Assembly: GCA_018694115.1 (NCBI GenBank)
Contig: JABHNB010000009.1
Span: forward strand, 11,116 to 75,115
Length of the DNA stretch: 64,000 bases
DNA from: an archaeon
Lineage (GTDB): Archaea; Nanobdellota; Nanobdellia; Pacearchaeales; GW2011-AR1
Direction: 5' to 3'
Below, in pieces: positions 1 to 64,000 of this stretch. The notes beneath the pieces were generated by a model that saw only the letters and a list, made by a program, of their open reading frames with translations, searched no databases and had not been told where the DNA came from. Positions within the stretch are counted from its first letter, which is position 1, and every line of letters starts with the position of its first letter. The position numbers and the translations under genes are program-made.

Positions 1-489
1 AGCTTGTCTTGGCCTGCGTAATTTCCATTGACAAAAATCTTTAAGGTTTCGCCCTTGCTTGAAAGAGAGTATTTTGTTTCACAATCATATCTTTGTGCCC
101 CCCTCGGTAGCCGAACTTCGTAATTGTATTCTGATAATAGCTTTCCTCTCTCTGGAATGTAGAGTATGCCTTCTTCTAGGACTGATGGCATTGGTGCAAT
201 AATTTCTATCCATGCGTTTCTTATTGAACCCTTGTTTGTTTTAATTCCGTTTGATGGTTTAGTTATATCTAAATCTAAGTTCCATGAATAAATGAAATCG
301 TGACTTGGGAAATAGCTTACTGACTTGAAGACGTCTGCAATTAATAGATCTTTTTCTAATGCTGTCATGTCGCTTTGTTGGATCGAGTTGCAGATTTCGA
401 AATCTCCGGCTGTTAATTGATTACAATTAAATGCAGTTGCCAAGGGTAATACCAAGGCAACTGCTAAAAATAACAATATTTTTTTCATG
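1..489 (-). CDS. Secreted protein, partial (C-terminus runs off the window start)
   Basis: Minus-strand ATG at 487-489 encodes MKKILLFLAVALVLPLATAF..., a signal-peptide-like N-terminus. The open frame continues to the window edge. It is not in the ORF track because it is partial. Confidence 0.4.
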
Positions 490-493
490 GGAA

Positions 494-895
494 CTATCCG
501 AGGATCAAGTTGACGACAAAAGGTGCTGCCCATATTACTATGAGACCGACGATAACATACATTACCATATTTTTCGCCTTTTCTCGCTTTCCAGGATCTG
601 AACCACTTGCTATGTATGTGACACCTGCAAATAACATCACAAGTCCAGCGATTATTGTTGCTGCATATTTGACAAGATTATAAATCGTTGTCAATGGAGC
701 TAAGATTTCTTCGAAATCCGCTTCACTGGCTGCAACAACTAAGCTGACTTGGGTTGCTACCAAAAGCAAAAAGATTGCAATTGGTAAGAGGTTCAGTCTT
801 CTTTGTTTAGTTCCTTGGTTTGGTTTTTGTGCCATTGTAAGATTTGCTTCAACTTCTTTTTGTTCGGATATTTTTGTTGTAGAAATTCTAGGCAA
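494..895 (-). CDS. Small membrane protein with two hydrophobic helices (VirB2/TrbC-pilin-like topology)
   Basis: The 133 aa ORF has two long hydrophobic segments separated by a short loop and a charged N-terminus. No homology could be verified. Confidence 0.35.
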   Translation of the reverse strand: MPRISTTKISEQKEVEANLTMAQKPNQGTKQRRLNLLPIAIFLLLVATQVSLVVAASEADFEEILAPLTTIYNLVKYAATIIAGLVMLFAGVTYIASGSDPGKREKAKNMVMYVIVGLIVIWAAPFVVNLILG

Positions 896-1161
896 GTTTG
901 GCAGATATCTTCTTCTTCAAGAAATTCTCCGCAGACATAACATTTTGTTTCCATAATTTGTCTAAATAAATTAATTATAAATGGAATCGGGGAGAAGTTT
1001 CACTTGTTTTTTCACTTGTTTTTTCTACTCGATTTTTTATAAGGTTTATTTGGATAGTTCTTTCATGGAAAATAAAATCTCAGAAGATATTGGTGGGGAA
1101 ATTATCTCTAGGTTGAAGGATCTTGTAAGAATGTTAGAGATTAAATATCGTGAGGAGCGAG

Positions 1162-1326
1162 ATGGGAAAGAATTCTCAGATACATATATATCTAGAAACT
1201 AAGTTGAGGAGGAAATTGGAGAGGGAGGCTGAGGCGAGATGTATTTCTGTTTCGGAGTTGTGTAGGCAGAAGTTGAGGGATGGTGATAAGTTGGATAGGA
1301 TTTTGGAGATTTTGGAGAAGGGATAG
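1162..1326 (+). CDS. Small ribbon-helix-helix (CopG/Arc-like) putative regulator 35 nt upstream of hsdR
   Basis: 54 aa ORF MGKNSQIHIYLETKLRRKLEREAEARCISVSELCRQKLRDGDKLDRILEILEKG. It has an alternating beta-strand followed by two helices, including an ISVSELCRQKL motif typical of RHH proteins. At under 60 aa it is absent from the ORF track. Confidence 0.4.
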   Translation: MGKNSQIHIYLETKLRRKLEREAEARCISVSELCRQKLRDGDKLDRILEILEKG

Positions 1327-1360
1327 ATACTTTTTTTAACCTATTTCTGTATGAAATTTA

Positions 1361-4105
1361 ATGAAAGGCTCGGAAAATATTACAGAAGCGAAAACTAGGA
1401 AAGATCTCATTGATCCAATTCTTTTTGATCGTGTTGGATGGAAAAAGGAATATGTGATTGAAGAACCAAATGCTGTTAAGTCTAACTTTAAGACGAAGGA
1501 ATTTAAGTATATTGGAGATGATACAGAAGAAGGAGAGAATCGATATATTGATTATTTGTTATTAGACGAGCAAAGAAATCCGGTTGCGATTATTGAAGCG
1601 AAGAAAACTTCTGTTGATATTGAGAAGGGAGAGATTCAGGGAAGAACCTATAGGGAAGACCTTGAGAAACAGATTGGTTTCAAAATTCCAATTTTTTTAA
1701 CGAATGGTAAATCTTGGTATTATGTGGATATTGATGATATAAGAAGAAAAGTATTGTTACCTTTTTCTCAAAAAGATTTACAGCGGATTGTAAGTTTGCA
1801 GAAAAAAAGAAAGGACCCGACAAGAGCTAAGCTTAATCCCAAAATTGTAAACCGAAAAAGAAGTATCGAAGCCGTGAAGCAGGTCTTAGAACATTTTGGT
1901 GAAGGAAAGAGGTCGGCTTTGATTAACATGGCTACAGGTACGGGTAAGACTCGTGTTGCAATGGCAGTTATTGACGGGTTAATCAAATCAAATCGCGTTC
2001 AAAATATATTATTCGTAGTTGATCGGACTGCATTATCGAATCAGGCAAAAGAGAAAGGTTTTAAGAAATATTTTCCCAATGATCCTGTTGTGGAGTTGAA
2101 TCAAGAAGGATTTTCTGATACTGCTAGAATTTATGTTTCGACAATTCAAACTTTAATGGCTGACAAGAAACCACGAGGTAAACTTTATGAAAGATTCGGA
2201 GCCGGTGCTTTTGATTTGATTATTTTTGATGAGGCGCATCGTTCGATTTATGATAAGAATAATTCGGTTATGAAATATTTTGATGCGCTTAAGATTGGGC
2301 TGACAGCTACACCATTAACTGAGGATATGAGAGATACGACTACATTTAGATTATTTGATTGTGATGAGGGAAAGCCTACTGTTAGGTATGATTATGACCA
2401 GGCGGTTAGGGATGGGGTTTTGGCTCCCTATGTTGCGGAGGTTATTGCGACTAAGGTTTTAACTGAAGGCATTGAAGGAAAAAAATTAAGTAAAGAATTA
2501 AAGTTTGCGTTAGAGAAACAAGAGGAGAGGCCAGAAGATTTTGAAACTCCGGGTTCTAAGTTTGAAAAGTTTTTTACTGATGAGAAGACGAACGAGTTGA
2601 TTGTTAGTGAATTTGTGGATAGGTGTTACAAGTCTGGAGGGAGGCCGTGTAAGACTATTTTCTTTTGTGCGAGCGTTAAGCATGCGGAATCTTTGGAGTT
2701 GATTTTTCAGAGATTATATCCTAAGTTTGCAAAGGATGTGAAAGTTATTGTTTCCAATCGTACTCGTTATATGGATGAGGTTAAAAATTTTGAGAAGAAG
2801 GATTTTCCCAGGGTTGCTTTATCTGTTGGAGTTTTAGATACGGGGATTGATATTCCTGAGATTATGAATTTGGTCTTTGTTAAGCCTGTAATGTCTAAAG
2901 TTAGATTCTGGCAAATGCTTGGTCGTGGAACTAGAAATCTGGAGGCATGTGAACATAGGGATTGGTTGCCTGATGGGAAAAAGAATGACTTTTATATTAT
3001 GGATTTTAAGTTTGGGGATTTTTCGAATATTCATTATCATGGTTTAGATCCGAAGATGAAGAAGTCTAGTGGGCAGGATGTTAAGGTGAAGATTTTCGAG
3101 GATAGATTAGACTTGCTGGAGAAAGATCTTGATGATAAAGAAAGGGGGATTGTTGAGAAGCAGATTAGGGAGACGATTAAAGACATCGATGTTGATTCTC
3201 CTTTGGTTCTTGATAAGAAGGAGATGATCAAAAAGGTTGTTTCTGTTAAGTTTGATTTGGCGAAACATATTGAGAAGTTGAAGGCTGAGATTTCACCATT
3301 GCTTATTTATTCGAAGAGTGAGAATCAGAGAGTTTATGCGTTTATCGGCCAGTGTGTTAAATTACTTGGCTACCTTAAGGAAGGAGATCTTGAGAAAGTT
3401 GAAAATATAAAGAAGAAGATTGTTGATAAGGTGAGGGTGATTTGGGATAAGAACCTTGAGGTAATTTTGGCGAAGAGGGATGACTTGATAAAAATACAGG
3501 CGGATGAGTATTGGGAAGATTTGACTTTTGATGACGTTGGATTTCTAATGAGAGAGATTGCGCCTTTGATGATTTATTACAAAGTGCCAAGAAAAGGGAT
3601 GCTGAAAGTCAATGCGCCCGATGTGGTTATTGATGTTGATAAAGTTAGAAAGGAAATTGGAAAGGATCCTGAATTTGAGGAATTTATTGAAAGTAGTCCC
3701 CTGATGTTGAAAATTAAGAACGGTGAGGGTGTTACTTCGAATGAACTTTTGGAGATTGAGATCGCGCTTCGGAAGAAGAATTCTAGGTTGACTATTGAGA
3801 ATATTCAGGAGAGGGAAGATTTTGTTTTGTTTTTGCGGGCGCTTATTGATGTGAAGGGTTTGCCTGATCCTAAGGAGATGATTAAGTGGGAGTTTGATAA
3901 GCATGTGATTGATCGGAATGAGCATTATAATGCTGAGCAGTTGAAGTTTTTGAGGAACCTTGAGGAGGTTTTTGTCCGGGCGAAGCATATTGAACTTAAG
4001 AGTTTTGCAGAGCATCCTTTGGCTGATGGGAGGCCTTTAGATATCTTTAGTAAGGAGCAGTTGGTTAGGGTTGTTGAAAAGTGTAATGGGTTGAAGTGGA
4101 AATAA
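1361..4105 (+). CDS. hsdR: Type I restriction enzyme R subunit (HsdR)
   Basis: N-terminal PD-(D/E)xK-like nuclease region (D...IEAKK). SF2 helicase Walker A MATGTGKTRVAM and DEAH box IIFDEAHRS. 914 aa, linked to hsdS and hsdM. Confidence 0.85.
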   Translation: MKGSENITEAKTRKDLIDPILFDRVGWKKEYVIEEPNAVKSNFKTKEFKYIGDDTEEGENRYIDYLLLDEQRNPVAIIEAKKTSVDIEKGEIQGRTYREDLEKQIGFKIPIFLTNGKSWYYVDIDDIRRKVLLPFSQKDLQRIVSLQKKRKDPTRAKLNPKIVNRKRSIEAVKQVLEHFGEGKRSALINMATGTGKTRVAMAVIDGLIKSNRVQNILFVVDRTALSNQAKEKGFKKYFPNDPVVELNQEGFSDTARIYVSTIQTLMADKKPRGKLYERFGAGAFDLIIFDEAHRSIYDKNNSVMKYFDALKIGLTATPLTEDMRDTTTFRLFDCDEGKPTVRYDYDQAVRDGVLAPYVAEVIATKVLTEGIEGKKLSKELKFALEKQEERPEDFETPGSKFEKFFTDEKTNELIVSEFVDRCYKSGGRPCKTIFFCASVKHAESLELIFQRLYPKFAKDVKVIVSNRTRYMDEVKNFEKKDFPRVALSVGVLDTGIDIPEIMNLVFVKPVMSKVRFWQMLGRGTRNLEACEHRDWLPDGKKNDFYIMDFKFGDFSNIHYHGLDPKMKKSSGQDVKVKIFEDRLDLLEKDLDDKERGIVEKQIRETIKDIDVDSPLVLDKKEMIKKVVSVKFDLAKHIEKLKAEISPLLIYSKSENQRVYAFIGQCVKLLGYLKEGDLEKVENIKKKIVDKVRVIWDKNLEVILAKRDDLIKIQADEYWEDLTFDDVGFLMREIAPLMIYYKVPRKGMLKVNAPDVVIDVDKVRKEIGKDPEFEEFIESSPLMLKIKNGEGVTSNELLEIEIALRKKNSRLTIENIQEREDFVLFLRALIDVKGLPDPKEMIKWEFDKHVIDRNEHYNAEQLKFLRNLEEVFVRAKHIELKSFAEHPLADGRPLDIFSKEQLVRVVEKCNGLKWK

Positions 4106-4197
4106 TCCCCGTATACACCTTTGTATGCAAAAAAAGGTTTACCTTTGGTAAGAGGAAATATGGAAAGCTTTAAAAAGAAAGTTTCTTACAATATTTT

Positions 4198-4461
4198 ATG
4201 GTAACTGATAAGCCCTCGAGAGAAGAAGATAATAAAGTTGTAATGTCTAAGATTTCTAGGGACGAATTTGCGAATTTGCAGAAGCTCTGCGAGATGGAAA
4301 AAAAAAGTGTTAATAAAAAGTTGAGAGAAATAATCCAGAAAGAAATAGCTGAAATTTTTTTTAGAGAGAAACCTCTAAGACTCAAGGGGGAAAGAAAGAA
4401 ATTTTTTATCCCATCTGAAAATAGGTTTATTGAAATGTTGGAGGTTGAGGATGATAACTAA
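4198..4461 (+). CDS. Small RHH-like protein, likely starting at the ATG at 4243, overlapping the start of the ATPase gene
   Basis: MSKISRDEFANLQKLCEMEKKSVNKKLREIIQKEI has a beta-strand plus two-helix pattern. Its stop overlaps the downstream gene start by about 30 nt. Confidence 0.3.
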   Translation: MVTDKPSREEDNKVVMSKISRDEFANLQKLCEMEKKSVNKKLREIIQKEIAEIFFREKPLRLKGERKKFFIPSENRFIEMLEVEDDN

Positions 4462-6598
4462 GATAAATCTTATTAGAAATTTGGGTAAGTTCGAAAATTG
4501 TACCCCTAATAATATTACGATCAACAACAATCTCTTAATTTATGGGAACAACACTCAGGGTAAAAGCACATTCACGTCTATATTAAAATCAATGAAGGAA
4601 AATAACCCTAATATTCTTTTAGGAAGGAGGTGTTTTTCTTCGGGAAGAAATCCTGAGATAAGAATTGAGGTAGATGGTAGCCCGATATCTTTTGAAAATA
4701 GACAGTGGACAAGTCATTTATCTAATATAGAAATATTTGATACAGATTTTATTGCGAAAAATATTTCAGATTTAGATAAAATAACGCAGCAGCAGCAAGT
4801 TAATATGAATTCTATAATTCTTGGAGAAGAGGGCAGAAGAATAGATAATGAAATAATCTCTTTAAGTTCACAAATAACCAATAACGGTACGCGTAAAAGC
4901 GGATTAACACATCAACTAATGGGACTTTGCAGTAAAAATTACAATGAACTGGTGGTGATAAATGAGATTCCAGAAGTGGATCATGAGATAGATAGGTTGA
5001 CGGGGAGCATAACCTTATTAGAAAAAGATGATAAAATCAAAACAATTATTGGAGGATTTAACAAATTTTCAGTTGATAACGCAGAGAAGGGTTTGTTAAC
5101 AAAAACAATCCAAGTAGATCTAGGAATTATAAGTTCACATAAGGAAAAATGCTGTACAGGCGGAATCTCTTGTGATAATTTTTTTAACCTGGGAACACAG
5201 TTGAGCACAAAGGGGTTCTGTGCTTTTTGCGGAAGTGAATTATCCGAAGAAGAAGAGCTTGTTGAAAATTATAAAAAATATTACTCTATGGAATATGAAA
5301 ACCTCATTAGCGAATTATCTGTATTGAAAAATAAAGTTAATATTTTTAATTTTGAGAAATGGCATGAGATTTGGAAATTTTTATCTGAAAATGGGATTGT
5401 AATATCTGAACCAGATATTAGAAAACTTGAAGAATTAAAAAGTAATATTATTCAAGAAATTAATGAAAAGTTAAGTAGCGTAAATGGCTCTAGGAATATT
5501 GATGCCTTTATTGGCGAAATTGCTCAAATTCAAGAAAAATTTGAAGAAGAGCTTGGGGCTATATCATCAGATACAACGCAACTGATGCGACTAAAGAGAG
5601 AGAGGTCTTTAAACCTAGAAAACAAAAAGATTTTTTCAGCCCAAGTGCAAGGAATTATTCAAAGTTATAAATCTATTGAGGAGGAAACAAGAGAATTCGA
5701 AAGAAGAAGGTCACAGCATCAACAAGAATTAACACAATATTCACAAGATATATTCGCGAAATATCAGGATGAAATAAATATAATTCTAGGTGAAATAAAT
5801 TCCGATTTCACATTGTCGATAGATTCGTCATATGCAACTGCTATTAGACGTGGCAACCAGGAGGTATTTAGTTTAGATTTTTCTGGAAACCAAGTATCAA
5901 TTAATTCAGAAGATCTTTCAAATCCATGTTTTGGAAATACTTTAAGCGAAAGTGACAAGAAATCCTTAGCATTTGCTTTTTTTGTTGCACAGCTACGCCA
6001 AGATACAGAATTACAGGAAAAGATAATAGTTCTAGATGATCCTATTTCTAGTTTTGACAAGGAAAGAAAAAATAAAACTGCAGAAATCCTTTTGACACTA
6101 AAGAATCAAGAAGAGGCATCTCCGAATCAGATAATAATATTGACACATGAACAATATTTTTTAATGGATATAAGGAGTAAGGCAAAAACGCTAGGGATAC
6201 AATTTCATGAATTAACCATAAAAAGAAATAGCATAAGTATATCTGATTTTTCTAAGGAATTTGAATCCCAGGTGTTAAAGGATTTAGAATGGCTGTCTGC
6301 TTTAAAAGACAATTATAATGGTGAGGATTTTTTTGTGCAAGCAAGAAAAATATTAGAGAATATTTTCAAAAGGAAATATTTTTCAAAAGTTAAAGCAATT
6401 TTAAGTGTAAATAACGTTGCGGGTGTCAGAACTTTTGTTCAAGAAATTTATGGAACTGGAACCGACGAATACATTAAAGGAATTAGTCTATGTAACGATC
6501 TAAATATAGAATCTCATGATAATCCCTCAAGGCAATTAACAAATGGGGACAAACAAACTATTTTAAATGACTTTTTTAATTTTTTGGAGATATTATAA
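4430..6598 (+). CDS. AAA_13-family ABC-type ATPase (PrrC/RloC anticodon-nuclease-like) embedded in the type I RM operon
   Basis: Walker A LLIYGNNTQGKSTF. Walker B/D-loop IIVLDDPISSFD followed by an H-loop-like ILTHEQ. Central coiled-coil region with a Cys cluster KCCTGGISCDNFF...FCAFCGSE. 722 aa. Position between hsdR and hsdS matches known prrC/rloC loci. Confidence 0.6.
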   Translation: MKCWRLRMITKINLIRNLGKFENCTPNNITINNNLLIYGNNTQGKSTFTSILKSMKENNPNILLGRRCFSSGRNPEIRIEVDGSPISFENRQWTSHLSNIEIFDTDFIAKNISDLDKITQQQQVNMNSIILGEEGRRIDNEIISLSSQITNNGTRKSGLTHQLMGLCSKNYNELVVINEIPEVDHEIDRLTGSITLLEKDDKIKTIIGGFNKFSVDNAEKGLLTKTIQVDLGIISSHKEKCCTGGISCDNFFNLGTQLSTKGFCAFCGSELSEEEELVENYKKYYSMEYENLISELSVLKNKVNIFNFEKWHEIWKFLSENGIVISEPDIRKLEELKSNIIQEINEKLSSVNGSRNIDAFIGEIAQIQEKFEEELGAISSDTTQLMRLKRERSLNLENKKIFSAQVQGIIQSYKSIEEETREFERRRSQHQQELTQYSQDIFAKYQDEINIILGEINSDFTLSIDSSYATAIRRGNQEVFSLDFSGNQVSINSEDLSNPCFGNTLSESDKKSLAFAFFVAQLRQDTELQEKIIVLDDPISSFDKERKNKTAEILLTLKNQEEASPNQIIILTHEQYFLMDIRSKAKTLGIQFHELTIKRNSISISDFSKEFESQVLKDLEWLSALKDNYNGEDFFVQARKILENIFKRKYFSKVKAILSVNNVAGVRTFVQEIYGTGTDEYIKGISLCNDLNIESHDNPSRQLTNGDKQTILNDFFNFLEIL

Positions 6599-7175
6599 CA
6601 TGAAACAAAAAAAAATTAAAACATTTGATGAGTTAAATTTTTTTCCCACTGGGAGCAATTGGAAGCACGTGCTTTTAGAAGTCTATAGACATTCGCCACA
6701 TAATTATGGGGAATCTCATAAGGTTGGATTTTATGATGATAAGCACCTTCTTGCAAAGAAGTTAAAGATCTCAGGATTTGAATTAGGGCTTGCAATTTCT
6801 TTTCTGAGAGATCATAAATTGATTAAAGATAATAATCCTGGGAAAGCTGGATTGAACTCGCCTCCGATTTGTCCAGAATGGAGTAATAGAATTCTTTTGA
6901 CAGATAGGGGTTTTGAGATTGCGACAAAGCTAGAAAATGAATTAAGTAATGAGAGAACGCAGAAAGTAGTAATGATATTTACTGCAATTATTGCATGGAC
7001 TGGATTTACGGCATTGCTGAATGAAATTATGCCAGATAAAATTTCTATTGTCTTTTGGATTTATGTTCCAGTGATAATACTTTTGTTATCTTCATTCTAT
7101 TTCAATACTTTAATTGACAAATTTAAAAGATTTATTTTCAAGAGACAGATTAATAGTGGTGGGTGCGCGATATGA
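6567..7175 (+). CDS. Hypothetical protein with C-terminal membrane anchor (two TM helices)
   Basis: Likely start at MKQKKIKTF (around 6600). Hydrophobic C-terminal helices IFTAIIAWTGFTALL and IVFWIYVPVIILLLSSFYF. Overlaps hsdS start. Confidence 0.4.
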   Translation: MTFLIFWRYYNMKQKKIKTFDELNFFPTGSNWKHVLLEVYRHSPHNYGESHKVGFYDDKHLLAKKLKISGFELGLAISFLRDHKLIKDNNPGKAGLNSPPICPEWSNRILLTDRGFEIATKLENELSNERTQKVVMIFTAIIAWTGFTALLNEIMPDKISIVFWIYVPVIILLLSSFYFNTLIDKFKRFIFKRQINSGGCAI

Positions 7176-8320
7176 AACAAAAACAGATTAACCAAAATTG
7201 GAAAGAGTTTGAATTGGGAGAAATAATTGAGTGTTTGGATAATCAAAGAATCCCCATCACGGGATCAGATAGAAAAAAGGGAGAAATTCCTTATTATGGT
7301 GCAAATGGGCAGCAAGATTCTGTTGCAGATTCTATTTTTAATGAGGAACTTTTGTTATTGGCTGAAGATGGTGGAAGTTGGGGATATAAGCAAAAATGCT
7401 CTTATATTATTAATGGAAAATCTTGGGTGAACAATCATGCCCATGTTTTACGAATGAAAAAAGACATGATAAATATTAATCTTCTTAGGTATTGGTTTAA
7501 TTTAACTGATTTGAATAAATATATTTCTGGAACAACAAGGGGAAAATTAAATCAAGGGGTAATGAAAAAAATAAAAATTCCTCTTCCAGTTCTCTCGGAT
7601 GGAACTTCTGATTTAGAGAAGCAAAAGCAGATTGTTGCGATGTTGGAAAAGGCGGAGGGGTTGAAGGATAAGCGGAAGGGGTTGGATGAGTTGTTTGATG
7701 AATATTTGAAGAGTGTTTTTTATGAGATGTTTGGGGATCCATTCAATAATCCTAAGGGATTTAATACTAAAAGACTAGTTAAGGATGTTGTCCTAATAAA
7801 CGGCAGGGCATTCAAAACGTCTGAGTGGAGCAATGAAGGTATTAAGATTATACGGATCCAAAATCTGAATAAGCCTTCAGCAGGGTATAATCGGTACAAT
7901 GGAGAGGTTGATGAGAAGAATATAGTTGAAAAAGGAGATATGCTTTTGTCTTGGTCCGGAACACCAGGAACTTCTTTTGGAGTGTTTATTTGGGAGAAAG
8001 AGAAGGCTGCACTCAACCAGCATATTTTCAAGGTTGAATTGCCTTCAGATCTTGAGAAGACATTCTTTCAATATTTTATTAATTCAAAATTACTTGAGCT
8101 TATTTCTAAGTCTCATGGTGGAGTTGGCCTACAACATATAACAAAGTCTGAGTTAAATAATGTGGATGTTTATTATCCTCCAATTACTCTTCAGGAAAAA
8201 TTTGCTTCTATTGTTGAGCAGGTTGAGAAAATTAAAGATAAATTAAAAGATGAGAAGAAGGATGCTGATGAGTTGTTTAATGCTTTGATGCAGAAGGCTT
8301 TTTCGGGGGAGTTGGCATGA
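7163..8320 (+). CDS. hsdS: Type I restriction-modification specificity subunit (HsdS)
   Basis: Two target-recognition-domain halves, each followed by a conserved helical spacer (LEKQKQIVAMLEKAEGLKDKRKGLDELFDEYL and LQEKFASIVEQVEKIKDKLKDEKKDADELFNALMQKAFSGEL). Confidence 0.8.
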   Translation: MRDMKQKQINQNWKEFELGEIIECLDNQRIPITGSDRKKGEIPYYGANGQQDSVADSIFNEELLLLAEDGGSWGYKQKCSYIINGKSWVNNHAHVLRMKKDMININLLRYWFNLTDLNKYISGTTRGKLNQGVMKKIKIPLPVLSDGTSDLEKQKQIVAMLEKAEGLKDKRKGLDELFDEYLKSVFYEMFGDPFNNPKGFNTKRLVKDVVLINGRAFKTSEWSNEGIKIIRIQNLNKPSAGYNRYNGEVDEKNIVEKGDMLLSWSGTPGTSFGVFIWEKEKAALNQHIFKVELPSDLEKTFFQYFINSKLLELISKSHGGVGLQHITKSELNNVDVYYPPITLQEKFASIVEQVEKIKDKLKDEKKDADELFNALMQKAFSGELA

Positions 8321-8721
8321 ACAAGAAAGGGTATACACAATTTATTGTTATTGGATTTATAGTTCTTGCAATCTGGGGGATTGTCTCCTCATTGGGATGG
8401 GTAGGTTCAAATAATAAACTTGATACAGAGCAGGAAAAAACTGATTATTGGAAAGGATTGAATTCCCAGTGCCAGCAAGAATTGGGCATAGCCTGTGAAC
8501 AAATTGAGGATCAGACAAAAACTATATCAGATCTTCAAGGAAAAATTGGAATTCTTGAAAATCAGAACAATTCAGATAAGTATGCTGTTTTATGGATAGG
8601 TCCTGAAATAATAATCAACGAAACATGGGCTATTATAATTAATATTGGATTAAGCATTTCTCTAATATCAGTATCCTTTACTTTAAAATTTGTTTTTGGA
8701 GGAGACAAAAAAAGAAAATGA
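8317..8721 (+). CDS. Membrane protein with N- and C-terminal TM helices and a central coiled coil
   Basis: MNKKG start. TM segments at both ends. Overlaps the hsdS stop and the next gene start (ATGA overlaps). Confidence 0.45.
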   Translation: MNKKGYTQFIVIGFIVLAIWGIVSSLGWVGSNNKLDTEQEKTDYWKGLNSQCQQELGIACEQIEDQTKTISDLQGKIGILENQNNSDKYAVLWIGPEIIINETWAIIINIGLSISLISVSFTLKFVFGGDKKRK

Positions 8722-9332
8722 ATAAAAAAGGTGAAGCTAGTCCTGAGGAAATAATTAAAGCAATTTTTGCAATTATAATAATACTTCCTTTATTCGGAGC
8801 ATTATTCGGAGCGCTAAATGATATCTCTCATCAAAGTGAAAATACCGAGATACAAAAAATAACTAATGAGAAAAACTTAGAGATTGAGAATATTACGAAT
8901 GAGAAAGAGGCGATCACGTCAGAGAGAGATGATTATAAAAGTAGATATGAACAAATTCAAGGAGACTACGATTACCTAATTAATACTAGTGTTACGAAAA
9001 ATGACGTCAATGAAATACACGGAGAAATGAATTCTATTAAAAATTCCTTGGATAGTCTGCATAATAAAACATCAGTGGTTAATCAAAATATAAATCATTT
9101 TTATGACATAAGGCAGACATACATATATTACACAATAAGCGTTGTAATCAACTTTGCAATTCCCATAGTTTTTGTTTTGGATTGGACTTTATTCAACTTT
9201 TCGATTACAGTAAAAATTACTAAAAAAATGAATGGATTTCTTGGAAAATTAAAAACTAAACTAAAGAAAATATTTTTCAAGGAAAAAACTCCTGAAGAGC
9301 AAACAAATAAAAGAGAGGGTGAACAGGAGTAA
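8718..9332 (+). CDS. Membrane protein, paralogue of the preceding gene (N- and C-terminal TM helices, coiled coil)
   Basis: Same MNKKG start and same architecture as 8317..8721. Ends 2 nt before the hsdM start. Confidence 0.45.
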   Translation: MNKKGEASPEEIIKAIFAIIIILPLFGALFGALNDISHQSENTEIQKITNEKNLEIENITNEKEAITSERDDYKSRYEQIQGDYDYLINTSVTKNDVNEIHGEMNSIKNSLDSLHNKTSVVNQNINHFYDIRQTYIYYTISVVINFAIPIVFVLDWTLFNFSITVKITKKMNGFLGKLKTKLKKIFFKEKTPEEQTNKREGEQE

Positions 9333-9334
9333 CT

Positions 9335-10789
9335 ATGGTAGGACTTGAACAAGAATTAAAATCGAAAGTGAGGGGGCTTTGGGATAAGTTTTGGAGTGGT
9401 GGAATTTCTAATCCGCTTCAGGCGATTGAGCAGATTTCTTATTTAATGTATATGAAAAAGCTTGAGGATAAAGATGTTTTGGAAGAACAGAATGCTATTC
9501 TAAAGGGTGAGAAATTTAAGTCTATTTTCGAAAAACATAAAGATTGTCGATGGAGTGAGTGGTCGCAGTATTCTTCGGATAAAATTTTAGATCATGTTCG
9601 AGATGTTGTATTTAAGTTTATGAGGGAATTAGGAGATGAAGATACACTTTACTCAGAATACATGAAGGATGCTACTTTTTCTTTGCCTACTGCTTCGCTA
9701 TTGATTGAGTCTGTGAATATAATTAATGATATGCACATCAAGGAGCAGAATCAAGATACACAAGGAGATATTTATGAGTATTTGCTTTCGGAGTTATCTA
9801 CGGCTGGGAAGAATGGGCAGTTTAGGACGCCGAGACATATTATTCAGATGATGACTGAGCTTGCTAATCCGGAGTTTGGCGATAGAATTATGGATCCAGC
9901 TTGTGGGACTGCGGGGTTTTTGGTTAGTGCGTATGAGCATATTTTGAAAGTAAACAAGAAAGGTGGGGTTAGTACGTTTACACCAAGTAAGAAAAAGATT
10001 TTGGATGAAGATACTTTTTATGGATATGATATTGATAGAACGATGGTTCGAATTGCATTGATGAATTTGATGATGCATGGGATAACTAATCCAAAAATTT
10101 CTCGGACAGATACTTTGTCCAAGAGATATAATGAGAACGGGACTTATGATATAATCTTAGCGAATCCTCCATTCAAGGGGTCGATTGATGTTAGTGAGCA
10201 AAGTGACGAGTTTACTGTTAAGACTAAGAAGACTGAATTGTTGTTTTTGGAATTAATGCATAACTCTTTGTCTAATGGTGGAAGGTGTGCTGTGATTATT
10301 CCTGATGGCGTTTTGTTTGGTAATTCTAATGCACATCAAGGAATTAGAAAGATGTTACTAGAAGACTGTCGACTTGATGCGGTTATCTCTATGCCCTCAG
10401 GAATCTTTAAACCATATGCTGGTGTTTCTACTGCAGTTTTATATTTTACAAAGGGTGAGCCAACAAAGGAAGTTTGGTTTTATGATATGCAGGCTGATGG
10501 ATATAGTTTGGATGATAAAAGGAATAAGATTGAGGCGAATGATATTCCGGATATTTTGGAGAGTTTTAAGAATCGAAAGAAAGAAGATAATACTGACAGG
10601 AAGGCTAAGCATTTTATTGTTCCGGTGGAAGAGATTAAGGAGAATAATTTTGATTTGAGTTTGTCTAAGTACAAGGAGCATGTATACGCGGAAGAAGTTT
10701 ATCGGGAGCCTGGAGTTATTTTAGAAGAGATTGGGAAGACTCATGTTGAATTGAGTAAGGATATTGAAGATTTGAAGAAGTTGGTTTGA
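9335..10789 (+). CDS. hsdM: Type I restriction-modification N6-adenine DNA methyltransferase (HsdM)
   Basis: N6-MTase motif IV ILANPPF. SAM-binding motif I DPACGTAGFL. N-terminal HsdM_N-like region. 484 aa. Confidence 0.9.
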   Translation: MVGLEQELKSKVRGLWDKFWSGGISNPLQAIEQISYLMYMKKLEDKDVLEEQNAILKGEKFKSIFEKHKDCRWSEWSQYSSDKILDHVRDVVFKFMRELGDEDTLYSEYMKDATFSLPTASLLIESVNIINDMHIKEQNQDTQGDIYEYLLSELSTAGKNGQFRTPRHIIQMMTELANPEFGDRIMDPACGTAGFLVSAYEHILKVNKKGGVSTFTPSKKKILDEDTFYGYDIDRTMVRIALMNLMMHGITNPKISRTDTLSKRYNENGTYDIILANPPFKGSIDVSEQSDEFTVKTKKTELLFLELMHNSLSNGGRCAVIIPDGVLFGNSNAHQGIRKMLLEDCRLDAVISMPSGIFKPYAGVSTAVLYFTKGEPTKEVWFYDMQADGYSLDDKRNKIEANDIPDILESFKNRKKEDNTDRKAKHFIVPVEEIKENNFDLSLSKYKEHVYAEEVYREPGVILEEIGKTHVELSKDIEDLKKLV

Positions 10790-11944
10790 TTAATTTAAAC
10801 TGACAACCAGCTCCCCCTTCTTAACAAACTCCAGAATCTCTTTCATTTGACCTTCTAACATTCCAACTCTCTCAAGCAAAACTTCTTTCTCATTCTCAGA
10901 TTTTAGTAGCCTCTGTTCAATCTCAGTCTTCGTCACATCAACCAACATATCTTCTTCGCTAATGGTGTCCACCATCCCGAGGAATTCTGAATAGTAATGA
11001 ATTTTGTCTGATTCCTTCCATCCGAATCTATACTTCAATGAACTTTCTGATTTATACCTTGGAAGCCAATAGCAACATGAACAGTGCCTGAAGTGGTACA
11101 TTGTTAGCTCGGAATATTTCTTTCCAGCTAGACTCATTTTGTCCCCTAGGACTTTCTTAGCGAGCCTCTGGAGATACTTATTGACAGATGTGGGCTTGAT
11201 ATCAAATACTCTGTCGTCTGGTCCGATACCCATTATCTTAATGTATTCTTTTATCATGCTAGAACAAAACATTAATTTTATTCGTCTTCCAAAAGTCTTA
11301 CTTATCTCATCTCTAACTTCGACTTCCTTGAAATCTTTATGAAAATCCGAGGTCTTAATGTTGATTAGTTCGCTTGGACTTCTGACCCCTGAGTCGTAGA
11401 GAAACATTATGATCATTCGATAATTATATTTTGCATTATCACAAAGCTGCTTGATTTGCTCTTCGGTTAGATAAACCCACTTCGGTTTTTCTCTGGAAGT
11501 ATCAAGATCTTCGGCTATATCTATTATCTTCGAGCCTTTTTTCTTTTCAACTTTAATGTGCCAGTGCCAAAAAGATTTGAACACTTTGACATAATCTGCA
11601 ACGGATTTATATATTCCTCCTTGTTTTTTTTGAATCTTGCCATTTCGCATATCATTGAAAAAAACAAAGATTTGTTCTTCTGATATGACTCTTATATCCT
11701 TGATATTAAATCTTTCTTCAAATTCTTTGACGATAAAAACCATTCTTTGTCGAATGTTATTTAGTCTGGCATAGCTTCTGGCTCCTTTGATGCTACTTTT
11801 AGAGATATTGAGTCCTCTTTCCATGTCTAATATGTATTTTAGGATTATGTCAGAGCTAGCCTTGCTAATATCCGGGATTCTTCCCTTTATTTTTTCTATC
11901 CAGTTGAAATATCTTTGTTTGTTTTTTTGTGGATCTACTTTCAT
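10790..11944 (-). CDS. Tyrosine recombinase / integrase (phage-integrase family)
   Basis: C-terminal box II YHFRHCSCCYWL (HxxRH) and a downstream Tyr-containing IHYYSE. N-terminal SAM-like domain. Sits 84 bp from the 3' end of tRNA-Glu. Confidence 0.65.
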   Translation of the reverse strand: MKVDPQKNKQRYFNWIEKIKGRIPDISKASSDIILKYILDMERGLNISKSSIKGARSYARLNNIRQRMVFIVKEFEERFNIKDIRVISEEQIFVFFNDMRNGKIQKKQGGIYKSVADYVKVFKSFWHWHIKVEKKKGSKIIDIAEDLDTSREKPKWVYLTEEQIKQLCDNAKYNYRMIIMFLYDSGVRSPSELINIKTSDFHKDFKEVEVRDEISKTFGRRIKLMFCSSMIKEYIKIMGIGPDDRVFDIKPTSVNKYLQRLAKKVLGDKMSLAGKKYSELTMYHFRHCSCCYWLPRYKSESSLKYRFGWKESDKIHYYSEFLGMVDTISEEDMLVDVTKTEIEQRLLKSENEKEVLLERVGMLEGQMKEILEFVKKGELVVSLN

Positions 11945-12028
11945 GATTTATCAAGGCTGACCATCTTAAAAGACGGTTTGTATAGTTCTTGTAAAATCGC
12001 ACCCCAGAAATTAGACAGAATATGCGGA

Positions 12029-12101
12029 CGCTCCCGCCGGGATTTGAACCCGGGTCACTGCCGTGAAAGGGCAGCATCCTTGGCCACTAGACTACGAGAG
12101 C
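12029..12101 (-). tRNA. tRNA-Glu (anticodon UUC)
   Basis: Manual fold of GCUCUCG-UA-GUCU...CUGCC-CUUUCAC-GGCAG-UGAC-CCGGG-UUCAAAU-CCCGG-CGGGAGC-G. Acceptor stem 7 bp, T-loop UUCAAAU, anticodon loop CUUUCAC. Confidence 0.8.
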
Positions 12102-12281
12102 ACTACTCGCGTGGTCTTCATGAAACGGTAAACCGTTACTTTAGACTACGAGAGCATGTCTTTATTCACCAATTTTCACTTTTAAAGCTTACGCATCATC
12201 AAATAATCTCCCGGCCGTCGTTACTGATACCTCCCTAAAATGAATCAAAACACATAAAAAGCAACAAATCCCTTAAATCCT

Positions 12282-13253
12282 ATGGCAGAATCGAAGACCG
12301 AATCTAAAGATAAGCCAAAAATTAATGATTTAATTTTCAAAGAGCTTATCAAACGAGGATATTCCCTAGAAGGAAATACGCGAATCTGGAATATCGCTGA
12401 TTCTAAGTTATGGTATTTAACACCCGGACAAGCACAAGCATTTCTGGATCTTGAAAAATCAGAGAACTATGATCTTAATATTATCAAGAAAGAAATAAAA
12501 TTAATCAATGATAATATGCCGGAGATTCTTAATAAGGTAAAAGAAACCCCCCTGAACATTATTGATCTTGGTTGTGGGGACGGAAAAAAGGCAGTCATCT
12601 TCACTGAGAAACTTAAGGGAAATGTGAAATTAAGATACTGTCCTGTAGATATTAGTGGATACATGGTAGAGAAGGCTCTCAAAAATATCCGAGGATTAGA
12701 TGCTGGAGAGGTAGTAGAATTCCAATGGAACATTTCCGATTTCGAAAATATCCAAAATATAACGGGACTACTCAGACAAGGAGAATTCAAGAAAAATCTT
12801 ATTCTGCTTCTTGGAAATACTTTGGGAAACTTTGAGATTAATGAATTGTTATACGAAATTAGAAGTTCGATGAAAGGTGGAGATTTCCTACTTATCGGAA
12901 ATGGATTAAGTACTGTAAATCCTGAAGATCTCCTTAAGACATATACTACTGATGAGGTAAATAATTTCTTGATCAAGATTCCACAACAGCTGGGCCTAAA
13001 TGAGAAAGAAGTAGAATTTGGGACTCGGTTTAAGAACTCCCGTATTGAACTTTATTATACTATAAAGCAAGATAAGAATCTTGAATTTCAGGGAAAAAGG
13101 GTTCACTTTAATGAGGGTGATCAGATTATTGTCTCAGTATCCTACCATTATAATCGAGAAGATTTCATAAGTTTCCTAAACCTATATTTTGATGACGTGC
13201 TTGTAAAAGTTTCAGAAGATGGATCTTACGCATTAGCACTTTGTAAAAAGTAA
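12282..13253 (+). CDS. SAM-dependent methyltransferase, EgtD-like (Methyltransf_33-type)
   Basis: Motif I IIDLGCGDGKKAVIF and a downstream LLLGNTLGNF motif resembling the EgtD-family signature. 323 aa. Confidence 0.45.
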   Translation: MAESKTESKDKPKINDLIFKELIKRGYSLEGNTRIWNIADSKLWYLTPGQAQAFLDLEKSENYDLNIIKKEIKLINDNMPEILNKVKETPLNIIDLGCGDGKKAVIFTEKLKGNVKLRYCPVDISGYMVEKALKNIRGLDAGEVVEFQWNISDFENIQNITGLLRQGEFKKNLILLLGNTLGNFEINELLYEIRSSMKGGDFLLIGNGLSTVNPEDLLKTYTTDEVNNFLIKIPQQLGLNEKEVEFGTRFKNSRIELYYTIKQDKNLEFQGKRVHFNEGDQIIVSVSYHYNREDFISFLNLYFDDVLVKVSEDGSYALALCKK

Positions 13254-13823
13254 CTAACTAAATAATCTTTTACGCGGCTCCCCGACCTTACTACAATCTA
13301 GCTTAAACCGTGAAGTCAAGCCATGCTTCTTCAATAAAATCATATTACTTAGGACTTCTTCAGGTTTTGGGGCATGTGCAACATTTCTCCATTCCTTAGT
13401 CCGATAATGTCCAAACTTTCTTCGGAGAGTATCCATGCCTTCGTTATCTGCATACCTTGTAGGTCCAAGAATATCCTTAAGTCTCTGAGAAACATTTTCT
13501 CCCCGATAGACAATGATTCTAGGACTTCGATCCAGAGTCATGAAATCATCAATCATTGTTTCAAATCCTTCCCACTCTCGAGCTCCATCATATAATTCTT
13601 CATAGAAATCTCGGCTAAGTTCTGGAACTGCAATTTCATTATTCGCAACAAATCCTCCACCATTCTCAAGCGCATCTTCAGTAAAGGAAATAACTTCTTG
13701 TTCCGTCTTGCGATCATACCACGGCTTGGTCATAAGAAGTGTAGTGTGTGGCAATGTAACAGTTTTAACAAGATGATTCTTTGCAGCCCATAAATCTTCT
13801 GAGGATATATATTCATCTTCCAT
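13254..13823 (-). CDS. Conserved hypothetical protein
   Basis: 189 aa ORF with good coding signal but no recognisable motif. A possible H-T-T-L motif was not confirmed as 2H phosphoesterase. Confidence 0.4.
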   Translation of the reverse strand: MEDEYISSEDLWAAKNHLVKTVTLPHTTLLMTKPWYDRKTEQEVISFTEDALENGGGFVANNEIAVPELSRDFYEELYDGAREWEGFETMIDDFMTLDRSPRIIVYRGENVSQRLKDILGPTRYADNEGMDTLRRKFGHYRTKEWRNVAHAPKPEEVLSNMILLKKHGLTSRFKLDCSKVGEPRKRLFS

Positions 13824-13933
13824 AATTTTCTAGAATAATCTGGGTTTATATCTATTTCTATCTTCTAGGCGGGTCTACTAAGCACTTCGTAAGTACCCTT
13901 CGGGCGATTTGAACTCAGAGTTCAATCTTACCA

Positions 13934-14051
13934 TGAGCCTACGGAGATTTGAACTCCGGACCTCTGGCTCTCTTCGAGTGAAGTGAGCTAACGTTCTAGC
14001 GAACATCCATCTTATAAGACCAGCGCTCTAACCTGGCTGAGCTATAGGCTC
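13934..14051 (-). tRNA. Intron-containing tRNA; manual fold gives anticodon UAU (tRNA-Ile UAU) with an intron of about 43 nt after position 37
   Basis: Acceptor GAGCCUA/UAGGCUC. D-stem GCUC/GAGC. Anticodon stem CUGGU/GCCAG with loop CUUAUAA interrupted by the insert. T-arm CGGAG-UUCAAAU-CUCCG. Discriminator A. Confidence 0.55.
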
Positions 14052-14103
14052 CTAGTAGTCCACAATAAAAAAGATATAAAAACCTTCCCCCCGCACTAAT
14101 TAT

Positions 14104-15285
14104 ATGCTACTTGGACTAGTTGGGAAGCCTTCCTGCGGGAAATCGACATTCTTTAAGGCAGCAACGCTTTCAGACGTTTTAATCGCTTCATACCCCTTTG
14201 CAACAATAAAACCTAACCACGGGATCGGATACGTGCGTGTTGAAGCTCTCTGTAAGGAACTCGGGGTAAAATGCAATCCACGAACAGGATATTGCACTGG
14301 AGAGACACGATTTGTCCCCGTAGAGCTTATGGATGTAGCAGGTTTAGTCGAAGGAGCATCCGAAGGAAAGGGATTGGGGAATCAATTCTTAGATGATTTA
14401 AGGAAGGCAGATGTCTTCATGCATATTGTAGACATTTCTGGGACAACCGATGCGGAAGGAAAGGAAGGACAAGGAGATCCAGTAGCAGACGTAAAAATGT
14501 TAGAGAACGAACTAGACAAGTGGTATCGGGGAATTCTTGCAAAGGTTTGGCATAAACTTTCCAGAACAATCCAAACATCAAAACAAGATTTTGCAGCAAC
14601 AATCGCAAAACAATTTTCTGGATTAAAGGTGGATGAAGATGATGTGAAAGATGTTACACTAAAATTAAAACTCGATCCAGAAAAGCCTGCAGACTGGTCG
14701 GAAGAAGATCTAGCGAAATTTGCAACAACCCTAAGGCATATGACTAAACCAATGATAATCGCAGCAAATAAGGTAGACAAACCAAATTCAAAAGAAAATT
14801 TAGAAAGACTAAAACAAGAATATCCCGATCTTATGGTCATCCCGTGCTCCGCAGATAGCGAGCTTGCATTAAGGGAAGCAGCCCAACACGAATTAATTGA
14901 GTACATTCCTGGAGAGAAAACCTTCAAAATAAATGAAGACAAAATAAACGAAAAACAAAAAGCTGCATTACAATCAATTCAAAAAAACGTCCTTGACGTA
15001 TTTGGATCAACCGGAGTTCAAGATGTTCTAGACAAGGCAGTTTTCGATCTTCTAAAGTACATCGCTATTTTTCCAGCCGGATCAAAACTCGCAGATAGTA
15101 AGGGTAACGTTCTGCCAGATTGTTTCCTTCTTCCAGAAGGTTCAACAGCCCTAGATTTCGCTTACCACCTCCACACAGACATTGGAGATGGTTTCATAAA
15201 AGCAGTTGATGTAAGAACAAAACAACCAGTAGGAAAAGATCATCCGTTAAAGAATCGAGATGGTATTGAGATTATGACAAAGTGA
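14104..15285 (+). CDS. ychF: Obg-like ATPase/GTPase of YchF/OLA1 type with C-terminal TGS domain
   Basis: G1 GLVGKPSCGKSTFF. G3 DVAGLV. Central coiled-coil insertion. C-terminal TGS-like region. 393 aa. Confidence 0.7.
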   Translation: MLLGLVGKPSCGKSTFFKAATLSDVLIASYPFATIKPNHGIGYVRVEALCKELGVKCNPRTGYCTGETRFVPVELMDVAGLVEGASEGKGLGNQFLDDLRKADVFMHIVDISGTTDAEGKEGQGDPVADVKMLENELDKWYRGILAKVWHKLSRTIQTSKQDFAATIAKQFSGLKVDEDDVKDVTLKLKLDPEKPADWSEEDLAKFATTLRHMTKPMIIAANKVDKPNSKENLERLKQEYPDLMVIPCSADSELALREAAQHELIEYIPGEKTFKINEDKINEKQKAALQSIQKNVLDVFGSTGVQDVLDKAVFDLLKYIAIFPAGSKLADSKGNVLPDCFLLPEGSTALDFAYHLHTDIGDGFIKAVDVRTKQPVGKDHPLKNRDGIEIMTK

Positions 15286-15384
15286 TTCCATCGAGGCGAG
15301 ATGGTGAATGATTTGCTCTTGAACAAGATTAAAAATACTCCAGAGCAAATTATGAATTTGAGATTATGACAAAGTAAGAATTTT

Positions 15385-15876
15385 CTAAACATGTCCTGGA
15401 CAAAGCACATCATAATCAAGACCCCTTAACAAGGCTAAACTTTCATCCATCTTCTCTGGTTCGCTCTCTTCTAAATCTCTCCTACCGATCCCACTTCCGT
15501 GAAAAAGCGTATCTCCTGAAAATAAAAATTTCTTGTACAAAAGAGCAATACTATCAAAGGTATGTCCTGGGCAACGGAAAACTTTCATCCCTTCAATCTC
15601 CAAATCATCAATATTTTCATTATTAAAGATCTCAGCGTTGGAGAAAACTCCCGCATTTTCAACATGATCCCAATGTGTATGTGTTAAAATCAAGGTATCA
15701 ACACTTGCAGGATCAATCTTTAGCTTATCCAAATCTTCAAGCAACTCTTCCTTATTCTTTTTAGTAGAAGTATCAATAATAACCTTTCTTCCATCAGCTA
15801 GCTTAAAATAATAAACACAAGAACCAAACTGAGAAAAACACATCTGAGAAATTTCATCTGAGATTATATTTATCAT
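15385..15876 (-). CDS. Metallo-beta-lactamase fold hydrolase (short form)
   Basis: HxHxDH motif [15 protein letters not shown] plus downstream His and Asp residues. Confidence 0.65.
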
Positions 15877-16295
15877 TCTCCAATCACCTTAACTAAAACT
15901 CGTTTATCTCTTCGCCCATCAAATTCTCCATAAAAAATCTGTTCCCACGGCCCAAAATCTAGCTGTCCATCAGTTATAGCAACAACAACTTCTCGCCCCA
16001 TTATCGTTCTCTTCAAATGAGCATCCCCATTGACCTCTCCAGTTCGATGATGCCTATATCCGTCAGGTGTTGCCCGAGTCGGAGCCAACTTCTCAAGCCA
16101 TTCCATAAAATCTTCCTTCAACCCCGATTCTTCATCATTAATAAAAACCGAAGAAGTAATATGCATAGAATTAACAAGAGCAATGCCTTCCTTAATTCCA
16201 GAATCAATAATCGCTTCCCCAACATCTCGAGTGATATTAACAATTTCCTTCTCCTTTTCTGTCCGAATCAGAAGGTGTTTCATGAAACTTTTCAT
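15873..16295 (-). CDS. YjbQ/UPF0047 family protein (secondary thiamine-phosphate synthase-like)
   Basis: Family pattern [13 protein letters not shown]...YRHH...GDAHLK...[13 protein letters not shown]. 140 aa. Overlaps the MBL gene by 4 nt. Confidence 0.7.
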
Positions 16296-16391
16296 AAAAT
16301 CAAGACCCCAATATCCTTTATATTAATTGTTATACCAAGGCACCTCATTTCTCCCCTAAATATTTATAAACTTATTCAACCTTACCAAATT

Positions 16392-16607
16392 ATGTGGAAT
16401 AGATTAGCAATGCAGGAGAGAGAACGTCAAAATAGGTTGCGTAGACAATTAATTGCGAGTCAAATGGAGGCTCAAGGAGCAACTCCGGCAGAAATCAGTC
16501 GCGCAATAAATCCCGATCGAAAAGTTGATGATTCGCTCGGAAGGGATGAATTATATCTGAGAGAACCTTGCCACATAGATCTCCCGCCACCTTACAATCC
16601 TAATTAA
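16392..16607 (+). CDS. Small hypothetical protein (71 aa)
   Basis: Internal Met of track ORF 16017..16607. The upstream part of that ORF overlaps the YjbQ gene on the opposite strand and is unlikely to be coding. Confidence 0.3.
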   Translation: MWNRLAMQERERQNRLRRQLIASQMEAQGATPAEISRAINPDRKVDDSLGRDELYLREPCHIDLPPPYNPN

Positions 16608-16685
16608 TCTTAGCAACAACAATCAATATAAACCATCCAATCTTACCCGGATTATGACAAATAAACAAAAGGTAATCGAAATAAA

Positions 16686-17126
16686 ATGAGCATGCCCGTA
16701 TATTATGGAATTAGTCCCCTAAGTGGAAAAATTATGATCCACGCACCCGGAAGGTTTTTAGCTGCGGCAACAAATACCGAGAAGAAGGTAACTGTTTCAG
16801 TATATATCGACAGGAAACCAGTCGAAGAGGCATTCCAAAATATATTATTAAATAATGAGTATTTGAGATTCGCAGTTTTTACTGGAATGGTAACCAAATA
16901 CAAATTAGGTGATCGGAGAATAAGAGAAATGGATAAACTTGAAAGAAGGGGCCAAATTGGTAAATTGAATAAGAAAATACAGGGATACTGTATTGGGATG
17001 GTTAAACAGATGGACGCCATAACAACCTTTGTTCTAGATTCCTTAGATGATTTTGAGTTAGGTTCCAAAATGAAAAAAAATAGAAGAGATGATTCCGAAG
17101 ATCAGGGAGAATACCTTGCCCATTAA
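16686..17126 (+). CDS. Hypothetical protein
   Basis: 146 aa ORF. No motif recognised. Confidence 0.35.
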   Translation: MSMPVYYGISPLSGKIMIHAPGRFLAAATNTEKKVTVSVYIDRKPVEEAFQNILLNNEYLRFAVFTGMVTKYKLGDRRIREMDKLERRGQIGKLNKKIQGYCIGMVKQMDAITTFVLDSLDDFELGSKMKKNRRDDSEDQGEYLAH

Positions 17127-17529
17127 ATATTTTCATGCACCAGATATAAAAAAGGCGGCAGGAGAGATTGTAGAAATGCTCGGATGGAATCATATTCTTT
17201 TAGAACACGTCGCATTTATTAGGAGTCTCGGTTCAAAATCACGAGGTACAATTGCACGATGTCATGCTCTTGGGAAAGCAATGCAAATTGGAATGGGACG
17301 GGACAAAGGATTCTATCTTATCGAAGTTATTTCTAAAAGATTTGATAATCTTCCCGTCGAGGAACAGATAAAAGTTATCATTCATGAGCTCATGCATATT
17401 CCAAAATCCTTCGGAGGAGGATTTATTCATCACGACAAGGTTCATGAGCGCGCCGTAGAGAAAGTCTACCAACATTATTGTAACTTAAAGCAAGGAGAAA
17501 ATCCCGAGGAAAAAAAAGGATGGTTCTAG
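17089..17529 (+). CDS. Putative HExxH zinc metallopeptidase-like protein
   Basis: VIIHELMHIP with HExxH, followed by a further His and a Glu (HHDKVHE). 146 aa. Confidence 0.45.
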   Translation: MIPKIRENTLPIKYFHAPDIKKAAGEIVEMLGWNHILLEHVAFIRSLGSKSRGTIARCHALGKAMQIGMGRDKGFYLIEVISKRFDNLPVEEQIKVIIHELMHIPKSFGGGFIHHDKVHERAVEKVYQHYCNLKQGENPEEKKGWF

Positions 17530-17819
17530 AAAAATTTACATACTTTGTCGACGGAAAAAAGAAAACAATCGACGTAAAAAAAGTATCTATATTTTCTCCA
17601 GGACTTCTTTTCAGAAGAAAATCGCCCCCACTTCTTTTCACACTTAGAAAAGAAAAAAGTTTTTCGATCTTTTCACTTTTTTGTAAACCCTTCAAGGCAA
17701 TTTGGATTGACGAAAAGAAGCGCACAACAAAAATTGTCGACGTGAAAAATTGGAAACTCAACATCCGCGGTCATGGCAAATACTTACTAGAAATACCGAC
17801 GAGGATTACTCAAAAATGA
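17520..17819 (+). CDS. Small basic hypothetical protein
   Basis: 99 aa ORF overlapping the previous stop. Confidence 0.3.
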   Translation: MVLEKFTYFVDGKKKTIDVKKVSIFSPGLLFRRKSPPLLFTLRKEKSFSIFSLFCKPFKAIWIDEKKRTTKIVDVKNWKLNIRGHGKYLLEIPTRITQK

Positions 17820-17913
17820 TAAAACTGCCTCGATAATCGGGGCGAAACATTTAAATAGAAAACCGATCTAAGAGGATTGAATCTTTAGAAGAGGTAAAAA
17901 GGAGGTTATAAAC

Positions 17914-18090
17914 ATGGGAAAAATTATCGCTAAAAACGTCGTTGAACGAAAATCTGGATTTCTATATTATGTAGATGGAAAGGGAAACGTTTGCGAGGCT
18001 AAGATGGCTCGAGGTGGAAAGAAGAAAAAGAAAGCCGCTAAGAAACCAGCAAAGAAGAAGCCAACTGCTAAGAAGAAAAAGAAGAAGTAA
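17914..18090 (+). CDS. Small Lys-rich protein (58 aa) with KOW/SH3-like N-terminus and poly-Lys tail
   Basis: Strong SD AGGAGG 8 nt upstream of the ATG. MGKIIAKNVVERKSGFLYYVDGKGNVCEAKMARGGKKKKK.... Absent from the track at under 60 aa. Confidence 0.45.
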   Translation: MGKIIAKNVVERKSGFLYYVDGKGNVCEAKMARGGKKKKKAAKKPAKKKPTAKKKKKK

Positions 18091-18130
18091 TTCTTCACAA
18101 CTATTATTAATTTTTTAATTTATCACATTC

Positions 18131-18168
18131 AATGAATCTCCCACGTTAGGGAGCTTGGGAGATTCATT
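18131..18168. terminator. Perfect 13-bp inverted repeat hairpin (aatgaatctccca / tgggagattcatt, 12-nt loop) between two convergent genes
   Basis: Seen directly. Preceded by a T-rich run at 18107-18121. Sits between the convergent genes 17914..18090 (+) and 18299..19030 (-). Confidence 0.4.
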
Positions 18169-18298
18169 ATAACTTGCCGAGCTTGTTTGGTTTATCAAAT
18201 GCCATCTAGGCACGAGGTACACCATTGGGTGTTATATTCAATCTCTTCCGATTTAGAAACCTAATCTTTTTATCTGTCGTATTATATTTAGGTATTAC

Positions 18299-19030
18299 TT
18301 ACTTACCAGCAAGTTTCCAAAGCATTTTAAAATAATCTCTAAAGCTATCCGCATAATCTTTATTCTCTACAACAAACGCGATCGGGTTTTCTGCCCAAAC
18401 AATCGTCGCAGTTTTATTCCCATAGACATTAACAACTGCAGGAGTGATATATTCCTTCGGCAAAACTTTCATAGACGTCAAAGGGTTCTTCCTGGATTCT
18501 TGAATAAAGTTCACAGCTTCCTTATTATAAATTATCTTCAACTTGAGTTTCTTTTTGAGTCTTCTTTTTGTCCAATGCAAAACATATCTCTCAAAAACTT
18601 CGGGTATGTCTATGGCTCCAAAAACAAGATATTCATCTCCAGGATTCAACGTATCTAAGATATCCTCAAAAACCTGTTTAATTCCTGCGTACCCTTCGTA
18701 AATTGTCGCCCCTTGTTTTTTTGCTTTAGTCATTTTCTTTTGCAACTCAAGTTCCTTAACGACTGTTTTTAGCTCACTCTCTCTAGATTTAAATTTTTCA
18801 AGAAGCTGCTTCGGATCTCCAGCCTCAAAATAAGTTTTTTTATTTTTCTTAACCGTAGAAATCAATCCTTTCTTTATCAGCCTCTCTAAAATGCTATATC
18901 CATTTGACCTATCAAGCCCCGCATTTCTAGTAATTTCAGCAGCAGTCGAAGAATCCATTCTAAGACATGCAAGATAAGCCTTTATTTCCCCCTCATTCAA
19001 TCCAGCTTCTTTCAACACTTCTAAATTCAT
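18299..19030 (-). CDS. TrmB-family transcriptional regulator
   Basis: N-terminal wHTH EAGLNEGEIKAYLACLRMDSSTAAEITRNAGLDRSNGYSILERLIKKGLI matches the TrmB N-domain pattern. Confidence 0.7.
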   Translation of the reverse strand: MNLEVLKEAGLNEGEIKAYLACLRMDSSTAAEITRNAGLDRSNGYSILERLIKKGLISTVKKNKKTYFEAGDPKQLLEKFKSRESELKTVVKELELQKKMTKAKKQGATIYEGYAGIKQVFEDILDTLNPGDEYLVFGAIDIPEVFERYVLHWTKRRLKKKLKLKIIYNKEAVNFIQESRKNPLTSMKVLPKEYITPAVVNVYGNKTATIVWAENPIAFVVENKDYADSFRDYFKMLWKLAGK

Positions 19031-19240
19031 CTATCTTAAATGTAATCCTTCTTTATAAAGTTGTTGTTAGTACAACAACAAAACTTAATATAGCCTCTAA
19101 TATTGTAACTACTATAGAGTTAAGATAGACTCAAAAAAATAAAATGAAGACACAGAAAACAGAAAACATTGAAAGAGAAAAAATTGATTCAGGTAGACCT
19201 CAAATTCAAAAAGATTTGATGAAAGGAGGTAATAATTAAA

Positions 19241-19987
19241 ATGAGCAAACAAATAAACGAACAAATAAAACCATATGCGGATCTTCTAGGTATACGTAAT
19301 AGATCAGCGCAGTTTGCAGGTGCAAATCTTAGAGGGATAGATCTTAGAAGTGCAGATTTTTCATATGGAAATTTTGGAGGAGCAGATCTCCGATGGGCAA
19401 ATCTCCGATGGACAAAGCTTACTGATGCATATCTTAAAGGCGCAGATCTTAGAATGGCAGATCTTGAATGGGCAGGCCTTCACGAAGCAAACCTTCAAGA
19501 TACAGATCTTAGAGGGGCAAATCTTACTCATGCACGTTTTTGTGACGCAAACCTTGAAGGTTCGAATCTTCATGAAGCAGAACTTGGCGATGCATCTATG
19601 ATATATGCAAATTTTAGCGGGGCAAATCTTCAAAATACATATTGTCAAGGTGCAAGGCTTTGCGGGTCAAAGTTTATAGGGGCAGATCTTAGAGGGGCAG
19701 ATCTTACCCATGCAGACCTTTGTAGCGCAACTTTTCAAGATACAGATCTTAGAGGGGCAAATCTTCGCGAAGCAAATGCCTATGAAGAATATTATAAGGC
19801 AACTTTTCAAAATGCAGATCTTAGAGGGGCAGATCTTAGCGGGGCAAATCTTCAATATGCAAATCTTATAGGAACAGATCTTAGAGGGGCAAATCTTGAA
19901 AATACAGATCTTAGAGGAATACGCGTTGATAGCCCTAATGGAAAGCATTATCAGTGGTCAAAGAGAAATGAACTACGAGAAGAGTAG
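19241..19987 (+). CDS. Pentapeptide-repeat protein
   Basis: Continuous A(D/N)LRG-type pentapeptide repeats. The repeats generate multiple spurious overlapping ORFs on both strands. Confidence 0.8.
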   Translation: MSKQINEQIKPYADLLGIRNRSAQFAGANLRGIDLRSADFSYGNFGGADLRWANLRWTKLTDAYLKGADLRMADLEWAGLHEANLQDTDLRGANLTHARFCDANLEGSNLHEAELGDASMIYANFSGANLQNTYCQGARLCGSKFIGADLRGADLTHADLCSATFQDTDLRGANLREANAYEEYYKATFQNADLRGADLSGANLQYANLIGTDLRGANLENTDLRGIRVDSPNGKHYQWSKRNELREE

Positions 19988-20085
19988 TAAAGTAGCTAAG
20001 CATTTATCTAAAAAAGAGGTGATTTTTTTATTTTTTTAAATTGTATTAGTTGATACATTTTCCAATAAGGTATACAATATACTAA

Positions 20086-20454
20086 CTACAAATCCCCAAT
20101 AGCCTTCTGCAAAGCATCCGCAGCCAAATTAGAACAATGAACTTTTATCGGAGGCAACTGACCCAACGCCGCAGCCACATCCTTATTTGTAACCTTCTTA
20201 GCCTCGCCCAAACTTTTACCCTTAACCAAAGTCGTCATCATCGAAGAACTCGCAATCGCCGCAGCACATCCAAAAGTCTGAAACTTCACATCCTCAATCT
20301 TATCCCCATCAACTTTCAACATAACTTTCAAAACATCCCCACAACTAGGATTCCCAACAGTCCCAACACCATCAGCATCCTCAATCTCACCCATGTTCCG
20401 CGGATTCTGAAAATGATCGAAAACCGCCTTCGTATAATCACAATTACTCTCCAT
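20086..20454 (-). CDS. iscU: Fe-S cluster assembly scaffold IscU/NifU-like
   Basis: Conserved cysteines in GNPSCGD, FQTFGCAAAIASS and HCSNLAADAL. Confidence 0.8.
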   Translation of the reverse strand: MESNCDYTKAVFDHFQNPRNMGEIEDADGVGTVGNPSCGDVLKVMLKVDGDKIEDVKFQTFGCAAAIASSSMMTTLVKGKSLGEAKKVTNKDVAAALGQLPPIKVHCSNLAADALQKAIGDL

Positions 20455-21094
20455 TTTTACCCTCCATAAAAAAGTAATTCAAAACATTCACACCATCAAC
20501 CCATTTTTTCTCGAAGACTTTACTTTCAATAATTTCAAAATGAGCCCCAAACAAACCCATAAGCTCATCTGAAGATGAGAAATACATTTTTGCTCCAACA
20601 ATCGCCCTAGCATTCTCAGGAATTATTCTCAACTTTCCTTCTCCAAACTTTTTATCCCGATCATTAAAACACACCGAAAAATACTTCCCATTTTCATTCA
20701 ACAAATTAGCAACATCTCCAACATATTTCTCCCTATTCTCTGGCATCACAAGATGCAAAAGAGCCCATTCCAAAACGAAACCAAACTTCTCATCTAACTT
20801 ATCCAAATCCGCAACATCCATTGCCATAAATTTAACATCAACTCCAGCATCCTCAGCATTTTGCTTCGCATACTTTATAGCATTCTCAGACAAATCAATC
20901 GCCGTAACGTCAAATCCCTTCGAAGCAAGATAAATAGCATAAAACCCCTCGCCGCACCCAACATCAAGACATTTGCACGGTTTAATTTTCCCAGATTCAA
21001 CCAATTCAACCAATTCAGTTGGCGGCTCAGATCGCGTCCAAACAGCCCCAGGTTTCTCGTAAGTCTTTTCTAGAAGTTCTTTTCCATTATTCAT
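20444..21094 (-). CDS. Class I SAM-dependent methyltransferase
   Basis: Motif I CLDVGCGEGFYAIYLASKGFDVTAIDLS. Confidence 0.6.
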   Translation of the reverse strand: MNNGKELLEKTYEKPGAVWTRSEPPTELVELVESGKIKPCKCLDVGCGEGFYAIYLASKGFDVTAIDLSENAIKYAKQNAEDAGVDVKFMAMDVADLDKLDEKFGFVLEWALLHLVMPENREKYVGDVANLLNENGKYFSVCFNDRDKKFGEGKLRIIPENARAIVGAKMYFSSSDELMGLFGAHFEIIESKVFEKKWVDGVNVLNYFFMEGKNGE

Positions 21095-21288
21095 TTTTTA
21101 TTCAGCTCCGCCAACAACTCGTCAACATCAACACCATGTGCTTCAGCACCCCGTTCAATGGTCTCTAATTGCGCCATAGGACAACCACCACAGAACATTC
21201 CTCGCTCAGCTAACTTCTCAGCAGCAGCAGGATTTGCATGAATCAACTCCGCAAACGTCATTTCCTTGTGTATTTTTTTCTTTGCCAT
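21091..21288 (-). CDS. Small DUF1858-like redox/disulfide domain protein
   Basis: About 60 aa with a CGGC pair (FCGGCPMAQLETIE) in a helical hairpin context. Confidence 0.4.
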   Translation of the reverse strand: MAKKKIHKEMTFAELIHANPAAAEKLAERGMFCGGCPMAQLETIERGAEAHGVDVDELLAELNKK

Positions 21289-22063
21289 TATTCGCCTCCT
21301 TATCTAATTTAATTGCTTCAATCTTCAAACTTTCAAGTGCGATTCCAGTATATTGTCTCTTACTAATCTCTTTATCCTCTCCAAGAATATTCACCTTAAA
21401 TCCTGCACCTTCAATCTTAGAAATATAGTCTTCCCTTTGCACCGCACCTGCGACACATCCAACCATTAACTCATCACTATCCTTCTGTTCATCACTCAAT
21501 TCTCCCAATAAAACAATATCTGAAACATACATTTTTCCCCCAGACCTTAGCACTCGATGAACTTCTCCAAAAACCTTCTCTTTGTTTGGTGCAAGATTAA
21601 CGACACAATTACTAATTACAATATCCACAGAATTATCATCTACCGGAAGATCTTCAATATCTCCTAATCTAAATTCAGTATTCTTATACCCATATTTCTC
21701 TGCATTGTCCCTAGCTCGAGCAATCATCTCAGGAGTCATATCAACACCAATAACTTTTCCACTATCTCCGACCTTCTTAGATGCTAAAAAAACATCAAAT
21801 CCTGCACCACTTCCCAAGTCGAGCACAGTTTGACCTTCTTCCATCCCACCTAAGGCGGTAGGATTTCCACAACCTAAACCAAGATTCGCTTCGGGAACAT
21901 TATTTATCTCTTCATCACTATATCCTATAGACTTTGAGATCTCATCATTAAGTTTCAAGTTCGCATTTCCAAGACTACATCCACAACTATTAGAACAACC
22001 TCCATCACTCGCTATCTTAGCATAACCTTCCCTTACAGTTTTCTTCACTTCATTATTTTCCAT
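21218..22063 (-). CDS. ArsM-like (arsenite methyltransferase family) SAM-dependent methyltransferase with Cys-rich termini
   Basis: VLDLGSGAGFDVFLAS...VIGVDMTPEMI...VDIVISNCVVNL motifs. N-terminal GCSNSCGCS and C-terminal CGVDSCKSCCC cysteines. Confidence 0.55.
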   Translation of the reverse strand: MENNEVKKTVREGYAKIASDGGCSNSCGCSLGNANLKLNDEISKSIGYSDEEINNVPEANLGLGCGNPTALGGMEEGQTVLDLGSGAGFDVFLASKKVGDSGKVIGVDMTPEMIARARDNAEKYGYKNTEFRLGDIEDLPVDDNSVDIVISNCVVNLAPNKEKVFGEVHRVLRSGGKMYVSDIVLLGELSDEQKDSDELMVGCVAGAVQREDYISKIEGAGFKVNILGEDKEISKRQYTGIALESLKIEAIKLDKEANNGKEKNTQGNDVCGVDSCKSCCC

Positions 22064-23204
22064 CGGACATCTCCAGCTTAAACGGACTAATTTTTCTTAG
22101 TTTTTCAACCTTTTCATTTATTTTGGAGACAACAAATTTGATATCTTTCTCGCTTATCTCCCCCAAGGTTAGTCTTAGACTTCCATGGATATAAAGTTCG
22201 GGAACTTTAATGGCCTTCAATACATAACTCTCACTCAACTTATTAGATGCACAGGCAGATCCCGTAGAAACACAAATCCCTTCCTTATCAAGCATCAACA
22301 TTAAACTCTCGCCCTCAATTCCATAAAACGAAACATTCACATTATTCCAAATTCGCTTCTTAAGGGACCCGTTGATTCGCGTCCCAGGAATTTTAAGTAG
22401 CTCTTTAACTAATAAATCTCGTACCTTTCGAATTCTTGTAACCTCTTGCTTAACACTTAATGCAGCTGCAAGTCCAACAATCCCCGGAACATTCCCTGTA
22501 CCGCTTCTAAGTCCATTCTCCTGACCGCCCCCAGTCTGAACTGCACTAACACGAACGCCCTTCCGAACATACAGGAACCCAATACCCTTGGGTGCATGAA
22601 CTTTATGTCCAGAAACTGAAAGCAAATCAACATGCATCTTTCTAACGTCAATTCCCAACTTCATAAAACCCTGAACACAATCGCTATGAAAATAAACGCC
22701 CTTCTTTTTGCAAACCTCTCCAATTTCTTCAATCGGCTGGATAGTCCCAATCTCATTATTAACATGCATTATAGAAACCAGGAGGGTATCCTTACGAATC
22801 TTTTTCTTAACGTCCGCACCCTCAACGATTCCTTCTTCATTAACACCGATGTAATCCACAGAGAATCCTTGTTTCTCAAGATCCTTGCAAGTTTCTAAAA
22901 CTGAGGGATGCTCAATAACTGAGGTAATAATATGCTTCTTCTCCGGATTAGCTTTAGCCAAACCTCGAATTGCAAGATTATTTGATTCTGTTCCGCCAGA
23001 TGTAAAAATAATCTCTGAAGGGTTAGCCCCGATAAAATTCGCAATCTCCTCCCGAGCAGTCTCCACAAGTTTCCTAGCTTCTTTTCCGCAACTATGCTGT
23101 GAAGAGGGATTTGCATAACTGTCTAGAAAAACTTTCTTAACTTTTTCAGCTACATTCTTATCAACTTTTGTAGTAGCCGCATTATCTAAATAAATTGTTG
23201 CCAT
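22053..23204 (-). CDS. iscS: Cysteine desulfurase (IscS/NifS, class V aminotransferase)
   Basis: PLP-lysine motif SVSGHKVHAPKG. Catalytic Cys loop STGSACAS. 383 aa. Confidence 0.85.
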   Translation of the reverse strand: MATIYLDNAATTKVDKNVAEKVKKVFLDSYANPSSQHSCGKEARKLVETAREEIANFIGANPSEIIFTSGGTESNNLAIRGLAKANPEKKHIITSVIEHPSVLETCKDLEKQGFSVDYIGVNEEGIVEGADVKKKIRKDTLLVSIMHVNNEIGTIQPIEEIGEVCKKKGVYFHSDCVQGFMKLGIDVRKMHVDLLSVSGHKVHAPKGIGFLYVRKGVRVSAVQTGGGQENGLRSGTGNVPGIVGLAAALSVKQEVTRIRKVRDLLVKELLKIPGTRINGSLKKRIWNNVNVSFYGIEGESLMLMLDKEGICVSTGSACASNKLSESYVLKAIKVPELYIHGSLRLTLGEISEKDIKFVVSKINEKVEKLRKISPFKLEMSDGK

Positions 23205-23569
23205 TAGTACTTCGGATCACAATTACAATACTGAAGAATATCTTTGTTATATTTCTTACAAACATCGCAAGAGCATTTTTTTACTTTCATCAACCTCAAA
23301 ATTCTTTGAACTTCCACCATAGCAACCTTTGGGCTCTTCATAATTAATTTAGCCGATTTTGCTACCTCTTTTTTAATCTCTAGACTAAGTTTTGCTTTAT
23401 TCGCCCGCTTATTAGAAAGGTATTGAGAAACTGCGGCTTTACTGATTCCAAGAATATTTCCTGCCTTTTCATAACTAAGTTCATGTTTCTTAGTCAACTG
23501 CTTCGCTAGCTCCTTCCGGATTGCCGGAATAATATACCAGACTTCTACTTCTTGAGGTAACAAATACAT
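23204..23569 (-). CDS. HTH transcriptional regulator with C-terminal Cys-rich motif, first gene of the isc operon
   Basis: HTH region ILGISKAAVSQYLSNKR. C-terminal CSCDVC...CNCD. Overlaps the iscS start. Confidence 0.5.
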   Translation of the reverse strand: MYLLPQEVEVWYIIPAIRKELAKQLTKKHELSYEKAGNILGISKAAVSQYLSNKRANKAKLSLEIKKEVAKSAKLIMKSPKVAMVEVQRILRLMKVKKCSCDVCKKYNKDILQYCNCDPKY

Positions 23570-23570
23570 A

Positions 23571-23599
23571 GTTAACTATCGTTAACTTTCCTTTATAAA
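23571..23599. promoter_or_regulatory. Putative archaeal promoter/operator with two GTTAAC palindromes 10 bp apart and a TTTATAAA TATA-like box
   Basis: GTTAACTATCGTTAAC lies directly upstream of the regulator ATG (23567-23569). TTTATAAA at 23592-23599 is about 25 nt upstream. This is consistent with a leaderless transcript whose operator overlaps the start site. Confidence 0.35.
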
Positions 23600-23855
23600 C
23601 TTTCCGCAGAAAGGTTACCTGAGAAATATCTTGCCCCATCTTGCGGGGTACACTGAGCAGTGCCAATGTTACCCTATAATTTTTTTTGGAAAGCTTTTTT
23701 AATGAGATTTACTATCAATAAACATGAATTACAAACAAAAGAGGTGATTTGTATTTGCAATCTCATTAATTCTTTTAAGCTTTCTATATTTTCTTTCAAG
23801 GTTTAATCTTTTCTCTCTCATCTTCGGAAGTATCTTTGCACTTATCCTCTTTTAT

Positions 23856-24290
23856 TTGGGAGATCATCTCTTGAAATGGGATCTCAAATTCTGGCATTAT
23901 GCCATCTTTGTAGGGATGGTAGTTTTCGGATTTATAATGACTCCACTTTATTTCAAATATCCTTTTTTTGATAAAGTTCAGCATTTTTTATTTCCCCTGA
24001 TAACTTGCTTTTTTATTTATCATATAATGGATCGAATGGATTTAGATAGAAAATACAAATTATGGTTTACTGTGACTGTTCTTATAACAACAATTACTCT
24101 TTTTGAGGTCTATGAATATATTGCAGATTATTTCTGGAATGTTAAACTCCAGGGAGTATACTCGGGGAGCTGGGTAGATCAAAGATTCAAGCTTATCATG
24201 CCTAGAATCGACGATACAATGGTAGATATTATGCTTGGAATTGTTGGAGCAATTACATTCGTCATAGGAAAAATTACTTTTAAGAAATAA
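23856..24290 (+). CDS. Hypothetical multi-pass membrane protein
   Basis: 144 aa with several hydrophobic helices. Confidence 0.4.
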   Translation: MGDHLLKWDLKFWHYAIFVGMVVFGFIMTPLYFKYPFFDKVQHFLFPLITCFFIYHIMDRMDLDRKYKLWFTVTVLITTITLFEVYEYIADYFWNVKLQGVYSGSWVDQRFKLIMPRIDDTMVDIMLGIVGAITFVIGKITFKK

Positions 24291-24504
24291 TAATCGCCTG
24301 AACTGGGCAACCCGCCTCAGCATCTTTTTCACAAGTTAATTTTTCAACTTCTGCAGTTTTTACATGGGCCTTACCCTCTTTCATTTCAAAATTAGCTGGA
24401 CAGGTAGCTGAACATGCACCACACCCAATACATTTATCCTCGTCTACGGTTATCTTGTGTGCCATCTTCATCCTCCGTCTCATTTGTCTTATTAACCTCG
24501 TCAA
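24280..24504 (-). CDS. 4Fe-4S (or 3Fe-4S) ferredoxin
   Basis: CIGCGACSATCP plus a downstream CEKDAEAGCP. Probable start at MAHKITV (around 24465). Confidence 0.7.
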   Translation of the reverse strand: MTRLIRQMRRRMKMAHKITVDEDKCIGCGACSATCPANFEMKEGKAHVKTAEVEKLTCEKDAEAGCPVQAIIIS

Positions 24505-24670
24505 TTTCAGTGATCTTCACAGTATCAATGACTTGAGGCTCAGAACCAATAACTGAAGCAGTAATCGAATGTCCAGTCATACCAGACAGGGTACTTGTCA
24601 TCCAAAAGAATGCAAATAACAGAAGCAAGGCTCCTCCCGCAACAATAACCATTTTCTTTATCGAATCCAT
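24434..24670 (-). CDS. Small membrane protein
   Basis: N-terminal TM helix MVIVAGGALLLLFAFFW and an acidic C-terminus. Confidence 0.3.
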   Translation of the reverse strand: MDSIKKMVIVAGGALLLLFAFFWMTSTLSGMTGHSITASVIGSEPQVIDTVKITEIDEVNKTNETEDEDGTQDNRRRG

Positions 24671-24720
24671 GCTAAAAGGGAGTTAGCAATATTTATAAAC
24701 TTAATTAATTTCAACCCATT

Positions 24721-25272
24721 ATGGTATTACTCTGGGTATTAATTGCAGTTGCAGTAGTGATTGCGTTTACATTCTTCATGTATTATAACAGATTTGTAAG
24801 ACTTTCTCACCAAATTGATAATTCCCTAGCACAAATTGATGTTCAACTAAAGAAAAGGGCAGATCTTGTTCCTAATCTTCTTTCTTCGGTAAAGGGTTAC
24901 ATGAAACATGAGAAGAAAATAATTAAGGAAGTAACCGATGCAAGGAAAGCTTTAGTGGGAGCAAAGAATATGCAATCCAAGGTAAAGGCTGGAAACCAGT
25001 TGCAGACTGCTCTAAAATCTATCTTCGCAATAGCAGAAGGCTATCCGGACTTAAAGGCAAATACAAATTTCCTACACCTTCAGCAAGAACTCTCCGCAAT
25101 TGAGGACAAGGTTGCTTATGCAAGGCAATACTTCAACGATGGAATCATGAGTTATAATGTCTCCTTGAACACAATCCCTGGAAAGTGGTTTGCTTCGATG
25201 TATGGTTTTGGGAAGAAAGATTATTTGAAGATTCCTGAAGAATCAAGGGCAGTTCCAAAGGTTGAGTTCTAA
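24721..25272 (+). CDS. LemA family protein
   Basis: N-terminal TM helix then the LemA-pattern region (LKKRADLVPNL...AEGYPDLKAN...). 183 aa. Confidence 0.75.
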   Translation: MVLLWVLIAVAVVIAFTFFMYYNRFVRLSHQIDNSLAQIDVQLKKRADLVPNLLSSVKGYMKHEKKIIKEVTDARKALVGAKNMQSKVKAGNQLQTALKSIFAIAEGYPDLKANTNFLHLQQELSAIEDKVAYARQYFNDGIMSYNVSLNTIPGKWFASMYGFGKKDYLKIPEESRAVPKVEF

Positions 25273-25298
25273 ATAAAGTATATACTCCAATATATACA

Positions 25299-26240
25299 TT
25301 GGAATATATATGTTACAAACTATATATTAAGATGCAACAAAGACTATCATTCCACGAGGAAATAAGAAGGAACAAAATCCAATCATTTTTCTTAATCACA
25401 ATTGTCTTCATAGTTCTTCTAGCCCTAGTTTATACCGTTGGGTTAATTGTCGGGGGAGATTTCTTTTTCTTCATCCTAATCTTTGGAACAATAATCTCAA
25501 TTCTTTACGTAGTCGGCGGATATTACAAATCCGCAGATCTCGCAATCGCATCAGTAAATGCAAAGAAAGCCCCACAATCAGATCCAAAATTTCGACAATA
25601 TCATAATATCGTAGAAGGATTATGTCTCGCATCCGGACTTCCAAAACCAAAACTCTTTGTTATGGAGAATCCTCAAATTAACGCATTCGCATCAGGCAGA
25701 GATCCAAAGCATGCTGTGATCTGTGTAACAACCGGAACTATAGAAAAACTTAACAAACAAGAGCTTGAAGGAGTTCTAGCTCACGAACTCTCCCACGTAG
25801 CAAACTATGACATCCGTTTTATGACCCTAACTGCCGTTCTCGTGGGTATTATCGCGATCGTCTCCCAGATCTTCCTTAGAAGCATGTTTTGGGGGGCAGG
25901 AAGCCGGAATAGTGGTGGGGGCGGAAATGATAATGGTCAAGGAAAACTAATAATAATGGCAATTGGAATAACCTTAGCAATCTTAGCACCAATCATTGTA
26001 GCATTAGTACAATTAGCAATCTCACGAAAAAGGGAATATGCCGCGGATTCTTCAGCAGTTAAGTTCATGAGAACTCCAACAGGATTAATCGGAGCCCTAA
26101 AGAAAATCCAACATAATTCTGATATGAAAGTCTCCGGAGCAGTAGCCCCATTATTCCTAGCAAAACCAAAGAAGGAACGAGAATGGTTTCAAACACATCC
26201 TCCGCTTAACAAGAGAATAACCAGATTAGAAAGGATGTAG
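25299..26240 (+). CDS. htpX: M48 zinc metalloprotease HtpX-like
   Basis: HELSHVANYD HExxH motif, multiple TM helices, and a Gly-rich insert. Confidence 0.75.
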   Translation: MEYICYKLYIKMQQRLSFHEEIRRNKIQSFFLITIVFIVLLALVYTVGLIVGGDFFFFILIFGTIISILYVVGGYYKSADLAIASVNAKKAPQSDPKFRQYHNIVEGLCLASGLPKPKLFVMENPQINAFASGRDPKHAVICVTTGTIEKLNKQELEGVLAHELSHVANYDIRFMTLTAVLVGIIAIVSQIFLRSMFWGAGSRNSGGGGNDNGQGKLIIMAIGITLAILAPIIVALVQLAISRKREYAADSSAVKFMRTPTGLIGALKKIQHNSDMKVSGAVAPLFLAKPKKEREWFQTHPPLNKRITRLERM

Positions 26241-26242
26241 AT

Positions 26243-27184
26243 TTACTTCTTTCCGCCCTTCATCTTCAAATAATCAAATGCGCTCTTAGCTGCAATAGCT
26301 CCCTCACTCGCAGCAGTTACAACTTGCTTAAAATTATTATTAGTAATATCGCCTGCGGCAAAGATTCCTTCGACATTAGTCTCCGCCCCCTTGCCCGTCA
26401 CAATATAATCTTTTTCTGTCTTTAACTTCAAATCTGCAATGACTTCCTTAGCTGGAGTCGCTCCTGCCTCAATGAAAACCCCTTCGACAGCGAGAGTTTT
26501 TTCTACAGGATCTTTATCTGGAGATTTTTGAATTATTTTCAATCCGCTAACCTTTCCATCCCCTTCAACTTCGGTTGGTTCAGAAAAATAAATAATCTCA
26601 ACATTTTTCGTACTACAAATCTTTGAAAGCGCAATAGGTTCACATCTCATCTCATGCCTTCGGTAGATAACATAGACCTTCTTAGCGATATCTGCAAGAT
26701 ATATGGCAGCCCTTGCCGCAGAGTTTGCTCCGCCAATCACCGCAACATCTTTGCCTCTAAAGAAATTCCCATCACAAGTTGCACAATATGAAACACCTTT
26801 TCCGAGTAATTCTTTCTCTCCAGGAATATTCAATTGCCTATGTTCTGTTCCAAGAGCAACAATTAATGCCCTCCCGCGAATCTTCTTATCAGTTCCTTCT
26901 AGCAAAAATTCTCCACCTTTCTTAGAAACTTTCTTAACCTCTTCTTCGATAAAAACTGCACCAAATTTCTCCGCCTGATCCTTAAATTTCTTCATTAATT
27001 CCATTCCAGAACCAATATATCCTGGCCAGTTCTCAATCTCTCCAGCAAGATTAGCTGTTCCACCAATTGTTTTAGCCACAACAGCAACCTTAAGGTTATA
27101 TCTTCCAGCATAGAGTGCTGCAGTTAATCCGGCAGGCCCCCCACCCAATATAACTAGATCATAATTATCGTTGTTTTTCACCAT
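26243..27184 (-). CDS. trxB: Thioredoxin reductase (TrxB)
   Basis: FAD motif ILGGGPAGLTAA. Redox-active CATCDG. NADPH-binding GGANSAARAA. Confidence 0.85.
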   Translation of the reverse strand: MVKNNDNYDLVILGGGPAGLTAALYAGRYNLKVAVVAKTIGGTANLAGEIENWPGYIGSGMELMKKFKDQAEKFGAVFIEEEVKKVSKKGGEFLLEGTDKKIRGRALIVALGTEHRQLNIPGEKELLGKGVSYCATCDGNFFRGKDVAVIGGANSAARAAIYLADIAKKVYVIYRRHEMRCEPIALSKICSTKNVEIIYFSEPTEVEGDGKVSGLKIIQKSPDKDPVEKTLAVEGVFIEAGATPAKEVIADLKLKTEKDYIVTGKGAETNVEGIFAAGDITNNNFKQVVTAASEGAIAAKSAFDYLKMKGGKK

Positions 27185-27270
27185 AGAACATCATAGCATA
27201 TAGACTATTTATATTTTAGGTAGCAGCGTTAACCAACAACATTTAAATAACGCCCAATCCTAAAGCTATC

Positions 27271-28290
27271 ATGACACCTGAAGAGAGATACGAGCTAATA
27301 ACTCGGAATTTACAAGAGGTAATTGGGGAAGACAAGTTAAAAGAAAAGTTAAAGTCAAAAAAAGAATTTTCCGTCTATTGGGGGACAATGCCCACTGGAA
27401 GCATTTCAATTGCCTATTTCTTTCCAATGCTAAAAATCGCAGATCTACTTAAGGCAGGTTGCCGAGTAAAGATTCTCTTAGCAGATTTGCATGCAGCACT
27501 AGATAGTGTGCCATGGGACGAGTTAGAAAAGAGATATGCTTATTATAAAAAAGCAATAGAAACTATTCTAAAAACAATTGGGGTTCCACTAAACAAATTA
27601 GAATTTGTCAAGGGAAGTGAATTACAGTTGAATAAAAAATATTTTCATGATGTTCTAAAATTGAGCACATTTACTAGTCTTGGGGAAGCAAAGAAGTCTG
27701 CATCAGAGGTAGTAAAACTTGGAGACAACCCAAAACTTTCTGGGATGATTTATCCATTAATGCAGGCCCTTGACGAAGAATACCTTAATGTTGATGCCCA
27801 GTTTGGGGGGATGGATCAGAGAAAGATAATGGTATATGCTCGGGAATTCTTACCCAAGGTTGGATACGAACCAAGGATTGAATTAATTAATCCGTTAATT
27901 AGGGGACTAGTCGGAGAAAAGATGAGTTCTTCAATCAAGGCGAGCAAGATTGATTTAATGGATGATCCTAAGGCAGTAATCAAGAAAATGAACAAGGCAG
28001 ATTGTATAACTGGAGATCCAAAAAATGGAGTAATGGCCCTCCTAGAGTATTTTATCTTCATCCTAAAGAACGACAATGGAGAAAAATTCCTAATTGAACG
28101 TCCAGAGAAGTTTGGGGGAAACTTAGAATATTCTTCTTATGCTGAAGTGGAAAAAGATTTTGTAGAAAAGAAACTTCACCCATTGGATCTGAAGAATGGT
28201 GTAGCAGCAGAGATAAACAAACTCTTAGAGAAATTCCAGGCAAGTAAGGAGTTAAAGAAGCTCCACGAGAAAGCATACCCCGACGAGTAA
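27271..28290 (+). CDS. tyrS: Tyrosyl-tRNA synthetase, archaeal type
   Basis: LLADLHAAL, YPLMQALDEEYLNVDAQFGGMDQRKI, and the KMSKS-like KMSSS. C-terminal ERPEKFGG resembles archaeal TyrRS. Confidence 0.85.
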   Translation: MTPEERYELITRNLQEVIGEDKLKEKLKSKKEFSVYWGTMPTGSISIAYFFPMLKIADLLKAGCRVKILLADLHAALDSVPWDELEKRYAYYKKAIETILKTIGVPLNKLEFVKGSELQLNKKYFHDVLKLSTFTSLGEAKKSASEVVKLGDNPKLSGMIYPLMQALDEEYLNVDAQFGGMDQRKIMVYAREFLPKVGYEPRIELINPLIRGLVGEKMSSSIKASKIDLMDDPKAVIKKMNKADCITGDPKNGVMALLEYFIFILKNDNGEKFLIERPEKFGGNLEYSSYAEVEKDFVEKKLHPLDLKNGVAAEINKLLEKFQASKELKKLHEKAYPDE

Positions 28291-28419
28291 ACTCCGTTTC
28301 CGAAACATTTATATATTTCTTAGTACTCTGATTAACATGCAAGCGCAAAAGAGGTTCGAAAGATGGAATTTTAATGTCTTAACTCTAGCGCATGCTGGCA
28401 TTGGCTCTTATATGATCAA

Positions 28420-38667: not shown

Positions 38668-40368
38668 CTACCTATTCCCAAACCAAAACTCTAATTTCTC
38701 TTTTCCATCTTCCTTTTTCTTTTTGTGAAGTCTAACAAAACCAAATCGCTCAAATTGAATAATATCTCCCACCTTAAGTTTCTTAAGTGCAGATTCTCCT
38801 AGTCCATGAATAATTGTACCGTCGTCCATCCTGATTTTTGTATCAACATTCTCAGCATTAGCCGGTAACCATTGGATGAATTTAGTTTCCAAGTCATTAT
38901 CCGGATCTTCAGAAACAAAACTAAAATCTCTCGGACGTATTTTTCCAACCTCACCAGACTTAAAATTAAGTAAGTGCATCAACCGATAATTCCCGTTACG
39001 CATCAAATCATAATCTTGTCCGGGAATAAAGAACTCTTGCCGGGTCATATACTCTCTAAATCCCTTCTTTCCATCCGGGTGGAGAGGTAATTTAGCATGA
39101 AATTCAGGACAACCACCTATTTTGATTTTCTGCGGCCTTTCTACAAAGAAATATCTTGGGACGTCTGCAAGATTTTTCTTATTAATTGAATATAGTACAT
39201 CTACCGGAACAACTGCATTAGACCTCTTAACTCCCATACCTAAAATAAATTCGCGAATAGTCTCCGGTAATATCCCCCTATCCTTCAAACTTCTCAAACT
39301 CCAAGTTCTGGGATCATTCCACCCCGTATAGGTTCCTGATTTAACTTCTGCAGCCCCCTTGGACTTGGAAATCTTTACACCCTCAATTGCAAAATGCCCC
39401 GTGTGAATAACTTCAGGGTGCTTCCATCCAAAAATATCCCAAATAAACTTCTCAACCTTAGTTTCCATCATTAGTTCCATCCCCCTAATAATATGGGTAA
39501 CTCCCAAAAGATGATCATCAATTGCCCAAGAAAAGTCAAGAAGGGGATAAACACGATACTTTTTCCCAAGCCTAGCGTGAGGACGATCAGATATTCTAAA
39601 CATGATACGATCTCGAAAGGCAGGGTTCGGATCATCCATAGAAGTTTTAAGTCGAACGGTAAAACTTCCAACAGGAGCATCAAACATTTTCTTCCATCTC
39701 TTTTCATGTTCACTAGGCAACAATCTTCGACAACTACACTCAACACCCTTAACTTTCAGTTCATGCATCTCATCCTGCGGACAAGAACAAACGTACAAAT
39801 AACCTTTCTTAATCATCTCTTCAGCATAAGCATAGTATTTCTCAATCCTGTCAGATTTGTAAATAATCTTTTTATCATATTTTGCTCCAAGAAATTTAAC
39901 ATCTTCTTCAATCATCTTATATGCTTCAGGTTCAATTGGTTTAGCTTCAGAACCAATTGTATCATCCATAACTAAAATCATTCTCCCCCCATACATTTTT
40001 GCATACTCATCATTGAGGATTAATGGTCTAGCATTTCCAATATGTAGGGGTCCCGAAGGAAACGGAGCAAATCTCGTGATAACTTTCCCATCTTCTGCAT
40101 TAGGCAATTCGGGCAATCCTTCACGAACTTCTCGCTTACTAACATTTACCTTCAATTTATCAAATTCTTCTGCCTGTTTTTCCATATCCAGAGAATTAAC
40201 TGCCTTCAAAACTTCCATTATTTTTGGGAGGATTTCCTTAACCTTATCTTTCTCAAGTCCTTCTGCGAAAAGCCCAGCCAGAACCGCACCCTGATTTGCC
40301 TTTCCCCCATACTTTAGAGCATTCTCCAATGCATAGGCACGAATAATTTTCTTTGAAATTTCTACCAT
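38668..40368 (-). CDS. gltX: Glutamyl-tRNA synthetase, archaeal type
   Basis: HIGH motif FPSGPLHIGNAR. KMSKS motif VKISKSKG. 566 aa. Confidence 0.85.
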   Translation of the reverse strand: MVEISKKIIRAYALENALKYGGKANQGAVLAGLFAEGLEKDKVKEILPKIMEVLKAVNSLDMEKQAEEFDKLKVNVSKREVREGLPELPNAEDGKVITRFAPFPSGPLHIGNARPLILNDEYAKMYGGRMILVMDDTIGSEAKPIEPEAYKMIEEDVKFLGAKYDKKIIYKSDRIEKYYAYAEEMIKKGYLYVCSCPQDEMHELKVKGVECSCRRLLPSEHEKRWKKMFDAPVGSFTVRLKTSMDDPNPAFRDRIMFRISDRPHARLGKKYRVYPLLDFSWAIDDHLLGVTHIIRGMELMMETKVEKFIWDIFGWKHPEVIHTGHFAIEGVKISKSKGAAEVKSGTYTGWNDPRTWSLRSLKDRGILPETIREFILGMGVKRSNAVVPVDVLYSINKKNLADVPRYFFVERPQKIKIGGCPEFHAKLPLHPDGKKGFREYMTRQEFFIPGQDYDLMRNGNYRLMHLLNFKSGEVGKIRPRDFSFVSEDPDNDLETKFIQWLPANAENVDTKIRMDDGTIIHGLGESALKKLKVGDIIQFERFGFVRLHKKKKEDGKEKLEFWFGNR

Positions 40369-40417
40369 ACTTAATAGAGAAGAGACAAGGTTTTAAATTT
40401 GTTGTTTATCCGGAGAA

Positions 40418-40849
40418 TTACCAGCCCATAACTCCAACACTCGAATCGCTAGTAGAAGGACTAGCTTCAACACCTGCCTTTCTCTCAAGAAGTTCAATCC
40501 TTTGTTCTAACTTGTAAATCTTATTATCCAATTCTGTTATTTTTGCATCAACTTCTCTCTTATCATATCCCCCACTAGAACTTGAAAAACCATCAGAACT
40601 AGAAGAAGAACCTGAAGAGTCCATAAATCCAAAGAATTCTGAATTAGATCCTGATCCTGAGTTTTCAGAGCTAGCTTCTGACGAATCCATTCCAGAAACA
40701 GAAGAACCAACCTTCGAAGAGCCAACACCCAACTCGACAAAACCATCCTTATTAGTCGGAACTTCTACATTATTACGCGGGATCACAACAACGCCTCGCT
40801 TTTGTAGCTCTCGAACATCAATCATCCTCTTCTTTTTTCTAAACAACAT
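40418..40849 (-). CDS. Ser/Gly-rich low-complexity protein with C-terminal coiled coil
   Basis: Central SSGSGS... tract. C-terminal KITELDNKIYKLEQRIELLERK. Confidence 0.4.
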   Translation of the reverse strand: MLFRKKKRMIDVRELQKRGVVVIPRNNVEVPTNKDGFVELGVGSSKVGSSVSGMDSSEASSENSGSGSNSEFFGFMDSSGSSSSSDGFSSSSGGYDKREVDAKITELDNKIYKLEQRIELLERKAGVEASPSTSDSSVGVMGW

Positions 40850-40923
40850 AATTCATATAAGAAGAACCTTTATTTAAAGATTGCTAAACAAACTTTTATA
40901 TATCCTTCAATCTATCTTACAGT

Positions 40924-42390
40924 ATGGGTGACATTAAAGAGGTAGTGCCAAAAATTACTAAGTTTAAGAAAGGAAAACCAATTTCTTCCTTTAAGCTAAC
41001 TTTTGATTCTCAACAAGTACAGCCAGAACCAATATACTATTGGCTTCTTGATTTCGTTCAGGATGGGGGATGGGAAACAAAAAAGATCACAGATAATTTT
41101 TCAGCATCTCCAGGTTCAGGACAATTTGCAGATATTGGACAAAGAGTAACACGAATGCAAGAGGAGGGAATGAAAATCCTTGGAGGATTAAACCAAGTAA
41201 TCAAGTCCTCGTTAAATTTAATTTATGATCTTAAGGAATTCAAGATGAGGCTAGTACACTATGATGACTCAAAATCCGATAGCAAACAAACAAGAGAAAG
41301 TGGAATGCTTGCATTAAAACAGATTTGGCTTGATAGTGTAGATTTAAAGCGGGGCCGGGGATCCATTCATCAACTGGCTGCGGAGGGGGGATATACCACA
41401 ATTCGTGAGGTTTTTATGATGGCAAACAGCATTAACGATCTTAAAAAAATGAATAAGGAAGATAAAGATGGGGGGGGAATAATCAATGACCAGATTCTAA
41501 GGATGTTAATTCCAAGGCTTGCAGAGTTCAATAAGTGGGTAGAGTATTCCGAAAAGGAACTAAGAAAAAGATTCAATATTGAAAGGTCTTATCTAAAATC
41601 TCAGGTAGAGACAATAAAACTTTATTCTTCCTGGATGAAACCGTATCTAAAGGCTGCAGAAGAACTTCGACAAAAAGGTTTCGAAGGAAACGCAGCATTA
41701 GTCAGTGCATTTAGTACTTCAATGTTCGAACTAACTCTTTTTGGAAAGAGGAAAGTTAGCGTTCCAGAAAAATTTGGTAACGCAAAACTAAAACGGGATT
41801 ATTATTCCTGTATTCTAATTAGTTTAGTTTATCGGGGGCATCTTTCGCGGAGAGAAACCCAACAAGGAGATTATGGATTTGTGATGGGTGGAAGAATAGA
41901 TATGACCTTCGATTCCTATGCCCTAAATAGCGAAGAAATGGAATTAATGGAAAAAGAGCTAACAAAAGAAGATGTTGAAGATACTCTAAAATTTTCAAGC
42001 GATGTTGCAGGAGATGCTTTAGCGGAATTAAAAGACGATCTAGACGAATTCTTAACTGATGAAGATGATAAAAAAGAAGAAAAGAAGAAAAAGAAAAAAG
42101 AAAATGACATCAATCCATTCTCTGCACTCTTCAGTTTATTCAAACCTTCCTCAAAAAAGAAAGGAAAGAAAAAAGAAATTGCTAATCTAAAAAGCATAAA
42201 AGCCGATAATTTTGTAGAAAGAGCAGTTCGTGCTAATGCTGCCCAGAGTGCGGCCGATGGAATTTACTTAGTTTATGATATCTACAAGAAATCACATGGC
42301 ATGGCTTCCTCTCCAGAAGGATTCGAAAACTCAGATGAGGCAGAAACAACAGAACCTGCAGTTGAATTTAAGGATGTCTTTAAGAAATAA
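40924..42390 (+). CDS. Hypothetical protein (488 aa) with poly-Lys/Glu C-terminal tract
   Basis: No recognisable motif. Charged low-complexity tract KKEEKKKKKKE. Confidence 0.45.
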   Translation: MGDIKEVVPKITKFKKGKPISSFKLTFDSQQVQPEPIYYWLLDFVQDGGWETKKITDNFSASPGSGQFADIGQRVTRMQEEGMKILGGLNQVIKSSLNLIYDLKEFKMRLVHYDDSKSDSKQTRESGMLALKQIWLDSVDLKRGRGSIHQLAAEGGYTTIREVFMMANSINDLKKMNKEDKDGGGIINDQILRMLIPRLAEFNKWVEYSEKELRKRFNIERSYLKSQVETIKLYSSWMKPYLKAAEELRQKGFEGNAALVSAFSTSMFELTLFGKRKVSVPEKFGNAKLKRDYYSCILISLVYRGHLSRRETQQGDYGFVMGGRIDMTFDSYALNSEEMELMEKELTKEDVEDTLKFSSDVAGDALAELKDDLDEFLTDEDDKKEEKKKKKKENDINPFSALFSLFKPSSKKKGKKKEIANLKSIKADNFVERAVRANAAQSAADGIYLVYDIYKKSHGMASSPEGFENSDEAETTEPAVEFKDVFKK

Positions 42391-42450
42391 GCTTTTTAGG
42401 CAATTTTCTCAAACAATAAAATAATTAAACGTATTTTTCTATGATTTTTA

Positions 42451-43122
42451 ATGGCAAAGAAAGCTAAAACTGTAATTGTTAGAGAAAAAGGCCCAGCTAT
42501 CCGAGAAGTCGAAAAAGAAGAGAAATTTGAAGAAGAATCAACAAAAGAAGATTCAGAAGACTCTGGGAAAGAAGAAGATTTTGAGGACTTTGTGGAGGAC
42601 CTTTGGGAGGACAGACAAAGACAGTCAGAACGAGAACCAGAAGACGCATTTACTCCAGAAGGCCTTATTTTAGAATCGGGACAGGGAGCACAAGACATTC
42701 CAACAACTCTTGAAGACTCCTTAGGCGATGCTCCGGATACATTTGGGGATCAAGGAGAAATGGCTGGGAATGACATGTACAATACTGGCGGAGGACAAGA
42801 TGGCGGAATCTATGGTGCCGCAGGAGATAGTGCCGCAGGAGATATGTATGGCACTAGTGCGGGACAGGGAGGAAGCCCTTACAGCACTGGCACAGGTGCT
42901 GAAGAAGGATCAAATAGCATGTACAATACGGGACAAGGAAATGATACAAACTCCCAAGGCTCCTTGGCATATAATGCTGGACAAGGAAATGCTCAAAATA
43001 AGGATAATACAAATAATCGGCAAAAAGACAAGGGCGGCTTAGAAAATCGAGGACTTGGCGGAAGAAGTTCAAAAAAAGGAAAGTCTAACTCCTCTGGAGC
43101 GCTTTATCAGGCGAGACACTAA
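42451..43122 (+). CDS. Acidic, Gly/Asn-rich low-complexity protein
   Basis: Glu/Asp-rich N-terminus followed by repeated YNTGQGN-like segments. Confidence 0.4.
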   Translation: MAKKAKTVIVREKGPAIREVEKEEKFEEESTKEDSEDSGKEEDFEDFVEDLWEDRQRQSEREPEDAFTPEGLILESGQGAQDIPTTLEDSLGDAPDTFGDQGEMAGNDMYNTGGGQDGGIYGAAGDSAAGDMYGTSAGQGGSPYSTGTGAEEGSNSMYNTGQGNDTNSQGSLAYNAGQGNAQNKDNTNNRQKDKGGLENRGLGGRSSKKGKSNSSGALYQARH

Positions 43123-43162
43123 TTTTAAATAATACAAATATTTAGTATTATTAGGTGATAAA

Positions 43163-45079
43163 ATGGACTCATATGGTACAACAAGTTACGAATCTTTTCA
43201 GGATGGCACTGTCTCCTCATTAAGTCCAGACTTTGGAACTTACGGTTCTACCGGATTTAGACTAAACGCGGGAACAATCGGTTTTCCAGGATCTGCAGCG
43301 ACGGCAAATCAACTTGGAGAAACAGTAAATGCACTAAAACACGGTGTTAAAACATTCGAAGTAACCCTCCTAGGTGTCCAAGATGCTGACCAGGCAATCC
43401 CTATCCAACATTTTAAGGAAATGAGAGCACTAATGAAACTTTCTGGAGTTAAACCCTCTGTCCACGGACCATTGGTGGATGCAGCAGGATTTGGGGAACA
43501 GGGTTGGGGCGGTGAGCACGTAATGGAAGATAATCAACGGAAGATGTTTGACGCGATAGAGAAAGCACACATACTCGATCCCACCGGGAATATCCCCATA
43601 GTTTTCCATTCAACAAATGGTGTGCCTGGAACAGAATGGAGGCCGGGAGATACTAGCAAGGGAGAGGATAGATTCAAGGAATTTCAAACTCCTGTAATCG
43701 ATCAAGAAAGCGGAAGAGTATCACAGGTTAAAGAACATAGATCCTATTATATGAGTAGTACACCAGAAGAATTCAAACTTGGTGAGAAAGATATCGAGGA
43801 GGGGGGATCCCTTATGACAACACGGGCGGCAATAAATAATCAAAACGCTACAGATTGGGATGAAAAATTAAAAGATATTACCCTCGGAAAGAGATATGCT
43901 GATCAGGCCCTTCAGGATGCACTCGCTAATGCTCAGGGACTTAACCTAACCAATCAAGAAATAAAATCAAGAGAAGATATGGTAAAATTGGATATGGAAA
44001 TGAAATCTCATCCGGAGATTGAACGTGAGTTCACGAAGGCTGCAACTCTACTAGATAATAGTAATACTTCTTTCCGTTCCTTATTCAATAGGGCTTATAA
44101 GTACGGGACAGATGCGCAAAGAAAAGAACTTAAAACGATGGCATCTAACTGGCAAAAAGAAAAAAAGGAAGATAAGAAAGAGGTCGCTAACATCTTCCAA
44201 AAACAAATTAGGGAATCTCAACGGCAAGATAAGTATTTTAAGGAAATGAAAAGTATCACTACCGGCGGAGGAGAGATAAATGGAAAAATGATTGGGGGAG
44301 AAGATTTCCTGGCACCACAGGTCAACATGGCTGCAGAAGATTTTGCAATGAAAAAGGCTGCCAAAACATTCGGGAATCTTGCTTTAAAATCCTATGAAAA
44401 ATTTGGAGAAACCGCCCCGATAATCGCAATAGAAAACATGTATCAGGGAATGGCATTCTCGCGGGGAGAGGACATGAAAAATTTGGTAAAGAAATCAAGA
44501 AAACAATTCGAGAAAAAACTAAGGGATGAACAAGGCTTATCAAAGGGGGACGCAAGAAGGGTGGCCAAGAAACAAATTGGGGTGACCTGGGATGTTGGGC
44601 ACCTGAATGTAATGCGAAAGGCAGGGTTCGATGAAAAAGATATTGTGAAGGCAACAAAAACTGTCGCCCCCATGGTAAAACACGTACATCTAACGGACAA
44701 CTTTGGTTATTCTGATTCTCATCTAGTTCCTGGAATGGGAAATGTCCCATTCAAAAAGATCCTTGAACAATTAGAAAAAACTGGTAGGCTTGATGAGATG
44801 AGAAAAATAGTTGAAGCACCAGGATTCATCCAACATTTCAAAAAATTACCTCATTCCATGGTTCTTTCAGCCTTTGGTTCTCCAATCTACGGAGCAAAAA
44901 TGGCTCCCCACTGGAATCAGGCAGCGGGGATGGTGGGATCATATTTTGGAGGATATGGGACCCTAAATCCGCAACAGCATCATTCAATTTATGGGGCAGG
45001 TTTCACAACAATGCCTGTTGAGCTAGGGGGGATGATGGATGGAGGCCAATCAAGATTTGGCGGAACACCAATGTCCTAG
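43163..45079 (+). CDS. Xylose-isomerase-like TIM-barrel (AP-endonuclease-2 fold) protein with a large charged insertion
   Basis: C-terminal motifs WDVGHLNV, HVHLTDN and PGMGNVPFKKILEQLEKTG. The N-terminal barrel part is separated from them by a ~300 aa Lys/Glu-rich insert. Confidence 0.5.
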   Translation: MDSYGTTSYESFQDGTVSSLSPDFGTYGSTGFRLNAGTIGFPGSAATANQLGETVNALKHGVKTFEVTLLGVQDADQAIPIQHFKEMRALMKLSGVKPSVHGPLVDAAGFGEQGWGGEHVMEDNQRKMFDAIEKAHILDPTGNIPIVFHSTNGVPGTEWRPGDTSKGEDRFKEFQTPVIDQESGRVSQVKEHRSYYMSSTPEEFKLGEKDIEEGGSLMTTRAAINNQNATDWDEKLKDITLGKRYADQALQDALANAQGLNLTNQEIKSREDMVKLDMEMKSHPEIEREFTKAATLLDNSNTSFRSLFNRAYKYGTDAQRKELKTMASNWQKEKKEDKKEVANIFQKQIRESQRQDKYFKEMKSITTGGGEINGKMIGGEDFLAPQVNMAAEDFAMKKAAKTFGNLALKSYEKFGETAPIIAIENMYQGMAFSRGEDMKNLVKKSRKQFEKKLRDEQGLSKGDARRVAKKQIGVTWDVGHLNVMRKAGFDEKDIVKATKTVAPMVKHVHLTDNFGYSDSHLVPGMGNVPFKKILEQLEKTGRLDEMRKIVEAPGFIQHFKKLPHSMVLSAFGSPIYGAKMAPHWNQAAGMVGSYFGGYGTLNPQQHHSIYGAGFTTMPVELGGMMDGGQSRFGGTPMS

Positions 45080-45124
45080 GTCAATACATTTATAAAATTG
45101 AATTACTAATTACTATAAAAGAGG

Positions 45125-46006
45125 ATGGCAAAAAAGAAAGTTTCTAAACCTAGTCTAAAGAAAGGGGAGTCTAAAAAACCCGAGACAAAGATAGTCAGGA
45201 ACAATGAGCCAAAGACGCTAAACCTTGTCGGAGAAAGGGAAATAGCTCTAGATTTTGCAACAAAAGTCTATAATGAATTTGATCAGATGATTAAGTCAAT
45301 CGTTCTTTTTGGGTCATCTGCAAAGAAGATCTCAATGCCAGATTCAGATATAGATATAATAATTATAATCGACGACGTATCCATTCAATGGGATCAAGAA
45401 CTTATTGCAACCTATAGGGAAGAACTTGGGAAACTTATCCAAAACAATCCTTATAGAAAAGCATTACATATCAATTCCGTAAAACTTTCCACATGGTGGA
45501 GCGATTTAATGAGGGGAGATCCAGTTGTAATAAACATTTTAAGATATGGGGATGCACTTGTTGACTTCGGCGGGTTCTTCAACCCATTACGAATTCTCTT
45601 GAAGGACGGAAAGATCAGATCAACCCCTGAATCAATTTATACCCTTTTACAGAGGGCTCCGGCACATATGGTTCGTGCAAGAGATTCAATGCTTGCAACC
45701 GTAGACGGGCTATATTGGACAATGGTAGATTCTGCACATGCTGCGCTAATTGCTGCAAATATTATGCCGTCATCTCCAGAAGAGATTGCAGAAGTAATGA
45801 CTAAACATTTCGTAAAAAAGAAACTTCTTCATAAAAAATATCCTGCCTACTACGAAAGTGCGAGAGTTATCGCAAAAGATATAGTTCACGGAAAAAGAAG
45901 AGAAATCACTGGAAAGGAAATCGATGATCTCTTTACAAAAACCGATGATTTTCTCGGAGAAATGGCAAGACTAGTAGATAGTCTAATCGATAAAAAAAAT
46001 AATTAA
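45125..46006 (+). CDS. Nucleotidyltransferase-domain protein (minimal NTase with HEPN-like C-terminal region)
   Basis: LFGSSAKKISMPDSDIDIIIII matches the GS...DxD polymerase-beta-type NTase motif. Confidence 0.55.
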   Translation: MAKKKVSKPSLKKGESKKPETKIVRNNEPKTLNLVGEREIALDFATKVYNEFDQMIKSIVLFGSSAKKISMPDSDIDIIIIIDDVSIQWDQELIATYREELGKLIQNNPYRKALHINSVKLSTWWSDLMRGDPVVINILRYGDALVDFGGFFNPLRILLKDGKIRSTPESIYTLLQRAPAHMVRARDSMLATVDGLYWTMVDSAHAALIAANIMPSSPEEIAEVMTKHFVKKKLLHKKYPAYYESARVIAKDIVHGKRREITGKEIDDLFTKTDDFLGEMARLVDSLIDKKNN

Positions 46007-46020
46007 AAAATTAAAAATAA

Positions 46021-47025
46021 TTAGTTCCCGTTATTCTGAGCAGCCATTGCAGCTTCATATTCCGCAATAGTTGTTCTTGCCAAATCATTTAGGCCTTCAA
46101 CCATTGGAATAACCTGTTCAAGAGCATTCTGGGAGAATTCTCCGATACTTGCTCTTTTGTTCTGCATCCATTGCTGAAGTTCCTGAACCTTTTCCTGAGC
46201 CGGTTCTGGACCAAGTGCTTCCAATTTGCTCCTAACTTCTTGATTAAGGGCCATAATGCCTTCTGCCTGATCATTACCATAGGCATCAGCTAACTTAATA
46301 TTATCTGCAACGAACTTAGGGAATCCGTATTCTCCAACTGTTCTAATTGCCTTATTCTTTGCATTAATTCCAAATTCATCAACTATTCTATCCTTGAATG
46401 GCGTAAAAAATGCCATTTCAATAGGTTTAAGATTCTCTGCCTTACCTGCAAAATAAGCCTCAGGATCATCAGAAATGGCCTTCTGTTCAGCCCTATAAAA
46501 TTCAATAGCATCAACAACTGGATCAAAACTAGCCCCCCTACCTTTCTTAAAAGTCGGCATTGTAAATACCATGTTGAATAGACCTTCTCCTCTTCCTTCC
46601 ATCCATGCGATTTCAGCAAGAGCATTAGCATATTTAACTCCGTATTGAGTCATTCCATCTTGAGCAACCATAACACTACCTTTTCTAGCAGCCTCTACTT
46701 GTGCGGACGGAAGTCCTGCCAAAGCATCTTTATTACCAAGCATTATTTCCGAGAAAGTAGCAATATCTGCTCCAGTTATTTCTTTAGCTTGATCGTATCC
46801 TCTTGCAAAAGTTCCTGCACTCCATCCAGAATCTGCATTTAATGGAGCATAGGCTAGATCAACTAATCCTCCGTCTTCATTAACAAATTGTGTTGGTGTT
46901 ATGAATCTTTCATAATCCCTCACGTTTTCATTTCCATTAACCATGTTTATTTTAGAAATATAGACTTTATAAACCTTTCGGTGTGTTGTATCTGGTGAGG
47001 GGTAACAGAATGCGCATCTAATCAA
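46021..47025 (-). CDS. Hypothetical protein co-transcribed with ppsA
   Basis: Start overlaps the ppsA stop by 4 nt. 334 aa with no recognisable motif. Confidence 0.45.
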   Translation of the reverse strand: MIRCAFCYPSPDTTHRKVYKVYISKINMVNGNENVRDYERFITPTQFVNEDGGLVDLAYAPLNADSGWSAGTFARGYDQAKEITGADIATFSEIMLGNKDALAGLPSAQVEAARKGSVMVAQDGMTQYGVKYANALAEIAWMEGRGEGLFNMVFTMPTFKKGRGASFDPVVDAIEFYRAEQKAISDDPEAYFAGKAENLKPIEMAFFTPFKDRIVDEFGINAKNKAIRTVGEYGFPKFVADNIKLADAYGNDQAEGIMALNQEVRSKLEALGPEPAQEKVQELQQWMQNKRASIGEFSQNALEQVIPMVEGLNDLARTTIAEYEAAMAAQNNGN

Positions 47026-49712
47026 CTAAAAATATCTTCCTTCTTCCTTTCTTCAACTATTTCGATATCACTTGGCTCTGAATTTGGCCGTTCAAATTCT
47101 TCAGTATTAGTTTCAGCAGGTTCCTTATCCACTACTTCAATATCACTTTCTGGAGCCCTAGCTTCTTCCCCATTTCTTTCTGATCCTTCGCTAGAACTAT
47201 CAACAACTTCAATATCATTTTCTTTGTCAACCTGCCTAACTCTCTCTGCTTCATCTTCTACTCGCTCATTCAATTCTTTCTCAACAGATTCCCTATCTCC
47301 GATCGGTTCAATTACACTTTCTCCTCCCGCATTTTCTGGGTTTTCTTCTCTCCGAGGATTATTTTCTACAACCTTATTTCCTTCATTTTCTACAACCCCC
47401 CCATTATTTTCCTTAATGTTTCCATCAACATCTCCACCCTTATCGCCCCCCTCCAATCTCAAAACTAACTCCGAGATTTCCTTAGCAACATCCGCATTAA
47501 CAGAGATAGAATCAATTCCCTGCTTAACTAAGAATTCAACCATCTCTTTTTTAGAACCTGCCTGCCCACAAATAGAAGTCTCAACCCCCTGCTTTCTACA
47601 TTCACGAATCACTCGGGATAATTGTTTCAAAACCGCCCAGTTCATTTCATCATAGATATATTGAACATCTTCATTTCCTCGATCAATTGCAAGAGTATAC
47701 TGCGTCAAATCATTTGTTCCAAATGAAATAAAATCAAGTCCAACTTCACAAAGATCTTTTATCAAGATTGAAGCGGCAGGAGTCTCAATCATAACTCCAA
47801 ATTGAACATTACTAATTCCCATCTCTTCAAAAATCTTCTTAGCTGCCTTTACCTCATCAACAGAAATAACTTGGGGAAACATAACTCCAAATTTATGTCC
47901 CTTATCTGCAAGTTCCTTAATTGCTCCAAGCTCTGCCTTAAAGATTCCAAGATGTTTCAGTGAAAACCTAATCCCGTGATTTCCTAACATTGGATTCTTT
48001 TCAATCTCTTTTGGGGCACCCTTTAGATTAGCATATTCATCACTTCGGATATCTGAGGAACGGATCCAGATTGGCTTTCCAATAAATGTTTCAGCAATCT
48101 TTCCAAGACCCTTAACTAACATGGCCTTATACTCTTCTAAGGTTCCTTCAGCCTCATAAGCAATCGGGTGTTTTCCTGCAGATGCGATTAAACCTTCCAA
48201 TCGAACAAGTCCAACACCGTCCGCATTTGTCTTAGCCGCTCGCTCAGCATATTCTGGTAAGTCAACCATAACTTTTATTCGAGTTTTAGTTTTAACAATT
48301 GGCAAGATTTCAACCTTCTTACTCTGAGCTCTTCCAGAATAAACCTTACCCCTAAAACCATCCACTGTAACTTCCTGACCATCTTCCAAAACCTCTAACG
48401 CATTATCTGTCCCAACAACTGCGGGAATACCCATTTCACGAGATACAATCGCTGCATGTGCTGTGATCCCCCCCTCACTAGTAATAATCGCCGCAGCCTT
48501 TTGCATAGTTACAACCATGTCCGGATTAGTCATTGCAGTAACAAGAACATCACCTTTTCGAATCTTGCCCAAATCTTCCATAGACTTAACAATTTTAACA
48601 ACTCCTGAAGAAATCCCTGGAGATGCGGCAAGTCCTTCCGTTAAAACTGGTCCTTCAAGTTCGTCTCCCTCACCCTCTTCCTTGCCATCACTCCCTGCTT
48701 TCAAGGTCGTAATCGGCCGAGTCTGTAAAATATATATATCCTCATTCTCAATTGCAAATTCAATATCTTGCGGTTTCTTGTAATGTTCTTCTAATTTAAT
48801 CGCATATTCTGCCAACTGCTTCAATTCATAAGTTTTCAAAACTCTCTGTCCGGATTTTTCTGGGCTTAATTGAACTGTTTTTGTAATTCCTGATGCATCT
48901 CTAACAATTGCAATTTTCTTCTCAGCAATTTTCTCATCTACAAGATCAAAAGCCCTAGAAACTGTTTGCTGGTCTGGTTTGATTTTCCCAGAAACAATAC
49001 CTTCCCCTTGTCCAAAGACAGATTCTACCAAGACATCGTCCGTGTTTTTTACTGGATGTCTAGAAAAAATAACTCCGGACTTATCTGAATTAATCATTTT
49101 CTGAACAATCGCGGCAATACCCACAAGATCTTCAAATCCTTTCTTCTTTCGGTAATATATCGACCGGGCTGTAAAAATAGATGCAAAAACTCGCTTGACT
49201 TTTTCAATCAAATCATCATTTCCCTTAACATTGATAAAACTTTCTTGCTGTCCTGCAAAACTTGCATCTCCCAAATCCTCTGCAGTGGCCGAACTTCTAA
49301 CTGAAACAAAAACAGGCTCACGAGCAGATTTCAAAATGGCCAATGCTCCAGGGGAACTTTCAAGACCGCTCAAATCAACATTAAAATTATCATAGGCTTC
49401 CAAAATTTCACTTCTAAGATCCTCGGGCATTTCCGCAGCAACCATGATTTCCCTAATCTCCTTAGCTTTGCTCGAAAGACCATCAGTATCATCAACATCA
49501 ATCTTATTCAAAATCTCTCGAATCTGATCCTTAATCTCCGTCTTTTTCAAAAAATGATCAAATGCCTTAGTTGTGACAACAAAAGCCTGGGGAACCGGAA
49601 ATTTTGAATTAAACATTTCACCAAGATTAGCCCCCTTACCTCCTGCGAGCTTAACATCTTTCTTAGATAAATCGGAAAGCCATGCAATGTACCCCTCTTT
49701 CATAAATTCCAA
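47022..49712 (-). CDS. ppsA: Phosphoenolpyruvate synthase (pyruvate, water dikinase) with ~150 aa acidic C-terminal extension
   Basis: PPDK_N N-terminus LAGGKGANLGEM. Phospho-His domain. PEP-utilising TIM barrel. Extra acidic tail with three DIE(V/I)V(D/E) repeats. Confidence 0.85.
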   Translation of the reverse strand: MEFMKEGYIAWLSDLSKKDVKLAGGKGANLGEMFNSKFPVPQAFVVTTKAFDHFLKKTEIKDQIREILNKIDVDDTDGLSSKAKEIREIMVAAEMPEDLRSEILEAYDNFNVDLSGLESSPGALAILKSAREPVFVSVRSSATAEDLGDASFAGQQESFINVKGNDDLIEKVKRVFASIFTARSIYYRKKKGFEDLVGIAAIVQKMINSDKSGVIFSRHPVKNTDDVLVESVFGQGEGIVSGKIKPDQQTVSRAFDLVDEKIAEKKIAIVRDASGITKTVQLSPEKSGQRVLKTYELKQLAEYAIKLEEHYKKPQDIEFAIENEDIYILQTRPITTLKAGSDGKEEGEGDELEGPVLTEGLAASPGISSGVVKIVKSMEDLGKIRKGDVLVTAMTNPDMVVTMQKAAAIITSEGGITAHAAIVSREMGIPAVVGTDNALEVLEDGQEVTVDGFRGKVYSGRAQSKKVEILPIVKTKTRIKVMVDLPEYAERAAKTNADGVGLVRLEGLIASAGKHPIAYEAEGTLEEYKAMLVKGLGKIAETFIGKPIWIRSSDIRSDEYANLKGAPKEIEKNPMLGNHGIRFSLKHLGIFKAELGAIKELADKGHKFGVMFPQVISVDEVKAAKKIFEEMGISNVQFGVMIETPAASILIKDLCEVGLDFISFGTNDLTQYTLAIDRGNEDVQYIYDEMNWAVLKQLSRVIRECRKQGVETSICGQAGSKKEMVEFLVKQGIDSISVNADVAKEISELVLRLEGGDKGGDVDGNIKENNGGVVENEGNKVVENNPRREENPENAGGESVIEPIGDRESVEKELNERVEDEAERVRQVDKENDIEVVDSSSEGSERNGEEARAPESDIEVVDKEPAETNTEEFERPNSEPSDIEIVEERKKEDIFS

Positions 49713-49939
49713 GAGCTATACGATTATTTAAAGTTTGTTGTAATAATTTCACTATCTTAGAACCTGCCAGAATCAGAATATCTCATAGTATAACCGAATC
49801 GCCCACTAACTGGGGAACTATCATACTTATTTTGGTTCCATTCATACGGTGATCCCGAAGGCCTTTCAAACACATATCCTTTGGATTCACCATCTCCACA
49901 TCCACATGCCATATTATCTCAATGAATATTAGTCTTTTA

Positions 49940-50175
49940 TGACTTTCGGTCAAATCTACGAAATAAAAAACACAAAGTATGTCCTACAACATATATGATA
50001 CAATATCTATATTGCAATATACTATATTGCACCACATACATTGGGACAAATAAAAAACCAAACTTTGCCCTAAGGGCACCAAATCATCCGAATTTTAAGA
50101 CCGAATTTTAAGAAATAAAAAATGCAAATAAAAAACCAAACCCAAAATCTACGAAATAAAAAACACATAATCAAA
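49940..50175. repeat. AT-rich repeat zone with repeated aaatctacgaaataaaaaacaca units at the compositional boundary
   Basis: Two copies of a ~23-nt unit (about 49952 and 50138) plus further aaataaaaaacaca copies. Seen directly. Confidence 0.45.
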
Positions 50176-50276
50176 TAAAAAACACAAATCCAAAGGCGAG
50201 GAGCCCAAACAGTCAGTAAACTGAAAGTTGGGCCCCTGCCTTGGATACTACGTCTTGACCACCCAGTTAATTGGAC

Positions 50277-50738
50277 TTACTTGGGCGGATACAGAATCAT
50301 AAGAATAACCAGGAAGAAGCAGACGGATATCACAACAAGCGAAGGAACGCTCGGAATGTAATATCCTTCGAGTCTTTCAATCTCCTGGAAACTGAAGACG
50401 CCACGCCCTTTTTCTCCACAATCCACATGGTACCTGTAACCTTTTTCTGCGCCACCAAAATCCCAATCCCGAATAACGCCTATCTTCCCTTCGGCAGCGG
50501 TATCCCGTTGGACGATCTTGATTTGATCATTGATGTGATACGCCGGGCCCCACCACCAGCAGAGGAAGTAAACTCCTGCAAGGAGGAGAATCAGGACCGC
50601 CCACCCCCGGGGAGATATCTCATTCAACTTTTTGGCAACCGCCCTTAGGGGACGGTAAACGACCAGCAAGGCAATGAACCCCCCAATCGTGGCCAACACC
50701 TGCCAATGATCACCGGCTATTTTCAAAAGTTCATCCAT
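50277..50738 (-). CDS. Three-TM membrane protein, tandem paralogue 1 of 4
   Basis: D(H/N)WQVLAT N-terminal TM, W-rich TM2 followed by GPAYHIND, a soluble ~65 aa domain (GxIGxIRDW...F.EI.RL.G), and a C-terminal TM. Confidence 0.55.
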   Translation of the reverse strand: MDELLKIAGDHWQVLATIGGFIALLVVYRPLRAVAKKLNEISPRGWAVLILLLAGVYFLCWWWGPAYHINDQIKIVQRDTAAEGKIGVIRDWDFGGAEKGYRYHVDCGEKGRGVFSFQEIERLEGYYIPSVPSLVVISVCFFLVILMILYPPK

Positions 50739-50836
50739 ACGTCACTTCCTTTCATTCTGTCAATTCTCTTTCTTCTAGCTCATGCACACACTGCACGAGT
50801 AATGCAAGTAAAAAATACTCCCCCTGTCAAGGGCAA

Positions 50837-51322
50837 TTAATCCAACTTATCCCGGACGATCACCAGGAAGCTTCCCAGAATAAATATGATGAAGGATGGA
50901 ATTCCGGGGATATAGGGGCCACCCAAACTCCTTATCTCCGCGAACAGAAACTTATGCTTTGCCCCCCCACACTCCACAAAGTAGGAGTAGTGGGCCATTT
51001 CAAGTTTCCAATCTCTGACCACTCCAATTTTCCCGTTGAGCTCGCTTTGCAGTCGCGTAATCTCAACTTCATCATTGGCGCCATAGACTGGGCCCAACCA
51101 CCAGCTGAAACAATAAACTATCACTGCAAGGAAAACTATCCCGAAGATCGTCCACATCAGCCACTTTCCGGCTACGCGCCCCCGATCAATAGCTTTTCTT
51201 ACCAAACGATAGCCCACAACCAGAACAGCGCAGGTAGCCAACGTGGCCAGCACTTGCCAATTGTCACAGGCCATTTTCCAAAGATCATTCATAACTTCAT
51301 TTCCTTTCATTTCGATTATCAC
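50837..51322 (-). CDS. Three-TM membrane protein, tandem paralogue 2 of 4
   Basis: Same architecture: NWQVLATLA, GPVYGAND, GKIGVVRDW. Confidence 0.55.
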   Translation of the reverse strand: MIIEMKGNEVMNDLWKMACDNWQVLATLATCAVLVVGYRLVRKAIDRGRVAGKWLMWTIFGIVFLAVIVYCFSWWLGPVYGANDEVEITRLQSELNGKIGVVRDWKLEMAHYSYFVECGGAKHKFLFAEIRSLGGPYIPGIPSFIIFILGSFLVIVRDKLD

Positions 51323-51335
51323 AACCTCCCAAGGG

Positions 51336-51400
51336 AGAGCTAGTCATCCGGCCCACTGCCAAACAATCTAGCTCCCCCTTACAATCGACCTCTTAATCGA
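51336..51400. repeat. Conserved ~55-nt intergenic element (copy 1) with an 11-bp inverted repeat gggagagctag...ctagctccccc
   Basis: Near-identical to the copy at 51946-52010. Each lies upstream of a paralogue gene. Confidence 0.45.
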
Positions 51401-51417
51401 GAGAACGACAACTACGC

Positions 51418-51912
51418 CTAGTCACTCGCGCCTTCTTTCAGCTTCAGGGAATCCATATTCGCGGCGAGAGCTATCAGGCTTCCGATTATCATCAGGATAA
51501 GCGGAAAAACACTCGGGATATAGCAGGGGCCTTCAAACCTTTTGAGTTCCTGGAAGTGGAATTTTCCCAGTTCTTTCGCCCCATAATCCACATGATAGAT
51601 GAATCCCCCTGGACGAGGACTTTCCCAATCACGGATTATTCCGACCTTTCCTTCCTCGGGGGTATCTCGTTGGACGATCGTGACCTTTTCGTTGATACCA
51701 TACACCGGTCCAAGGCCCCATGCGAGGAAGTAAATCACTGCCGAGACAATTACCATCCATACGAGGGTCTTCAACACCCAACCCGTAGTGAGATTCACAT
51801 ACCTGGAAGCAACCTTCTTTCCCAAGCGATAAATCACGAAGAGGGAGGCGAAGACAGCCAATGTGGCAAATACCTGCCAGTTGTCGCTCACCATGTTAAC
51901 AAACTCTTTCAT
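51418..51912 (-). CDS. Three-TM membrane protein, tandem paralogue 3 of 4
   Basis: Same architecture: NWQVFATLA, GPVYGINE, GKVGIIRDW. Confidence 0.55.
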   Translation of the reverse strand: MKEFVNMVSDNWQVFATLAVFASLFVIYRLGKKVASRYVNLTTGWVLKTLVWMVIVSAVIYFLAWGLGPVYGINEKVTIVQRDTPEEGKVGIIRDWESPRPGGFIYHVDYGAKELGKFHFQELKRFEGPCYIPSVFPLILMIIGSLIALAANMDSLKLKEGASD

Positions 51913-51945
51913 ATCTCGTTCCTTTCGTTCAATTCATCAAAACCC

Positions 51946-52010
51946 CCAAAAGGGAGAGCTAGTCATCAAGCCCAATGCCCAACAATCTAGCCCTCCCAAG
52001 GGTAACGCCA
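51946..52010. repeat. Conserved ~55-nt intergenic element (copy 2), gggagagctag...ctagccctccc
   Basis: See copy 1. A second, different conserved element (gcacacactgcacgagtaatgcaagta-like) lies upstream of paralogues 1 and 4. Confidence 0.45.
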
Positions 52011-52013
52011 TCG

Positions 52014-52502
52014 TCAATATCCGAAGTTCGAAGAGGATTTATTCAGGACGGGTAATCGCAAGTAGATCACCACACAAACCCCGACGGCCATTAAAACAAG
52101 GATTGGAATGCCCGGGATATGGGGCCCGTTTAACCTCTTCAGGTGCTCAAAACGGAGGCCGTAGGGTTCATCTCCCTTACAATAAACAGAATACACATAG
52201 CCATTGCCCGGAGCGAGACAATTCCAGGATCTGATTATCCCAGTTTCACCATTTACGTCGCTTCGGGGATAAACTATCTCGACTTCGTCGTTGATATGAT
52301 ACGCCGGACCCCACCACCAGGTAAAGAAATAGATCCCGGCTACCACAACAACTGCCAACATGACCGTCTTCAGGAACCATCCACGTGGCAATCCCCGGTA
52401 CTTGGAAACAACCCTCCTTACCACACGATAGCCCATCAGCAAGGCGACACATCCTGCCAGGGTGGCAAACACTTGCCAATGTCCAACAATAAACTCTTTC
52501 AT
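52014..52502 (-). CDS. Three-TM membrane protein, tandem paralogue 4 of 4
   Basis: Same architecture: HWQVFATLA, WWWGPAYHINDE, GETGIIRSW. Confidence 0.55.
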   Translation of the reverse strand: MKEFIVGHWQVFATLAGCVALLMGYRVVRRVVSKYRGLPRGWFLKTVMLAVVVVAGIYFFTWWWGPAYHINDEVEIVYPRSDVNGETGIIRSWNCLAPGNGYVYSVYCKGDEPYGLRFEHLKRLNGPHIPGIPILVLMAVGVCVVIYLRLPVLNKSSSNFGY

Positions 52503-52593
52503 AACTCGTTCCTTTCATTATCTATCTTCATCCCATCTTGCCCGCACACTATGCACGAATAAAACAAGTAGGAAGTAAGTCTTCAGGCGGCGG

Positions 52594-53883
52594 TCAGGAA
52601 GGAGAGGCCAGTTTTATCAGCTTGACCTTTATTTCATCCTTGCTATCCCACCCATATTCGGCCGCTTCCGCAAAGAGATCCAGCCACCATTCGAAGTCGC
52701 CGTCACCGAGTTCCATCAACTTTCCAAGGAAGATTTCTCCGAGATTGTCAGATTCTCCATCTCCGAGCATCTTGTCGTAGGTCTCTTTCCAGAGATTGAA
52801 GTCGCTACACTCCAACTCTCTGAATATTTCGATTATCCTATCCTCAGAAGGCGAGGAACCCTCTGCGTTTGTGAAGAACTCCCACCATTTGTCCGGGCCC
52901 CAATTCCTGGGTCGTTCTTCTATCTGGGTGAGGATCAGTCTTTGCCTGTCATGATCTCCATCAAACATCCCGAAGATAGCCTCCCAGTTCTCAAAGGATA
53001 CCTCTTCTCTCCCTTCGAGTCTTTTAATGAGGGCATCACACATATTTTCCCAGCCATTATCGTTTGCTTCTTCCAGGAATCCTTTCAATGTCTCGAAATC
53101 TTCCTGGGGGAGTTCGGCCACATTTTCTTCGAGAGCATTGTCCGTAGTTTCATCATCGGCCACCCTATAGGCCTCCATGAGTTGCCCCATGGTGGTCACT
53201 CTCTTGACCAGTTCTTCACCGATCCTTTCCTCGTGCTGATTGTAGCAGTCCCCACGAAGGGTGCACAACTGTTCAAGGGAGGGATTGGAAGATAAGAGCA
53301 GATCGAGGAAAAGATCTGCGACCATCTTCTTGATGCCCATCTCTTCCTTATCGGCCTCTCCAGATTCTGTATAGATGGTTTTTGCCTGATCGAAAGTTTG
53401 GATGGATCCGCCTACATTTTCGAGAGCGGTCTGTCTGAGGGGAGATCCAGCTTCAGCCACTTCAAGGACAGACTCCCAATCTTCCGGAGTCCTTGCCCTT
53501 CGTGAGATCTGCTCCAGGACTGAACTTTTGAGCGAGGCGTCTCCAGACCTTATGGCCGCATGGCAAAGCTTGATCCAGTTTCCGAATTCCGATCCCACAC
53601 GTTGGAGCATCTGCGTTCCAGCGTGCCGGTGAAGCTCTGACAAATCTTCATTGCCTATCGAGAGTTCGAACAGTCTGAGGTTATTCTCGAATGTTGAAGC
53701 CAATCTGGCGGCTTCACCAAGGGCGCGTTTCTTGAGGGGCTCTTCGGCCTCTCCACTGTAGTACACCTCGATCCACCGATCGAAATTCAGATCGGGGGGA
53801 GGCGCGTTATCTTGCACATTCCAGATTGCAAGAGCTTTCATTACTCCGACCTGGGCGGCCAGAGATTCAAATGACATTTCCAT
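52594..53883 (-). CDS. Acidic all-alpha hypothetical protein (429 aa)
   Basis: Glu/Asp/Trp-rich with internal repeats and no catalytic motif. Confidence 0.45.
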   Translation of the reverse strand: MEMSFESLAAQVGVMKALAIWNVQDNAPPPDLNFDRWIEVYYSGEAEEPLKKRALGEAARLASTFENNLRLFELSIGNEDLSELHRHAGTQMLQRVGSEFGNWIKLCHAAIRSGDASLKSSVLEQISRRARTPEDWESVLEVAEAGSPLRQTALENVGGSIQTFDQAKTIYTESGEADKEEMGIKKMVADLFLDLLLSSNPSLEQLCTLRGDCYNQHEERIGEELVKRVTTMGQLMEAYRVADDETTDNALEENVAELPQEDFETLKGFLEEANDNGWENMCDALIKRLEGREEVSFENWEAIFGMFDGDHDRQRLILTQIEERPRNWGPDKWWEFFTNAEGSSPSEDRIIEIFRELECSDFNLWKETYDKMLGDGESDNLGEIFLGKLMELGDGDFEWWLDLFAEAAEYGWDSKDEIKVKLIKLASPS

Positions 53884-53950
53884 AAGGATTACCTTCTTTC
53901 GTATTATTCTACTTTTTCGATCTATCCCAACACGATGTCAGGACTCTGTT

Positions 53951-54466
53951 TTATCCGTCACTCCGACCTTCAATTTTCTCCAGCTTTTGGATGACTGCAC
54001 GCCGGACTTCGCTTCCCTGGGGGGTTCCGAAATAGACATAGGTGGCCTCCCGTTCCCCTTCAGCTTGTTCGAAGTCTTGCCAGCACTGCGGGATCCATTT
54101 TTGGCGGATAGCCCTCCTTATATCTGAATCTTCCGGAGTGCAAAGATACAGGATCTTCAGTCCCAGTGCACTGTTGGCAGCAAGGCACCTGGACAAATGG
54201 ATCCTTTCAATGCGATTCACAAACTCCGGACTGACCTTCCCGCCGAGGATAACACGAAGGTAGAGCTCGAAAAGCTGTTCCTTGTTCTTCGCATTTTCCA
54301 AATGGCCGATAAAGGTCAGATCATCCATCTCTTGGAGATCCTGAACAAGGCGAATCTGGGAATTCATTAAAGCTTCCCTCGAAAAGCTTTCTTCCTTCAC
54401 CGAACACCCCGGAGACGTCAGGGATCCACAACAGACAACAACCAACAACCAACAAGGCAGTTTCAT
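53951..54466 (-). CDS. Lipoprotein-like secreted protein
   Basis: Probable start at MKLPCWLLVVVCCGSLTSPGCS (signal peptide with a Cys-containing lipobox-like end). The track ORF extends to 54535. Confidence 0.4.
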   Translation of the reverse strand: MKLPCWLLVVVCCGSLTSPGCSVKEESFSREALMNSQIRLVQDLQEMDDLTFIGHLENAKNKEQLFELYLRVILGGKVSPEFVNRIERIHLSRCLAANSALGLKILYLCTPEDSDIRRAIRQKWIPQCWQDFEQAEGEREATYVYFGTPQGSEVRRAVIQKLEKIEGRSDG

Positions 54467-54563
54467 AACAATTCTCCCTTCAGAGAACAAGGAACAGCGC
54501 CGGGCACCCCCCAATAAAACATTACCCGGCCCCATTCAGGTTAGTGAAAAATCAGGCCATCAA

Positions 54564-55154
54564 TTATTCGGCATCGGCAGTCGGAATGTCGCTGAGATCG
54601 ATCGGAGATCCGTCCGCTCCGCGGTAGGTCCTGAGGAGGATGTCCTCTTCGATGTGGCGTTCGTCGCCATTCGGAAGTTTGATTCGGATTACTCCTTCCT
54701 TATCGCGGATAGCGAGAACCACGTCTTTTTCGTCACGCTTCACGATCCCAGTATAGTCATCGACCATGCGACCAGCCGGCGAAAGATGATCATCCACGAA
54801 GTCAGTGTCGGCAGTGTACTGGTCACCGCACCCCTGCTCGCCTGCTGCTATAAGGATATCGTCCAGGTTATCTACCGTGGGCGGAGTCTCCATCATATCC
54901 AGAAGTGCCTCGGCGATTTCGCCAGGAACTTCGTTGAGGATAACAACGCCTTTTTCACCGTCTGCGCCCTGCCAGGTTCCGTCGCCGTCACCGTCAGTTT
55001 CGTTGAGAACGAGAATCACCGGACGGTCGTTATTCTGGCCATATCCGGAGACTTCCATATCCTGTTCGAATGCCACAACGACATCACTCGCGGGAACCTT
55101 GAAGATAAGCTTGCGGGTTGCGGAAACGATTTTAAGACCTTTATCAAAATTCAC
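54564..55154 (-). CDS. Acidic hypothetical protein (196 aa)
   Basis: Asp/Gly-rich with no motif. Confidence 0.4.
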   Translation of the reverse strand: MNFDKGLKIVSATRKLIFKVPASDVVVAFEQDMEVSGYGQNNDRPVILVLNETDGDGDGTWQGADGEKGVVILNEVPGEIAEALLDMMETPPTVDNLDDILIAAGEQGCGDQYTADTDFVDDHLSPAGRMVDDYTGIVKRDEKDVVLAIRDKEGVIRIKLPNGDERHIEEDILLRTYRGADGSPIDLSDIPTADAE

Positions 55155-55407
55155 AATATTCTCCTTTCTCCGTTTTGGGGAGAAAAAAAGTAAGGCCCTA
55201 ACTCTTGTCAGAACCTAAAGATTCCAGCAACTTGCCAGGATCCTTTTAATGTAATGCCATGTTACGTCCCAAAAACTTATCTCCTAATCCTGAGGAGTGT
55301 TTCGAATGTGCTTCACAAAACTCCAGATCGCAATCACTCCAGAAAAAGTGGCCCCCGAAGCGATTAAAATCCCTGCAATCTGCTGTGTCATTTCTACTCC
55401 TTTCTGG

Positions 55408-56511
55408 TCAGCTCTCCTTTGAGCCAAACCATTTACGATAGATTTCATCGTATTTACCGCTTTTCCGAATCTTCAACAAGGCGCGGTTAATCTCTTCTCG
55501 AAGATTGCTTCCTTCAGGTACGGCGAAGCCGTAGTATTGTTTGTCGAAAATCGGACCGACAACCCCCACTTCATCCGGGTGTTGCTGGGCGAAGAAAAGG
55601 ACACTTGGGGAATCGAAGACAACCGCATCAACCTTCTCCTTAAGCAGGAGATCATACGATTCTTGGATAGAAGGTGTAGCAACCACCTTAGCTCCAAGGC
55701 CCTTAAGTGTCGTAACACTTGTAGTGCCTTGTGCAGTGGCGACCGTCTTTCCTCTGAGATCTCCCGGATGGTTGATCACCGATTCAATGGCCTCGATTTC
55801 CCGGACCGTAAAAGCTGTGATGATCGGAGCAGAGACAAGGCCGACAATAACGCAGCCGTTGAGGAAGAGGGGGATGGTTAAGAGCCTTCCCCAAGTCTTC
55901 TTGGGATAGATATCTCCAAAACCTATGGTGGTCTTAATTGCCCAGACACACCAGCATGCATCGAAGAATCCTTTCCAATCGTCTGCGATTACGTCTGCAC
56001 CCTGTTCAGCCCGCCACAACAAGAATCCCCAAACGAAGAATCCAATGAAGAGGATTCCCAAAAGCCCTGCCATCTCCCAGTTGAACAGTCTTCGGAAAAT
56101 AGACGAGAGGATCGAGGCCTTTTTCTTCTGACCTTTGACAACGATCCTCAATCCGGAATTCATATAGTGGTGTGAGAAGTCGAAATTCTCTTCCCGATCC
56201 GCGGTAATAAAGATCCCGGACACTGCCACATCAACCTTCCCTGCCTTAACATCCTGCAGAAGTTGGTCAAATTCCGAACCCTTGTACTGCTTGTACTCAA
56301 TCTCCCAGTTGAGTTCTCCAGCAATCGCCTCAATTATTTCGATGTCTGATCCCGAAAGGCCAGACTTCGTTGAGGAACTTTCCATCACGCATGGGCGGAA
56401 GATTCCCGCACCAATAGTGATTTTCTTTTTTTCCTGCGCTTGCACCGGGGAAACGACTGCCGCCAGAACAAGTACACCAATAACAATCAGAAAGGCGGTT
56501 TTTTGCTTCAC
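55408..56511 (-). CDS. GluR0-type ligand-gated potassium channel: periplasmic amino-acid-binding (SBP_bac_3) domain split by a K+-channel pore module
   Basis: Signal peptide. SBP lobe 1 (KVDVAVSGIFITADREENFDFSHHY). TM. P-loop with K+ selectivity filter TTIGFGD. TM. SBP lobe 2 (TVATAQGTTS...VDAVVFDSP...YGFAVPEGS). Confidence 0.75.
   Translation of the reverse strand: MKQKTAFLIVIGVLVLAAVVSPVQAQEKKKITIGAGIFRPCVMESSSTKSGLSGSDIEIIEAIAGELNWEIEYKQYKGSEFDQLLQDVKAGKVDVAVSGIFITADREENFDFSHHYMNSGLRIVVKGQKKKASILSSIFRRLFNWEMAGLLGILFIGFFVWGFLLWRAEQGADVIADDWKGFFDACWCVWAIKTTIGFGDIYPKKTWGRLLTIPLFLNGCVIVGLVSAPIITAFTVREIEAIESVINHPGDLRGKTVATAQGTTSVTTLKGLGAKVVATPSIQESYDLLLKEKVDAVVFDSPSVLFFAQQHPDEVGVVGPIFDKQYYGFAVPEGSNLREEINRALLKIRKSGKYDEIYRKWFGSKES

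Positions 56512-64000: not shown

What the first reader, a model, noticed from the sequence alone, without database searches (positions are those of the whole stretch)
1162..10789. Type I RM operon fused with a PrrC/RloC-like ATPase, a wHTH-TM protein and two paralogous membrane coiled-coil proteins
hsdR, a small RHH-like ORF, a 722-aa AAA_13 ATPase, a 202-aa TM-anchored protein, hsdS, two MNKKG membrane paralogues and hsdM follow each other with overlapping or abutting stop/start codons from 4198 to 10789. That arrangement implies a single transcript. Established knowledge: prrC and rloC anticodon nucleases are embedded in type I hsd loci and are silenced by EcoprrI-type complexes. Inference: this is a composite defence island with a second-line abortive-infection-type module plus membrane components. 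A type I RM operon carrying three extra membrane-associated genes between the S and M subunits is not a described arrangement.
Basis: partly seen in the sequence, partly recalled or inferred. Interest (0 to 1): 0.8.

Follow-up and report, generated by a model that had tools for sequence, protein, structure and literature searches.

The report
Archaeal restriction operon with cargo slots
An intact type I restriction-modification operon, sitting on an integrated conjugative element of a DPANN archaeon, carries swappable extra genes at two fixed positions: here an RloC-type tRNA-cutting back-up nuclease and three small membrane proteins of unknown role. Embedding defence genes this way is already known, but the archaeal two-slot pattern and the membrane proteins have not been described.

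Summary
The gene arrangement is real. On the + strand the order is RHH58, hsdR, RHH87, a 715-aa AAA_13 ATPase, a 191-aa wHTH+2TM protein, hsdS, two small TM-helix-TM proteins and hsdM. From 4198 to 10789 the stop and start codons overlap or abut.

The ATPase meets every sequence criterion published for RloC: ABC motifs, a CxxC in a long insert, and Arg-X3-Glu-X52-Ser-His. It is RloC-type, not PrrC-type.

The extra genes are not a fixed machine. About 170 related loci, mostly from DPANN archaea, keep the order R-[slot 1]-S-[slot 2]-M. Loci whose hsdM is 86-93% identical at the protein level carry unrelated inserts such as a KAP NTPase, a Schlafen/AlbA ATPase or a TPR protein. An RHH gene after hsdR is the only recurrent insert.

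The membrane ORFs are conserved families found at the same positions in other loci. Relatives of p204 lie directly upstream of hsdM or just after hsdS.

The two 'MNKKG' proteins share only an N-terminal module of about 65 residues, and only through intermediate sequences.

The whole island is cargo between a T4SS pilin gene and an integrase next to tRNA-Glu.

Embedding in type I RM is already described: C. jejuni rlo/mlo genes, PrrC, TgvAB, DarTG2. This is a new variant of a known kind. What the membrane proteins do is still unknown.

The parts
1162..1326 (+). Small RHH-like ORF (RHH58) upstream of hsdR. ATG at 1162; a GTG start at 1150 is also possible.
   Evidence: ORF. The beta-strand plus two-helix pattern is read from the sequence. 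There is no Pfam, NCBIfam or PADLOC hit. tblastn finds relatives at 40-57% identity in other elements, including next to the MTase of the Pacearchaeota element L001. The RHH assignment is an inference.
1361..4105 (+). hsdR, type I restriction subunit (914 aa), EcoAI/EcoEI-like (type IB-like).
   Evidence: ResIII 2e-37, HSDR_N, Helicase_C, EcoEI_R_C. PADLOC REase_I 7.6e-95. NCBIfam restrict_EcoAI 2.5e-69, below the equivalog cut-off. D64...E79-x-K81 nuclease motif, GTGKT193 and DEAH290 are present.
4198..4461 (+). p87: RHH-like small protein. It belongs to the one recurrent family found between hsdR and hsdS (it follows hsdR directly here); probable regulator of the downstream genes.
   Evidence: The first ~50 residues are conserved in the hsdR-hsdS interval of 34 metagenome loci, and by tblastn in 49 loci overall. 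A family profile gives weak but consistent RHH matches: NikR 2bj1 E=0.0067, AvtR, SIRV1 ORF56B, DinJ. Pfam: DUF6290 in 5 members (best 2.7e-5), RHH_1 and RHH_7. A TTTAAAAA box lies about 27 nt upstream of the ATG in the 92-nt gap, read as an archaeal TATA box by inference.
4451..6598 (+). RloC-type ABC ATPase / anticodon nuclease candidate (715 aa from ATG 4451; the ORF opens at TTG 4430).
   Evidence: AAA_13 6.2e-23. PDC-S06 4.9e-49. Residues invariant across 8 homologues: Walker A G37-K38-T40, C257-x-x-C260, L498-S499-x-x-D502, D529-D530, H566, R632-x3-E636-x52-(S688)H689. One homologue is named 'wobble nucleotide-excising tRNase' by JGI.
6600..7175 (+). p191: winged-helix domain followed by two C-terminal TM helices (the ORF opens at 6567 as 202 aa).
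   Evidence: TM segments at 134-152 and 159-177. Family of 16 proteins at 49-99% identity, no Pfam domain, invariant P-H-x-Y-G-E-S-H motif. AF2 model (pLDDT 63.5) shows H-H-H plus a beta hairpin, then two long helices. Top 30 Foldseek PDB hits are MarR- or GntR-family winged-helix regulators, best E=5.5e-3. Relatives lie between hsdR and hsdS in L042, L099 and L174, and outside any RM locus in L171.
7172..8320 (+). hsdS, specificity subunit (a GTG start at 7163 is possible).
   Evidence: Methylase_S 3.7e-39 with two stretches. Specificity_I 8.8e-55. Only the 5' end, the central region and the C-terminal region are conserved at the DNA level with L006, L010 and L011.
8317..8721 (+). p134: small membrane protein with an N-terminal MNKKG motif plus TM, a polar middle part and a C-terminal TM.
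   Evidence: TM segments near residues 9-27 and 105-123. Relatives of 139 aa (L087, 32% identity) and in L113 lie between hsdS and hsdM. No Pfam, PADLOC or NCBIfam hit.
8718..9332 (+). p204: membrane-anchored antiparallel helical hairpin with a basic C-terminal tail.
   Evidence: TM segments at 15-33 and 136-154. 22 representatives among 1.84 billion proteins, aligned over the full length. AF2 model (pLDDT 76.6): helix 9-87, turn 88-93, helix 94-159, helix 162-186. No PDB fold match. Relatives lie between hsdS and hsdM, directly upstream of hsdM in five loci (L176, L012, L107, L055, L020) or directly after hsdS (L182, L026, L069).
9335..10789 (+). hsdM, modification subunit (484 aa).
   Evidence: N6_Mtase 4.8e-69, HsdM_N 1.6e-11. 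MTase_I 1.9e-177. DPACGTAGF187 and NPPF277 are present.
10790..11944 (-). Tyrosine recombinase (integrase) of the element that carries the island.
   Evidence: Phage_integrase 2.1e-8. XerA-like 5.5e-13. Relatives at 55-62% identity lie beside hsdM in L006, L010, L023, L024, L028 and L033, and beside the RloC-like gene in L001.
12026..12102 (-). tRNA-Glu(UUC), the probable integration target next to the integrase.
   Evidence: ARAGORN. No second att copy was found in 1-13000.
494..895 (-). TrbC/VirB2-type T4SS pilin gene. It marks the conjugation module to the left of the island.
   Evidence: T4SS_pilin 2.9e-14, TrbC 1.2e-9. The related Pacearchaeota element L001 has TrbC, TrbL and TraC next to its integrase and RloC-like gene.

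Best explanation
This is an intact type I (EcoAI/EcoEI-like) restriction-modification operon of an archaeal hsd clade. In this clade two intergenic positions act as cargo slots: slot 1 between hsdR and hsdS, and slot 2 between hsdS and hsdM. The operon is itself cargo at the integrase end of an ICE-like element inserted beside tRNA-Glu in a DPANN (Pace-/Woesearchaeota-like) archaeon.

Shown here:
- The RM genes carry their catalytic motifs.
- Slot 1 holds the clade's recurrent RHH gene, an RloC-type ABC ATPase with a complete anticodon-nuclease triad, and a winged-helix protein with two TM helices.
- Slot 2 holds two small hairpin membrane proteins.
- Closely related hsd scaffolds carry unrelated cargo.

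Inferred:
- The RM enzyme is the first line against incoming DNA.
- The RloC-type protein is a self-contained second line. As with bacterial RloC, it would be switched on by ATP plus DNA ends (restriction products or virus-induced genome breakage) through its zinc-hook ATPase. It would then cut tRNA anticodon loops to stop translation.
- The RHH protein sets expression of the genes from 4198 onward, from a promoter in the 92-nt gap after hsdR.
- The three membrane proteins are separately acquired cargo modules that act at the cell envelope. For p134 and p204 the middle part is most likely exposed outside the cell and they may work as exclusion-type proteins. They are not subunits of the RM enzyme or of RloC.
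For: - RM identity and motifs.
- RloC criteria (from PMC2610378) are all matched in the sequence: ABC motifs, C257xxC260 midway in the ~460-residue insert between Walker A and the signature motif, R632-x3-E636-x52-S-H689, 715 aa.
- Cargo-slot behaviour: the order R-x-S-y-M holds in ~170 loci.
- In the metagenome loci with both genes, slot 2 exceeds 150 bp in 58 of 61 and slot 1 exceeds 400 bp in 32 of 33.
- In DPANN-labelled genomes the counts are 39/43 for slot 2 and 36/36 for slot 1. In methanogens slot 2 is occupied in 8/18.
- The 281 slot ORFs of the metagenome loci fall into 121 families.
- Loci with 86-93% identical HsdM carry a KAP NTPase, a Schlafen/AlbA ATPase, a TPR protein or other TM proteins instead.
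- DNA identity to L011, L006 and L010 is confined to hsdR, the conserved parts of hsdS, and hsdM.
- Cargo GC3 is 0.25-0.29 against 0.33-0.37 for the hsd genes.
- Recurrent cargo includes defence-linked domains: DUF3800/PDC-M04A, NYN, HEPN, SLFN_AlbA_2.
- Independence of the modules: the RloC-like gene occurs without type I RM in L001-L005. p191 occurs with other partners, and in L171 outside any RM locus.
- ICE context.
- The membrane ORFs are real: full-length family alignments with a conserved architecture and recurrence at the same position in other loci.
- An outward-facing middle part for p204: a strongly basic C-terminal tail after TM2, and an N-x-S/T sequon at or near the hairpin tip in most family members. 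This is a positive-inside and glycosylation-sequon inference.
Against: - There are no expression, methylation, tRNA-cleavage or infection data; everything about activity is inferred.
- The RloC assignment rests on motifs and on HMM or name transfer. The closest named relative is only 27% identical, no solved RloC or PrrC structure was available for comparison, and the nuclease fold was not modelled.
- p204-family genes lie next to hsdM or hsdS far more often than an unrelated passenger would. All 10 HMM hits in the fetched loci fall in slot 2, and 2 of 5 independently sampled distant members are hsd-adjacent. This leaves room for a real functional tie to the RM enzyme.
- Slot sizes were estimated from tblastn ends and naive ORF calls, so the counts are approximate.
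- The loci were chosen through hsdM, which biases the association statistics.
Confidence: 0.7

Rival explanations
1. One integrated machine. RM, the RloC-like ATPase, the wHTH-TM protein and the two membrane proteins would work as a single multi-component system. The RM complex would silence the nuclease, as EcoprrI silences PrrC, and the membrane proteins would act as its effectors or sensors.
For: Stop and start codons overlap or abut from 4198 to 10789, which suggests co-translation. PrrC is almost exclusively embedded in type I RM and is regulated by it.
Against: The protein has the RloC architecture, not the PrrC one. RloC is activated independently of RM. No other of the ~170 related loci has this combination, and the RloC-like gene was found in none of them. 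Each extra gene occurs elsewhere with other partners. Near-identical scaffolds carry unrelated cargo.
Confidence: 0.1
2. The small membrane proteins, above all the p204 family, are true accessory parts of this archaeal RM clade. They might tether or regulate the methyltransferase/restriction complex at the membrane where foreign DNA enters.
For: p204-family genes sit directly upstream of hsdM with overlapping or abutting codons in five other loci (L176, L012, L107, L055, L020), and directly after hsdS in L182. A membrane protein is the gene immediately upstream of hsdM in 45 of 137 non-redundant loci. The cytoplasmic basic helix 162-186 could contact DNA or protein.
Against: Many loci of the clade have no TM protein in slot 2, and 19 have hsdS abutting hsdM. 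The TM proteins belong to many unrelated families. Methanogen relatives are often compact. Most of p204 is predicted to lie outside the cytoplasm. The sampling is biased towards hsdM neighbours.
Confidence: 0.12
3. The membrane proteins belong to the conjugative element rather than to defence. They could be entry- or surface-exclusion proteins, or cell-contact proteins, that happen to lie in the RM operon.
For: The island lies between a T4SS pilin gene and the integrase. They are small surface-exposed membrane proteins. N-termini of the M-x-KKG plus hydrophobic type recur in slot 2 and resemble archaeal prepilin-like signals.
Against: They are positioned inside the hsd operon in many loci, whether or not an integrase is nearby; an integrase was seen in 13 loci. 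Slot cargo elsewhere is enriched in defence-type domains. No homology to known exclusion proteins was found.
Confidence: 0.15
4. The small embedded ORFs are spurious, and the spacing between the hsd genes is non-coding.
For: p134 and p204 have no hit in Pfam, NCBIfam or PADLOC, and a word-based search found nothing for p204 except itself.
Against: A full HMMER scan finds 22 full-length p204 relatives of similar size and architecture. p134 has relatives at the same position in L087 and L113. p191 has 16 relatives with 29 invariant residues. The start/stop overlaps are of the ATGA type. All are annotated as proteins in three NCBI assemblies.
Confidence: 0.02

Closest known systems
RloC (Geobacillus kaustophilus, Acinetobacter baylyi; Davidov & Kaufmann 2008, Klaiman et al. 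2012 and 2014)
   Same: An ABC ATPase head split by a long insert with a central CxxC, and a C-terminal Arg-X3-Glu-X36-52-(Ser)His triad. Its size is within the 658-897 aa range. It is occasionally embedded in type I RM loci (8 of 73), and it was named after such inserts.
   Different: The host is archaeal (1 of 45 archaeal genomes in the 2008 survey). Identity to a protein named as a wobble nucleotide-excising tRNase is only 27%. It is carried on an ICE-like element. Activity, substrates and the zinc response are untested.
Campylobacter jejuni type I hsd loci with rlo/mlo genes (Miller et al. 2005, as cited)
   Same: The same gene order, hsdR - insert - hsdS - insert - hsdM, with inserts that vary between strains and include rloC-type genes.
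   Different: The C. jejuni loci are bacterial. The known S-M insert, mloB, is annotated as a transcriptional regulator rather than a membrane protein. No conserved RHH gene after hsdR is described there. I could not read the original paper, so the comparison rests on secondary citations.
PrrC-EcoprrI of E. coli
   Same: An anticodon nuclease with an ABC ATPase domain and the Arg/Glu/His triad, encoded inside a type I RM locus as a guard for restriction.
   Different: PrrC lacks the coiled-coil/zinc-hook insert, has a PrrC box, and is held inactive by the RM complex until a phage anti-restriction peptide releases it. The window protein has the RloC architecture.
Defence genes embedded in type I RM: TgvAB in V. 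cholerae VPI-2, DarTG2 with the repressor RptR in EPEC, and 'guilt-by-embedding' with PADLOC PDC families (Payne et al. 2024)
   Same: Independent defence modules are nested between hsd genes. A small regulator gene accompanies the operon. The ATPase matches the PADLOC candidate family PDC-S06.
   Different: Those cases are bacterial and mostly lie between hsdS and hsdR. Here there are two slots, the regulator is an RHH protein placed after hsdR, and much of the slot 2 cargo is small membrane proteins with no known counterpart. The published survey used RefSeq genomes.

Membership tests
Type I restriction-modification system | HsdR with an N-terminal PD-(D/E)xK nuclease, an SF2 motor and a C-terminal assembly domain | tested here: met
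   HSDR_N, ResIII 2e-37, Helicase_C, EcoEI_R_C. REase_I 7.6e-95. D64...E79-x-K81, GTGKT193, DEAH290.
Type I restriction-modification system | HsdM N6-adenine methyltransferase with AdoMet and NPPF motifs, and HsdS with two target-recognition domains | tested here: met
   N6_Mtase 4.8e-69 and HsdM_N. DPACGTAGF187 and NPPF277. Methylase_S 3.7e-39 with two stretches.
Type I restriction-modification system | Sequence-specific methylation and ATP-dependent restriction | not testable with these tools
   Needs methylome data or biochemistry.
RloC (wobble nucleotide-excising anticodon nuclease) | ABC ATPase motifs: Walker A, signature, Walker B/D-loop, switch histidine | tested here: met
   G37-K38-S39-T40, L498-S499-E-S-D502, D529-D530-P-x-S-S-F-D and H566 (G37, K38, T40, L498, S499, D502, D529, D530 and H566 are invariant in 8 homologues).
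RloC (wobble nucleotide-excising anticodon nuclease) | Long insert in the ATPase head with a central CX2C zinc hook flanked by coiled coil | tested here: met
   C257-A-F-C260 is invariant and lies about midway between K38 and S499. The coiled-coil character of the flanks was not run through a predictor and no structure model was made.
RloC (wobble nucleotide-excising anticodon nuclease) | C-terminal Arg-X3-Glu-X36-52-His, with Ser often before His (definition in PMC2610378) | tested here: met
   R632-x3-E636-x52-S688-H689. R, E and H are invariant in all 8 aligned homologues.
RloC (wobble nucleotide-excising anticodon nuclease) | Size 658-897 aa | tested here: met
   715 aa from ATG 4451.
RloC (wobble nucleotide-excising anticodon nuclease) | tRNA anticodon-loop cleavage, activated by ATP plus linear DNA and modulated by zinc | not testable with these tools
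   Biochemical property.
PrrC | About 400 aa, ABC domain without a coiled-coil/zinc-hook insert, PrrC box | tested here: not met
   715 aa with a ~460-residue insert that contains CxxC. Definition. The PrrC box was not searched for.
PADLOC candidate family PDC-S06 | Match to the PDC-S06 profile HMMs | tested here: met
   PDLC04895 4.9e-49, plus nine further PDC-S06 models. This is a candidate family without a tested function.
Winged helix-turn-helix (MarR-like) DNA-binding domain, for p191 | Three-helix bundle plus beta-hairpin wing | tested here: inconclusive
   The AF2 model has H19-30, H50-54, H59-71 and strands 75-77/97-100, but mean pLDDT is 63.5. The top 30 Foldseek PDB hits are MarR- or GntR-family winged-helix regulators, with E only 5e-3 to 4e-2 and TM 0.3-0.6. 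No Pfam hit.
Ribbon-helix-helix (CopG/MetJ/Arc) regulators, for p87 | N-terminal beta strand followed by two helices; profile similarity to RHH families | tested here: inconclusive
   A profile of 18 members hits NikR (0.0067), AvtR, ORF56B and DinJ weakly. Pfam gives DUF6290 in 5 members, RHH_1 and RHH_7, all below the curated cut-offs.
Archaeal class III (prepilin-like) signal peptide proteins, for p134 and p204 | Short charged leader ending in [KR][GA], followed at once by a hydrophobic stretch (FlaFind-type pattern, recalled from memory) | tested here: inconclusive
   p134 begins MNKKG-YTQFIVIGFIVLAIWG. In p204 the hydrophobic stretch starts 10 residues after the G. By eye, the strict pattern as I recall it is not met. 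No dedicated predictor was available.

The most novel reading that the evidence does not exclude
In DPANN archaea this hsd clade works as a standing two-slot cassette platform. The small envelope proteins that recur immediately upstream of hsdM (the p204-type helical hairpins, the p134 type and others with M-x-KKG leaders) would be a previously unrecognised class of membrane partners of type I RM. They might couple restriction or modification to the site of DNA entry or cell contact, or form a new envelope-level exclusion layer co-expressed with RM.
Probability: 0.2. Interest if true: 0.7.

Novelty: new variant of a known kind. Interest (0 to 1): 0.5.

Why it matters
DPANN archaea are reported to have few recognisable defence systems, possibly because their systems are unknown to current catalogues (PMC12259885). 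Published embedding surveys used RefSeq genomes.

The two slots in this hsd clade give a concrete, easily searched place to harvest candidate archaeal defence or envelope genes. In the 80 metagenome loci alone the slots held 121 ORF families, and most of the recurrent families tested had no Pfam match.

The locus also offers a natural case of an RloC-type nuclease inside an archaeal RM operon on a conjugative element. That would allow a direct test of whether RloC guards restriction in cis.

If the hsdM-adjacent membrane hairpins prove to interact with the RM enzyme, that would add a new component to a very well-studied enzyme class.

Tried and rejected
- A search for a second att copy of the tRNA-Glu 3' end in 1-13000 found only short chance repeats. 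The left end of the element lies outside the window.
- The sigma-70 promoter/terminator scan does not apply to an archaeon and was not used. The TATA-like box was read by eye.
- phmmer of the ATPase against PDB sequences gave nothing meaningful, best E=0.09.
- NCBIfam gave only generic ABC hits for the ATPase.
- tblastn against plasmids returned only 'AAA family ATPase' genes at 20-24% identity, which did not help with naming.
- Foldseek of the p204 model against the PDB gave no match at all.
- The word-based homologue search for p204 found only itself. The full HMMER scan was needed.
- Direct paralogy of p134 and p204 was rejected by BLASTP and by hhalign against the p204 profile. jackhmmer chaining was treated with caution and replaced by profile-profile tests with reversed controls.
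- I checked whether the shared MNKKG start is a recombination scar next to hsdS. The motif also occurs in later slot 2 genes, so that idea was dropped.
- The 136-aa gene before the p204 relative in L176 was checked as a possible p134 relative. It belongs to the RHH family instead.
- No structure model of the ATPase C-terminal domain was made because both prediction jobs went to p191 and p204.

Full report
**1. Observation**

The + strand between 1150 and 10789 carries nine consecutive ORFs:
- RHH58: 1162-1326 (a GTG start at 1150 is also possible).
- hsdR: 1361-4105.
- p87: 4198-4461.
- A large ATPase: the ORF opens at TTG 4430 and has an ATG at 4451; it ends at 6598.
- p191/202: 6567 or 6600 to 7175.
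- hsdS: 7163 or 7172 to 8320.
- p134: 8317-8721.
- p204: 8718-9332.
- hsdM: 9335-10789.

The gaps are 34 nt (RHH58 to hsdR) and 92 nt (hsdR to p87). After that the genes overlap by 4-11 nt or sit 1-2 nt apart (sequence). GC skew stays positive across the block and flips at the convergent integrase gene.

Pfam and PADLOC confirm the three hsd genes and the AAA_13 ATPase. The RM genes keep their catalytic motifs:
- HsdR: D64...E79-x-K81, GTGKT193, DEAH290.
- HsdM: DPACGTAGF187, NPPF277.

A hydropathy scan finds two TM segments each in p191, p134 and p204, and none elsewhere. The observation therefore stands.

Three starts need revision:
- The ATPase is 715 aa from ATG 4451, because all homologues begin there.
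- p191 starts at ATG 6600, as annotated in NCBI assemblies and as it aligns.
- hsdS probably starts at ATG 7172, where DNA conservation with related loci begins.

**2. The ATPase is RloC-type**

Only eight relatives were found by the word-based search. The nearest is from a Pacearchaeota MAG (44% identity). One relative, at 27% identity, is named 'wobble nucleotide-excising tRNase' by JGI.

The alignment of these eight proteins (coordinates) has these invariant features:
- Walker A: G37-K38-S39-T40 (G37, K38 and T40 invariant).
- C257-x-x-C260, about midway through the ~460-residue insert.
- Signature motif L498-S499-x-x-D502.
- Walker B D529-D530.
- Switch histidine H566.
- In the C-terminal domain, R632-x3-E636-x52-S688-H689.

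Davidov and Kaufmann define RloC by exactly these features: ABC motifs, a coiled-coil/zinc-hook insert with CX2C, a C-proximal Arg-X3-Glu-X36-52-His with Ser often before His, and a size of 658-897 aa. They showed that each triad residue is needed for anticodon-nuclease activity (PMC2610378). PrrC lacks the insert, so the protein is RloC-type, not PrrC-type.

PADLOC places it in candidate family PDC-S06 at 4.9e-49. No solved structure was available for comparison, and I did not model the nuclease domain. Membership therefore rests on sequence criteria only.

**3. The RM operon is a cargo platform, not a fused machine**

HsdM proteins in the same 90%-identity cluster, from other assemblies, sit in the same R...S...M frame but with different inserts:
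- L006 has five ORFs, including a KAP NTPase, between R and S. It has five more, including a SLFN_AlbA_2/HATPase_c_4/wHTH protein, between S and M.
- L010 has a TPR protein in slot 1 and two small ORFs in slot 2.

Scans with HsdM returned 80 metagenome loci and 80 genome loci at 59-93% identity. The genome loci are mostly Pace-, Woese- and Nanoarchaeota MAGs, with some methanogens.

The order hsdR - slot 1 - hsdS - slot 2 - hsdM holds throughout. Occupancy by group:

| Group | Slot 2 over 150 bp | Slot 1 over 400 bp |
|---|---|---|
| DPANN-labelled genomes | 39 of 43 (median 1.16 kb) | 36 of 36 (median 2.4 kb) |
| Methanogens | 8 of 18 (median gap -3) | 11 of 15 |
| Metagenome loci | 58 of 61 | 32 of 33 |

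The 281 slot ORFs of the metagenome set fall into 121 families.

At the DNA level, identity between the window and L011, L006 or L010 is confined to hsdR, the conserved parts of hsdS, and hsdM. Against L011 the conserved block begins about 50 nt before the hsdM start. Cargo genes have GC3 of 0.25-0.29, against 0.33-0.37 for the hsd genes.

Recurrent cargo families include defence-linked domains:
- SLFN_AlbA_2.
- DUF3800/PDC-M04A.
- NYN.
- HEPN.
- KAP NTPase.

Seven of the ten recurrent families tested have no Pfam match at all.

The RloC-like gene was found in none of the other hsd loci. Its relatives sit elsewhere next to solitary DNA methyltransferases, an integrase or a resolvase.

**4. The conserved RHH gene**

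The first ~50 residues of p87 recur between hsdR and hsdS in 34 metagenome loci (directly after hsdR in about half of them), and in 49 loci overall. The protein is usually 57-62 aa, and sometimes fused to a further domain of 124-138 aa.

Profile searches give weak but one-directional evidence for a ribbon-helix-helix fold. The hits are NikR at E=0.0067, AvtR, SIRV1 ORF56B and DinJ in the PDB, and DUF6290, RHH_1 and RHH_7 in Pfam.

A TTTAAAAA box lies about 27 nt before its ATG in the 92-nt gap. I read this, by inference, as an archaeal promoter for a leaderless transcript that runs from p87 to hsdM. On that reading hsdR is transcribed with RHH58 upstream.

The parallel with the small repressor RptR, the first gene of the EPEC RM-DarTG2 island, is functional only.

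**5. p191**

The family has 16 members at 49-99% identity and no Pfam domain. It has 29 invariant residues, including P-H-x-Y-G-E-S-H.

The AF2 model (pLDDT 63.5) shows three helices and a beta hairpin, followed by two long helices that contain the TM segments. The best 30 Foldseek PDB hits are MarR- or GntR-family winged-helix regulators, at modest scores (best E=5.5e-3). 'wHTH-TM' is therefore plausible but not proven.

Relatives lie in slot 1 just before hsdS in L042, L099 and L174. There they have partners other than RloC. In L171 a relative lies in a non-RM mobile region with an integrase, HEPN and Fic genes.

**6. p134 and p204**

*p204.* The word-based search found nothing beyond itself. 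The full HMMER scan of 1.84 billion representatives found 22 proteins of 154-213 aa, most of them aligned over nearly their full length. The common plan is:
- an N-terminal TM;
- a long helix;
- a conserved tip, Y...L...N-I-T-K-x-D, which is an N-x-S/T sequon in most members;
- a return helix;
- a second TM;
- a basic tail.

AF2 (pLDDT 76.6) gives a helical hairpin: helices 9-87 and 94-159, then helix 162-186. Nothing in the PDB resembles it.

Family members lie in slot 2. They are directly upstream of hsdM in L176, where the order is R - RHH - p204-like - M, and in L012, L020, L055 and L107, and elsewhere in slot 2 in L026, L049, L069, L098 and L145. One lies directly after hsdS in L182. Two others lie next to nuclease-like genes.

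*p134.* It has relatives of 139 aa in L087 (32% identity) and in L113, both in slot 2.

*Are they paralogues?* Directly, p134 and p204 are not alignable. Profile comparisons link p134's family to the L012 group (94.8%) and that group to the p204 family (96.9%). Both links cover only residues 1-65, and reversed-sequence controls score below 4%. The two proteins therefore share an N-terminal module at most.

*The N-terminal motif.* M-x-KKG followed by a hydrophobic stretch recurs in several unrelated slot 2 TM families. A loose pattern matches 21 of 120 slot 2 ORFs against 2 of 139 slot 1 ORFs. It resembles archaeal prepilin-type signals, but I could not test that properly.

*How common this is.* Across non-redundant loci, the gene immediately upstream of hsdM is a membrane protein in 45 of 137 cases and hsdS in only 19.

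**7. Wider context**

A TrbC/VirB2 T4SS pilin gene lies at 494-895 on the minus strand. A tyrosine recombinase at 10790-11944 abuts hsdM tail to tail, and tRNA-Glu(UUC) follows at 12026-12102. Ordinary housekeeping genes follow to the right.

A related Pacearchaeota element (L001) has this order: integrase (61% identity), RloC-like gene, MTase, RHH, TrbC, TrbL, TraC. The RM island is therefore cargo at the integrase end of an ICE-like element. The element's left end lies outside the window.

**8. Mechanism**

*Shown:* an intact RM gene set, a complete RloC motif set, variable cargo in two slots, and conserved membrane-protein families at those slots.

*Inferred, step by step:*
- RM restricts unmethylated incoming DNA.
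- The RloC-type protein acts as in bacteria, where ATP plus linear DNA or double-strand breaks switch on wobble-nucleotide excision, even in RM mutants. It would stop translation when DNA ends accumulate. Silencing by the RM complex, as for PrrC, is not required.
- The RHH protein tunes expression.
- p134 and p204 most likely expose their helical part outside the cell. This follows from the basic tail lying inside and the sequon at the tip. They would act at the envelope, with an exclusion-type role as my leading guess.
- p191 may bind DNA at the membrane.

The rival that the membrane hairpins are real RM accessories cannot be excluded, because they sit next to hsdM so often.

**9. Comparison and novelty**

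Embedding in type I RM is established:
- PrrC.
- C. jejuni rlo and mlo genes in the same R-x-S-y-M order.
- TgvAB.
- DarTG2 with RptR.
- The systematic 'guilt-by-embedding' survey.

Four things appear new:
- An archaeal, mainly DPANN, clade in which both slots are nearly always filled.
- A conserved RHH gene after hsdR.
- The frequency of small membrane proteins just before hsdM, including the p204, p134 and p191 families, which match no catalogue.
- An RloC-type gene inside such an operon on a conjugative element.

I rate this a new variant of a known kind, with moderate interest. The main open question is what the hsdM-adjacent membrane proteins do.

Noticed in passing
window 494-895 (-), 10790-11944 (-), 12026-12102 (-): A T4SS pilin gene (TrbC/VirB2) lies to the left. 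A tyrosine recombinase plus tRNA-Glu(UUC) lies to the right. The RM island is therefore the integrase-proximal cargo of an ICE-like element in a DPANN archaeon. The left attachment site is outside the window.
   Followed up: partly
L001 8799-18091 (Pacearchaeota contig): A related element carries an integrase (61% identical), an RloC-like gene (44%), an N6_N4 methyltransferase, a small RHH gene, TrbC, TrbL and a TraC-like ATPase. It has no type I RM. The RloC-type gene therefore travels as ICE cargo in its own right.
   Followed up: partly
window 8317-8331 and 8718-8732; slot 2 genes of L006, L012, L020, L079, L082, L087, L113, L151: Unrelated small TM proteins between hsdS and hsdM often begin M-x(0-2)-K-K-G followed by a hydrophobic stretch. 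A loose pattern matches 21 of 120 slot 2 ORFs against 2 of 139 slot 1 ORFs. This looks like an archaeal prepilin-type (class III) signal, but the strict pattern as I recall it is not met.
   Followed up: partly
window 6696-6746 (p191 residues 33-49): The p191 family has the motif P33-H34-x-Y36-G37-E38-S39-H40, invariant apart from one member that lacks H40, and an invariant H49. In the model this region is poorly predicted. It may be a metal-binding or ligand-binding site.
   Followed up: no
window 6600-6619 and 7172-7191: A 20-nt direct repeat (90% identical) covers the start codons of p191 and hsdS: ATGAAACAAAAAAAAATTAA and ATGAAACAAAAACAGATTAA. It could be a trace of cassette insertion at the hsdS start, or just two Lys-rich N-termini.
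   Followed up: no
L042 7572-9263; L174 5957-7636: In loci that carry a p191 relative followed by a 266-267-aa protein, HsdS is 559-563 aa, with an N-terminal extension of about 180 residues of unknown function.
   Followed up: no
window 8985-9002 (p204 residues 90-95); alignment A3: The tip of the p204-family helical hairpin carries the most conserved motif of the family, N-I-T-K-x-D. It contains an N-glycosylation sequon in most members. In p204 itself the sequon is shifted to N89-T-S.
   Followed up: partly
window 12026-12102 (-): [quoted passage not shown] This is probably a coincidence.
   Followed up: no
window 981-1202 (+): A 73-aa ORF with no family hit overlaps the start of RHH58. It is preceded by a TTAATTATAAAT box at about 968-980. 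It may be a real small gene or the leader of the RHH58-hsdR transcript.
   Followed up: no

Follow-up and report, generated by a model that had tools for sequence, protein, structure and literature searches.

A GC-rich probable genomic island between HerA-like ATPase and PEP synthase genes of a marine Woesearchaeote

Flexible genomic islands are usually AT-richer than the genomes that carry them. In described examples, including the cell-wall-associated island of Haloquadratum walsbyi (PMC4535781) and islands of marine bacteria (PMC3478194), the position between core genes is fixed and the content varies by lineage, the cargo is dominated by membrane, secreted, or surface proteins, composition is atypical, and mobility genes are dispensable if exchange uses the conserved flanks. 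The locus described here, found in a 64,000-nt stretch of archaeal DNA (the window), resembles them in all these respects. It differs in being much GC-richer than its genome and in having its own style of ribosome binding site and terminator, a tRNA gene, bacterial-type sorting signals, and a DPANN host; no description of such an island in DPANN archaea was found in the literature. Classical tRNA-linked, integrase-bearing islands (PMC2704930) are likewise large, deviant, variably present blocks with a tRNA gene near one edge, but here there is no integrase or flanking direct repeat, and the tRNA gene lies inside the island and is not split. Proviruses, and phages with tRNAs and self-cleaving ribozymes, share with this locus co-directional ORFan arrays of their own composition, tRNA (here), and Twister-P5 ribozymes (in relatives), but the locus has no detectable virion, packaging, replication, or integration gene and no viral database match. 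It is probable that this is a genuine 40.2-kb island, with its right border at 49,713–50,276, filling a conserved hotspot between HerA-like ATPase and PEP synthase genes in an uncultured marine Woesearchaeote (DPANN, GTDB Nanoarchaeota).

The change in composition is abrupt. Mean GC is 0.374 for positions 1–49,712 and 0.499 for 50,277–64,000; in 1-kb windows it ranges from 0.31 to 0.42 up to 50,000 and from 0.45 to 0.53 over 50,001–64,000. The maximum-likelihood change point is at 50,194, where GC rises from 0.37 to 0.50 and GC3 from 0.32 to 0.56. Most of the shift is carried by synonymous sites (GC3 0.318 in host genes vs. 0.56 in island genes), and tetranucleotide profiles correlate at r = 0.45 between the compartments, vs. 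0.88–0.97 inside each. By GC, GC3, and tetranucleotide usage alike, the block thus has the deviant composition and codon usage of a genomic island. The junction interval has a GC of 0.35, with a minimum of 0.27 at 49,916–50,189. The 14 ORFs of 80 aa or more in 50,277–63,948 all lie on the minus strand, as does every gene from 50,277 to the end of the window; in the AT-rich part, 31 ORFs are on the plus strand and 19 on the minus. The first-pass annotation of this DNA had described such a discontinuity in GC and codon usage and a one-directional block beyond it, and was accurate on both points. It had also assigned archaeal housekeeping genes to the AT-rich side, which indeed encodes archaeal-type GluRS, aIF5B/IF-2, Tyr/Trp-tRNA synthetase, CTP synthase, and an intron-containing tRNA. 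The host gene nearest the junction, and the right-hand anchor of the hotspot, encodes an 893-aa phosphoenolpyruvate (PEP) synthase (47022..49703, minus strand; Pfam PPDK_N, PEP-utilizers, PEP-utilizers_C) with a GC3 of 0.29. Its relatives, at 50–78% identity, are all labelled Woesearchaeota, Pacearchaeota, or Nanoarchaeota.

Only 13.8 kb of the island's 40.2 kb lies within the window (50194..64000, minus strand). An outward walk through contigs L006, L097, L098, and L099, giving a merged region of 52,807 bp, followed the remaining 26.4 kb past base 64000 to a left edge at L098:2678, next to a gene for a DUF87/HerA-like ATPase. The whole island, about three times larger than is visible in the window, has a GC of 0.496, and the genes flanking it on both sides, those for the ATPase and PEP synthase, are AT-rich and of Woesearchaeota (DPANN) type.

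One option raised by the first-pass annotation was a chimeric assembly join, here of an AT-rich archaeal and a GC-rich bacterial genome. The abrupt change in composition and the bacterial-type families on the GC-rich side would fit such a join, as would contig breaks in some assemblies at 50,449–50,488 (L015, L016) and near 63,950–64,000, and the binning of island fragments elsewhere, including a partial major vault protein (MVP) gene in a “Bathyarchaeota” MAG. However, many samples, put together with different assemblers, yield the identical junction. Contigs encoding both the junction protein and PEP synthase come from JGI 3300004111 and 3300072015 and from ENA ERZ23491424, ERZ23491651, ERZ4201006, ERZ4200961, and ERZ27237598; these are among the matches listed, more exist, and SPAdes-, MEGAHIT-, and JGI-style assemblers are represented. 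Contigs carrying the junction are 99.93–100% identical to the window. The left edge is spanned by at least six further contigs, the whole island is carried on two contigs (177 and 385 kb), and it is present in every assembly of this population examined. AT-rich archaeal DNA resumes 40 kb beyond the junction, and relatives independently show the same architecture. Because the two archaeal flanks adjoin each other in related genomes, a chimera would require two coincident joins at syntenic positions. The contig break near 64,000 is attributable to a 138-nt exact repeat between paralogues. With both edges spanned by many independent contigs and flanked by syntenic archaeal genes, the chance of a chimeric join is close to nil; comparison of the contigs establishes the junction as a true chromosomal island edge and not an assembly artefact. 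Binning and quality-control tools take abrupt composition changes for contamination, and proof that the block is chromosomal restores 40 kb of accessory genome to a marine DPANN archaeon.

The junction is host intergenic DNA, consisting of the island's last hairpin terminator, oligo-T runs, a TATA-rich core, and the PEP synthase promoter; the features described here are all on the minus strand. Thirty nucleotides past the stop codon of the last island gene is a GC-rich stem-loop followed by T-runs (50188..50246; −34.6 kcal/mol, z = −4.9), which looks like a terminator and within which the composition change point falls. The repeated units reported earlier in this AT-rich zone are part of a cluster of six oligo-T units (49952..50182). 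The run TTTTTTATTT is found at 49961–49970, 50048–50057, 50113–50122, 50126–50135, 50154–50163, and 50173–50182, with no further copy on the minus strand of the window outside 49,961–50,182, and the 23-nt unit AAATCTACGAAATAAAAAACACA occurs exactly twice, at 49,952–49,974 and 50,145–50,167 (0 expected in shuffles). The 23-nt units are part of a conserved intergenic element upstream of PEP synthase, whose core is flanked by TTTTTTATTTC units in L018, L020, L021, L039, L106, and L107. The cluster may act as an archaeal terminator, or as an insulator that separates the PEP synthase promoter from the island, in which case it should halt read-through from the co-directional island toward that gene.

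The core of the element lies in a near-perfect 66-nt hairpin (49980..50048; −29.6 kcal/mol, z = −5.4, with 0 of 200 shuffles folding as well). Its TATA-rich sequence, with consensus CTATATACTACAATATACTATATTAAACATATATATTA, is kept in about 20 relatives, and the copy here (~50007–50045) is inverted compared with most of them. An exact 14-nt seed, TATAGTATATTGYA, occurs no more than once per locus, and wherever present it lies immediately upstream of PEP synthase. Closer to the gene, a TATA-like box, TTTAAATA (49725..49732), is located ~21 nt before the ATG, inside the conserved motif AAACTTTAAATAAT, and the AAAC(A/T)TTTATATA block around it is invariant in 12 relatives. This position would imply a leaderless or short-leader host promoter. 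A 51-aa ORF between the conserved element and PEP synthase (49760..49915), called by some pipelines, is doubtful as a gene and has no homologue in the relatives by tblastn. Rfam searches at permissive thresholds returned only chance microRNA-like matches for the right-junction palindrome and none for the left edge. A replication origin at the conserved element was also considered and dropped: there is no Orc1/Cdc6 neighbour, inverted-repeat pair around an unwinding element, or skew inflection at 50 kb.

The island genes in the window, all on the minus strand, begin at the junction with four tandem paralogues of 153–164 aa (50277..52502; individually 50277–50738, 50837–51310, 51418–51912, and 52014–52502) with 36–43% pairwise identity. 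Each is predicted to have two N-terminal TM helices, a small soluble domain, and one C-terminal TM helix, and each is preceded by a GAAAGGAA-type Shine-Dalgarno (SD) sequence. An HMM search of 1.84 billion representatives returned only the paralogues themselves at E < 1e-10, so the family appears private to this population. Three ORFans without a Pfam or PHROG family follow: a 429-aa acidic helical protein (52594–53883), a 171/194-aa putative lipoprotein with a signal-peptide-like N-terminus and then a cysteine (53951–54535), and a 196-aa protein (54564–55154). The next gene (55408..56511) encodes a predicted GluR0-type ligand-gated K+ channel (SBP_bac_3, 1.5e-29; Ion_trans_2, 7e-11; Lig_chan-Glu_bd, 1.7e-8; NCBIfam GlnH-like, 2.5e-40), with an N-terminal signal peptide and a periplasmic amino-acid-binding domain split by a two-TM pore. 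Further ORFans of 166 aa (56799–57299), 85/101 aa (57422–57727), and 191 aa (57779–58354) lie between it and a 220-aa protein with two TM helices and a coiled coil (58367–59029), which is directly downstream of the MVP gene. The 166-aa gene is polymorphic between strains, with a 14-bp indel at 56981/2 and an SNP at 56957. The gene nearest the end of the window (62464..63948) encodes a 494-aa protein whose N-terminus is acidic, with four TM helices and, at the C-terminus, a coiled coil. Just past that end is a 453-aa paralogue with an identical 138-nt upstream region and 5′ end (L006:8461–8598 is identical to window 64000–63863); outside this stretch the two are 38% identical.

The MVP homologue itself (918 aa; 59191..61947, minus strand) has a Pfam MVP_shoulder domain at 9.1e-25 (87.4 bits against a cut-off of 25), and its residues 519–871 match solved eukaryotic MVP chains in the PDB at E of about 1e-11 to 1e-12. 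Its best non-self relatives are ~42% identical over 96–99% of its length, and those with a source name are bacterial. Its shoulder domain passes the Pfam threshold and it resembles named MVPs from end to end, which places it in the MVP family. It shares both features with other prokaryotic MVP homologues (bioRxiv 10.1101/872010; Asgard examples in PMC12962969), and differs from them in its DPANN host, its location inside a foreign-looking island, and an acidic low-complexity insert near its N-terminus. No vault partner genes were recognised near the MVP gene. The possibility of an MVP operon conserved elsewhere was discarded, as the neighbours of the two best outside matches have nothing in common with the island; one of these matches sits on an archaeal-looking contig.

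About 58 ORFs make up the full island. Most are ORFans with membrane or secreted products, in tandem paralogue families (eight families, with paralogues diverged to 25–43% identity), and under the standard code 91% of the island is coding. The membrane and secreted character first noted for the window holds throughout: 34 of 50 island proteins (68%) have a hydrophobic (TM) segment, vs. 9 of 50 host proteins (18%). Family matches are to MVP, SBP_bac_3 with an ion channel, and PEP-CTERM, and the PEP-CTERM and lipobox proteins and the ligand-gated channel make the cargo rich in envelope or exposed proteins. The PEP-CTERM protein (L006:4323–5297) scores 18.8 bits with TIGR02595 and its relative in L023 25.2 bits (cut-off 16); the L026 relative scores 25.2 with PF07589 (cut-off 20.7). 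Its C-terminal PEP motif, TM helix, and basic cluster fit the curated model. No exosortase or archaeosortase was found in the island or the 64-kb window. Since PEP-CTERM, lipobox, and OMP beta-barrel proteins normally need diderm-bacterial machinery, a role for such proteins at an archaeal cell surface is an assumption.

One kilobase inside the left edge is a complete tRNA-Val(TAC) gene, which differs from the host-type tRNA-Val of the relatives. An initial label of “bacterial-type” for this tRNA was dropped because host tRNAs in the window have the same D- and T-arm motifs. PADLOC gave one marginal match in a search for a defence island.

Expression signals also differ between island and host. 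With the same start-picking rule, strong SD sequences precede 60% of island genes and 12% of host genes, the reverse of the first-pass annotation, which had placed SD sequences on the AT-rich side. TATA-like boxes, which in host genes are typically about 25 nt before the ATG, show the opposite distribution (4% of island vs. 37% of host genes). The island ribosome binding sites are of GAAAGGA type and hairpin terminators follow the genes; host genes are mostly without either. Hairpin-plus-T sites number 29 in the island, against 14.5 ± 4.1 expected, and 17 in the host, against 17.3. Bacterial sigma-70 promoters are not enriched in the island (12 found vs. 10.6 expected). The scarcity of TATA-like boxes was counted against expression of the island in the archaeon.

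The interval between the HerA-like and PEP synthase genes is a clade-wide variable hotspot, ranging across related species from 0.8 kb (empty) to >10 kb and often GC-rich. The distance between the two genes, which enclose 40.2 kb here, is 0.77 kb in L037, 1.5–4.4 kb in L033, L029, L035, L031, L030, and L020, and about 7 kb in L017 and L026, making the block variably present at one locus among related genomes. The flanks are 59–78% identical across the relatives, and synteny downstream is conserved. By tblastn, the only cargo shared with them is the PEP-CTERM protein and two small genes next to it, i22185 and i22478; the enclosing core genes are thus conserved and the cargo otherwise unrelated between lineages. 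Inserts GC-richer than their own flanks are found in L023, L017, L026, L028, L033, L106, and L107, so that relatives do have island-flanking sequence similar to that of the window, several with GC-rich, co-directional inserts of their own; the L020 insert is not GC-rich. The relatives' inserts also contain extra tRNAs and Twister-P5 ribozymes between small genes, and that of L028 encodes an OMP beta-barrel protein. One of the tRNAs, in L023, has a UCA anticodon, which raised the idea of stop-codon recoding; this was set aside, as reassignment of any of the stops raises ORF coverage equally. One relative's locus is filed in a MAG labelled “bacterium”. Homologous PEP-CTERM genes are present at the same locus in five species, with a GC3 of 0.58–0.70 regardless of host GC. 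They do not co-diverge with PEP synthase (25–31% vs. 75–89% identity), so that vertical inheritance of island genes is at best tentative.

Neither the Pfam families of 50 island proteins nor the precomputed annotation of every called gene includes an integrase, a transposase, or a conjugation function. A k-mer comparison of the two edges for att sites gave only the 12-mer AATCCAAAGGAT (0.19 expected), and the tRNA-Val gene is complete and internal, unlike a tRNA insertion site with direct repeats. No empty-site variant was found within this population. With no mobility gene, no repeat beyond the 12-mer, and no empty site, any mechanism of gain is conjectural, which counts against the preferred reading. 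Searches of Pfam and PHROGs with the 50 island proteins of 80 aa or more found no virion, packaging, or replication hallmarks, the PHROGs matches being to unknown-function or K+ transporter families only. In a scan with the MVP protein, IMG/VR had no matching locus, the identical MVP gene included, and phage and plasmid collections gave no DNA match by megablast. Outside the clade, 1.8–5.8 billion proteins include no close relative of the three island families tested (the TM1–4 paralogues, the PEP-CTERM proteins, and a 164-aa ORFan). No donor was identified: the best outside MVP match is 42% identical, and the other families tested are without outside matches. The first-pass annotation had offered a recent horizontally acquired island or a provirus as its other options, and is upheld only in part. 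The island is compositionally foreign, variably present, and at a hotspot, but three tested families are private to the clade, its paralogues are only 25–43% identical, and at least five species have homologous GC-rich genes at this locus, so that “recent” is not supported; nor is “provirus”, with no integrase, att repeat, capsid, terminase, replication gene, PHROG hallmark, or IMG/VR match.

The tRNA gene here, and the ribozymes in the relatives' islands, make a degraded mobile element possible. In its fuller form this would be an unrecognisable provirus or plasmid, of a family targeting the locus beside the HerA-like gene and tRNA-Val and keeping its own composition. A co-directional ORFan array of deviant composition is what such an element might leave, the tRNA-Val is unlike the host type, different GC-rich cargo occupies the same site in several species whose inserts have further tRNAs and Twister-P5 ribozymes, and hallmark genes of poorly known DPANN viruses could escape detection. 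It is nevertheless unlikely, given that the Pfam and PHROGs searches yielded no recombinase or portal match any more than the hallmarks already listed, that neither viral or plasmid databases nor the edges gave a trace of one, that old tandem paralogue families of membrane proteins dominate the content, and that no circular or free form is seen among contigs with island genes.

The array also has something of an integron about it, in the sense of an attC cluster without its integrase that captures promoterless bacterial cassettes. Its genes all run one way, most are small and stand singly, spacers are short, and many genes have a hairpin behind them; the site is fixed, but its content differs among species. 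Archaeal MAGs have been reported to contain integrons. But neither the island nor the DNA next to it encodes IntI or another tyrosine recombinase, and the folded spacers, on inspection, show GC stems of varied form ahead of T-runs and lack a recurring R″/R′ (RYYYAAC...GTTRRRY) pair. Multi-gene modules and a 2.8-kb gene are atypical of cassettes, and the uniform GAAAGGA ribosome binding site and tandem paralogue families favour one coherent origin over many donors. A cassette array of this kind is considered extremely improbable.

A native origin, with GC raised in place by a process such as GC-biased gene conversion among the tandem paralogues that crowd a recombination hotspot, has rather more in its favour. 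The tested families are clade-private, the locus is clearly recombinogenic, and in five species the homologous genes have a high GC3 regardless of host GC. The identical 5′ ends of paralogues whose bodies are only 38% identical suggest ongoing gene conversion. Even so it seems distinctly unlikely: ribosome binding sites, terminators, and tetranucleotide usage shift along with GC3, the MVP, GluR0-type channel, and PEP-CTERM proteins are otherwise typical of bacteria, the L020 insert at the same hotspot is not GC-rich, and a GC3 shift from 0.32 to 0.56 by gene conversion alone would be extreme.

Under the preferred reading, of a genuine island in a conserved hotspot, the bacterial-type families would have come from outside the host lineage and long been resident in a gene pool confined to this Woesearchaeal clade. 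Recombination in the conserved flanks, perhaps aided by the tRNA-Val beside the ATPase gene, would swap or replace the cargo, which would also diversify in place through tandem duplication and 5′-end gene conversion. The island may then supply variable cell-envelope or cell-contact proteins, like the flexible “surface” islands of other marine prokaryotes. A long-resident island would be expected to drift toward host GC, and this one has not, which counts against this reading as it stands; continuing input from an unsampled GC-rich pool, or a local GC-raising process, would be a better fit. That clade-private families inside an AT-rich genome have stayed at a GC3 of about 0.6 makes this a clean natural case for studying why foreign DNA does or does not ameliorate.

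Members of the DPANN rely on touching their host cells, and few hosts of Woesearchaeota are known. The hotspot gathers GC-rich envelope genes of bacterial style across the clade. An island with a variable set of membrane and secreted proteins is an obvious place to seek host-contact factors, and the bacterial-type sorting signals raise the testable question of whether some of these archaea are associated with bacteria. Taken further, the hotspot islands could be a cross-domain “effector” compartment serving interaction with, or delivery into, a bacterial host, in the extreme version T-DNA-like. The pool would then be private and fast-evolving and written in bacterial style (strong SD sequences, hairpin-plus-T terminators, GC of about 50%); its PEP-CTERM proteins, lipobox lipoproteins, GluR0-type channel, vault-like protein, and, in a relative, OMP beta-barrel would fit only a Gram-negative cell; and its position next to a DUF87/HerA/CedD-like ATPase gene, of a family that includes DNA translocases, might be meaningful. 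This is very unlikely, but if true it would mean that this DPANN clade lives on bacteria, not archaea.

Elsewhere in the window, at 1,361–12,102, there is a textbook tRNA-linked island, with an integrase gene adjoining tRNA-Glu and a type I restriction-modification system.

GC content in 1-kb windows ranges from 0.31 to 0.42 over positions 1–50,000 and from 0.45 to 0.53 over 50,001–64,000, and a two-segment likelihood fit places the change point at 50,194. Mean GC is 0.374 for 1–49,712 versus 0.499 for 50,277–64,000, bearing out the abrupt discontinuity described in the first-pass annotation. The codon-usage and tetranucleotide comparisons suggested there agree: the largest difference is at third codon positions (GC3 of 0.318 in host genes versus 0.56 in island genes), and tetranucleotide correlation is 0.45 across the compartments versus 0.88–0.97 inside each. 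Past 50,277, each of the 14 ORFs with 80 aa or more lies on the minus strand, as had been noted, and those of the AT-rich part are on both. The AT-rich side does have archaeal gene content, including archaeal-type GluRS, aIF5B, CTP synthase, Tyr/Trp-tRNA synthetase, and an intron-containing tRNA. The latter (13934–14051, minus strand), an archaeal hallmark, scores 58 bits against Rfam and is missed by ARAGORN. Shine-Dalgarno (SD) motifs, proposed as a mark of the AT-rich side, turned out to be the reverse: with one start-picking rule for both compartments, strong SD sequences precede 60% of island genes versus 12% of AT-rich genes, and a TATA-like box 15–50 nt upstream is found for 4 and 37%, respectively.

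A chimeric assembly join had been considered as one source of this discontinuity. An exact-protein lookup found the product of 50,277–50,738 on 23 contigs; at the junction-spanning places among the matches listed, a block containing a major vault protein (MVP) gene is on one side and PEP synthase (47022–49703, minus strand) and GluRS are on the other, every time. The same arrangement was recovered in a reciprocal lookup with PEP synthase as query. The contigs come from JGI and ENA samples and from different assembly software, and all loci fetched in these lookups are 99.93–100% identical to the window; a chimeric join is accordingly rejected. Contig ends near 64,000 coincide with a 138-nt exact repeat common to two paralogous genes, and two further contigs end within the first island gene. 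The repeat (63863–64000, matching 8461–8598 of L006, a contig of the same population) covers the upstream region and first codons of paralogues of 494 and 453 aa, which are otherwise only 38% identical; several assemblies break near 64,000 because of it. Identical 5′ ends on divergent bodies point to gene conversion there; paralogues of 243, 368, and 361 aa beyond the window also have near-identical N-termini. Fragments of such islands have ended up in public MAGs assigned to other taxa, probably through mis-binning owing to atypical composition: one “Candidatus Bathyarchaeota” bin includes a partial MVP (HN588_16100) that is 100% identical, and a contig with the PEP synthase and island of a relative (JABIAA010000099.1) belongs to a MAG labeled “bacterium.”

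Walking outward through contigs of the same population (L006, L097, L098, and L099), the same-strand GC-rich array runs 26.4 kb beyond the window end. Its left edge is at position 2678 of L098, where a gene for a DUF87/HerA-like ATPase has GC back at 0.35–0.38. As merged, the region spans 52,807 bp, of which the island makes up ~40.2 kb (GC 0.496), and a 177-kb scaffold and a 385-kb contig each carry the whole island with both flanks. The left-flank gene (L098:33–1832, outside the window) encodes a conserved DUF87 P-loop ATPase weakly similar to CedD (the Ced DNA-import ATPase), HerA, and VirB4/TraC-type proteins, all far below curated cut-offs.

About 58 ORFs were called in the island, with short spacers and a strikingly uniform ribosome binding site, GAAAGGA(A/G) or AAGGAG, 6–9 nt ahead of the start. 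Many spacers contain a GC stem followed by T-runs (29 sites versus 14.5 ± 4.1 expected), an arrangement not enriched in host DNA (17 versus 17.3). Hydrophobic segments occur in 34 of 50 island proteins, and 21 of the 50 belong to eight tandem paralogue families, at 25–43% identity except for one pair at 78%. Recognizable families are few, chiefly the MVP homologue, a GluR0-type ligand-gated channel, and a PEP-CTERM protein, with a zinc ribbon and a weak GspF N-terminal match besides. No relatives of the four-paralogue family adjoining the junction occur among 1.84 billion representative proteins, and a search with another ORFan matched only itself. Strain variation was seen in the island gene at 56799–57299, with an A-to-C SNP at 56957 in two contigs of the same population (L004 and L013) and, in a third (L003), a 14-bp insertion at 56981/56982 that leaves a product of 142 aa instead of 166.

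The MVP homologue (59191–61947) is DPANN-encoded. Such homologues are on record for bacteria and, of late, for Asgard archaea (bioRxiv 10.1101/872010; Asgard examples in PMC12962969); none from DPANN was found in the literature searched. Its closest outside relatives are 42% identical, and those with a named source are bacterial; the very best match is on an archaeal-looking contig. This protein (P0002, 42% identity, L105:8001–10586) is encoded by a lone gene of GC 0.59 in a 0.47 background, next to an aIF5A-like gene, so MVP genes may have entered the archaea more than once.

The repeated units noted at the junction are present, the 23-nt unit in exactly two copies (0 expected by chance), as part of six TTTTTTATTT runs at 49,961–50,182 on the minus strand; there are no others on that strand of the window. 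Going along the minus strand from island to PEP synthase, the last island gene ends with its stop codon at 50,277 and is followed by a 59-nt GC-rich stem-loop (50,188–50,246, z = −4.9), the six oligo-T units, a near-perfect 66-nt hairpin interleaved with the last of these (49,980–50,048, z = −5.4), a doubtful 51-aa ORF, and a promoter-like AAACTTTAAATAAT about 21 nt ahead of the PEP synthase ATG. The 66-nt hairpin holds the window's copy of a core element (consensus CTATATACTACAATATACTATATTAAACATATATATTA) recognizable in about 20 relatives, usually with TTTTTTATTTC units on both sides. A 14-nt exact seed from it has a single match in every locus where it occurs, always just upstream of PEP synthase; the orientation is inverted in the window and in one relative (L017). 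Since core and T-units are kept upstream of PEP synthase in relatives, the repeats are conserved host intergenic elements, not insertion scars. Oligo-T tracts are termination signals for archaeal RNA polymerase, and the island genes point the same way as PEP synthase; the junction repeats would thus appear to be a terminator/insulator cluster with a regulatory core. Another intergenic element resembling the core, TATA-rich and near-palindromic, occurs at 25279–25315, and promoter/operator elements of this genome may form a wider class that includes the core. Four relatives (L018, L023, L031, and L035) have a short GC hairpin, GGGCAGCCGCCC, between the core and the PEP synthase promoter, 30–110 nt upstream of the latter, with variants in L028, L029, L033, and L039. 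Its stem sequences differ among species yet still pair, and it could serve to terminate a small transcript; in the window, the 51-aa ORF occupies this position.

A scan with one genome per species gave 80 PEP synthase loci (50–78% identity), labeled mostly Woesearchaeota, Pacearchaeota, or Nanoarchaeota, with synteny kept downstream of PEP synthase. The HerA-like gene is 0.77 kb upstream of PEP synthase in L037, 1.5–4.4 kb in six genomes, and about 7 kb in L017 and L026, and the inserts of L023 and L028 exceed the readable 10 kb. GC is higher in many of the inserts than in the flanks (for example, 0.50 versus 0.36–0.40 in L033 and L023), and they consist of small co-directional genes, many with SD sites, encoding membrane or secreted products. 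One in the L028 insert (5511–6533) has a C-terminal match to OMP_b-brl (31.1 bits, cut-off 28.7), an outer-membrane beta-barrel family unexpected in an archaeon. The proteins of these inserts are unrelated to those of the island, with the PEP-CTERM protein as sole exception. It is above curated thresholds in the island, L023, and L026, and the three are homologous over their full length. A profile search of 5.8 billion proteins found only a handful of family members, two of them on further Woesearchaeal contigs (L106 and L107) that end in PEP synthase with GC-rich ORFan arrays ahead of it. GC3 is 0.58–0.70 in these genes versus 0.29–0.40 in the adjoining PEP synthase, and identity is 25–31% (60% for one pair) versus 75–89%. 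In the literature searched, no PEP-CTERM protein from DPANN archaea came to light.

Taken together, the results fit a flexible genomic island occupying a conserved hotspot, with cargo foreign in style, yet old, clade-private, and diversifying in place. The horizontally acquired island first proposed is thus retained as to kind, but not as “recent.” GC3 may stay near 0.6 through continuing exchange with a GC-rich mobile pool not yet sampled, through GC-biased gene conversion, or through selection. A bolder reading in terms of host interaction would be compatible with the bacterial-type sorting signals and the DUF87 ATPase gene next door, though these do not support it. In its behavior the island resembles flexible surface islands known from marine and hypersaline prokaryotes (PMC4535781, PMC3478194), but it lacks the insertion at a tRNA gene, the integrase, and the flanking direct repeats that mark classical genomic islands (PMC2704930). 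No description of such islands in DPANN archaea was found in literature searches.

Among the 50 island proteins of 80 aa or more, Pfam and PHROGs identified no integrase, transposase, replication, capsid, or terminase family. An IMG/VR scan with the MVP protein gave no locus, and there is no phage or plasmid DNA match and no att-like repeat at the island edges; the provirus also proposed is not borne out. The main rival is a degraded mobile element, kept in play by a complete tRNA-Val(TAC) gene 1 kb inside the left edge (L098:3714–3787) and by the tRNAs and Twister-P5 ribozymes of relatives' inserts. An integron was also considered, but the island has no recurring attC-like site; stop-codon recoding was not found, and sigma-70 promoters are not in excess.

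The Twister-P5 matches (L107:1122–1198 and 1796–1876, L106:7899–7978; 41.7–43.7 bits, Rfam cut-off 37.6) sit between small same-strand genes of the GC-rich inserts in two Woesearchaeal relatives; the window's island has none, even at a permissive Rfam threshold. Hotspot inserts of at least six species contain tRNA genes, the others mapped being L035:7574–7646 and 8261–8332; L031:6754–6823 and 7599–7668; L023:497–571; L106:1064–1154, 1518–1617, and 4559–4631; and L107:2469–2582. That of L023 is 75 nt long with a UCA (opal-reading) anticodon, and L106 and L107 have tRNA-like genes carrying 20–40-nt insertions. The island tRNA-Val genes are alike and distinct from the host-type tRNA-Val of L029, L033, and L035. 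Elsewhere in the window, 1361–12102 is a separate, textbook integrated element, with GC (0.31–0.34) below that of the surrounding DNA. It includes type I restriction-modification genes (HsdR, 1361–4105; HsdM, 9335–10789), an AAA_13 ATPase (4430–6598), and a tyrosine integrase (10790–11944, minus strand) directly adjoining tRNA-Glu (12026–12102).

What the first reader, a model, noticed from the sequence alone, without database searches (positions are those of the whole stretch)
50277..52502. Four tandem paralogous three-TM proteins at ~590-bp periodicity in two alternating subtypes
The proteins are 150-165 aa and share D/N-WQV-ATLA TM1, a W-rich TM2 ending in GP(A/V)Y(H/G)IN(D/E), a ~65-aa soluble domain (G.(I/V)G(I/V)(I/V)R(D/S)W … F.E(I/L)(K/E)RL.GP.IP) and a C-terminal TM. 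Paralogues 1 and 4 versus 2 and 3 form two subtypes, as do their upstream elements. Tandem arrays of small membrane paralogues are typical of immunity-protein or receptor/sensor cassettes.
Basis: seen in the sequence. Interest (0 to 1): 0.6.

Follow-up and report, generated by a model that had tools for sequence, protein, structure and literature searches.

The report
Four orphan archaeal membrane protein paralogues
Four neighbouring, anciently duplicated genes at the edge of a foreign-looking DNA island in a tiny marine archaeon encode a membrane protein family found nowhere else in public data, each probably showing a small SH3-like barrel on the outside of the cell; what they do is unknown.

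Summary
Four minus-strand genes (50277-50738, 50837-51292, 51418-51912, 52014-52502) encode 151-164 aa paralogues that are 40-45% identical. Each has three hydrophobic helices and a roughly 60-aa beta domain between helices 2 and 3.

Two details are wrong. The proteins do not split into two subtypes (quartet-informative sites 6:7:6). The order of upstream element types is A-B-B-A, not alternating.

- **Upstream DNA:** it does come in two kinds. A 25-nt core precedes P4 and P1. A 46-nt hairpin precedes P3 and P2, is 88% identical between copies, and shows only pair-preserving changes.
- **Family:** it is an orphan. Profile searches of 1.84 billion and 5.8 billion proteins return only these four genes, from near-clonal marine Pacearchaeota-like (DPANN) contigs.
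- **Context:** the genes end a GC-rich island of at least 23.7 kb (GC3 0.55 against 0.32 in the host). The island lies upstream of ppsA and holds five orphan tandem paralogue families. A related species has an unrelated GC-rich island at the same site.

No toxin, phage or defence signature was found nearby. My best guess, at low confidence, is that these are envelope-anchored binding or adaptor subunits.

The parts
52014..52502 (-). P4, first gene of the array, 162 aa. Predicted 3-TM protein with an SH3-like barrel between TM2 and TM3.
   Evidence: ORF; alignment A1; hydropathy; exact protein present in NCBI, JGI and ENA as 'hypothetical protein'.
51418..51912 (-). P3, 164 aa paralogue.
50837..51292 (-). 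P2, 151 aa paralogue. Start chosen at the ATG 8-10 nt after the shared GAAAGGAA motif. In-frame upstream starts at 51310 and 51322 would give 157 or 161 aa.
   Evidence: Databases carry 145, 151, 157 and 161 aa calls of this gene.
50277..50738 (-). P1, last gene of the array and of the island, 153 aa paralogue. This is the protein that was modelled.
51952..51997 (-). Intercistronic hairpin between P4 and P3. It has a 20-bp stem, a 5-nt loop and one bulged A, and is followed by UUUUGGGGGUUUUG.
   Evidence: Repeat family D4; RNA fold z = -4.1; pair counts.
51333..51378 (-). Intercistronic hairpin between P3 and P2, 88% identical to the other copy.
   Evidence: RNA fold z = -5.0. All 20 pairs are kept in both copies, with 3 one-sided changes and 1 two-sided change (U.G to G.U). 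These are the only two copies in the window and in all fetched loci.
52545..52569 (-). A-type upstream core before P4 (ACTTGTTTTATTCGTGCATAGTGTG). T-rich and promoter- or operator-like; that role is inferred.
   Evidence: It is found only here and before P1; 0 copies are expected by chance.
50785..50809 (-). A-type upstream core before P1 (ACTTGCATTACTCGTGCAGTGTGTG). It is preceded by a small hairpin plus a T6 run (50810-50833) directly after the P2 stop codon.
   Evidence: terminator-like site at 50833-50820.
50746..50755 (-). ATGAAAGGAA leader motif (Shine-Dalgarno-like) ending 7 nt before the P1 start codon. Equivalent copies lie at 51301-51310, 51919-51928 and 52509-52518.
   Evidence: Repeat family D8.
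49961..50183 (-). Cluster of five exact GTTTTTTATTT motifs directly downstream of P1, at the GC boundary and upstream of the co-directional ppsA gene. Read as an oligo-T terminator or insulator array (inferred).
   Evidence: 5 copies, all here; 0.27 expected in 64 kb. The same motifs occur in independent assemblies, and similar T-motifs occur at the equivalent boundary of L012.
50200..64000 (-). GC-rich accessory island that contains the array. It continues for at least 9.9 kb beyond the end of the window.
   Evidence: GC 0.45-0.53 against 0.31-0.42; GC3 0.52-0.61 against 0.25-0.39; continuation in L005; five tandem paralogue families.

Best explanation
**What it is (well supported).** The array is four old tandem duplicates of a lineage-restricted small membrane protein. 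It sits at the ppsA-proximal end of a compositionally foreign accessory island of at least 23.7 kb, in a marine Pacearchaeota-like DPANN archaeon.

Each protein is predicted to insert N-terminus out and C-terminus in. TM1 is followed by a short basic cytoplasmic loop, then TM2, then an SH3-like five-strand barrel held against the outer face of the membrane by TM2 and TM3, and finally a short cytoplasmic tail.

**Expression (inferred).**
- The T-rich A element before P4 drives P4-P3-P2 as one mRNA.
- The two conserved intercistronic RNA hairpins in that mRNA act as processing or stability elements.
- A hairpin plus T-run after P2 ends that transcription unit.
- A second A element drives P1.
- The GTTTTTTATTT cluster stops read-through into ppsA.

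**Function (inferred, low confidence).** The best-conserved parts are TM1 (WQVxAT) and the WWWGPxYxIN junction at the outer leaflet. The loop, TM3 and much of the barrel surface vary. This suggests a common membrane-embedded contact with diversified exposed barrels. I therefore read the four as envelope-anchored binding or adaptor subunits. They could be alternative or co-assembling partners of one membrane complex, serving cell-surface or envelope interactions of an episymbiotic cell. I do not read them as enzymes, transporters or immunity proteins.
For: - **Paralogy and purifying selection.**
  - ORFs are intact; pS is 0.66-0.78 (saturated) and dN is 0.45-0.57.
  - 27 alignment columns are invariant.
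- **Topology.** Loop 1 has 4-6 K/R against 0-1 D/E, while the N-terminus is net acidic or neutral. All four proteins have three hydrophobic segments.
- **Fold.**
  - The AF2 barrel has pLDDT 72-85, with five strands and a short helix before the last one.
  - Foldseek gives the same hits.
- **Conservation pattern.** Mean pairwise identity is 59% in TM1, 71% at the junction, 29% in loop 1 and 33% in TM3.
- **Hairpins.**
  - The two copies are 88% identical, against 54-58% for the flanking coding DNA.
  - Fold z-scores are -5.0 and -4.1.
  - All 40 cells are paired and every stem difference preserves pairing. There are many G.U pairs, so only the sense-strand RNA folds this well.
- **Island.**
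  - There is a step in GC and GC3.
  - The junction is identical in four independent assemblies: L002, L003, L004 and the 385-kb JGI contig.
  - The same ppsA-upstream site holds different genes in an 87% relative and an unrelated GC-rich island in a 76% relative.
- **Membrane and secreted neighbours.** These include a lipoprotein-like 194-aa protein, a GluR0-like channel, and 220-aa and 494-aa membrane proteins.
- **Host identity.** GluRS and ppsA relatives are named Pacearchaeota or Nanoarchaeota, and an intron-bearing tRNA is present.
- **Precedent.** Laterally acquired islands and surface-protein kits have been described in a cultured DPANN archaeon (PMC5498576).
Against: - No homologue with a known function exists, so the functional part rests only on architecture and context.
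- The AF2 model has low overall confidence (mean pLDDT 64, pTM 0.46, four-sequence alignment), and the packing of the TM helices is not reliable.
- Topology rests on the positive-inside rule alone.
- The SH3-like fold is used for very many unrelated functions. The best structural matches (PsaE, NdhS, PetP) sit on the cytoplasmic side of their membrane complexes.
- No expression data were available. The promoter and terminator assignments are sequence readings only.
- Hairpin covariation rests on two copies, so the shuffle control is uninformative (242/500).
- The other end of the island was not reached, so an integrase or viral genes could lie there.
Confidence: 0.35

Rival explanations
1. Immunity-protein array. 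The four paralogues would each neutralise a variant of a membrane-acting toxin made by this cell or by competitors, as in bacteriocin or polymorphic-toxin loci.
For: The proteins are small, membrane-embedded, tandemly arrayed and diverged. They lie in a variable accessory island. A ParE toxin gene sits next to the equivalent island in L012.
Against: - No toxin, effector, secretion or defence domain was detected in the island proteins tested.
- The adjacent 429-aa protein is acidic (net -46) and all-helical.
- Four other unrelated families in the island are also tandemly duplicated, so the array form is not specific to immunity genes.
- The family is absent from all other genomes, whereas immunity families usually travel widely.
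- The strongest conservation lies in TM1 and the junction, which is not the pattern expected for fast-evolving interfaces.
Confidence: 0.12
2. Cargo of an integrated virus, plasmid or other mobile element. The proteins would serve the element, for example in superinfection exclusion, holin-like membrane permeabilisation or envelope remodelling.
For: - The island is compositionally foreign, nearly all on one strand and made of orphans.
- It sits at a hotspot that carries a different GC-rich island in a related species.
- Three TMs with an N-out/C-in topology is the class I holin topology (my own knowledge).
- There is a weak Phage_holin_2 hit at E = 0.2.
Against: - There are no PHROGs hits for the four paralogues or the six neighbours scanned.
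- There is nothing in IMG/VR, phage records or plasmid records.
- No integrase, capsid, terminase or replication gene occurs in the 23.7 kb examined.
- The holin hit is far below threshold, and holins lack a 60-aa folded loop domain.
- The island is fixed and identical in at least nine contigs from different samples.
Confidence: 0.15
3. Inverted topology. The SH3-like barrel would face the cytoplasm and dock a soluble partner (a small redox protein or a nucleic acid) onto the membrane, as PsaE, NdhS and PetP do on their complexes.
Against: - Sequence identity to these proteins is 12-20%, and there is no HMM match to any of these families.
- Loop 1 carries 4-6 K/R and almost no acidic residues, which puts it in the cytoplasm and the barrel outside.
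- KOW and Tudor domains score nearly as well, so the match is to the fold class and not to a family.
Confidence: 0.1
4. Decaying or functionless duplicates in a junk-rich island.
For: The family is an orphan with no known function. In one low-coverage variant contig, three of the four differences over 10.2 kb are non-synonymous changes in P1, including one in the invariant WWW motif.
Against: - All four ORFs are intact after enough time to saturate synonymous sites, and dN is well below dS.
- The leader motif, the hairpins and 27 invariant residues are all conserved.
- Variants in sister low-coverage assemblies have the T>G/A>C signature of sequencing error.
Confidence: 0.04

Closest known systems
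SH3-like small beta-barrels of the PsaE / NdhS / PetP, KOW and Tudor type (structural class)
   Different: No sequence or HMM relationship was found. Those domains are free-standing or soluble. Here the barrel is inserted between two transmembrane helices and is predicted to face outwards.
Short NfeD proteins (such as B. subtilis YuaF): a membrane anchor plus a small beta-barrel, partnered with SPFH/stomatin genes
   Same: The proteins are small, with several TM helices and a five-strand barrel. An SPFH-related (MVP shoulder) gene lies in the same island.
   Different: - There is no PF01957 hit.
- No NfeD structure appears among the listed structural hits; all are SH3-like, not OB.
- The barrel is internal, not C-terminal.
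- The MVP-like gene is 6.7 kb and eight genes away, so the two are not an operon pair.
   Same: Both are small membrane proteins with a TM hairpin followed by a beta-rich domain.
   Different: There is no HMM hit. The predicted fold has five strands and no capping helix, so it is not a PH domain. There is also a third TM after the domain.
Laterally acquired genomic islands with surface-protein genes in DPANN archaea (for example 'Ca. Mancarchaeum acidiphilum' Mia14, PMC5498576)
   Same: The setting is a compositionally distinct island in a reduced episymbiont-type genome that carries strain-specific membrane and secreted proteins.
   Different: No donor was identified and no island gene has a homologue elsewhere. 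The island is dominated by ancient tandem paralogue families rather than by large PKD/YVTN surface proteins.
P0007, a 229-aa metagenomic protein made of four tandem ~57-aa repeats
   Same: It is the only non-self sequence match to the barrel (hmmsearch E = 2.4e-5; hhalign probability 73%, 27% identity over 62 columns). It shares the ND.V.I...G.IG.I...Y.V...F pattern.
   Different: It is soluble, has no TM helices, lies on a 1.16-kb contig with no context and has no known function. The match is marginal.

Membership tests
bPH_2 / DUF304 (PF03703) | Match to the Pfam HMM | tested here: not met
   No hit at E <= 1 for the full-length proteins or at E <= 10 for the isolated soluble domains.
bPH_2 / DUF304 (PF03703) | PH-like fold: a seven-strand sandwich capped by a C-terminal helix, after two TM helices | tested here: not met
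NfeD (PF01957) | HMM match and a C-terminal OB-fold barrel | tested here: not met
NfeD (PF01957) | Operon partnership with an SPFH/Band_7 gene | tested here: not met
   The nearest SPFH-related gene (MVP_shoulder, 59191-61947) is separated from the array by eight genes.
SH3-like small beta-barrel (fold class, not a homologous family) | Five-strand barrel of about 60 aa with a short helix between strands 4 and 5, and strong structural matches to solved SH3-like domains | tested here: met
PsaE (PF02427) / NdhS / PetP | Sequence-profile membership | tested here: not met
   No Pfam hit. A PDB sequence-profile search gave nothing better than E = 0.36. Structural identity is 12-20%.
Toxin-immunity cassette (polymorphic toxin or bacteriocin type) | A recognisable toxin or effector gene adjacent to the immunity gene(s) | tested here: not met
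   No toxin domain was found. All 9 neighbouring island proteins in the window were scanned with Pfam; 3 with NCBIfam and 6 each with PHROGs and PADLOC. The test is limited by the sensitivity of the profiles, because all the neighbours are orphans.
Toxin-immunity cassette (polymorphic toxin or bacteriocin type) | Protection against a cognate toxin | not testable with these tools
   This needs co-expression experiments.
Class I holins | Three TMs (N-out, C-in), under about 130 aa with short loops, next to a lysin gene, with an HMM match | tested here: not met
   Only the topology fits. The Phage_holin_2 hit is E = 0.2 at 12 bits against a 32-bit cut-off. The TM2-TM3 loop holds a 60-aa folded domain. 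No lysin was found among the neighbours.
Provirus or integrated mobile element | Hallmark genes (integrase, capsid, terminase, replication) and an att or tRNA boundary | tested here: inconclusive
   None were found in the 23.7 kb seen, and nothing was found in IMG/VR. The far end of the island could not be reached.
Genomic island (horizontally acquired accessory region) | Compositional break from the flanking genome, and variable content at the same site in relatives | tested here: met
   - The GC step is from 0.38 to 0.49 and the GC3 step from about 0.32 to 0.56.
- The junction was reproduced in independent assemblies.
- Relatives at 87% and 76% ppsA identity carry other genes there, one of them an unrelated island with GC 0.58 against 0.45.

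The most novel reading that the evidence does not exclude
The four paralogues would be subunits of a previously unknown heteromeric envelope complex specific to one marine Pacearchaeota lineage. The complex would be carried on a horizontally acquired 'surface kit' island, together with an MVP/SPFH-like scaffold, a ligand-gated channel and other duplicated orphan families. Its outward-facing SH3-like barrels would dock the symbiont to a component of its host cell. The TM-TM-barrel-TM architecture would then define a new class of archaeal adhesion or adaptor protein, and the conserved intercistronic hairpins would set subunit stoichiometry.
Probability: 0.1. Interest if true: 0.7.

Novelty: new variant of a known kind. 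Interest (0 to 1): 0.4.

Why it matters
DPANN archaea depend on other cells, yet the molecules at that interface are almost entirely unknown. A membrane protein family that is confined to one globally recurring marine lineage, kept in four copies under purifying selection, and placed in an acquired island full of envelope proteins is a reasonable candidate for such an interface component.

It also adds an undescribed way of deploying the SH3-like barrel, clamped to the membrane at both ends.

The wider island may be the more valuable lead. It is GC-rich, encoded almost entirely on one strand and consists of orphan genes in five tandem paralogue families. It carries a eukaryote-sized vault-like protein. 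It occupies a hotspot that holds an unrelated GC-rich island in a sister species.

Against this, orphan genes are the rule in these genomes, and nothing here yet points to a testable biochemical activity.

Tried and rejected
**Searches that found no family for the four proteins**
- Pfam, NCBIfam, PHROGs and PADLOC gave no hits.
- The 5.8-billion-protein search returned only the four genes themselves.
- The exhaustive profile search of 1.84 billion representatives returned self hits, two low-complexity artefacts (P0006, P0008) and the marginal P0007.
- Scans of GTDB species genomes, IMG/VR and JGI metagenome contigs with the family alignment found nothing.
- tblastn against phage and plasmid records found nothing.
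- A PDB sequence-profile search gave only noise.

**Other checks**
- *Extra copies:* tblastn of the four proteins against the window, L005, L010 and L012 found no extra or degenerate copies.
- *Island origin:* I scanned GTDB genomes and IMG/VR with the MVP-like protein and found nothing.
- *429-aa neighbour:* single-sequence AF2 gave pLDDT 46.5, so I did not use it for a fold search.
- *AFDB50 fold search:* this library was not available.
- *Selection between strains:* this was not possible, because every fetched contig covering the array is 100% identical apart from low-coverage contigs with error-like changes.
- *Rfam:* there was no hit for the hairpins or the boundary.
- *Literature:* I found no description of this family or island.

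**Readings rejected**
- Assembly duplication: the DNA copies are only 54-58% identical.
- Chimeric junction: four independent assemblies agree.
- Two protein subtypes: the quartet counts are 6:7:6.
Full report
**1. What is in the sequence**

The region 50277-52502 holds four intact ORFs on the minus strand:
- P1: 50277-50738, 153 aa.
- P2: 50837-51292, 151 aa. Longer in-frame starts exist at 51310 and 51322.
- P3: 51418-51912, 164 aa.
- P4: 52014-52502, 162 aa.

Transcription runs P4, P3, P2, P1. Gene starts are 590, 620 and 554 bp apart.

The four proteins align over their whole length with 27 invariant columns. Pairwise identity is 40.4-45.2%, and BLASTP E-values between copies are 1e-28 to 1e-36. 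The coding DNA is only 54-58% identical. Synonymous differences are saturated (pS 0.66-0.78), while dN is 0.45-0.57. These are therefore old duplicates kept under purifying selection. They are neither an assembly artefact nor recent copies.

**2.

The proteins do not form two subtypes. Alignment columns that support P1P4|P2P3, P1P2|P3P4 and P1P3|P2P4 number 6, 7 and 6. P2-P3 identity is no higher than that of the cross pairs. The relationship is star-like.

The upstream DNA, by contrast, really is of two kinds.
- *A type.* P4 and P1 are preceded by a shared core, ACTTG..TTA.TCGTGCA..GTGTG, identical at 20 of 25 positions. It is found nowhere else in the window.
- *B type.* P3 and P2 are preceded by a 46-48 nt element that is 88% identical between its two copies.

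The order of types is A-B-B-A, so it is not alternating.

All four genes share an ATGAAAGGAA leader. The A(A)AGGAA part sits 7-10 nt before the start codon and reads as a Shine-Dalgarno-like site.

**3. The B elements are RNA hairpins**

Each B element folds into a 20-bp stem with a 5-nt loop. Against shuffled sequences, the spacers give z = -5.0 and -4.1.

Counting pairs across the two copies gives 40 of 40 cells paired. All four stem pairs that vary between the copies (five base differences) stay paired: three change on one side (A-U to G.U, or G-C to G.U) and one changes on both sides (U.G to G.U). The stems contain many G.U pairs, so only the sense-strand RNA forms the full structure.

Two copies are too few for statistics (shuffle control 242/500). 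Even so, a non-coding element at 88% identity between genes whose synonymous sites are saturated argues for constraint, or for conversion.

No Rfam family matches, and there are no further copies in the window or in any fetched locus.

After P2 there is a small hairpin followed by a T6 run, and then the second A element. My reading, which is inference only, is two transcription units: P4-P3-P2, with the intercistronic hairpins acting as processing or stability elements, and P1 alone.

**4. The protein**

Hydropathy gives three membrane segments in each copy. The loop between the first two carries 4-6 K/R and 0-1 D/E, whereas the N-terminus is acidic or neutral. By the positive-inside rule the topology is N-terminus out, loop 1 in, soluble domain out, C-terminus in.

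AlphaFold2 on the four-sequence alignment gives a modest model (mean pLDDT 64). The soluble domain is better, at pLDDT 72-85. It has five strands and a short helix before the last strand.

Conservation is highest in TM1 (59% mean pairwise identity; WQVxAT) and at the TM2-barrel junction (71%; W-W/G-W/L-G-P-x-Y-x-x-N). It is lowest in the cytoplasmic loop (29%) and in TM3 (33%). Under the predicted topology, the two conserved parts lie together at the outer leaflet.

**5. The family is an orphan**

- Pfam, NCBIfam, PHROGs and PADLOC give nothing significant for the whole proteins or the isolated domain.
- A profile search of 5.8 billion clustered proteins returns five entries, all versions of these same four genes.
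- An exhaustive HMMER search of 1.84 billion cluster representatives returns the same, plus two low-complexity artefacts and one marginal hit. That hit, P0007, consists of four soluble tandem repeats of a similar ~57-aa unit (hhalign probability 73%) and lies on a 1.16-kb contig with no context.
- GTDB species genomes, IMG/VR, JGI metagenome contigs, phage records, plasmid records and PDB sequences give nothing.
- The exact proteins are present in NCBI, JGI, ENA and Logan on about 17-19 contigs each, always as 'hypothetical protein'.

**6. Organism and population**

The low-GC part of the window carries archaeal housekeeping genes and an intron-containing tRNA. Its GluRS and PEP synthase are closest to proteins named Pacearchaeota or Nanoarchaeota. 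The host is therefore a marine DPANN archaeon.

The array and its flanks are 100% identical in contigs from several independent samples and assemblers. The population is near-clonal, so no between-strain selection test is possible.

One low-coverage contig (L003) differs at 4 positions in 10.2 kb. Three of these are non-synonymous changes in P1 residues 50-77. Variants in a sister low-coverage assembly carry a T>G/A>C error signature. I therefore do not interpret these differences.

**7. Context: the end of a foreign island**

GC rises from about 0.38 to about 0.49 at roughly 50.2 kb. GC3 is 0.25-0.39 in 20 host genes and 0.52-0.61 in all 13 island genes, including the four paralogues.

The junction with ppsA is present in four independent assemblies, so it is not chimeric.

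The island continues for at least 9.9 kb beyond the window (L005, GC 0.46-0.55), which gives at least 23.7 kb in total. Almost all of its genes are on one strand, and almost all lack any Pfam hit.

It contains five tandem paralogue families, each about 33-43% identical:
- this four-gene family;
- a 494/453 aa pair;
- a 238/242 aa pair;
- a 161/161 aa pair;
- a 283/270 aa pair.

Tandem duplication is thus a property of the island as a whole.

Recognisable genes are few:
- a GluR0-like SBP_bac_3 plus Ion_trans_2 channel;
- a 918-aa protein with MVP shoulder and vault-repeat matches;
- a lipoprotein-like 194-aa protein.

Several soluble island proteins are strongly acidic.

In the closest relative (ppsA 87% identical), the same upstream position holds different genes. 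In a 76% relative it holds another GC-rich island (0.58 against 0.45) with no protein in common. The site upstream of ppsA is therefore a hotspot for variable, compositionally foreign DNA.

Between P1 and ppsA lie five exact GTTTTTTATTT motifs within 223 bp, where 0.27 would be expected in the whole window. Related T-rich motifs occur at the equivalent boundary of the relative. Archaeal termination uses oligo-T tracts (my own knowledge), and ppsA is co-directional with the island genes. I therefore read the cluster as a terminator or insulator array.

**8. Explanations**

*Immunity-cassette reading.* It finds no support.
- There is no toxin or defence domain in any neighbour tested.
- The adjacent 429-aa gene encodes an acidic, all-helical protein.
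- The array form is shared with unrelated families in the island.

*Mobile-element reading.* It remains open, because the far end of the island was not reached. However, no viral or integrative hallmark gene was seen in the 23.7 kb examined, and the island is fixed in all contigs.

*Inverted topology.* A cytoplasmic, PsaE-like docking barrel is disfavoured by the charge distribution.

*My best explanation, at low confidence for the functional part.* These are envelope-anchored adaptor or binding subunits. They share a conserved membrane-interface core and carry diversified outward-facing barrels. They form part of an acquired set of envelope genes in an episymbiotic archaeon. Acquired islands and strain-specific surface proteins have been described in a cultured DPANN archaeon (PMC5498576).

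**9. Verdict**

Its architecture (TM-TM-SH3-like barrel-TM) matched nothing in the libraries searched here.

However, orphan membrane proteins are common in DPANN genomes, and no specific activity can yet be proposed. Interest is moderate. The island as a whole is the stronger lead.

Noticed in passing
window 50200-64000 and L005 1-9950: The GC-rich island (at least 23.7 kb, GC3 about 0.56 against 0.32 in the host) is encoded almost entirely on one strand. Nearly all of its genes are orphans, and it holds five separate tandem paralogue families of 33-43% identity. Several soluble proteins are very acidic: net -46 for the 429-aa protein and -45 for the 918-aa protein.
   Followed up: partly
L012 1-9100 (ENA ERZ27315536 k141_364014) and the 28-kb contig of JGI 3300072015: The site upstream of ppsA is a hotspot. 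A 76% relative has an unrelated island there (GC 0.58 against 0.45) with its own tandem paralogues (194/204 aa). An 87% relative has yet other genes there, including Band_7, DNA ligase and TrmB.
   Followed up: partly
window 59191-61947 (-): A 918-aa protein matches MVP_shoulder (E = 9e-25) and Vault_3. A recent survey describes archaeal MVP-like proteins as compact, about 320-400 aa (PMC13607799). This one is as long as the eukaryotic major vault protein. No relative was found in GTDB species genomes or IMG/VR.
   Followed up: partly
window 49961-50183 (-): Five exact GTTTTTTATTT motifs lie within 223 bp at the island/host boundary. An exact 23-nt direct repeat occurs at 49952-49974 and 50145-50167, and an AT-rich palindrome lies at about 50008-50030. 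Related motifs occur at the same boundary in L012 (9100-9450). This could be a terminator array, a regulatory region or an integration scar.
   Followed up: partly
L001 (NCBI GCA_018675375.1, JABGYI010000662.1): This 10.5-kb contig contains only island sequence and is 100% identical to the window. It sits in a MAG whose proteins NCBI labels 'Candidatus Bathyarchaeota archaeon' (HN588_*). This is probably mis-binning by composition, but it could hint at the donor lineage.
   Followed up: no
window 55408-56511 (-): A GluR0-like ligand-gated channel (periplasmic-binding SBP_bac_3 domain split by an Ion_trans_2 pore, with a signal peptide) lies inside the island of a DPANN archaeon.
   Followed up: no
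window 47022-47420 (C-terminal end of the ppsA gene, 47022-49712) and L002: The PEP synthase carries an acidic low-complexity C-terminal extension of about 130 aa. This is the only part of the locus that differs between assemblies: 76 mismatches and 8 gaps in L002, all within 47559-47874. Relatives have extensions of different lengths.
   Followed up: no
window 50510-50590 (P1 residues 50-77), contig L003: Three of the four differences in 10.2 kb of a variant contig are non-synonymous changes clustered in P1 (I50T, W63R in the invariant WWW motif, Q77E). The assembly has 4.7x coverage, so sequencing error cannot be excluded.
   Followed up: partly
window 13934-14051 (-): Rfam finds a tRNA gene with an intron that ARAGORN misses. 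This is consistent with an archaeal host.
   Followed up: no
L012 8876-9064: The last gene of the unrelated island in the sister species, at the same ppsA-proximal end, is a 62-aa ORF with a KOW/SH3-like sequence pattern and no TM helix. This may be coincidence.
   Followed up: no

Follow-up and report, generated by a model that had tools for sequence, protein, structure and literature searches.

The gene considered here lies on the reverse strand of the window, that is, the whole 64,000-nucleotide stretch of an archaeal contig that was analysed, and encodes a protein of 367 amino acids that is 100% identical to NCBI entry MBT3397839.1, labelled '[archaeon]'. It is present on 23 contigs, and the copies recovered are essentially identical to one another. 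The product is a GluR0-type channel subunit, a member of an already known family (TCDB 1.A.10, 'Group 1' of Ger et al. 2010). The gene and its protein segments, together with the compositionally distinct block in which they are embedded, are located in Table 1.

Table 1. Location in the window of the channel gene, the segments of its product and the surrounding block
Feature	Position	Strand	Basis
GC-rich, compositionally foreign block, part within the window	50200..64000	.	GC/GC3 step, SD-led genes
GluR0-type channel subunit CDS, complete	55408..56511	(-)	ORF list; GTG start, 367 aa + stop codon
Shine-Dalgarno AAGGAG	56518..56523	(-)	7-12 nt 5' of the GTG start, upstream sequence
Residues 1-25, Sec-type signal peptide	56437..56511	(-)	Hydropathy
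Residues 28-130, S1 half of ligand-binding domain	56122..56430	(-)	Lig_chan-Glu_bd 39-127; alignments to 2pyy, 1ggg
S1 pocket positions Phe38, Gly99, Phe101, Arg106	Phe101 codon 56209..56211; Arg106 codon 56194..56196	(-)	
Residues 134-169, pre-M1 amphipathic helix + M1	56005..56112	(-)	AlphaFold H134-142, H145-168; hydropathy; KcsA TM1 alignment
Residues 179-200, pore helix + selectivity filter	55912..55977	(-)	AlphaFold H179-195; KcsA alignment
Filter TTIGFGD (T194-D200)	55912..55932	(-)	Translation
Residues 206-237, M2 (inner helix, gate region)	55801..55896	(-)	AlphaFold H206-237; hydropathy; KcsA TM2 alignment
Residues 240-367, S2 half of ligand-binding domain	55411..55794	(-)	2pyy domain 2 (8.4e-24, query 237-366); GlnBP alignment
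S2 pocket positions Gly262-Thr263-Thr264, Phe299-Asp300	Asp300 codon 55612..55614	(-)	

Domain organization, pore and ligand pocket

The chain opens with a KQK stretch, a hydrophobic core (Kyte-Doolittle maximum of 2.65 in the signal-like segment, residues 1-27) and a putative cleavage site between VQA and QE. This Sec-type signal peptide implies that the ligand-binding domain lies outside the cell. The S1 half begins directly behind it, and the protein has no amino-terminal domain. Hydropathy analysis places M1 at residues 145-169 and M2 at residues 207-239, with no hydrophobic stretch beyond residue 239 that would make a third transmembrane segment before the chain ends in ...YRKWFGSKES.

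Three Pfam families were matched, all above their curated cut-offs and with E-values far past chance: SBP_bac_3 (1.5e-29, residues 47-363), Ion_trans_2 (7e-11, residues 168-234) and Lig_chan-Glu_bd (1.7e-8, residues 39-127). The spread of the SBP_bac_3 match over residues 47-363 indicates that this domain is split by an insertion; among the NCBIfam models, GlnH was matched in two separated stretches, with K-channel models in between. The AlphaFold (AF2) model of the channel, with a pLDDT of 91.3, displays the order signal, S1, M1, P, M2, S2, and its best Foldseek matches are the ligand-binding and transmembrane portions (LBD-TMD) of AMPA-receptor chains, aligned over approximately 380 columns (7oca_A, 4.6e-24). 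An earlier note, made from the letters of the sequence, had described an SBP_bac_3 domain interrupted by a TM-P-loop-TM module with the filter TTIGFGD, and had named Pfam searches with Lig_chan and SBP_bac_3 and a topology prediction as ways of checking it. The split Pfam match, the Ion_trans_2 match, the hydropathy profile and the KcsA alignment described below all bear out this description, and the topology came out as expected, with no additional transmembrane segment. Of the two Pfam families, SBP_bac_3 was recovered, as was Lig_chan-Glu_bd, and Lig_chan itself (PF00060) yielded no match to the protein.

The pore module on its own aligns with KcsA without a gap (6.6e-11), with M1, the pore helix, the filter and M2 all alignable. 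The segment WAIKTTIGFGD falls on KcsA SVETATTVGYGD, also gap-free, such that T194-T-I-G-F-G-D200 occupies T74-T-V-G-Y-G-D80 column for column; AEQGA and YPKKTWGR of the archaeal protein correspond to AERGA and YPVTLWGR, respectively. The differences from KcsA include replacement of Val76 by Ile, of Tyr78 by Phe and of Glu71 by Ala191. From the TTIGFGD filter, K+ selectivity is predicted; T-I-G-F-G filters are found in K+-selective K2P channels, and G-F-G in EAG and Kir6. The same filter is common to 12 of 142 representatives of the family; NGGFEER and TGGCENK occur as filters in other relatives. KcsA is gated by pH, whereas the archaeal channel would be gated via its ligand-binding domain. Furthermore, the pore module of the GluR0 family has the opposite membrane orientation to that of KcsA, since the domain that it interrupts is extracellular.

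The ligand pocket combines strict conservation with one conspicuous substitution. Gly99, Arg106, Thr263 and Asp300 correspond to G68, R75, T118 and D157 of the glutamine-binding protein GlnBP, respectively. The arginine is present in 141 of the 142 relatives, and the aspartate in all 142. Elsewhere among the relatives, one subfamily lacks the pocket Arg (SCMPITHEW). Arg106 and Asp300 are placed to hold an alpha-carboxylate and an alpha-amino group, and Thr263 and Thr264 are present as well, so that an alpha-amino-acid-like ligand is predicted. Positions 56194..56220 (reverse strand), however, translate to SGIFITADR, with Phe101 instead of the Thr or Ser that makes the alpha-amino hydrogen bond. 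This position is T in 89 and S in 48 of the 142 relatives (137 in total) and F in the archaeal protein only. The loss of this canonical ligand contact makes gating by an amino acid less certain than in a typical member of the family and suggests that the ligand is perhaps other than glutamate; judging from the pocket residues, the agonist may be a more hydrophobic compound. In all, T70, K115 and H156 of GlnBP are replaced by Phe101, Ala260 and Phe299, the Lys and His being the residues with which GlnBP recognizes the side chain of glutamine, and outside these positions, Ser55 takes the place of a Phe found in 88% of the relatives. The pocket of the glutamate-receptor-like channel named in the earlier note thus keeps Arg106 and Asp300, but Phe101 in place of Thr/Ser speaks against assuming glutamate as the ligand.

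Relatives and family assignment

Assignment to the GluR0 family rests on a series of shared features: a two-lobed domain of the class-3 solute-binding type, with S1 and S2 on either side of the channel module; two transmembrane helices and a re-entrant pore helix between S1 and S2; the K+-channel signature T-x-V/I-G-Y/F-G in the pore loop; absence of both an amino-terminal domain and a transmembrane helix past S2; and an agonist-pocket Arg (for the alpha-carboxylate) with an acidic residue (for the alpha-amino group). The one departure is Phe101, at the position five residues ahead of the pocket Arg where Thr or Ser is usual (T480 in GluA2, T70 in GlnBP). Because this Thr/Ser is typical rather than defining, Phe101 points to a changed ligand and not to exclusion from the family.

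Among solved structures, the best relative is the GluR0 core of Nostoc punctiforme (2pyy, 1.1e-35), the two halves of which are matched by residues 38-129 and 237-366, with REeNFDFS, GKxVAT, DAVVFDxP and YxxxYxKWF in common; the Nostoc protein reads AISITAER, with Ser five residues ahead of Arg, where the archaeal one has GIFITADR. GluR0 of Synechocystis PCC 6803 (Slr1257), reportedly the founding prokaryotic glutamate-gated K+ channel in the 1999 work of Chen et al., is matched directly at 3.8e-16 and has the same domain order (signal peptide, S1, M1, P-loop with the K+ signature, M2, S2), likewise lacking both the amino-terminal domain and the final transmembrane helix. These two matches and the shared topology uphold the GluR0 architecture proposed in the earlier note. 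The relationship to Slr1257 is nevertheless distant, given that the best aligned stretch covers the S2 half only. The Synechocystis filter is of the canonical TVGYG type, compared with TTIGFGD here, and its host is a cyanobacterium rather than an archaeon; structures of its ligand-binding core are available as entries 1ii5, 1iit and 1iiw.

Escherichia coli GlnH/GlnBP (1ggg, 1wdn), which belongs with the class-3 solute-binding proteins of ABC transporters (GlnH/ArtJ/HisJ type), matches in fold and in both lobes (2.3e-27) but is a soluble transporter component without the channel insert. When the predicted model is compared with known structures, AMPA-type receptors (GluA1-4) are the best whole-chain matches, over both ligand-binding and transmembrane domains (E of approximately 1e-23), at an identity of only 20-23%, and in sequence searches, they cover residues 85-365. 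In contrast to the eukaryotic receptors, the archaeal protein lacks an amino-terminal domain, M4 and the C-terminal tail, and carries a K+ filter instead of a Q/R-site pore loop. It would resemble the eukaryotic ionotropic glutamate receptors (iGluRs: AMPA, kainate, NMDA, delta) in its working but is not a member of that group.

An exhaustive search recovered 556 cluster representatives (clustered at 50% identity) at E<=1e-30, so that such proteins can be called uncommon in prokaryotes, as in the earlier note, only in a relative sense. Among the best 150 of these 556, nearly all are full-length and share the same architecture in a single match stretch of approximately residues 10-365. A word-index search yielded 58 relatives of at least 300 amino acids, 27 of which align with the archaeal protein end to end; those word-index relatives that were scanned singly share SBP_bac_3 and Lig_chan-Glu_bd and usually a pore domain. 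The closest relative is 51-54% identical. All recovered relatives bearing an organism name are bacterial, except for the archaeal protein itself, and in a neighbour-joining tree, the latter is nested next to a clade of Victivallales, where the locus has typical bacterial neighbours. The taxonomy of the nearest relatives was taken from GTDB loci. A scan of GTDB species representatives, built from 9 close sequences, relied on the motif TTIGFGDxY only and is therefore blind to relatives with other filters.

The GC-rich block, its archaeal host and alternative explanations

The contig carries an intron-containing tRNA, aIF-2 and an archaeal TyrRS, and the nearest named relatives of its GluRS belong to Pacearchaeota and Nanoarchaeota; jointly, these markers identify the host as a DPANN archaeon. 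Along the window, GC content is 0.36-0.41 up to approximately 50 kb and 0.45-0.53 thereafter, with a step at approximately 50.2 kb, in agreement with the placement of the gene in a GC-rich block by the earlier note. GC3 is 0.54 in the channel gene and 0.52-0.61 in the block, compared with 0.25-0.39 in the core (in round figures, 0.55 versus 0.30). The block runs on for at least 15 kb past the window (extension in L095 and L099, obtained with a walk from a window protein and a pattern scan of metagenomes), giving a total of at least 29 kb with the far end not reached. Nearly all its genes are preceded by a Shine-Dalgarno (SD) sequence, whereas the core genes shown are SD-less and have TATA boxes. 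The only recognizable genes are those for the channel and a homologue of the major vault protein (MVP), both of bacterial affinity; the block also contains SD-led ORFans, and 20 of its ORFs gave no significant Pfam match and hence no hint of function. Further along the block, a PEP-CTERM-like motif scored slightly under the cut-off. Around the GC step, a search for an attachment site or tRNA yielded nothing except a 20-bp direct repeat with copies 193 bp apart, which does not recur in 21 kb of L095. A role of the locus in a defence system was considered and rejected, as PADLOC gave no match for the channel or for nine neighbours. Most likely, the channel gene was acquired along with the foreign block from a bacterial-type donor.

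The same features could be read to mean that the block is bacterial, viral or plasmid DNA that was mis-assembled or mis-binned to an archaeal contig, so that the gene would not be archaeal at all. Besides the sharp step in GC and GC3, the contrast in translation signals and the bacterial affinities of both recognizable genes, the sub-threshold PEP-CTERM-like motif and the failure of the GTDB scan to recover the locus can be adduced for this explanation. We nevertheless consider it quite improbable, because six contigs, 99.9-100% identical to the window, run across the junction into the gene for pyruvate phosphate dikinase, and by their names (NODE_, k141_, Logan, a HAWL17 scaffold and an NCBI MAG), these contigs come from different samples and assemblers. 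An alternative flank was seen in no contig, and one JGI contig with the block is 384 kb long. As for a viral source, IMG/VR yielded neither a full-length relative of the channel nor a relative of the MVP homologue, nor an exact 61-mer of the channel gene; ten ORFans of the block had no PHROG match, and a phage collection produced partial domain matches only, with none to the full-length channel. Accepting that the gene resides in the archaeon, it could be a non-functional, decaying remnant of transfer or could be silent in its host, considering the rare residues at two strongly conserved positions, Phe101 (T/S in 96%) and Ser55, and the SD-type translation signals that are foreign to the core genes. 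This explanation seems very improbable: the reading frame is intact, as are the filter, Arg106, Asp300, Gly-Thr-Thr and YPxxxWGR, the AlphaFold model is confident, and the protein deviates at 1 of 37 highly conserved columns (>=85%), compared with a family median of 3, a count on which gene decay was rejected.

With regard to the protein itself, its strongest NCBIfam matches are GlnH and kin, all far under the curated cut-offs, and the sources label it 'transporter substrate-binding domain-containing protein', which would fit the usual periplasmic component of an ABC transporter, one that binds amino acids and carries TTIGFGD by chance. The probability of this is negligible. Such a protein would not contain an insert of approximately 110 residues between its lobes, with two transmembrane helices and a pore helix; moreover, the insert by itself aligns with KcsA and exceeds the Ion_trans_2 cut-off, the modelled chain superposes as a whole on AMPA-receptor LBD-TMD structures, and the neighbouring genes include no ABC permease or ATPase. 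We regard the possibility of an ordinary binding protein, which the earlier note had named as the outcome that would overturn its proposal, as refuted by the insert, the KcsA alignment, Ion_trans_2 and the superposition. A subtler alternative is that the architecture is as described but the channel is not a glutamate-gated, K+-selective one, in that its ligand is hydrophobic or not an amino acid, or in that it passes cations without selectivity. This is somewhat unlikely, although it draws on Phe101 in place of the alpha-amino-binding Thr/Ser, on Ala260 and Phe299 in place of the side-chain readers of GlnBP, and on the freedom with which pocket and filter evolve among the relatives (SCMPITHEW; NGGFEER and TGGCENK). 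Weighing against it are the intact alpha-amino-acid clamp of Arg106 and Asp300, the residue-for-residue correspondence of the filter and its flanks to KcsA, and the precedents for TIGFG and GFG in K2P, EAG and Kir6 channels.

Predicted function and implications

Taken as a whole, the data are probably best explained by a GluR0-type ligand-gated K+ channel subunit that a DPANN archaeon acquired with a foreign block. By analogy with the family, four subunits would form an inverted K+ pore, with the filter reaching in from the cytoplasmic side and both lobes of every binding domain outside the cell. As the clamshell closes on a small ligand, it would pull on two linkers, S1-M1 and M2-S2, and thereby open the gate, allowing K+ to move down its electrochemical gradient and shift the membrane potential. 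The predicted K+ selectivity, tetramerization and gating are extrapolated from Synechocystis GluR0 and KcsA.

The DPANN lineage is generally regarded as episymbiotic. A more speculative scenario, which we consider improbable, is that the archaeon uses the channel, obtained with the bacterial block of at least 29 kb and remodelled at Phe101, to sense a non-glutamate ligand and to signal at the host-symbiont interface; the ligand might be, for instance, a metabolite that is hydrophobic or comes from the host, and its binding would be converted to a K+ or voltage signal. If this scenario held, the protein would be the first ligand-gated channel of the iGluR type to work in the membrane of an archaeon, and its class of agonist would be new.

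The fusion of a K+ pore with a binding protein that gave rise to ionotropic glutamate receptors has its accepted prokaryotic model in the GluR0-type channels. The archaeal protein is nested among bacterial sequences and is encoded in a foreign block, which argues for inter-domain transfer and not for an archaeal origin of iGluRs, and the picture of iGluR ancestry is left unchanged. In a systematic survey (Ger et al. 2010, PMC2950845), all GluR0-type channels reported were bacterial, and archaea contributed none. New in the present case are the DPANN archaeal host, which the earlier note does not mention, the GC-rich foreign block of at least 29 kb with an identical archaeal junction in independent assemblies, and the Phe101 pocket. 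The gene is a clean, intact and reproducibly assembled example of the GluR0 type within an archaeal genome, and a compact channel of 367 amino acids with a naturally altered agonist pocket is well suited to work on ligand binding and gating. Arguably more puzzling than the channel is the block around it, in which a DPANN genome carries SD-led ORFans and a homologue of the vault protein.

Domain architecture, fold and pore of the channel

The channel gene, a 367-aa open reading frame with a GTG start, carries an AAGGAG Shine-Dalgarno sequence 7-12 nt 5' of that start. In Pfam-A, three domains exceed the curated cut-offs, namely SBP_bac_3, Lig_chan-Glu_bd and Ion_trans_2. Because the SBP_bac_3 match runs from residue 47 to 363, this domain spans an insertion. 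The interruption of a binding domain by a pore module with the TTIGFGD filter, as described in the earlier note, is real and far beyond chance. NCBIfam GlnH and other binding-protein models match two separate stretches of the protein with scores far under their cut-offs, and K+-channel models match between these stretches.

The expected topology was borne out by Kyte-Doolittle hydropathy, which gives three hydrophobic segments (signal, M1 and M2) and none after S2, the second lobe-forming half of the ligand-binding domain (C-terminal end ...YRKWFGSKES), and by a confident AlphaFold2 model built from a 27-sequence alignment (mean pLDDT 91.3, pTM 0.75), in which alpha/beta lobes flank the transmembrane part on both sides. 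All 27 aligned relatives likewise terminate directly after S2. The best Foldseek matches of the model in the PDB are AMPA-receptor chains that contain the ligand-binding and transmembrane domains together (top match 7oca_A, 4.6e-24; ~380 aligned columns, 20-23% identity). Among solved structures, the best sequence match (1.1e-35, in both lobes) is to 2pyy, the ligand-binding core of the GluR0 homologue from Nostoc punctiforme; GluR0 of Synechocystis (Slr1257; 1ii5, 1iit) is matched at 3.8e-16, and numerous GluA1-4 chains align over residues 85-365.

Searched alone, the 119-residue pore module has KcsA as its first match (6.6e-11). The alignment is gap-free from M1 to M2, with TTIGFGD on TTVGYGD, AEQGA on AERGA and YPKKTWGR on YPVTLWGR. 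This alignment, together with the Ion_trans_2 match, excludes an ordinary binding protein with no alignable P-loop or filter, the outcome that would have refuted the earlier note; the note's GluR0-type assignment is correct both as observation and as interpretation. The TTIGFGD filter is common to the whole sub-clade of the channel and to 12 of 142 family representatives. T-I-G-F-G is a filter sequence found in K+-selective K2P channels, and G-F-G one found in EAG and Kir6 channels.

Features of the channel and of its genomic surroundings
Feature	Position	Basis or remark
Channel gene	window 55408..56511 (-)	ORF
TTIGFGD codons	window 55912..55932 (-)	translation
SBP_bac_3	channel residues 47-363	Pfam, 1.5e-29; match extends across an insertion
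Ion_trans_2	channel residues 168-234	Pfam, 7e-11
Lig_chan-Glu_bd	channel residues 39-127	Pfam, 1.7e-8
Sec-type signal	channel residues 1-27	hydropathy; KQK, hydrophobic core, VQA|QE
M1	channel residues 145-169	hydropathy
M2	channel residues 207-239	hydropathy
Pre-M1 helix	channel residues 134-142	AlphaFold2
M1 helix	channel residues 145-168	AlphaFold2
Pore helix	channel residues 179-195	AlphaFold2
M2 helix	channel residues 206-237	AlphaFold2
Pocket residue	channel Gly99	GlnBP G68, alignment
Pocket residue	channel Phe101	GlnBP T70, alignment
Pocket residue	channel Arg106	GlnBP R75, alignment
Pocket residue	channel Ala260	GlnBP K115, alignment
Pocket residue	channel Thr263	GlnBP T118, alignment
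Pocket residue	channel Thr264	GlnBP G119, alignment
Pocket residue	channel Phe299	GlnBP H156, alignment
Pocket residue	channel Asp300	GlnBP D157, alignment
Type I restriction-modification R subunit	window 1361..4105
AAA_13 ATPase	window 4430..6598
HsdM-like methyltransferase	window 9335..10789
XerA-like tyrosine recombinase	window 10790..11944	abuts tRNA-Glu
tRNA-Glu	window 12026..12102
Lower-GC stretch	window 1361..12102	GC 0.33-0.36
Intron-containing tRNA	window 13934..14051 (-)	Rfam full-model match, 118 nt
20-bp direct repeat	window 49955..49974 and 50148..50167 (+)	exact; 193 bp apart
Four consecutive membrane proteins	window 50277..52502 (-)	~153-164 aa
Vault-protein homologue	window 59191..61947 (-)	918 aa
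494-aa and 453-aa pair	window 62464..63948 (-) and L095 8513..9874	38% identity
ORFan	L095 4323..5297 (+)	324 aa

Agonist pocket and family of the channel

Pocket residues were mapped by alignment to Escherichia coli GlnBP (1ggg/1wdn) and Nostoc GluR0. In GlnBP and the AMPA receptor GluA2, the alpha-carboxylate of the ligand contacts R75 and R485, respectively, and the alpha-amino group is held by D157 or E705 together with the hydroxyl of T70 or T480; GlnBP reads the glutamine side chain with K115 and H156. As Arg106 corresponds to R75 and Asp300 to D157, the pair predicted to clamp an alpha-amino acid is present in the channel; the Arg is kept in 141 and the Asp in all of the 142 representatives. 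The sole typical family feature that the channel lacks is the Thr or Ser at position 101 (Thr in 89 representatives, Ser in 48, with Ser also in Nostoc GluR0), where it alone has Phe. This unique residue at a near-universal position of the putative agonist pocket is one point of interest. It could be taken as a sign of decay, which is not supported, given that the channel departs from the consensus in only one of the 37 columns conserved at >=85% (Ser55 for Phe), against a family median of three. A change of ligand or selectivity is a viable refinement of the GluR0-type reading, and we read the Phe101 substitution as altered agonist specificity rather than lost function.

With domain order and topology, the KcsA-like pore, the intact filter and the intact Arg/Asp pair established, a gating scheme can be proposed from the structures of Synechocystis GluR0, KcsA and iGluRs. 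Four subunits would surround a pore oriented the opposite way to that of KcsA, with the clamshells located extracellularly; ligand-induced lobe closure would open the M2 bundle by pulling the linkers (S1-M1 and M2-S2) taut, and the predicted K+ flow down its electrochemical gradient would shift the membrane potential.

Such proteins had been called uncommon in prokaryotes, which holds in relative terms, but the family is well populated. A word-indexed search gave 73 matches at E<=0.001, 58 of them at least 300 aa long, and exhaustive phmmer against 1.84 billion cluster representatives found 556 proteins at E<=1e-30, the best 150 of which are nearly all 330-420 aa long, with one continuous match that covers query residues ~10-365. 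The closest representative shows 51% identity by phmmer. The channel is a new member of the known GluR0 kind, and the kind itself is not new.

Some relatives (P0040-P0042, P0045-P0047, P0049-P0060) share the architecture and have the non-K+ pore loops NGGFEER, TGGCENK or IIGSDGG, resembling 'Group 2' of Ger et al. 2010 (PMC2950845). Others (P0012, P0014, P0019, P0020, P0022, P0025-P0027) are GluR0-type and retain a TTVGYGD filter, with W, G, F or A in place of the pocket Arg. This sub-family (e.g. SCMPITHEW) also has Pro for Thr/Ser and Phe for Gly of the G-T-T motif, and its members are presumably channels gated by something besides an alpha-amino acid.

A GC-rich block joined to archaeal core genes

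The low-GC core of the window encodes aIF-2 (exceeding the equivalog cut-off), an archaeal-type TyrRS, a YchF-related GTPase and a GluRS whose nearest named relatives (63-69% identity) are labelled Candidatus Pacearchaeota, Nanoarchaeota or 'archaeon'. A tRNA match missed by ARAGORN fits an intron-containing archaeal tRNA, and the channel protein is deposited, as MBT3397839.1 and others, under '[archaeon]'. From the tRNA, aIF-2, TyrRS and GluRS affinities and these deposits, the core is archaeal and the host is a marine DPANN archaeon.

At ~50.2 kb, GC steps from 0.36-0.41 to 0.45-0.53, and GC3 is 0.25-0.39 in 19 core genes versus 0.52-0.61 in all 14 block genes; with a GC3 of 0.54, the channel gene fits the block, in agreement with its earlier placement there. 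Nearly all block genes have a strong AAGGAG or GAAAGGA 5' of them and lie on one strand (the exception is the first called gene of L095), whereas the core genes displayed lack a Shine-Dalgarno sequence and carry a TATA-like box, TTTAAA or TTTATA, ~25-35 nt upstream. The block occupies ~50200..64000 of the window and continues in contigs L095 (1..9950) and L099 (1..5265), thus covering at least 29 kb, at least 15 kb of it past the window, with no end reached. An assembly or binning chimera of block and core is unlikely, as six contigs that, judged from their names, come from differing samples and assemblers cross into pyruvate phosphate dikinase at an identical junction (99.9-100% identity), and no alternative flank was seen. 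The adjacency is therefore very probably real, and we regard the block as foreign DNA gained as one unit.

Both Group 1 (K+ filter) and Group 2 glutamate-receptor channels went undetected in archaea in Ger et al. 2010 (PMC2950845), and every organism-named relative that we found is bacterial: Victivallales (51% identity), Gammaproteobacteria (46%), Desulfobacteraceae (45%), Leptospirales (43%), and further Desulfosarcinaceae, Anabaena, Nostoc, Ruegeria, Shimia, Planctomycetes and Fuerstiella. In a neighbor-joining tree, the channel is sister to the Victivallales clade within a TTIGFGD clade, and the neighbors of the Victivallales locus, judged by eye from translations, are ordinary bacterial genes (BioD-like, NagA-like, FHA-GAF-histidine kinase). 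Together, these observations indicate transfer from bacteria to the archaeon, as against an archaeal origin of the family. The interest of the channel lies in its DPANN host, reached via foreign DNA in which bacterial-type translation signals persist, and also in its odd company.

That company includes a 918-aa protein encoded in the same direction, with its stop codon ~2.7 kb 5' of the channel start. It is a real major-vault-protein homologue, matching Pfam MVP_shoulder (9.1e-25) and Vault_3 (3e-5); its PDB matches are exclusively MVP chains (7pkz_A, 2.9e-12) and take in the last repeat, shoulder and cap helix. Such homologues are known from bacteria and phage, and none from archaea according to a 2019 preprint (10.1101/872010). 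Apart from this protein and the channel, block genes gave no significant match in Pfam, PHROG or PADLOC.

Tandem paralogue families abound in the block, among them four membrane proteins mutually 36-43% identical; several further pairs lie in L095 and L099, some with shared upstream sequences. The L095 ORFan ends in a motif resembling PEP-CTERM (19.7 against a Pfam cut-off of 20.7 bits, E 9e-4), a sorting signal of bacteria. Exactly at the GC step, an A-rich spacer contains the direct repeat TCTACGAAATAAAAAACACA (chance expectation ~0.03 matches), of which no further copies occur elsewhere in the window or in L095. Elsewhere in the window, the lower-GC stretch resembles a tRNA-integrated defence island.
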